From Tubulanus polymorphus (taxonomy: Eukaryota; Animalia; Nemertea): a DNA stretch of 64,000 nucleotides. The translations under genes were made by a program, and so were the position numbers. This document shows, piece by piece, positions 1-64,000 of this stretch. Positions within the stretch are counted from its first letter, which is position 1. Every line of letters starts with the position of its first letter. The stretch is from positions 21,908,210 to 21,972,209 of the forward strand of contig NC_134030.1 in assembly GCF_964204645.1 (NCBI RefSeq), written 5' to 3'. The notes below the pieces were generated by a model. The model worked only from the letters and a program-made list of their open reading frames with translations. It did not search any database and was not told the DNA's origin.

Positions 1-318
1 CCTCATCAAGTTTTCTTCACCTTTTTTGTGAATCGGACCCTGACCTACTAGTCTCCTAGACTTGATGTATATCTGTCTGCGGTAAAACCAGAACACTTTT
101 AATTTTTGAACACCATTAATTTTCTATTCTTTTTGCATACCGGTAGAGATATTTACATCTTAACAATTGAACACCTCGTCTATAGAATTTCAAAAAAATG
201 CTTGTCGACAAGAGGTTCCCTGTGCAAGAGCGTCGTTGTAAGATGTGTTTATCTATTTTCTGTATGTGACGATGATCTGAAGTTTGTGTCTTTATATCCA
301 GGTAATGAATGAATCAAG

Positions 319-433
319 ATGAAGAATCTATGGAGGAATCCGCAGCGGTGTTTAGTGATCTGCGTGATTTTACTGTTTTATCTCATAGCGTACAACAACA
401 GCCCAAAAGCGTTTAGACTTAAGAGAAATACCG
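319..433 (+). CDS. A1 exon 1: signal peptide/leader
   Basis: MKNLWRNPQRCLVICVILLFYLIAYNNSPKAFRLKRNT followed by G|GTAAG; hydrophobic core, then RLKR; frame conserved in A2. Confidence 0.8.
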
Positions 434-3400
434 GTAAGAAAACGTGAAAGAACATATCATAGAGTATATATGGAAAATGTATTACATAAGATAAAACTTA
501 TCACCAGACTTTGGAAAGATCTGGGACAAAATGGTAGTTATTCAACCACTTGAACTGATAAAATTTAATGCTTCGAATTAAAAAACCTACAATCTCTTAA
601 GTGTTTACATTTTACAATGGAAAAGCCTAGAGCTGACCTCAATGTCACAGTAATCATAGGAATTCCCCACACAATGTTCTGCAGTAAGTGTATACTGTCT
701 ATAACGACTGAATTGTACCAAATATCTACATACATTGATTCTGTAGCCTCTGAATGTATTGATAAGTACCGTCAGACTGAAAAGGGTTTAAATCGGTACA
801 ATTAGTTTGAATATTGACCGTGGCAGCATCTCACAGGCTGTGTCTTAAAATCATGGTTAATGCGTGTGAATATAAGTTTTGAAAAATACCAAACAGATAA
901 TTGTTTATTTCTTGTTAAACCTCTTCAAACGGTGACAATTTTCGGAAGACAATTTCCTTAAACAAGGGGCTGTAGTTGCTCTGAAGTCGGTTTAAGGTGA
1001 ATGAAATTGAGATGTTAATTGGTCAATTTTGAACAATGGCTCTGACAATAGAAAGCTATATATTGCCAGCACCTGATGCAGTTGTACTGGACAGTGAGAA
1101 TGTATTACCGGGAACAAGAATATTACGTATATTGTGTATTTGATATTTCAGCACCTGATGGAGTTGTACTGGACAGTGTGAATGTATTACCGGGTACAAG
1201 AATATTACGTATATTGTGTATTTGATATTTCAGCACCTGATGGAGTTGTACTGGACAGTGTGCATGTATTACCGGGTACAAATATATTACTGTCGCAGGA
1301 AGGTAAAACTGTTAGTATTACCTGTAAACAGAGCAGCTCTACAGCGACTGATGTAGAATTCCAGCTACAAGTGAATAGTGGAGCAGGAGGGACCTGGACT
1401 GCATTACCTACAGCATCAGCACCAGTTTGGGATGTTGTACTTGAGGCTGGTAAAATGTATAAATGTGTAGCCATTAATTCAGCCAGATTTAAAGAAAGTC
1501 AAATCTACCAATCAGATGTAATCAGTGAGTATGGCGGGAACCTGTATGGTTCATAAAAAATGCAACTGAACCTAATTCAATATTGTAGAATGCAAATGGG
1601 CTAAAAAAGAAGCTTACGACTTCAAAGGGACTCCCACAATCAGTTTAGAAAAAGACGAAAAGATCGTGAAGTAAATGAATTTATGTTAGATCTTCGTTTC
1701 GGCGTTAAATTCATTGTCATCTTCAGACAAATTCAAACGTTGACTCTACAAGAACTTATCGTCTTTTCTGAACTGATTGACAGATCTCTGGTACTGACTC
1801 GGATGACAATTACTAAACCAGTAGCCTTCATACATTTACTGTTCATTGTCGGTTGTCTGACAATACATGTATTTTTGTGCCAAATTTCAACGCTCTTATT
1901 CTCTGTGGAAACAAGTCAGCATATCCTTTCATTCAGCACTTATCAAATAATGCTGGGTAAATAGAATAAAAGTTTCCTTTGCACTTGGTATTTTTTGTAT
2001 ATATTTTGTATTGTAGGTATAAAAATAAATGAAAACCCGTGTAAGCTGCATGAATTCAAACCATCACTGGCTTGTACTTGTAAAGCCACTAGTAAGGTCG
2101 GTAATTCAAACATGGCGGTAAAATGGTACGCTGATGGATTTACTGAAGGTTCAACGGATATTGATCAGATCCCCGATCAAGGCGTGAATACTCCGATGAA
2201 AGATGGAGTTATCAACAGGAATCAGATGCGGTTTAATTTAATGCTATACGCAATATTGATTCAATGTCGGTTATGGAAGTATAATGGGATAGAGTTACCG
2301 AAACTAACACTTCAAGAACAAATACTACATCAAACTCCAATGAACGTTACGTGTAAGTTGGAGAATATTTTCATAAGAGAATTTTCATACGATATCAGAG
2401 TGACAATAATGCATGTTACATCGTTTATTCTATTGGTAACTGCCCATAGTTGGAGATTTAAGAGTTACTATTTCATAACGACTGGTGATCATGCCGATGA
2501 AATTCTTTCGTTTTAATATTTGGTCCCAAGAAGGTATTTCAAATACTGAAGCGAATTGTTAATAATAACATTAAAAGGACTAGAATATGATTGTGCATGT
2601 ATTTGCTTTTGAAATCGAACTTACTGGAAAACGATTTCACCTTCTATGATTAGGGCCTAGGCTTAAGATTTTGAGCCCTCATGGAAAAATTGCAGCGAAA
2701 TTGGTAAAAATGTTGACATAAAAAGTTCGTTTCTGTAACAATTGTCGTCTTCGGGTATTCTTATGGCTATATCAGGGTTTTTTAATTTGTAATATGGGAC
2801 AAAGCTTCTTGAACCGGGACAATAGGATCACGCACAACTCACCAGAATAAAGGATTATTTTCATGAGTGCGATAGATACGCCACCTATCGTTGATATGTA
2901 TTGTTGCAAAAACAAATAAACTATATTACAATATAATTATGTCGGGAGTTACACCGTTACATTTCCGTCGATTCAAATTTCGACGCCCTTGATAAACACA
3001 CATTCCTCGGAGCGCAAGTAATATTTTACCATGTTTTATGGACGGACGTTTTCTCGATTTTGCACCGATCAGTGAAATTGAAGTGGATAAACTTGATATC
3101 ATCCAAAAATATATTTGCATCTTTATCTTTCAGATTTTCCCGATGAAATTGAAACACCAGATGCTTACACCGGACAACCTGACATTAGAAATGAAGGAGA
3201 AGTTGTAGAATATACTTGTAGAACAGTGATAGGAAGGCCCGATCCTACAGTGATATACCAACAGAAGAGAAGAGGTTCTGAACGATGGCAGCCAATTCCT
3301 GATCCACAACCTCGTAAAGTACCTCTCAAAATGGGTTTAAAAGGTTTTGACACGACGTACAAGTTCAAAGCTGATTTCAAACTGCACAATGGAACGTCAT

Positions 3401-6400
3401 TTCGATGTGCTGTAAAGGAGAACCTTACGTTTCCAGAACCTCAGCAATTTAATCAAATCATTGTTCATTGTAAGTATCAGTTTCTTTTTCGAATTCGAGA
3501 AATAAATAGTTTTCCCTGCAACAATACAGACCCCAGTGGTAGTGCAGACCTATCCACACATATAGCATGTCACAATGTTACCATGCTAAGCAGGAACATG
3601 ACAGAGTCTCGCGATGTCATCAGGTTCGAATCCCTGCCGAGGGAGGAACGTGGAAGAGTCTCACAATGTCATCAGGTTCGAATCCCTGCCGAGGGAGGAA
3701 CATGGCAGAGTCTCACGATGTCATCAGGTTCGAATCCCTGCCGAGGGAGGAACGTGGCAGAGTCTCAGGATGTCATCAGGTTCGAATCCCTGCCGAGGGA
3801 GGAACGTGGCAGAGTCTCATGATGTCATCAGGTTCGAATCCCTGCCGAGGGAGGAACGTGGCAGAGTCTCAGGATGTCATCAGGTTCGAATCCCTGCCGA
3901 GGGAGGAACGTGGCAGAGTCTCGCGATGTCATCAGGTTCGAATCCCTGCGAGGGAGGAACGTGGCAGAGTCTCACGATGTCATCAGGTTCGAATCCCTAC
4001 TGAGAGAAGATGGGTCTACTATGACAGGGCTTAAGAACTGTGCTAGGTCAGATATAACTTTTACTAATGTTTTGTTTGTTTTTCAATCAGATTTTGCTGC
4101 ACCAGTTTGCAAGAAATCCAGTGAAAATAAAACAAATGCAGCGTATATTGTAACAATTAATAGTTACCCATTGACTCAACAAGTTACATGTGACCCTCCA
4201 GCTGTCGTTCAAAAACTATCAAACTATCAGTGGAATATAACGATACCTATCGTAAATAGTACCACAACTGACTATAGAGGGCAGTGTTTGGCTGACGGTA
4301 TTAATGAAAGGGTCATTAATGTCACTGGTTATCATCACGCCGGTCCAACTGATGAACCAGGTAAGATTCCGGGTCACAACTGGGTAAAATGATTTAATTC
4401 CATGAAACATGATAAAACTCGAGGCCATCATCTCTTAACTCGAAATCATTTCTACACAATCAAAAAATTTACTTACGAAAGTCGTTATTTTGATAAATTG
4501 TCACAAAATAACCTATTAATATATTTCATAGTCTCAATTTACTAAGTCGTATGTCGTCACATTACTGGAGTTGTCTCTATCATTGGGTCTCATTTTACTA
4601 GGTGTAAGTCGTCATTCATTTGAGTCGTCACAATTCGTATTCGAATCAGCCACCAGTATTTTACCTAACCTGTAACTCAATTAGATTAGTCAGTACAGCG
4701 GATGAGTCTTATGGGAAATCCGTGCGCGATGACGTATTTCTCTGTGTCGTCCGAACTGAATGTATTTTTTGTGAATATATCACATTCAAATGTTACACAA
4801 TGATTTAGCATCTTTAACTTTCTATCTTGAGGCTTGAGGCTGACCCAATCAAGGAACAATTAATTTTCTCCCATTTCAAAAACAACTTATATACTTCATT
4901 TAGAGAAAATTTGAGCTTTGAAAGTTAAGAAGCAGTTACTTTTTGCTTGACCTATTTAATTATTCAATTCAATTGCTGTTGTTTTTATCAATAGTTACAA
5001 TGGAACTATTTCTAGCTTTATATAATTCAATTCAATCGCATCACTGATTTGTTTAAATTTCAGTTCCAGAAGAAGGGACTGGGGGAATAGTGTTTGCTGT
5101 AATCAGTATACTGATATTACTGATTCTGATAATACTGTTTATAATGTGTCTTTGTGGCTGCTGTAAGTTTTACCTAAAACGATCATTTGATCTGAAAAAC
5201 AATGATAAACAAACTGCAGAATCAGAATACTGTGTTATTTCTAATTGACAGTGCGGTGCAGAAAACCTGATGATGAACTGTGTAGATGTGGAAATTGTAA
5301 GTTATGTAATTATTCAAATAAAGAATGCTAGAAATTGAAAATAGTGCATAAGGCCGGATGGATTCTAGAGCCCTAAGATAACCAGATACAGTTGATCCTC
5401 AATTATCTGTCCACATTTTTAAGCCGGGACCCTAGTTGCGCAGTATCATTCAAAAAGTGTTCGTAAACTATTAATCTGGTCTTAAGTTGTTAGTTCGGCT
5501 ACAAAACTAAAACTGTCTTAAACTGGCCTTGAATGTTAGCCATCACTGTGCACATTACAAAACATTTAGTTGAAACACACAATAAAATGATGTTATCTGC
5601 AATCGTAGATTTTCCCCTGACAAAACCGGTCTCGATAACTGAGAGTTCATGAGGTCTGAAATCAGTCACACTTCTAGATTATGCTTAAAATTGCATACAT
5701 GGGCTTAAAGAAACAACACAATTTTGTGTGCTTGCGTTTGACAAAAGATGACGATTCAAAAAATGATTGTATTGTTTTTTTTTTGTTTTCAGCACTGAAT
5801 TTCAATAGTATAAGCCGTGAACTAATGATTTGTAATTGTCGCACCGAGGACTCGTCGGACGATGAACTATGTGTTTGTTGTTGCTGTAAGTGTCATAGAA
5901 AAATACCATCGTAGAATCATAGAAAGGAAAATCAAAAATTAGAATAATTTGTTTGTTTGTTTTTAGTGACTTGCAAATTACACGCTGCCGATGAATCTGA
6001 TAATGAGGATGACTCCTCAGATGAACTGTGTCATTGTTGTTGCTGTGAGTTCTATAAAATGACCTTTTTGAAAGTGATAAAGATCATTTGTCAATCACGG
6101 AAGAATAAACTTATTTTTTTAAAATTTTCTATTTGCAGTGCTGTGGAGAAGTGAGCCGTCTAGATGTAATTACTGAAAGTTTTATTAACATTGAAAACAT
6201 TGATGATTAATCCTGCAAAATTAACTGTTATTGTCATTGGATATTCACGAATTCAAGAATGTTTGGAACTTAGAAGAACAGAATGTTATCATTTCTGGGA
6301 TTCAGCGCGGGTTGGGTCGTAGTTTCAGATGGCTGCAAACATGAAATGTTGCTACGACCAAACATTCTTCGGTTCATTAAAAATCATTTTGATAGAAACC

Positions 6401-9400
6401 GCCGCCATAGGTTTTCTTAGCCTCCAGGAGAAGCTACTATGTAACATCGTTCTCTTCACAAATCCATTTTATAATGTTTAGCATCATTCAACTTTCAATC
6501 AATTTTCTAGACACAATACGCGCATTATTCAGACCAGAATTTAGGTGCACGAGACGCATTAAAAATCTAAAGCCAGAATATGCATAACGTTTATTTATTT
6601 TCGTCTGACATCGATCACTTTCAGATCTGAATCAGTGCGGTCTAAATAAACCGTCATTTTTATATCTATTGCACAATGCAGCATTAATCAAATTATATAA
6701 TGGCTAATCAGTAGCGAATGAATTACTCGTAGATGCACTGTCTTGGGTACAGGCTCGATACAAGTCACTGCGGGGTCACAAATCAACGTTGATAGGTTAA
6801 GATTACTTGCCGACGTAGGTTCTCCATTTTTCTCGTTGGGAAGTATCGTTAAGTTGTTGGGTGACGATAGTAATAAATTATCACATATGCCCACCGGGTA
6901 TCGGTAATGAAAACTTGCGTCCGGTTCCTTGTCCCAGTTACCATTTATTGCGAACTAGAAGAAATTCTGTGAATTCTGGAATTCCGTGATTCCGAAATAG
7001 TACCGGTTTAAACTCCGGTCAAGTTACGCAGTATCATTGGTTCAATTGTCTCATGGCATTAGTATCCATGACTATCTTTAGTGGGTGGCTCCATGAATAT
7101 CCAAATCACACTGTTTCTTTATTGGGTTGATTTGTCAGGTGAACGTGCATCGTGTAAATAAACAGTATTTCTGTTTTCTAATTTACAGTACCGTGTTTGG
7201 GTCCGAAATATAAAGATGTGATTGAATTGTTGCGTTGGACAAGTGAAACCTGGTATGAAAAAGGTAAGATTCTCTCACATGATTTACTGCACATATTCTC
7301 AGATATCGGTTTGATAATTTTAGGTGTTGTTTTCTCTTTGTAGATCATGAGAATTGGGTGAAAACACGTGACCAACTGCAGCCAGGTATTTATAGAAGTA
7401 TTAACCCTTTATTGCAGGAACACGTTGAAAATCTTTCATGAATACAGTTCATACGTAAAATGCGGCAATAGAGGATTCCCATTGAAAATAAACTATACGC
7501 GAGAAACGTTTTTAGATGTCGTCTTTTTTCATGTTTATCTGTAGCTAATATTTGTGTTGTTTGTTTAACAGTTAAAACTGGAGACTTTGAGACAATTGAC
7601 AGTTTCAGTCCAGGTATATTAGATATTTATTGTGATTTCATTTCAATCAAACAATATAAACTCAGATAATTCATCGACAAATCAACTACTTGCTCGTAAC
7701 GTCGATGAATTCATTTAAAAAAATCAATTTATCGTAAATTTTTCTTTCTAGAAATTGTTAGAATAATTGTCGATGTTTACGGAACTGAGAATGATTGGGA
7801 GATAACGAGAGATACGGATAAACAAGGTAAGAGGAGTGATGACTCAGTTGCCAGGGTAAGTGTCAAACCGGCTGAATGGTTTGTTGCAACCCGGGGCCGG
7901 GTTTATAGACTGGTATTAACTTTAAACCCGGGGTTAGTTTAATTAATTTTCAATTAAGTTAGCCCCGGGTTAAAGATAATACCAGTCTATAAAACCGGGT
8001 CCTGCATACAATACTGTACCGGAATATAACACTTCCCCGGGCCTCCTATCTTCATCCAGCAGTAATTCAAACTGTTTGATGCTCAGTTTATTTGACTATT
8101 GAATAAATGCTTTCTATATTTCATTTCAGCAAAAGCTATCAGAGAATTCCTGTTTGGACAATTATCAAGTGATCCAAGTAAGTTATTGTTTACCTATAGT
8201 TAAAGTGTTAGTTAAAGTTATGTACATGCACATGAGTGTTATGTGAACATGCACATGTGAGTTCAGTTGACATGTGCACATGTGAGTTATATTTACATGT
8301 TCATGTTATTATTACGTATACATATGAGTAATACATGCATGTACATGTGAACATGTGCATGTGAGTTTACCTGCGATGTGTTTTAATTTTAAGTAGAGTT
8401 TGGTCAGTTTTCATACATTTCCAGGTTTGTTAGATTTGGTGAAAGAAATTCTAAGTAAGTTCACGAAATGACTCAATATTTCCTCTTCAACTCGAATCAT
8501 CGATTCAAATGTGTTTATAATTATCTATTGACAGGAAAATACGCGAGAATAAACAATTTAAAAATGAAACTATCAAATGAGATCGGTAAGAGTTGATTGA
8601 ATACAGTTATTGATTTATGAGTTTATTGATTATTATTCTACTGTCAACTCATTTTGTAAATGTATTACAGATACATTACTGAACAAGAAGAGGTCAATGG
8701 ATGGCGCTGATGCAGTTTATAATAGAGATGAAGGTACCGTTATTATTGACTGTTCAAATGAAATATTCAGCTTTGCTGATAGAAATGTGGCGAATTCTAT
8801 TCAACATGGCCGCATGGCAGCCTTTTGGCAATAATCTATATATCTGATAGAAGCGACCAGTTGACAATTTGTAATAATTCAGTGTGTTATTTCGTGAAAT
8901 GGAAAGTTAATCTAATGCCATTTTTGCCTCAATTCGTACCGTTTTTGCCAAATTGGATGCATCAAAATTTGAGATGAAAATTTCATCTTAAAGATATCAG
9001 ACTAAAGCTTCAGATATACTGAAGTTACAACAAAATAATCAGATTTACACAATCCAGACCAAAAAAAAACTAATTGAGAAATAAGATGTGATACAAACTA
9101 TGGGTAATGATACAACATGAAACAAAATTTCAAATCTATTTTTTCCGTGTTTCAGATGAAGTTCATGTTAGTTTTATGACGCAATTGAATGAAGAGAAAA
9201 GACCCCTGACAAACAAAAAGAAACAGTTCACCAGAGATGGTCAGTAAAACTATGAATTCTATCTCTGAGTTCAATTTTCACATGTAGTTGACTACACGGG
9301 TTACCAAGGAGTCTTAAAAAGTGTTTAAAGAACTTACTGACAATAATGGCTAACTTTTTGGAAAAAGGTCTTCCGCATTTTTCAAGTTTTATACAGATGT

Positions 9401-12400
9401 CTGTTAGTAATAAGATAAAATCCCACTATTTACAGATTAAAAGAATTTAAAAACAAGAATTTATTTATTAAATCTAAAATATTTAAAAGACACGACGTTT
9501 CGATCTCACCCTAGAGATCATCGTCAGGTGTGTGAAATAGACTTAAAACAGGGGTATATATACAGAGGGGGACAGGTTAATTGAGTAAATTGGTGAGTGA
9601 GTAAATAATTAGTGTTTGGCAAGGCATGAAGTAATATACTTAGAAAGAAGGGAATTATGCGGAGAAAAGCCATTATTTAAATTGGTACTAATATCTGAGT
9701 GACGAGTAATTAGGGCAGACTCAACTATGTGGCGTTTAGTGTAATTGCTGGAAGTATAAATAATTTCGGCTTTATCAAAATTAAAACGATGACCAGTGTT
9801 CCAAACGTGATTGGCTACGCCACTTGCCGGTTTTTGATTTATTATATCCTTTTTGTGTTCCGAAATTCGAGTTTTTAAATCACGACCAGTTTCTCCAAAG
9901 TAAATTTTATCACAGCCAAAACAAGGAATTTTGTAAACTCCGCAGTCCAAAGGTTTAGATGGAGAAACTGGTCGTGATTTAAAAACTCGAATTTCGGAAG
10001 TAATGATTAGTCATGTAGTGACCGTGGTTCAGTGATTCATTGTGTCACCAATATTTAGGATTTATCTGTATTTATCGATTTTCAAAATAAAACGAGCGAC
10101 AAAAGAGCAACTGCTCTGCGTGAATCACATTCAGCTTTTTTGTCAGTTTCAAATCCCCAGTAAACGGTTATAATGAATTTCTATATTTTCAGTTGCTTCA
10201 GCAGTTGAATCTATTGTTGATTTGTTTGCTAAAATGTCCGGTAGGTTCCATAATTCATTTCAGTAAAAATACTGTGAAGTTTGTTGTGGAATCATTGAAT
10301 AATTGATTGTGTTTATTTTTACTGTAGATGCTGAATTATGTGAACGGGGAATATCCAACATAAAACGTAGGTTTTAATTCTCATTTTATCCTCAACTCTT
10401 TATAAATACATGTGCTCTATAATCTACCGTACATGTGCATTTTCTCTGTACGTGTACATGTCAGTTCTATATACACATACATGTTAGTTCTCTGTACATG
10501 TACAATACTGAAGTATTTGTAAATTCTGTGGTAAATACTTTTTCGTTATATTTCAGCAACTGTTGAAATTGCTGGTAAGTTATGATATTCACTATGATGT
10601 TTAAACTGGTGCTGAGTCTGTTCAATTATAACTGAAATATCGCTGTATCTTTTTATAGAAATGTTTGTAAAAGAAACACTTCAAACAGAAGTTAAACAAC
10701 AGAATGGTGAGTGTTTAGTTAATCTAGGAATCTATCAGGGGGGGGGGGTTACAACTATAAACTGATTACAAATTAAACATATTTTCTCTAATTACAGAAA
10801 ACCTCGTCACACAAATAGAAAACCAGAAAGTAACTGATAGAACAAAGATAGGTTTGTTACACGATAAACTGATTATCATAATTTATCCATAAATTATTCA
10901 GATGTTGTCAATATTAAACTATTTACCGGTACTAAAAAAGTGTAGATACAAATTTATCCTGCAACAGTGAATAATAGAAACTATCTTTATGGTTGGTATT
11001 ACAGAAATGGGAGTGGCCGACCTGAACCGTTCTGTGAGCAAAGATATCTGTGGTAAGACTGAAAATGTTATTCTTTTCTTATTTTTTACGTTTATTACAA
11101 ATCGTTTCGTTAATGAGAAATCCGAAGTACAATAAAACCAGCTGGACCCGTACCGGTGATGTGGAACAATTGGTAACTTTGTCGAAATTCATCTGCTCTG
11201 TGGGAAATTTAAGGTTTTATAAAACCCGGTTAATCCAGATGTATTTTGGTGAAATTCTAGTTTGAACTGATCTGGTCAATATTCATAATCATCCGGAAAT
11301 ACGGAGCGAACATTTGGAACCGATAAAATTCATCCGCTTTGAGTGAAACTCGAACTTTTATGAAATCCAGATGTACTTGGATGAAATTCTAGTTTGAACT
11401 GATCTGGTCAATATTTATGTTATTCTATTCATGTATTCATTTGTAGAATCAGTTTTATTGGCGTCAAGTTTGCAGAAATTAGAAGAGAACAAAAATTCGA
11501 CAGAACTAGATAAAAGTAAGTGTAAACTTTCTTTGTCCCTCGAAAAACTAAATTCACAGAGTATTTGATGACCATGAATTGAAGATGAAATTTATTGATG
11601 TCAGCAGCAGATCGTCCTAGGCATCTGTTTTGATTCAGAGCCAAGTTTTAAGTGGTGTTAAACTAAGAATGTATCTAAGAGACAGTTTGTATCGATGTGA
11701 ATAATCTTTTGACTATGTTTTTCATCAGTTGTTAACAGTTGTTAGAAAGTAACGCAGTATCATTGTTTCAAGTGTCTGCTTAAAATCAATCATAGCTTGA
11801 ACAAACCAGGTTTCGACTGTCATGCATATTAGATTCCAATCGGTTGGCTCCGAGAAAATCCAAATTACATCATCATTAGAGGATGGCTCCGGGTGGACGT
11901 GACATCCACTCTAAAATGTCCAATTACTGGGAAATTAGTTTCTGTTTTGTTAATTTAGTTGTTCATCTGTTTTCAGGTATTTATGAAATAAGTCGAGATG
12001 TTTTAGGTAAGAACTAAATATAGCGATATACCAAGCAATAAATCGAGAAATAATATCGAGGTCTTGGGTCGAAAGATACGGAAACGTCCTAGGGACATAA
12101 TTAATTTTTTAATATTTTTTCTGATTGAAAAATCATAAAATTAAGTAGAAATTCGATTCTTTATTAAATGTTATATTTTTTCGATCGGTCAAAAAGGAAA
12201 AAATAAATATTCCGTGAAAAAATGTCGGAATTAAATCAACGCTGGTCGAAATAACATTTAATAAAAAATCGATTTTTTATTTAATTTTATAATTTTTCAA
12301 TCAGCAAAAAAATAGGAAAATTTATTATGTCCCCAGGACGCTTCCGTAGAAAGCAAGACGCTCTAAAAGAAATTATCAGTTGACAAATTGTAAATGATAT

Positions 12401-15400
12401 TTTCTAGTTGTTTTTCGTGATTTTCTGTTTAAACAAAAACTTGTTGCATTGAATTTATTTTAAATGTTTGAGTAGATGAAAAAGGAAGCCTCGATGTTGC
12501 TGGATGCAGATGTTGTGATGTAATCATAAATGATTTCTTTTTTCAGAAATTAAATTGAAAATCGCAGTTTTCAAATCTATCAAAGGTAAGAGGTTTATGT
12601 ATGGAATATACATCAGAATCAGCAGGGTTTATTCCATCATATTCCAAGATTCAACCTGAGCTCAATCATTTTCCAAGAACTCAATTGTAGAATTTTACGC
12701 TGAACGAGCTGAAAGATTTCAGAAAGAACTCGAAGAGAAACTGAAACAAGAGGAAAATGAAGAGAGAAAAAATGAGGAGGAATTGAACAGAATGATTCAC
12801 AGTTCAGTTGGTCAGGCGTTTAAATATATCACTGATATAAATGAAAGTAAATATCCATTTTGTATCTCAAATTATACACACATGTGGCAAAGTACATACA
12901 CATAAAATGATTATGTTTACACATGTTACATGCACATGTGCACAAACACGTAACATGTACATGTGCATTATATTCGAAATGTTCTACGCACAATGTATTT
13001 TTACATGTTTCATGTAGAGTCGAATGATAAAACATGTTTATTGATGTAACAGTGATTTTCATCGCGATTTGTGTGAGAAGGACTGAATTATGGCGGATGG
13101 GATAAATCACTCACTGGTTTTCCCGAGCCTTAGAGTTCACTGGTACCAGAATTCAGCCGTTCCAAAGAACTCTAAAAGACACTGGGGAAGAATTTATCAG
13201 AACTTTAAACTGATAGTAAAAGAGTTTATTTTACGAACGTCGTCTTCTCTCTAAGAGCATGCATGCATAGGACATTTTACAGAATGGCGCCCGAAACCGA
13301 CATAAACCCACTCAGCCCCTGCTCACATTTCATGTGAATGTACGTACATGTCACATGTGAACATGTTACATGTGAACATGTAATGAATTAATGTACTTGT
13401 AACATGTTCATGTAAATTAATGCACATGTAACATGTTGGTTCTCTGATAAATTTCAGAAAATCTTATGGATAATAAAGTTGTAGGATATGGAGGTTTGTA
13501 TATAATTCACATGTTTCAATCACAAACCAGTTTTTATCATGAATAATCTGTTTGATTTTCTCTATTTATATTTCAGCAAGTCCAGAAGAGATAAGTGAGT
13601 TCTGATTTATATTTATAAATATTCTCAGTACAGTAGACTGCGCGCTTGCCTTTATTTCATGTTGTAATTTGTCATATTTACAAGTTTATAAGTTACTTGT
13701 GATGTCAGTGATTTTCTATATTGATAGATTCTAAACTACATGAATTAGCCGATAAAGAGTTTGAAGATAGGAAAGGTACTGTACACATTACAAAGTTATA
13801 CATTTTTAGCCTACTTCGGGCTAAAGTCCCAGCGGGCTATTGCGTTCACTTATCGTCCGTCGTCCGTAGACGGAATCCAGTTATTTTGGGAAGTTTTGAA
13901 GACGCTTCTTTGAATTGTTTTGATATTGGATTTATACATGTATCTACCCTAGACACATCTTCGGCCCAAAAACTGGCCCTGTTAGTCAAGATGGTCGAAT
14001 GGCGGCCATTTCTGCGTTTCTCGCCGTTTTGAAGTTCTAAAGGCAAATTTAGGTTCTATCTCAACTATTTATAATCTGTTTGTAAACGGCCATAAAAGCT
14101 TCGTGTTTCGTCTGCAATTCACTGCAAATAGTTATATTTTACTACGTATGCCAATCTATATGTTTTAGACTGATGTACACTCGTTTGATCCACTCAATCG
14201 TAACAGTTCCTCAGCTTCACTTCGTCATTATCATTTATTAACTTCGCCATATCACATCATATACTTACATTGTGCCTCGAAACACTAAGAACTGAAATAA
14301 TGGAAATGTATGCACAGCCAAAATACTGAAGTGCGGCCATTTTTGCTTTCTGCTGCTTTGCGTAAATCCCTTAATTGCGTGGAGTGGGGCCAATACGTCC
14401 AGTAGACCAATAGAACTAGTCCACTGGACCAGTACCAATACAGCTTCTCCTAAATGCGTAACACTGTGATCTTTTTGTGCCCAACAAATTAACTTTGCCC
14501 TGAATTCCGAAACTGTAGCTTCCGATTGGTTGTCATTTATCACTGAAATTCGTGTTGGGTACTGCGTGATGTGTTTACTTTGAAAAGGGATCTTAAACAT
14601 ATCAGACCGGGTTTTCCGATAAGTTGATGTTGAATCGAATAATGAAATTTTCTGATTGTTGAGCATTTCAAATCACTTCCCAACCGGGTGTGGTGTCCCT
14701 GGAACCCTAGTTTTATGTTTTAAATCTTATTGATGTTTATTATCAATGTTTATTACAGTCGGTTACTTCAATACTTTAAAGACACCTGAAGAAATATTGC
14801 CTCTAACACTGAATATACCGACACAACTCCGCACCGGTAAGTGACTACCCTGAAACTGTATGTTTGTTATTCAGATTGTAATAATTGTAATAAATTGTGA
14901 TAATTTTGTTTGGAATTCAACACTAGACTCTGCCTTAAATGAGTTGAGAATCAGGCAAATCCGTTTATCATTATTTCCAAAACTTTTATTCTCTTCGAAT
15001 TTCATTTAATTTTTGTAGAGTTGGATTCAGCTGGCCGGGATCCAGTTATTCTGTCGGATCGAGCAGGTATTGTATAAGTCTGTTAATCTAACCTGTTCAA
15101 TGCCACTGATCTCTTATAACGCCTACTTTTTTCCCAGTGAACAAATCCCGTAAATCTGACTTAAATTCAAAGGAAATACCATTCTTCATAACGCCATTTC
15201 ATCAGTGGCATAAGGAAGGACTTTTACTGTGAAAACTAAATTTTCAGCTTCCTAGGAGCACCAGCCTGAAATATTCTGCAACTGATCTTTGTCCCCGTTT
15301 AGATGATTAACTCTTCTAAGTTCTTGTTAAAAATCCTTAAACTGCGGTATTCGTTAGGAATACCAGAAAATGCTCTTCTATCATATGCCGGATGTTTAGG

Positions 15401-18400
15401 AACAGACCCTGAACACGATGTTCTAATCCCCTGCTTTACTGGTCTTTTAAATGTCCAGCGGAACTGAATGTCTTTAAACAACAAAAGTTTAGAATTGAAA
15501 CCGCACTCAATGAATGTTGTGTCTATGTTTTTTTGTTTTATATGAATTTCAGTGGAATATTTCAAGGATGAATTCATTATTGCAATACAATCTGATGAAT
15601 CATTGAAAACTGCTACTCAAACTGCTTTAGATAACAGTAAGTTACATCTACAGTAAACTACATTTACATCTACAGTAAACTACATTTACATCTACAGTAA
15701 ACTAGATTTACATCTACAGTAAACTACATTTACATCTACAGTAAACTACATTTACATCTACAGTAAACTACATTTACATCTACAGTAAACTACATTTACA
15801 TCTACAGTAAACTACATTTACATCTACAGTAAACTACATTTACATCTACACTAAACTACATTTACATCTACAGTAAACTACATATAATACATCTATACAT
15901 CAACAATTATATATTTATTCACTAAAATTGTCGTTTCTTGAAATGTTTTTCCTTTTTTTAGACTCAAGCAGAACCATTTATTTGCTGAAGAGAGAAAACT
16001 GGAAAGGTAAATTGTTTGATGAAATGTGTGTACAATGTATATTTTCTAAAATCAAAAAATAAATATTTTAAGAACCGCAAATTACTTGTTTATTTTAATC
16101 ACTTCTATGAATTCATATAAACTGCTGATTTTACTGTGTAAAATAATAATTCAACGATTTTCTTCTATTTTCAGTTGTTGATAGAATTTATAATGATGTG
16201 AAATCCAGAATACAATCAATTTCTACAGGTTTGTATTTCAAACGATACGCTATCAATCCTTGTATTAAAATGTAACCGTATTCTCCCCCGGGCAAGCGCC
16301 CTTTTTGTGACCCACATCATATCATGTCAATGTATCATATATCATGTATCATATATCAGCCGGTATGTACATCTGTATAACGGTTTATTCCCATTTCGCC
16401 GCTTATTTATTCCAATTTGGCCTTTTTCCCAATTTCACCCCTTTCCTATTTTGCCCCTTTCCTATTTCGTCCCTTTGTTCACATTTTCGCCTCTTTTTGT
16501 ACATTTTCGATGAAGTTTAGTTTAATTTTCGGAGGGGCTGAAAAAAATGGTAAGGGTGAAATTTGAAAGGAGCGAAATGGAAAGGGGCTAAATGGGAAAG
16601 GGGTCTACTAGGAAGGGCAGACATCTTGTATATCAACACGCACGTCGCATGCACGCACGTCGCACGCACGCACGCAAACGTCCTTAATCATATTACGTTT
16701 ATGTCATTTATGCTTGTAAAATGTAATTTCGAAGTTGATTAACTTCATTTTATTTTTCATCACGGATTGATTCGTTGCTGAATTTACGTTCTATTTCTAT
16801 TTGTGATTTCAGAGGAATTAAATGAACGAGGAATCGTAGCTTATAGAAGTGAGTAAAATGCGTGTTTGAATTATTCGTCAATTCAACAGTGTTGAGTTAC
16901 CCTAAACTCCTTAAACATCAGCAGAAATGAATACTCGTGTAAAAAATAAATCTATAAAAGTAATTTTTGAAAGATGATAAAAGCGTTTAGTCGCAATGAT
17001 ATTCTACAAATGAATAAGATTTAAAGAAATTCAGATTTAAGATGAAAAGACTATAGTTATATAGATAAAGTAAACTGTATTAATTAACCTGTATATATAT
17101 ATATATGTTTTCTGTTTTTCAGTAAAAGATGAAATAGCGAGTAAGTACTGATATCAACTTACACATTAGAGTGAATGATAGCGATTCTCATATAGCTCCT
17201 AACTCCAGTAAACAGTTCAGGGTAACTTGAAATGCTGCTCGAAATGCTGTCTTAAAAAGGAAACATTTCAGAGGCTTCCCAAATTCATCAATGGATAAAA
17301 TTGCCCGTGGAGGCTTCAGGGGTGGATCGAGCCTAGGTTTCTGTGAGTACCGCTCAACTATGGAAGGGTAAGCCTACCTTTATCATAACCCAATTACGGT
17401 ACTCCCTCAGAAAATCGTGAAGTTTTGTAGGAAATATTCATAAAAGAAATAAGAAGTTGACCATTTTCCATTATTCGAATTAACCATTTCTATTACTACT
17501 ACCAGAATACTAGCTGGGAATATAACATACATGTCTGTACAAGTCAATCCCTGATCAAATTCAAATCAACTCATCGATAATAACTCGCTTGCCAGGGGTA
17601 ATTTCTTCCTGTTAAAACGAGATTTCCACGAGGAACTTGAAAAATAGAAGGGTTGTTCTACAAACTGTAGGCTGGATCCACCCCTGGGCGGCTTGTTCCA
17701 CAATTTGGGGCACTACATGTACTATTACTCTTCATGGTTCGTAGTATTTGACTCGCAGTGGCTTTCGACTTAAATGAATAAATCTGTGAAGATGGAAAAA
17801 CTTTCCTGATTGATCTTCGATATCGCGGTTTATTTATAAATCAGTACAATCAATATTCAATCTCTTGTTTATCGACTTGATTTGTAGATGTGAAAGTAGA
17901 ACATGTTTCACTCCCCCTGCAGTAATCTATTGTGTTTATTCTGTTACAGTGAATCACATCAAACCAATTATTGCAAACAGAATTCCAATATATAAAGGTG
18001 AATACATTGTGTTGACTGTTAAGTGTTTTAGTAAACTAGCAAAGAACCGGCCGTCCTGAACGGGTTTTATCGTCCTTGAGTTTGAGTTGATTATTTTGCT
18101 TCTTGTGTGGAATACACAGTTATTTCGCGTAAGGTCGACTGTATTTTGTAGGAGGATATTGTGACGCTATAGCAACATAAATAGTTTACATCAGTTGACA
18201 TTACGATAGTTTCTAAATTAATCTTTGCTCCTCATTAGTTACATTTTAACATTTATAATTACAGGCACACTAGTGACTGTTTTAGAAGAGAAATGTAAAA
18301 AGGCTTCCAGTTGGATATTCAAGAACTGGGTTTATGATATATCTACTGCGAGTAAGTTCACAGTGAAATCAGTTTGTGATTTATAATAGAATTCTATTGT

Positions 18401-21400
18401 GTAAAAACTTGTCTATTGTTTATTACATATAGTGTCTGTACTCAGTGAATTTACAAGTAGAACTTTAAAGACAAACACAGGTTATTGGAAACAAGTCAAA
18501 GAATGTTTCGGTAAATAATAAATTCTTGTTCACCGAACGTTTTATTAAATGATCTGATTTTTATGTTTTGAATAATAATTGTTTGTTCTGTTTGAATAGG
18601 AGATGAAATTAACAGTGAAACAAATACAACTAAACTGAAAAAAATAGGTGAATATTTTTAAAAATTCAGACAAAATTATAGCGTTGAATTCATTAAAGAT
18701 GAAATTCATCAATTTAATCGGATCTTCGGAGGCATCTGTTTTGATTCAGGTCCATGTTTTAAGTGTGAAACTTAAAGTGTTTGATAGCTGCCACTCTTTG
18801 GTCACGTTTTGTACCGATGTGAAAATGTCTTTATTTATTTGTTTATAGTTGATGAATGTTTGAGTGAATGCAGTAAAACAATGAATGATAAATGGATTAC
18901 TGGTGAGTACCCCTCATGAGTGAGTACCTTTTTCGCTAACGCCACGCAACACAATTTTCATCGCAAATCCTCCCGTAAATATTATTCACTAAAATCCGCG
19001 CAAATATTTTCCTCACAAATTGCTCAATTTTTCCCTCAAATCTGCGTGCACAACTAAGAGGCACCCCTTAACTCTCATTTACCACGCAAATAATACTTTC
19101 TTGGCTTTTGAAAGTTAAATAACGTAAATAATTGATATTTTTCAAGGTGCGGTCTGATGGACCAGTACCTTACCAAATTTTTCTGGGGCTCAACTTGGAT
19201 TCATTGTTAATTATATTTAAGACCCTTTTCACCGATATATCAGCCCTATGCTGGCCGGCATCCATCGTTATATCACGTATACGGAATTATTTTTTCAAGA
19301 AAAGACTTTTAAGAATGAATTAAATATTAGTTTATTCTCGATACCAAAATCATTAAATCGATGATAAGTTAAGAACGGTACAGCGTCCATTCCCCATAAT
19401 GAATAATGAATATTGGAATGTTATGTTAATTTAAATATAATAAATATTCTTTTGATAATAATCAAGTACAAATTGTTTTCAATGAGGGCACCTCAAGAAT
19501 CCAGATATGGTGACGGTGAATAAGATATCGACGCAAATATCAATTTGCAATTAGTTTTTACTATGAATACCTTTTATGATTGGACTGGTTCCCGTTGCGT
19601 GAAAAATTGAAAAAATCACATCTTGCGATGAGTTTATCTCAAACTGATTTTCATCGCAAATCGTCTCGCAACGCAAATCATCCACGCAAACTTGCGTAAA
19701 GTTAGTGAATAATGTCCCCGGTACCTGAATTGTGTGAAGACATTTAAATGATGTGATTCATTGATGAAGTTGAAACCAGCAGTATACTAAACCAGGTTGA
19801 ATGACTAGTTTTCTGTGAGCTTGAATTTCATGTATTGATATTTTTAGACGATTTCAAGATCCGCAACATGATTGTAGAGACAGGTAAATATTAGTAGAAT
19901 AGTCAGAACTGATGACGTGGAGAAATATAGTAAGTTTATATAAAACCCACTATATACAAAGTCTTTAGAAGATTAAAAATGCGAAATTTATCTATCAAAA
20001 ATTAAAATCAAAGGACTCAACTTTTCGAATTTTCACTAGACATCAACTCAGGTCTAACGTTGATCTCTAGCGACAGATCGAAACGTTTTGTCCTTTAATT
20101 TTAATTTTTGGTAGATATCGTATAACTCTGAATTACGAATTTATTTACACTCCAACCATTCCCATGGTGTATGGAGGAAAAAACAGTATTTACATAAATA
20201 CAAAAAAAACCAGAAAATAATAGTATTTTAAAACATGACAAACGTTATTTACAACATACTATTTACACACACTACCGGAGGGATCTATATACATCCAGAC
20301 CTAATTCGATAAATTTAGCCAGATTTTTTGAAATATTAAGGTATCAACAACGTATTTGAATTTAAGTAGTTTTCACGGAATTCGGTTAGTAAGTTAAAGT
20401 AAAAAATAAAATGTAGTTCGTCTAATAAAACGTTTTAGGGGGGGGGGGGCATAATATATCGGTTCTTGGTAAATAAAGATTTGAAAATTCATTCACAGGT
20501 AAAAGATAAGATCCAAATCCAGAATTCAAATAAACGTCATCAAGCTGATTGATATAGTTATCAAATTTAGATATCCTTCTTATATTACCTAGGATTAATG
20601 TATAAGGAGTTATTATTTAGCCTAAAATTGTCCCTGTGTGTGCCGGTCACGGAGTATACGGTGTAATTGTTTTATAGATGATCTAGAGTTTACCATGAAT
20701 TGTTGTGTCCAGATATACGACAAACCACAGTCATCTAAAATCTTCTAAAAAAATAATAGCCAGAGACTCTTAGCAATAATCTTTAAAATACAAATTCAAA
20801 ATATTTTGTAGAGAATTGAACTAGGTTTAGTTTGTTCACACGAAATCGTTTTAACTCAAAGATTAATCATTCTAGGCTTTACAATGTAGGAACAATGCCA
20901 GGGGAATTAAGGTAAAATAGTAAATATAAGTACAAGCTTAGGGTAATATACAACATTAAATCAGCACATTTTTTAAGAAATGTCAAGAAATGGAAACTTA
21001 GGGGTACTAAAATACAACCAAATACAACCAAATACAATAGTTAGTTGCAAATAGAAAGAGATCATTGATAAAATGATTGATGATTAATACATTCAACTTA
21101 AATCAATGTATGTTGATAACTTGTATACAGATTTCCTTCTGTGGCATTTTTACCGGTGGCATTTTTTCCTATGTTTCCTATTTTTTCCTAGAAGTTTCAA
21201 AAGTTTCTAATTGACGTGTCTAAATTCGAAATAGTTTCGCGAAGTTCAGTAAGAAGGGTGCAATCAAAGAGAAAATGTTAATCATCCCTGAAAACATCGC
21301 AAATTGGGCACATTCTTTCATTTCTAGGTAGATGGAGATTAGGTAAATTGTCCCCGGAAAAAATGTTCAATTTATAAGGTCTAACTCACATACATTTCGG

Positions 21401-24400
21401 AACTTGCTACATTCTAGTTTTACTTCGCACAAAAACTTATATTTTCGTTTTATCGACATTTACAGTGAGGTGGCGGCACAGTATTCAAATAAAGCTTTTA
21501 AGTGTAATTGTAGTGATCTCTCATCCTCAGCAAGAATGACCTTGTCATCCGCATATAGAATAAGAAATAAATTGAGTAAAGCGTCAATATCCTGATTACA
21601 TCCGGAGTTCAGATTCTCTATAAACGATTAAGTTTTAAAATAGTCCTCAATATCATTCAGGAATAAAGAAAAATTAAGAATAGGTGACTGATGTTCATCT
21701 TGTGTTGTCCTTCAGCCTAGTACTGCCACCTGGTGACTGTATGAGATGTAACTATTCTGTTATTTGTATTATAGTAGAGATTGTTGATGAGATAAAACAC
21801 GTACATTTTCAAACTCCCGAATTTAGAAGTAAGTTTCCAATAAAATCAGAACCTGTTTTAACAACCAGAACTCAAATATTAATATCTGTATGTATTGTAT
21901 TATTATTTATAGGATCAGTTGTGACTGCAGTGAATGAAGCTATCGAGAAATCAGGTAATTGAATATTCATCATAAGTTCGAATTCTGTGTTTGAATTGAG
22001 TTCAGTTTGGCTGAAGGTGCTTTTTCAAAATGTATATACTTATATTTTACAGAAAAATCACAACACGGCAAAAAACAATGCTATGAAGCTGCAGGTTTGT
22101 AAAACTCTAATTTCTGTAAATGAATTTGACCTGATGTGGCTGCTACACAGGACCGAATATCATAGATTAGGGGGCAAAATATTCCCCTGGACCCAGTTTT
22201 ATAGACTGGTATCTTTAACACGGGAGTTAACTTAATTGAAAATGAATCAAGTTAGCCTCCAGGTTAAAGATAATACCAGTCTATAAAACCGACCCCTTGG
22301 CCCTGGAAACTTTTTGAAAATTGTCAGTAGTTAACATAGTTTCTCAATGTTGCTATGGTGGTTGTCACTCTTGTTGAGGATTTTCCCCAAGAGGATCATC
22401 CATTTATTACGTCTGCAACAAATTCAGAAAAAGCCTCGAGTATGCTGATAATAGTTAGATCGAGTCCATTATGTATAAAAAGGGTGGTAGAAAATGTAGT
22501 CACGTGATAAAATTCATCCTGAACAGAATTGAATTTTTTTAAGTTGCGTACAATACGCATTACTATTTACCCCTCCCCCTTTTGTACACAAAAGTATGCA
22601 ATTTAATAAGACCCCCTTAATTGTACAATTTGAATTTTGAGTTTAACCCCTTCCTACCCACAATGCGTACCTAATTAGTGGATGAGCCCTTAAGGGGTAA
22701 CTTTGAACCCGCCCTATGAAACTAGGCCCATGATGATGACCACAAAGATGAGGTAATTTTCAGTTGCTTTCCCTTAAGGATTTTATTCTATTATTTCAGT
22801 GAAATGGATAGCTGATAAAATGAAAGGTAAATTGACTGATAATAATACTCAGTTTCGTGATGAATTTGTGTTGATGTTTACAGAATCATTTCTAATTTCA
22901 GATTTTAAGGTTAAACCATCTGAAACATCATATGGTATGTAATATAATTGTTAAATACAGTTGATTATAACGGTCGCTGTCATCGTTTTTACTGTCACTG
23001 TTCACTCAACACGAACATTTATCAGAGAACAAATATGTAAAATCAAACTCAAATTCAATGAAAATACCATTCTTTAAAACGCCAAAATCATTGTGATGTC
23101 ATATTTTTCATTGGTCGCCATAGTGGCTTAAAGGACTTGCGTATATCTTGTGTGGGTGCCTCATCTGTCAGCCAACTGGGCGGGAAATTGATTTAACAAT
23201 TCACTAAAAATCCTGGCATTTTTTTCAGAGCGAAATGAATTTACTAAACTTGCACGAGAAAAAGGTAATGAATAAATGATGTGTATTAAAATTGATGTTA
23301 TCGATTTTGATAATGTTTTATGATGCTATACGTAATTTAATTTCTATTGCAGTAAAGAGAAAATCAAGAGAGTTGATAAATGAGATATGTGCTATAACAG
23401 ATAAAGGTAATCAATATTTACTTCTATAAACATTTTACTGACTCAATATTTCTATATTCATGAATTCATATTTCCACATTTATATATAACGTGTCTTAGG
23501 GTCCCCAAACCGGAAAATCAGGAATTTCAAAATAATGTACTTTAAATTCATTTGGCGCTTCAACTTTCTTCGGCAATCTTTCTAGAAAATCGCTTTCATC
23601 AACCGATCACCGGTAAAATGTTCTGACGTCACTGTAGTGAATGTTATCTGCTTAATTTCCATCTGGAAAATGAATAATCACCCATGAAATACTCGGGTTT
23701 ATTGACTTCATGTAATTATGGAAACTATCCATAAATTCTGTTCTGATAGGGTTCGGTTTCCTGGTAGATAGCTCATATATTGTTTTCATTTTTTTTTTCA
23801 GAAAAATTAAAATCGAAAGGTTTCCTGGTAGATGAGTCGAGTAAGTAAAATTATACAGTCATCACTTTCTGATTTAAACCATAATCAAATTACATTTTGG
23901 GATGAAATTTAGTTTCGTTTTCGTTTATGAGAAATCTGAAGTATGATTAAACCGGTTTAATCTGGATTACTAGCGGGACACCGGGATGAAATTCATGTAG
24001 TTTGAGAAATCCGGATTTAAAATCGTATTCCATGAGATACTAGTTGATTAGTTGTCGAATAAACACTATAATCCGTGTAAACTGTAGATAAATGAAGAAA
24101 TCCCACACTTCGAATTTGAAATTATACTATCAAATTTATTATTACGAAACCACAACGTTTCGGCTGTTGACTAACAGCCATCATCAGGTGGCATGGTTGA
24201 TTGTTTGATAAAGAGCAGTAACTGAATCAAATCTGGATTAAACTGATCTTGTTTCAATAAGCTTGTTTGTATTTAATGTTCTAATCTCTACTGAACAGTA
24301 TCATAAACAATGTTTGATAATATGATATGAAATCTCTCACTAAGAATAAAAAGAGTGCACAATGTTTCCTTATATTGTTTCCTAGACGTATCGGCGCCAC

Positions 24401-25780
24401 TCCGCGCGGTTGCGCCACCGCGCGGGATTAACGCGAAGCAGCAGAACACAAACATGGCCACTCTCTCAATTTTCAATTATTTCGGCTGTTAGGGATTTAA
24501 GGCACAATATAAGTTGATGATGTGATATGGCGATGTTAATTAATGATAATTCCGCAGTGAAGCTAGCCACGAACGGTGCCGATTGAGTGTACAGCTGCCA
24601 AAAACACTGAAATGTGCGTAGTTGCGTAACTATTTGCAGTGAATTGCAGACGAAACATGAAGCTTTAACGGCCGTTTAAAAAAAAATTATACCAATCGCA
24701 ATTGTAAAATAAAAATGAGATAGAACCTAAGTTAAAATTCTGGCCATTTCTAAAATGTTATTACTAATTTTTAGTCAGTGCCGAACGTTTAGTTTTCCAA
24801 CAATAATGAGGGGTGGTAGGTAGTCATGCAATTCAAGTCATCATTTATTACACGTTACTTCCGTGTTGTTGAAAATCTCGCGAGTCCTGGACTAAACCCC
24901 AATGAACAATGTGATCTGTGTGCTGGCCACAAATGTACACAGATCACACTACACTACCCATTACACACTCCAGTACCCACAGCTTTCATATATCCATCCA
25001 AATATTTAGTGGCTTTCTTCCTGGATAATATTCGTCCAACATTTCAACAATGTCATAATAGTCATCTCCAGGGTTACTGAGTGTTGCAACAACAATTATT
25101 AGGTATTGATATTTATACAATCTATTTTTTCGGTAGATCATTAAACGTCGATTCATTCATTCCTTTGTCGGAGATCTCATAAATATGTATGTGGTGTAAG
25201 GAACACTTTGGACTTAATAAAACACCCTGAAATAAATCAAAGCTAATTCTAACTGAATCAGGGGTGGAATTAGTTGAGGTATTATTAACGATTGTCACTG
25301 TTAACAGTAAAGTTGTGACTAGTTGACTTTTCAAGAGGTTGTGCATTTTATGAAACAGACTGTAGCGGGTTATATACAATTGTATAAAACCAAGCTGAAC
25401 ACATCTAAAACAGAGTAAACTCTAGGGGCTACTGATAAAGTATTGTGAATATAAGTTAAAGTTGACGGGTATCTACATTTAGGGAGTGTGCAGTTGTATT
25501 TGGTGTTTGGTTTATATTGTACATGTATTTATTTATAGAAGTTACTCGTCTGAATAATGAAACTGCTGGTGATCGTAGACCAAGTATTGACCAGACATCG
25601 AGTAGTGGCGTTGGGCCACCTGGTGGTGATATAGTGAAATATGAAAATGAACATAAAAGTGGCTGTAGTCAAAGTGCTGCTGGTGATAGTCACACTCAGA
25701 GTGCTGCTGATGATAGTCACACAAGTGATACCGTACCGAGTGGTGATCGTGAGCTGGGTAATAGTGATACACAAGTCTAG
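319..25780 (+). CDS. Gene A1: Ig-superfamily type I membrane receptor with a micro-exon-encoded cytoplasmic region (53 exons, ~1356 aa)
   Basis: Hand-spliced model; all introns GT-AG and phase 1; no stop until TAG at 25778-25780. Exons: 319-433, 1234-1524, 2017-2352, 3134-3469, 4091-4360, 5064-5162, 5252-5296, 5793-5885, 5967-6044, 6139-6150, 7189-7263, 7344-7385, 7572-7613, 7752-7826, 8130-8177, 8425-8454, 8535-8585, 8671-8733, 9156-9239, 10193-10240, 10328-10366, 10557-10574, 10659-10706, 10798-10851, 11447-11515, 11977-12006, 12547-12585, 12691-12846, 13458-13493, 13577-13594, 13728-13775, 14759-14836, 15019-15066, 15553-15636, 15962-16006, 16175-16228, 16813-16848, 17123-17140, 17950-17997, 18265-18351, 18433-18510, 18600-18647, 18849-18902, 19848-19883, 21775-21828, 21913-21954, 22053-22094, 22800-22826, 22902-22934, 23229-23264, 23353-23406, 23802-23840, 25539-25780. 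Exons 1-6 and 11-47 are conserved with their splice sites in the paralogue at 34835+. Confidence 0.8.
1070..1280 (+). repeat. 82-bp tandem repeat spanning the exon-2 acceptor (3 acceptors)
   Basis: CAG|CACCTGAT at 1070, 1152, 1234. Confidence 0.95.
1234..1524 (+). CDS. A1 exon 2: Ig-like domain 1
   Basis: 291 nt, phase 1-1; G-x-TVSITC...W...GKMYKCVA resembles the Ig B-strand and F-strand Cys motifs. Confidence 0.8.
2017..2352 (+). CDS. A1 exon 3: Ig-like domain 2
   Basis: 336 nt, phase 1-1; L-x-CTC-x-A...VKWY...IQC pattern (Cys-Trp-Cys). Confidence 0.75.
3134..3469 (+). CDS. A1 exon 4: Ig-like domain 3
   Basis: 336 nt; EGEVVEYTCRT.GRPDPTV...HNGTSFRCAV, a typical I/C2-set pattern. Confidence 0.85.
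3593..4000 (+). repeat. 52-bp minisatellite, 8 copies, containing a Pol III B-box
   Basis: Unit GGAACGTGGCAGAGTCTCACGATGTCATCAGGTTCGAATCCCTGCCGAGGGA; 3 copies in the paralogue. Confidence 0.95.
4091..4360 (+). CDS. A1 exon 5: membrane-proximal beta-rich domain (Ig/FN3-like)
   Basis: 270 nt; NSYP...VTC...WNITI...DYRGQC with several N-x-T sequons. Confidence 0.7.
5064..5162 (+). CDS. A1 exon 6: transmembrane segment
   Basis: VPEEGTGGIVFAVISILILLILIILFIMCLCGC; CAG acceptor, GTAAGT donor. Confidence 0.85.
5252..6150 (+). CDS. A1 exons 7-10: Cys-rich/acidic juxtamembrane micro-exons
   Basis: 45, 93, 78 and 12 nt exons: LRCRKPDDELCRCGN / SLNFNSISRELMICNCRTEDSSDDELCVCCC / LTCKLHAADESDNEDDSSDELCHCCC / LLWR. 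Confidence 0.7.
7189..23840 (+). CDS. A1 exons 11-52: array of 42 symmetric phase-1 micro-exons encoding a charged, probably helical cytoplasmic domain
   Basis: Exons of 18-156 nt, each with a pyrimidine tract+AG and a GT donor, all 3n and all open in the same frame. The fusion to the Ig/TM exons is inferred from phase continuity. Confidence 0.8.
7894..8002. mobile_element. ~110 bp palindromic MITE (Harbinger-like family)
   Basis: GGGCCGGGTTTATAGACTGGTATT...AATACCAGTCTATAAAACCGGGTCC; other copies at ~22189-22296, 43484-43593, 62397-62512, 63699-63809. Confidence 0.8.
9368..9999 (-). mobile_element. 5'-truncated Penelope-like retroelement (GIY-YIG endonuclease fragment) with a short inverted segment
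   Basis: ORF 9609-9950: GVYKIPC..C...YFGETGR.LKTRISEH...ESALI...LN is a PLE-type GIY-YIG; 9960-9999 is the reverse complement of ~9859-9897; absent from the paralogous A2 intron (~44866). Confidence 0.9.
9490..9531 (-). ncRNA. Minimal hammerhead ribozyme (Penelope-type)
   Basis: Minus strand ACAC-CUGACGA-U-GAUCUC(UAGGGU)GAGAUC-GAAAC-GUC-GUGU: core, stem II and stem I (ACAC/GUGU) are all present. Confidence 0.8.
12077..12348. mobile_element. ~270 bp fold-back MITE
   Basis: TACGGAAACGTCCTAGGGACATAAT...ATTATGTCCCCAGGACGCTTCCGTA, a near-complete palindrome flanked by GAAAG repeats; absent at the paralogous site ~46630. Confidence 0.85.
13803..14712 (+). mobile_element. Non-autonomous Helentron/DINE-like element
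   Basis: Starts in a T-run with TTTTAGCC..GGGCTA subterminal inverted repeats and a short (CGTC)n tract, ends in a T-run. Present here and at ~47823-48684, absent from module II (~54995); a reverse fragment lies at ~24500-24730. Family assignment is by structural resemblance. Confidence 0.65.
15642..15883 (+). repeat. 22-bp minisatellite (TTACATCTACAGTAAACTACAT) x ~11
   Basis: Begins immediately after the exon-34 donor. Confidence 0.95.
21480..21690 (-). mobile_element. Degenerate non-LTR retrotransposon RT fragment
   Basis: Minus strand reads LNLFLILYADDKVILAED..SLQ (YADD motif); copies at ~62185-62310 and ~62975-63200. Confidence 0.75.
22189..22296. mobile_element. ~110 bp palindromic MITE, same family as 7894-8002
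   Basis: TIRs TTTTATAGACTGGTAT / ATACCAGTCTATAAAA. Confidence 0.8.
24150..24191 (-). ncRNA. Minimal hammerhead ribozyme (solo Penelope-like terminus)
   Basis: Minus strand CCAC-CUGAUGA-U-GGCUGUU(AGUC)AACAGCC-GAAAC-GUU-GUGG. Confidence 0.75.
25539..25780 (+). CDS. A1 terminal exon: low-complexity S/D/G tail ending SDTQV*
   Basis: ATTTATAG acceptor, phase 1, matches ORF 25517..25780; AATAAA at 26111. Confidence 0.7.
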
Positions 25781-26789
25781 TTCCAAGCCGTCGTTCCCCA
25801 TAAGGGTTGATTCGACACTAAAATCAGTTGTTGCATTGCAAGAAACAGGAGTTAACCTATAATGAACAGTTTATCATCAAACGTTGTGGGGGGCCGTAAC
25901 AACGACTGGTATTCAGACTAGTACACAGGATTATAACCGCCAGTCTCTAGTGGTGGCAGGGGCTGGGTGGAACTGGGTGTAACTCACAACTGTGGAACTG
26001 TGTTTTGTATCACGCTATGATTAAGGATGTTTGTTAATCTCCTTTTGATTGGCTTGAATCATTGAGATTTTATACGAAAAGAAAAAGAAAAAGATATGAA
26101 TACAGTTTCTAATAAAATATTTATCTTTGTTATTCGGTTGTATGTAATTTCTGCGCTATTTAATTACTGTAGATCATTGTTTAATTATTGTTGAAACAAT
26201 TAATTGTAATTACATTAGTTAATCAAATAAATATGTTCTGCTTTTACTAAAATATACAGTGTAACTGAAGTAGATGAAATACAGTGTAACTGATCTAAAG
26301 TGTAGCTGAAATACAGTGTAACTGAATGATTGTAGTATTTTATTGTACCGTAGTTGTAACTATATCGAGCAGAAATAAATTGTAAACGAAATTGCTTTTT
26401 GCTAAATCATCAGCGGTTGTTCTTGGGGAATATTAGGCCTACATTGTAGTCCAACTTACGCTGTATAACTGTATTATGATACAATGTAACTGGTTTACTA
26501 TTTTACTATACATAAAATATGTGTTAAGTTAAAAACTGTAAAAATGCATCACTGATTGACTGAAGTATTATCATTGAAAAATTGTGATAATTTTTATTTC
26601 ATTTGAAAAAGTTTTGTAAAAACGTGACATATTATGAAACCATTGATGCGGTTTATAAGATCAGCTACACGCGGACTCCTGGTAAAACTTTGTGCCGTGT
26701 TTTTTGCTAGAAATTGCTAATAATGTAACGTGCTAAATTTATTCATTTATCTATAAATTTATCCATATAGATAAAATCATTGTTTTCTT

Positions 26790-26962
26790 TTCTAGCAACT
26801 GCAGCCGGAGTAGAACCGGCCCCGGGTCGGATGAGGTTGACTCTTGGTCATCTCCAGTCTTACCAATAGCTTCCCGTTAACCCCAACTCTAGCCGAATAG
26901 GACTCGAACCTAAAATCTTCAGCGTGCCAGCCGAGCACGCTAACCACTAGACCATACACCAG
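26790..26962 (-). mobile_element. tRNA-derived SINE
   Basis: Minus strand GGTGTATGGTCTAGTGGTTAGCGTG...GGTTCGAGTCC (A and B boxes) followed by a non-tRNA body; poor acceptor-stem pairing. Confidence 0.7.
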
Positions 26963-27682
26963 TAGTTTGTAAGTGCGTGTCTGGTCAGTGTGGTGAACAT
27001 TTATCTGTGGTGACTATCAGTCGGGTGTGTTGCGACTGGTGACCATTCAGGTGCGGTGACCGTCGAGTCAGTTGTGGAGACACTATTCACTAACAGTGCC
27101 CGCTCTATCATTCTGTGTTACAGTTACAGCAGTTTCAATGTAATTGTCAGGAAGTCGTTTTGTCCTGCAGCTCCTAAAAGTTGCCTCTTTTTCCATAGAT
27201 GAAGTAGTCAAAATTACACCTTGTATCCATCTCTGAGACTTCTGCCTTCCCGACATCGTGAATGTATTTTACAATCTCTCGGAATTAATATCTTTTATTG
27301 TATTTCATTATTTTAATTTTCTAATTGATATCTAAAAGTTTGATAATTTTTGATTTTTCAGTTTCTAAAAATGTATACCTTATTTTGAGTGGAATGGATT
27401 GATTTTAGTAGAGACCCGCAGTTTATGGAGCGAAGATGGATTATAAAAGTAATAGTTCATTGACTCCATCCAATAAGTGTAAAATGCGATACATTGTTAA
27501 ACCATTCTTGTCGTACGTGGCGTTGACCTCTTTTACCCGACTGGTATTTCTTCACACCTAAAGGTGCTCGCACATGTCTCCCGTTATATCAAACGAGTAC
27601 CGATACCTCTTGTGAAAAAATCATGAAATTCAACGAAAAGCTTAAGATGTAACTGATTAAAGGTGAGTTTGTTGAAGTATTT

Positions 27683-27990
27683 AACTCCACTCCAGTCGGA
27701 TCTGTTCAACTCGGAGATAACTGTTCAACTCAGAGATAACCGTTCAACTCAGAGATAACCGTTCAACTCGGAGATAACCGATCAACTCGGAGATAACCGA
27801 TCAACTCGGAGATAACCGTTCAACTCAGAGATAACCGATTAATCAGAGATAACCGTTCAACTCGGATGTTGAAATATGTTTTTGCGGCAGTATTTAAGAA
27901 ATACATATCATCCAACTCGGATATCCCTCATCAAGTCGGACACGTTTTTTTGCGGTTCCAAAAGATCCGACTTGAGCGGAGTCTACTGTA
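27683..27990. mobile_element. MITE with an internal 19-bp tandem repeat (~8 copies)
   Basis: TIRs ACTCCACTCCAGTCGGATCT / AGATCCGACTTGAGCGGAGT(CTACTG-TA), Tc1/pogo-like end; internal unit CCGTTCAACTCGGAGATAA at ~27702-27865. Confidence 0.7.
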
Positions 27991-28374
27991 TTCAAGAATA
28001 AGAGTCAAACTTATAAACTAGGCCTATATGCCACAATTTCATTATTCAATTTTATGACCTAAATTCTAAAATTCTAGTGAAACTTTCGACGATTTTGAAA
28101 TATTTTCTGAAAGCGGTGAAAACTATGCATTTTGTACAAAAATAAATTTAGAAAGCAGTCACTATTTGTGTCCCTGGACTTCGGACCCCGGGGCTTATAT
28201 GAAGGTCATACAATTATTGAAGGACGACCAGTGATTTAAACACCTTTCACTTCCTGCTCGACGCTCGAATATATTGAATGTATCACCGGCACTGATCATC
28301 AAAATCTTATCTTTAACTTCCTCAATTATCAGACCAAAGTGGAACTCGATTTTTATTCTGTACTCTGTATCACA

Positions 28375-31300
28375 ATGATGAACACACGTTTATTCGTAAT
28401 AATCTACATAGTTTTATTAAAACTTGGAAACTTAAACAGCGCAGAAACATCTGGAAATGAGACGCATAATTCAAGTAAGTCACTCGAACCAATGATAGCT
28501 TTTCTGTTGTGTCGATTTCATAGATTTCTGTCGATGATAATTCATGCACCTGAGGTATTACACGCGTGACGTCACAGATCGTTTCACCGTCGGTGTTTGA
28601 GACTCCCGTACATAGGTCTAGCTATACTAACAAATAGGGGATTTATCAAGGGCCTGTCATGTAAATAAATTACCGAGAAGATGCTGCAGGCCCGTATGCT
28701 GCCTTTCTTTGTTGTGGGCAGTTCGCGAGTACCGTATAAGAGGGGAGCGTTTTGTGGGGATTCCCCAAGAAAACTTTGATCATTTAAAGCCGTCAGTTTG
28801 AATTCATTACTGGCTAATTTATGTATAGCTGTAAACAAACGACTGTGTAGGACGATACGTGATGGGAAATGTAGTCTAAAAATTCGGAACTAGAGATTTT
28901 GCTGGGGGGGGGGAGGGGTCACGTGGTGGAAAAAGGACCTAAATAGATTATTCGAAGTTTGTGCGTTTTACTGTTTCATAGACTATTCATATTTATTTAT
29001 TCGTTTCAGTGATTTATCCGAAGCCTGTTCCCGATGGAAAACCCGATATTAAAACACATGGACAATCGATTGAATATATTTGTAGAACTAGTGTTAAATA
29101 TCCTACAGTTATATTCCAAAAGAAGAGAAGAGATTCAGAACAATGGGAAACAATTCCAGACGAACTGATTCGTATAACTAGAACTGTGAAACATATTACT
29201 TCTGCTTCACTAGAATTCAAAGCAGATTTCAAACTGCACAATGGAACAACATTTAGATGTCTCGTTCTTAAGGAAGGCCAAACAGATTTTGATTATCTTC
29301 AGTTTGATCTAATCGTAGTTCATCGAACTGGTAAGTAACAGTTTTAAAATGTGAACCTTCCCAGTCTGGAATCCTGCTACTAAATAAACATCGAATCTAT
29401 CAAAACAAATTAATATTGAAACACAGCGTCTCTGTTACTTTTAAATTACTTCGCAGTCGATTGCATGAATTTATAGTTTAGCAGCTACATATCAAAAGTG
29501 CGTTTATTGTAGCGTATGACATGTACATTTTAATGCATTCTAGAATTTATAGAAATAATTCTCAAATTGACGGCCATACGACTCAGCGTGAAATTCATAT
29601 TTCTGTTTAACGGATATATAGCCGACAGTTTAATTTGTTGTAGCTTCCTCTTTCATATACCCGTCATTTGTTCATCCATTTCTATCTCCGCACAAACATA
29701 TCTTCTTGTGTCAACTATACTAATTCCAAGGTCGCTTGATGAGTTGTTGATTTTAAATTTTGTATATTTGATATCTAAAAACCTGAATTTCTTCATTTAA
29801 AAAGTAAATATTTGTTGCCCTCGTCACTTTTGGAATTGGGAATAAGGCTTTTTATTTATGTCTTTTTATTTCAAAAGGGAGGTAAAAATAGTAAGTATCG
29901 GCCGTTCTTGTCACTTTACCAAAAAGGGGTCGATGAGGAACACCATATTTCTTTGCGTGGCCTTAATGCACGCGTCAGTAAACTAACCCAACCACAAACA
30001 GTCTAAGTTACTTTCTACAGGTAATTGTTTTTCTCATTTCAGATTTGAATCAAATCCCGGCGACTGAAATCAGTAAATCAGGGTCAGTATCTATTTCACT
30101 TAGCGCACTACAAATAAATCATATTCTATATGTGAATCATTTCTTTGTTGTCGATGCTTTTTGTGAAATAATTTTGAATTGATATCTCACTCGTCTCATT
30201 GGCTTCCGATTAACAGTTCACCTATCATTATTCATCTCAATTTTCACATTTTGCCACAAAAGGTAACAGTACGGGCAATTGCAAAATATGTGACCTCGAT
30301 ATCGCTACCACGAGCCCTGCCTTTTCACTTCTGAGCCAAGTTGCACAGTCGTGACTTAAGTCCAAAAGTGGTCTTAAATCTCATGACTGTTCTTAAGTTA
30401 TTAGATTGGCTTTAGAACTAAGTTGGTATTAGACTGGTCTTAAGTCTAAGCCATGACTATGCAACCGGCCTCTGTTCTGCTGATTTATCTTAATTGTAAA
30501 TTTCGTCCTTTTCATTCAGAGTTCGTCTGCTTACTGCTGAAAATGTGGCCTCGAAAAACAAGGTCATTATAAATTTAAGTAATAATCCAACAAACTTGTC
30601 AAATAAAGTTCCCCGGATCCCAGACACAGAGTCGAATTAAACCCACTGAACTGTGAACCTTGATTTAGGATATAAAAGCGAATTGAATTCTGTAATATAA
30701 ACTGAATGATTAATTGATTGATATTTGCAGCTTGTGTTGAGGTTTGATTCCATTCTGTTCGTTTCTAGTTTATACCCGCGAATTGTCATCCGGTATATTC
30801 TACATCCTTCGAGTTTTCCTTTTTTTCTTTCTCTGACCGAATCGGTGTACAGACTGGACCGGACCACAAACCTGACTGGACCATGATGATAATTTACATC
30901 GCTTGTGGAGTTATCGGTTTCCTCCTCGTCATCGTTATCATCGTTGTCATCGTCATTTGCAGGTATGTACTCAATAATCTCGGGCAGATTTCGTATCTAA
31001 GATAATACCCCAATGACGTCATATTAAAACGTGAAATAATTTGATAAATCAGTGACGTTTTCCAAAAAGATGTCTTCATTCGTAAAATTTGTATCTACCT
31101 ATGCGCCGATTACTGGCTGAGTCAATCTCAAATCAGCAGGAATAATTCAATATAATGACCGAAATATCCGAAATCTAAAATCTCTTCACCGCTTAAATTA
31201 CCCATGTTTCAGACGCAGGCTATTGCCGGGTGAAGGTCGTGTGGAGGTTGCGACACCGCAGGTACTCGACGTCTATGACGAGTTGTATGATGACATAGAT

Positions 31301-31723
31301 TCTGTTACTGTGACTGACAAACTGCACACCAGCGATCAGAAAGTTACTACAGATCCGTACGTGAATATCGAGGCCGGGAACGACAAAGACACAACTCCGT
31401 ACATGGATATGGCAGCCGCGAAGGGTAAAGATACAGCTTCATATATAGATATGGAAGCCGGGAAGGGCAAAGACACAACTCCTTATATGGATATGGGACC
31501 CGGGATAGAAGAGGATACGTACAGGAGTACTGAAACCGGGAAGGACAAACACACAACTCCTTACACGAATACCGGAGCCGAGAAGCGCAAAGATAGACAT
31601 AGTTACGTAAATACCGAAGCTGGAAAGGCGCGCCATTTGAAGAAAGATACTGATGAACCCGTGAAAGATGATGTTGAACTTTATTCTTACGCTACTGTTC
31701 AATATACTCGCAATAGGCGTTAG
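28375..31723 (+). CDS. Gene B: single-Ig type I membrane receptor with a tyrosine-motif repeat tail (~374 aa)
   Basis: Exons 28375-28474 (signal peptide MMNTRLFVIIYIVLLKLGNLNS), 29010-29330 (Ig), 30043-30082 and 30520-30562 (stalk), 30853-30962 (TM), 31213-31723 (tail). Intron phases 1,1,2,0,2 join into one ORF; the two stalk exons are the least certain. Confidence 0.8.
29010..29330 (+). CDS. Gene B Ig domain exon, paralogous to A domain 3
   Basis: Shares PDI...EY.CRT...PTVI.Q.KRR.SE.W..IPD...FKADFKLHNGT.FRC with A exon 4. Confidence 0.85.
30334..30471. mobile_element. MITE with TIRs (GTTGCACAGTC/GACTATGCAAC), flanked by CTG
   Basis: Imperfect TIRs; related copies at ~5426-5553 and ~53504-53632. 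Confidence 0.65.
30853..30962 (+). CDS. Gene B transmembrane exon
   Basis: TGPDHKPDWTMMIIYIACGVIGFLLVIVIIVVIVIC followed by RRR across the junction. Confidence 0.85.
31213..31723 (+). CDS. Gene B cytoplasmic exon with multiple Tyr motifs
   Basis: VYDEL, LYDDI, PYVNI, PYMDM x2, SYIDM, TYRST, PYTNT, SYVNT, YSYATV; ~14-aa periodicity. Confidence 0.85.
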
Positions 31724-32439
31724 AGGGCGCCATTGAGCAAACGACTACTGATTATACATATGCAAAACATAAGGCTAGAAACAATTGATTATTTTTCATA
31801 ATCTGCTGAGCTCAAAAGTTGAATCAGCTGCATGCATACATTATTCATTTCTAAAAATAACAGACCCGACAGTTTTAGTAATGAACTGACTACATATTTT
31901 ATTCTAGTTCACAAAAATGACCCGGTCGACTAGGAGAAACAATTAGGTATGATTCACTAGCCTAAGTTTTTGATATACACGGCATTTGTAGATTAGAAAC
32001 ATCAATCCACTTCAACAATCATTCAAATTCCACTTTTAGCAAAATCCACATGGAGAATGCTTCAGTTTACAGGGCAGTATATATTTTATGATATTCAGCT
32101 TCCAATGGCCTATAGTTCGTAGACTCTTATGAGGAGTTTTAAGTGCCAAATTGACTTGTCAATCATCTTCAGGGGCGGATCCAAGTAAGGCCGAAACCGC
32201 CTCCCCTTATCTCTTTTGCCAAGAAAATATTTTCACAACATGGATAAGGAATGTAACAAATATAGTAGAAAGTCTTTGTCATTCATTTTGTACTTGATTT
32301 ACTCTAGATGCCCCCAGAAAATGATCCAATCCTGATTCCCTTAAAAATATATAAAATATGGTATAAAATCCGTCAGTCTTATTCTTTTCTTGATGATTTC
32401 TTTTCTTTTTTCCTCTTTTACTACTTCGGTCAAACAAGA

Positions 32440-32790
32440 TACATTACACGATGGTAAAAGCTTTCCTAAAATAGATGTGTTTTAAGATTTCATTCAGAAG
32501 TATCGACGGATGAGGATTCCGGAATACTGGACGGTCAAACATTCCACATTGTTGGGACAGTGAACTTCAAAGCTCTATTGCCAAATGACTTTCTTGGAGA
32601 CAGGTTTGACTAGAGGTGTTATCATTTATATCGACTCATATTCTATTCATCCATTATTAGATCAAGCACATTCTAATGATCTTAACATTTTATCAATATG
32701 TTCATTTCAGTTACTTTCACTTTGTCTCACTTTAAACCCTTGTTTTAGTCTCTGGTTTGCAGTTACACATTTTTTCATTTAATCAGACGG
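32440..32790 (-). mobile_element. Degenerate LINE (L2/CR1-like) 3' remnant
   Basis: Minus strand resembles the P..WN.L...LKTHL C-terminal motif; heavily decayed. Confidence 0.4.
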
Positions 32791-33714
32791 TTCACAGATC
32801 ATTTCGTGCCTCGATATTTACCAACCAATCACTTCGTGCCTCGATATTTACCAACCAATGATATGTAGATGAACCGACCGATGTGTTTTACCAGGTGTTA
32901 TCATTTATATTGACTCATATTCTATTCATGCACAGCGTTTATCGTTGACTCAATACATTTTCATAGTTCTATTATTCACCCTCTAAGGATTGTATTTTAT
33001 AGGATACTTCCATTTTTCCACATATTTTCTTCGGGCTGATAGAACATCTTATGTGAAGTTAACAATTGATCGATCAGATTTTTTGACTTTTTAAATGCAT
33101 CAGAATCGAGGATTAGTTGCTTTGTTTATGGATATTTAGAGTAGTTTCACTTTGTTTTTATTTCATTAAGGTAAAAATCATTTCCTCCTCTTTTCACATC
33201 TGGGTTTCGTTTCATGAAAAGTTTTAAGCTTTAGACAGTTAAATATGAATTGTTGTCCTCATTACAAACTTGAAGTAACCAATCATAGCAGCTGAACTTG
33301 AGAGATTCAAGTTATTTTTACTCTGTTTTGTAATATTGGACCCTGAGCGAGACTCCTGGTTTTGATGTACACATGTCTTGTATGCAGTGACTATCCATCA
33401 CTTGGACGTTACCAAAAATACAAATGAAATTGAAATGCTGGTCGAATTAATACTAGGAATAGTTCGTTAACTCATTCGTCTCCTAGGAATCGAATTGACG
33501 TTTCGTCTTCGTAGTTCTCAACTTCCGCGACGATTCTAAAATAATAACTACTAAAACGAAACGGAATTTCGATTCCTAGGTAGTTAAAGAAATACGATCT
33601 TATTCCTAGAATTAATTCGGCCATCATATCACAAACCCCTAATCAGTCGCTTGCCGGCTCTGCCAAGACTGAAGATCCTTTCAGAATCGAATCAATTATA
33701 CCAAGATAAGATAT

Positions 33715-34330
33715 TTATTTCACTCCAACCATAAGAATGGTACATGGAGGCAAGATTGAATACAAAATATGAAATATAAAAATTTACGAAACATAAACAG
33801 AATTGTATACATATATACATACAGACAAAACAAATGGGAAAATAATTCTATAACAAAGTAAAGATCCAATTTTTCAGTAAAACAATTTACAGACAAAGCA
33901 AGTACAGAGATTGAATTATGTACAGCAAAATGTACCACACGTATATACATATACACAATTTACTGGTGGGATTTTTATAAACTTAAACCTAACTCGATAA
34001 ATTGAGCTATTTGTGGGTTAGGATTCGTTAATATTTCAGAGTTTCTGGACATACTTAAATGGATGGAATTATCACGCATATCATATAACATTAATGAAAT
34101 GCAGCTCATCTCCCCTCTGACTACGTTACAGGCGGGGCACAGTCTTTCACTTCTGTATGAGCGTTCGATCGATTATCTCCCGGTAACAAATAGGAACCAA
34201 TTCTGAATTCGAATAAGCTATAACGCGCAAGACGATACTTTCAAATTTTCAGATATTTTCTTGAACATGTGAATTTAAAAATCGATCATGTATACGTTTG
34301 TTAGACTTTTAAGTGCATATCAGAATGGGT
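33715..34330 (-). mobile_element. Degenerate LINE 3' remnant
   Basis: Minus strand has frameshifted VTGR...C..CNVVRGDELHF, resembling the C-terminal zinc-knuckle region of non-LTR ORF2, followed by a T-rich 3' UTR with AATAAA. Confidence 0.5.
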
Positions 34331-34834
34331 TCACTTAGAATGGTTTAGTTAGATAGAATAGTTTCACTTTTCTGATATACCGTTTTTTTTTCATTAAGGA
34401 AAAACTCACTTTTTCCTAGACTCACTACACACCAGAGTTTGGTTTACTCCAGACGGTTATACTTGAAATCCATTATGAGTTTGAATTACTGTCCTCATTA
34501 AAAACTTAAGTCCTCACCTCATCAAGTTTTCTTCACTTTTTTGTGAATCGGACCCTGACCTACTAGTCTTCCAGACTTGATGTATATCTGTCTGCGGTAA
34601 AACATTGAACACTTTTAATTTTTGAACACCATTAATTTCCTATTCTTTTTGCATACCGGTAGAGATATTTACATCTTAACAATTGAACACCTCGTCTATA
34701 GAATTTCATAAAAATGCTTGTCGACAAGAGGTTCCCTGTGGAAGAGCGTCGTTGTAAGATGTGTTTAACTGTTTTCTGTAGGTGACGATGATCTGAAGTT
34801 TGTGTCTTTATATCCAGGTAATGAATGAATCAAG

Positions 34835-63604
<28,770 letters not shown>

Positions 63605-64000
63605 GTTTGTAAAACTCTAATTTCTGTAAATGAATTTGACCTGATGTGGCTGCTACACAGGACCGAATTTCATAGATTAGGGTGCAAAATATTCCCCTGG
63701 ACCCAGTTTTATAGACTGGTATTATCTTTAACCCGGGAGTTAACTTAATTGAAATTGAATCAAGTTAGCCTCCAGGTTAAAGATAATACCAGTCTATAAA
63801 ACCGACCCCTTGGCCTTGGAAACTTTTTGAAAATTGTCAGTCATCAACATTATTTCTTAATGTTGCTATGGTGGTTGTCACCATTGTTGAGGATTTTCCC
63901 CAAGAGGATCATCCATTTATTACGTATGCAAAAAATTCAGAAAAAGCCTCGAGTAAGCTGATAATAGTTAGATCGAGTCTATTATGTAGAAAAAGAGTGG

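Follow-up and report, generated by a model that had tools for sequence, protein, structure and literature searches.

Receptors that join extracellular immunoglobulin (Ig) domains to an intracellular NACHT domain at the membrane are sparsely described, and the papers found concern a sea cucumber. AjNLRC4 of Apostichopus japonicus carries Ig domains, two transmembrane (TM) helices and an intracellular NACHT, and is devoid of LRRs (PMC8699970), while AjNLR-new is a further sea-cucumber receptor of the Ig-TM-NACHT kind (PMC13133943). The proteins P0001, P0003 and P0032 of the nemertean Tubulanus polymorphus resemble AjNLRC4, by architecture only, in possessing an extracellular Ig part, a TM helix and an intracellular NACHT; they differ from it in its second TM helix and its lack of LRRs, and the micro-exon domain presented below is not described there. 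The gene at the centre of this report, A1, differs further in being without the intracellular NACHT that its sister genes have.

Schistosome MEGs encode small secreted proteins from 10-20 exons and produce many isoforms (bioRxiv 10.1101/2023.06.21.545858). The likeness to the Tubulanus genes lies in long runs of short exons (47 symmetric exons in A1), gene-family expansion and fast evolution; the exons of A1, however, are separated by short introns (median 196 nt) and encode a cytoplasmic, predicted helical domain with no homology to MEGs. The A1 array follows a TM exon rather than forming a secreted product, TM-skipping isoforms of two paralogs being the exception, and few exon skips occur in the RefSeq models of the array genes. 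The Alr genes of Hydractinia form a clustered Ig-TM family with divergent, ITAM/ITIM-bearing tails and some TM-skipping isoforms (PMC9546547). In Tubulanus also, each domain has its own exon, tails diverge more than ectodomains and some isoforms skip the TM exon, but the A1 tail is far longer, micro-exonic, linked to NACHT-LRR in paralogs and without ITAM, ITIM or any sequence match to Alr.

Dscam, likewise an Ig receptor, has numerous small, cassette-like exons arranged in mutually exclusive clusters of duplicated exons. The A1 exons, in contrast, are mostly unrelated and included in series in RefSeq, with no mutually exclusive clusters, and their variation is intracellular. Finally, CARD-only and PYD-only proteins and paired plant NLRs with integrated decoy domains illustrate that an NLR N-terminal domain may also occur without NACHT and evolve fast. 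Here the likeness is by analogy; A1 is membrane-anchored with an Ig ectodomain, and its tail domain is related neither to death folds nor to any known decoy. A1 thus belongs to neither the AjNLRC4-type receptors nor the MEGs, and a literature search returned no description of this Tubulanus family and no paper on nemertean NLRs.

The A1 receptor and its transmembrane exon

The window (the whole 64,000 nt stretch analysed, C6:21908210-21972209 in contig numbering) contains two copies of a gene family whose members are all labelled 'uncharacterized' in RefSeq: A1 (LOC141907029) and A2 (LOC141906794), both on the forward strand. The A1 protein of 1377 aa (XP_074652671.1, here P0044) can be placed on the window without a single mismatched letter. 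Its N-terminus is the translation of a signal-peptide exon (319-433, with the ATG at 319), followed by four ectodomain exons: Ig-like domain 1 (1234-1524; weak Pfam ig match, E 0.017), a mapped, Cys-containing exon that is probably Ig-like and has no Pfam match (2017-2352), a C2-set-like Ig domain (3134-3469; weak, E 0.02) and a membrane-proximal domain placed by the P0044 mapping (4091-4360). A phase-1 TM exon (5064-5162) was located by both a splice-site scan and the P0044 mapping. A1 therefore has an Ig ectodomain and a TM helix, and the Ig matches, weak and confined to single exons in A1, are stronger in its paralogs (Ig_2, E 8e-5 to 5e-9). A search with one ectodomain exon retrieved only Tubulanus proteins at meaningful scores.

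Four Cys-rich juxtamembrane exons follow (5252-5296, 5793-5885, 5967-6044 and 6139-6165), and 17 Cys lie within residues 471-565, which cover these exons and the end of the TM segment; they are candidate palmitoylation sites. A TGA is present at 6174-6176, and a receptor ending near 6176, with the array as a separate gene, was among the readings considered. This was rejected, as RefSeq joins the two and the TGA is a mutated donor: comparison with A0 and A4, where the donor is intact, reveals a GT-to-GA change, and the RefSeq model of A1 uses an upstream donor after 6165 instead. Since the TGA stems from a donor change, some truncated A1 product may also be made. The Cys-rich exons are absent or dead in A2, A3 and A6, the same three genes that lack the stop, and hence the array is the sole splice target of their TM exon. 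RefSeq models, on which both the joining and the isoform counts are based, have the array spliced to the TM exon in over ten paralogs. The placement of the array on the cytoplasmic side of an Ig-like receptor, as the initial annotation had it, agrees with P0044, in which the array follows the TM exon.

A symmetric array of micro-exons

Mapping of P0044 places 47 internal exons of 18-156 nt downstream of the TM exon (2445 nt in total, mean 52), of which 30 are no longer than 51 nt, with a median tail intron of 196 nt. All 47 are multiples of three, bounded by AG and GT, and in phase 1 on both sides. The array was recovered independently by the splice-site scan, which agrees with the letter-exact RefSeq protein on the symmetric, phase-1, in-frame character of the exons that had been proposed for this gene. 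The earlier count of 46 exons of 12-156 nt (2382 nt) is superseded, though its mean of about 52 nt stands: a 48-nt exon at 15019-15066 had been missed, and the exon at 6139 had been ended at 6150 (12 nt), whereas RefSeq ends it at 6165 (27 nt).

Beyond the Cys-rich exons, the array can be divided into block U0 (7189-10240; 10 exons, dN/dS ~1.2), block U1 (10328-12846; 9 exons, opening with a 39/18/48-nt triplet and closing with a 156-nt coiled-coil exon), block U2 (13458-16228; 8 exons, with a 36/18/48-nt triplet and the exon at 15019-15066), block U3 (16813-18902; 7 exons, with a 36/18/48-nt triplet) and block U4 (19848-23406; 8 exons). A last micro-exon (23802-23840), whose counterpart in P0032 and P0033 is joined to a NACHT-LRR exon, precedes the terminal exon (25539-25780), which encodes a 79-aa low-complexity tail and the stop.

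Across seven paralogs (260 kb), 382 exon copies are multiples of three, open and bounded by AG and GT; 12 further matches, being shifted-acceptor, unmapped or dead copies, were set aside. All 18 distinct changes in exon length between these paralogs are multiples of three, as claimed initially, compared with 48 of 232 intron indels (21%). No stop was seen among the retained copies, where ~40 would be expected from ~816 inferred substitutions. Together, the length changes and the deficit of stops bear out the proposed selection on frame, and we regard the anatomy of the array as highly probable. A further observation, that no exon ends in T and that skipping would therefore be safe, holds in A1 and fails in the paralogs: in four genes the last letter of exon 39 is T, so that a TGA arises if exon 40 is skipped. 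Skip-safety, broken in four of seven paralogs, was consequently rejected as a selected trait.

Relatives bearing NACHT-LRR

The array is present at 18 loci, three of which continue into a single-exon NACHT-LRR and 15 of which, A1 included, do not; the 156-nt exon likewise has 18 copies genome-wide. At least 11 of the array genes lie in a tandem cluster with a period of ~37 kb. An A-type ectodomain is combined with NACHT in P0001, P0003, P0032 and P0033 (Pfam E 3e-14 to 8e-17), while a Pfam search with A1 (P0044) gave no match, NACHT included. The NACHT-LRR occupies a single exon of ~900 codons, of which there are at least 18 open copies, and the LRR-like C-terminal region of the Tubulanus NACHT paralogs matches Pfam LRR_14 weakly (E 0.01-0.04). 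In P0001 and P0003, which lack the array, the same ectodomain goes with NACHT, a weakly matching HD2 and an LRR-like end; P0032 is a single protein that runs from ectodomain and TM through the micro-exon domain to NACHT-LRR; and P0033 has a partial micro-exon domain with NACHT.

At the DNA level, copies of exon 27 are followed downstream, on the same strand, by a NACHT exon in three places: C6:22.26-22.27 Mb, C9:0.31-0.32 Mb and C19:0.03-0.05 Mb. These three loci, on three contigs, have a common short form in which exon 27 is followed by exon 36 and U2 is missing, and this recurrence argues against an annotation artefact. Block U4 is absent from P0032 and P0033. The NACHT-linked loci fall on one side of a branch with values of 99/94 for two proteins, and of only 44/77 for the three DNA loci, in an unrooted tree that does not distinguish loss from gain of NACHT. 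NACHT in P0032 is joined to the counterpart of A1's last micro-exon, and the A1 terminal exon occupies the position of the P0032 NACHT-LRR; the terminal and NACHT exons share ~10 bases at the acceptor, with no similarity in their flanks. No NACHT exon lies inside A1's own cluster (21.68-22.13 Mb).

A2 (36568-63604, running beyond the window) joins its TM exon (40270-40365) directly to 41547 and harbours a 15-exon internal duplication, with 47583-53476 repeated at 54341-60736. A5 (C6:22065389-22080150), which RefSeq splits into two genes (P0055 and P0054), has lost exons 20-43, duplicated exons 9-10 and shares the mutated donor of A1. In the NACHT-bearing P0001, P0032 and P0051, a two-exon Ig module is repeated up to four or five times and isoforms skip whole Ig modules, which places variation outside the cell in these paralogs and inside the cell in the NLR-less genes.

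Block shuffling and rates of change

The 36-39/18/48-nt exon triplet recurs three times in the tail, and a related 36-39-nt exon five times. U1 and U3 are weakly similar (hhalign E 0.0015 over 39 columns); no other pair of blocks could be aligned with hhalign. Paralogs differ by whole blocks, with joins adjoining the recurring 36-39-nt exon (exon 43 to 29, 19 to 44, 51 to 36, 27 to 36 and 42 to 51), and by duplications of single exons. The rapid gain and loss of exons proposed for this gene is therefore visible between paralogs, in the form of blocks. Because phase 1 is uniform, blocks and terminal modules can be swapped by unequal recombination with the frame intact, and the paralogs show such frame-keeping exchange of both; the tail diversifies in the germline, via paralogs.

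The dN/dS ratio is 0.97 in the tail, ~0.38 in the ectodomain and 0.35-0.65 in the NACHT exon. Selection was examined in seven paralogs of one assembly with our own implementation of the site models, in which a positively selected class (M2a over M1a) is favoured in U0, U2, U3 and U4 with LRT values of 27-41, compared with a maximum of 10.7 in 24 runs of a null simulated on mosaic trees for two blocks. The LRT does not clearly exceed this null for U1 (11.9) or for the ectodomain (6.9). Within the tail, 30-48% of sites are near omega 0, 4-16% are at omega 5-12, and about half fit omega = 1. The mean tail dN (0.090) equals both dS (0.092) and intron divergence (0.094), which is compatible with weak constraint too.

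Structure and isoforms of the tail

The tail of ~800 residues is Glu/Lys-rich and predicted to be all-helical. AlphaFold models were poor (pLDDT 39 and 52), neither Foldseek nor an Atlas shape search gave a fold match, and a VIA structure comparison peaked at Z 6.9 and 7.3, which is background level. Word-index searches, limited by their length window and the need for shared words, found no homolog of the tail outside Tubulanus, and neither did ESM Atlas for the first 317 tail residues; queries were single exons or RefSeq proteins, exons being joined only for alignment and codon statistics. RHIM, ITAM and ITIM motifs are lacking in the A1 tail. Leads towards ADP-ribosyltransferase (ART)-like and GBP/Sey1-like folds were not confirmed on follow-up. 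As no fold or family match stands, the domain still belongs to no recognised family, as stated at the outset, and the tail is probably a helical orphan with relatives only in this species.

RefSeq lists 1-4 proteins per gene among the readable clusters, isoforms being compared as RefSeq proteins clustered at 90%. The two isoforms of A1 have identical tails. Elsewhere, tail isoforms differ by eight skips of one or two exons in six genes and by a few shifts of 1-7 residues, and two genes show skips of the whole TM exon. The latter (P0039 and P0045; LOC141906946 and LOC141907917) skip it in frame, and would secrete the ectodomain with the micro-exon tail.

Proposed role and alternative explanations

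The family possesses three architectures with a common exon anatomy, has gained and lost blocks, and keeps its frame while the amino acids change fast. Since the array stands ahead of the NACHT-LRR exon in sister genes, it occupies the N-terminal slot of a membrane NLR, and since NACHT-LRR follows it at 3 of 18 loci, A1 can be placed as an NLR-less member of an Ig-TM-NLR family. On balance, we favour the reading that A1 belongs, as an intact gene, to a young tandem family of type I membrane Ig-like immune receptors specific to Tubulanus, and is one of the NLR-less partners of the NLR-bearing ones. With all tail introns in phase 1, the same TM exon could be spliced to any of three kinds of inner module. 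The first is a NACHT-LRR on its own, in a single exon; the second, at 3 loci, is the helical micro-exon domain with NACHT-LRR behind it; and in the third, at 15 loci that include A1, a short exon with the stop comes after the micro-exon domain. The array would be spliced mostly whole, with the gene family, not isoforms, as the source of variety, and the micro-exon domain may be a non-enzymatic interaction module. NLR-less members such as A1 might then partner NLR-bearing receptors, either as variable sensors or baits that pass the signal on, or as dampeners; CARD-only and PYD-only proteins and paired plant NLRs provide the analogy.

A more specific proposal, which we put forward tentatively and with considerable doubt, is that the micro-exon domain represents a novel module for the N-terminal position of NLRs, evolving fast and acting inside the cell as a sensor or a homotypic adaptor, and that ~15 NLR-less surface receptors, whose tails are shuffled in different ways, signal through a few Ig-TM-NACHT-LRR proteins. 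If true, animals would have a counterpart of the paired sensor/helper networks of NLRs, assembled through the shuffling of phase-1 exon blocks. In this family, three interchangeable inner sides go with a single ectodomain, a domain of ~800 residues is an orphan, and the tail changes faster than the receptor outside, the reverse of the usual immune-receptor pattern. It also offers a compact natural test of symmetric micro-exon arrays as devices for splicing versus germline shuffling, and bears on the origin of NLR N-terminal modules.

The initial annotation had suggested a combinatorial cassette, in which the skipping of micro-exons would give many tails per gene, as in schistosome MEGs. The symmetry of all exons would permit this, the RefSeq skips in six genes and the TM-exon skips in two are of the expected kind, and rare isoforms are under-counted by RefSeq. 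Nevertheless, the tails of A1 isoforms are identical, the exons are not paralogous alternatives, predicted helices cross exon borders (with low confidence), and genomic changes mostly shift whole blocks. With skips of only one or two exons in RefSeq and skip-safety failing in four paralogs, some exon skipping is likely, yet a combinatorial repertoire is poorly supported and improbable. A somewhat less improbable, though still unlikely, alternative is a weakly constrained spacer, that is, a helical linker or scaffold kept in frame only, the NLR-less copies being by-products of duplication with little function. The equality of tail dN, dS and intron divergence, the loss of 24 exons in one copy (A5) and the half of sites that fit omega = 1 agree with it; the absence of stops, the sites near omega 0 and at omega 5-12, and the retention of the array without NACHT at 15 loci speak against it.

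Two further explanations place the function elsewhere. The tail could itself be a signalling or killing effector, for instance a degenerate ART-like or large-GTPase-stalk-like repeat, which we consider very unlikely. Exons 34-38 of some paralogs do match the N-terminal half of Pfam ADPrib_exo_Tox (PF03496), in 8 of 20 copies at E<=1 and at best with 4.4e-5 (23.3 bits, below the cut-off of 23.4), and ESM Atlas gave feature matches to the Sey1 three-helix bundle (0.93), GBP_C and GVIN1. The Pfam match, however, ends at model position ~105-117 of 196, before the catalytic half, so that the full domain with its Arg strand, STS motif and catalytic Glu is not found; A1 itself has no such match, searches with the profile recover neither a PDB ART in this register nor any of the ARTs encoded in the genome itself, and DUF1104 and globins score alike, with no fold match. 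Least probable of all is a receptor for allorecognition or adhesion in the manner of Hydractinia Alr, its specificity lying outside the cell. The clustered Ig-TM family, its one domain per exon and its divergent tails are as reported for Alr (PMC9546547), but the ectodomain is the conserved part within the seven paralogs tested, the A1 tail has no ITAM or ITIM, no homology was found, and the animal is solitary.

Neighbouring gene and other sequence features

A second gene, B (28375-31723, forward strand), includes at least a signal peptide, an Ig-like exon (29010-29330), a TM exon (~30853-30962) and a tail exon, and one copy of it lies between each pair of A genes. The tail of 169 aa holds seven YxxM/I/L/V motifs in 14-aa repeats, and its exon is 97-100% identical between copies, far more uniform than the A tails. 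In every tandem unit, gene B looks like an unvarying signalling partner.

Tandem repeats of 82 nt (1067-1290 and 35987-36615) each contain an acceptor and the first codons of the first Ig exon, with three acceptor copies in A1 and eight in A2; the acceptor of the A1 Ig-like domain 1 exon lies inside the repeat. An intronic 52-nt tandem repeat (3592-3998 and 39086-39239) includes a word resembling a tRNA B-box, although ARAGORN detected no tRNA in it, and the short A1 isoform P0028 of RefSeq starts within this repeat. A high-copy insertion in an A1 intron (9397-9999) shows very high depth in DNA read runs; it bears a reverse-strand fragment that resembles the GIY-YIG endonuclease of a Penelope-like element. 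An A2 intron contains an (ATT)n microsatellite of ~360 nt (52311-52672). Outside the window, a second ART exon (L046) is found at C6:513858, besides a locus (L045, C6:20704144-20707650) that looks like a nemertean mono-ART toxin gene: its open frame of 1977 codons has at its end Ricin-B lectin repeats and, C-terminally, an ADP-ribosyltransferase domain (PF03496, E 4e-12).
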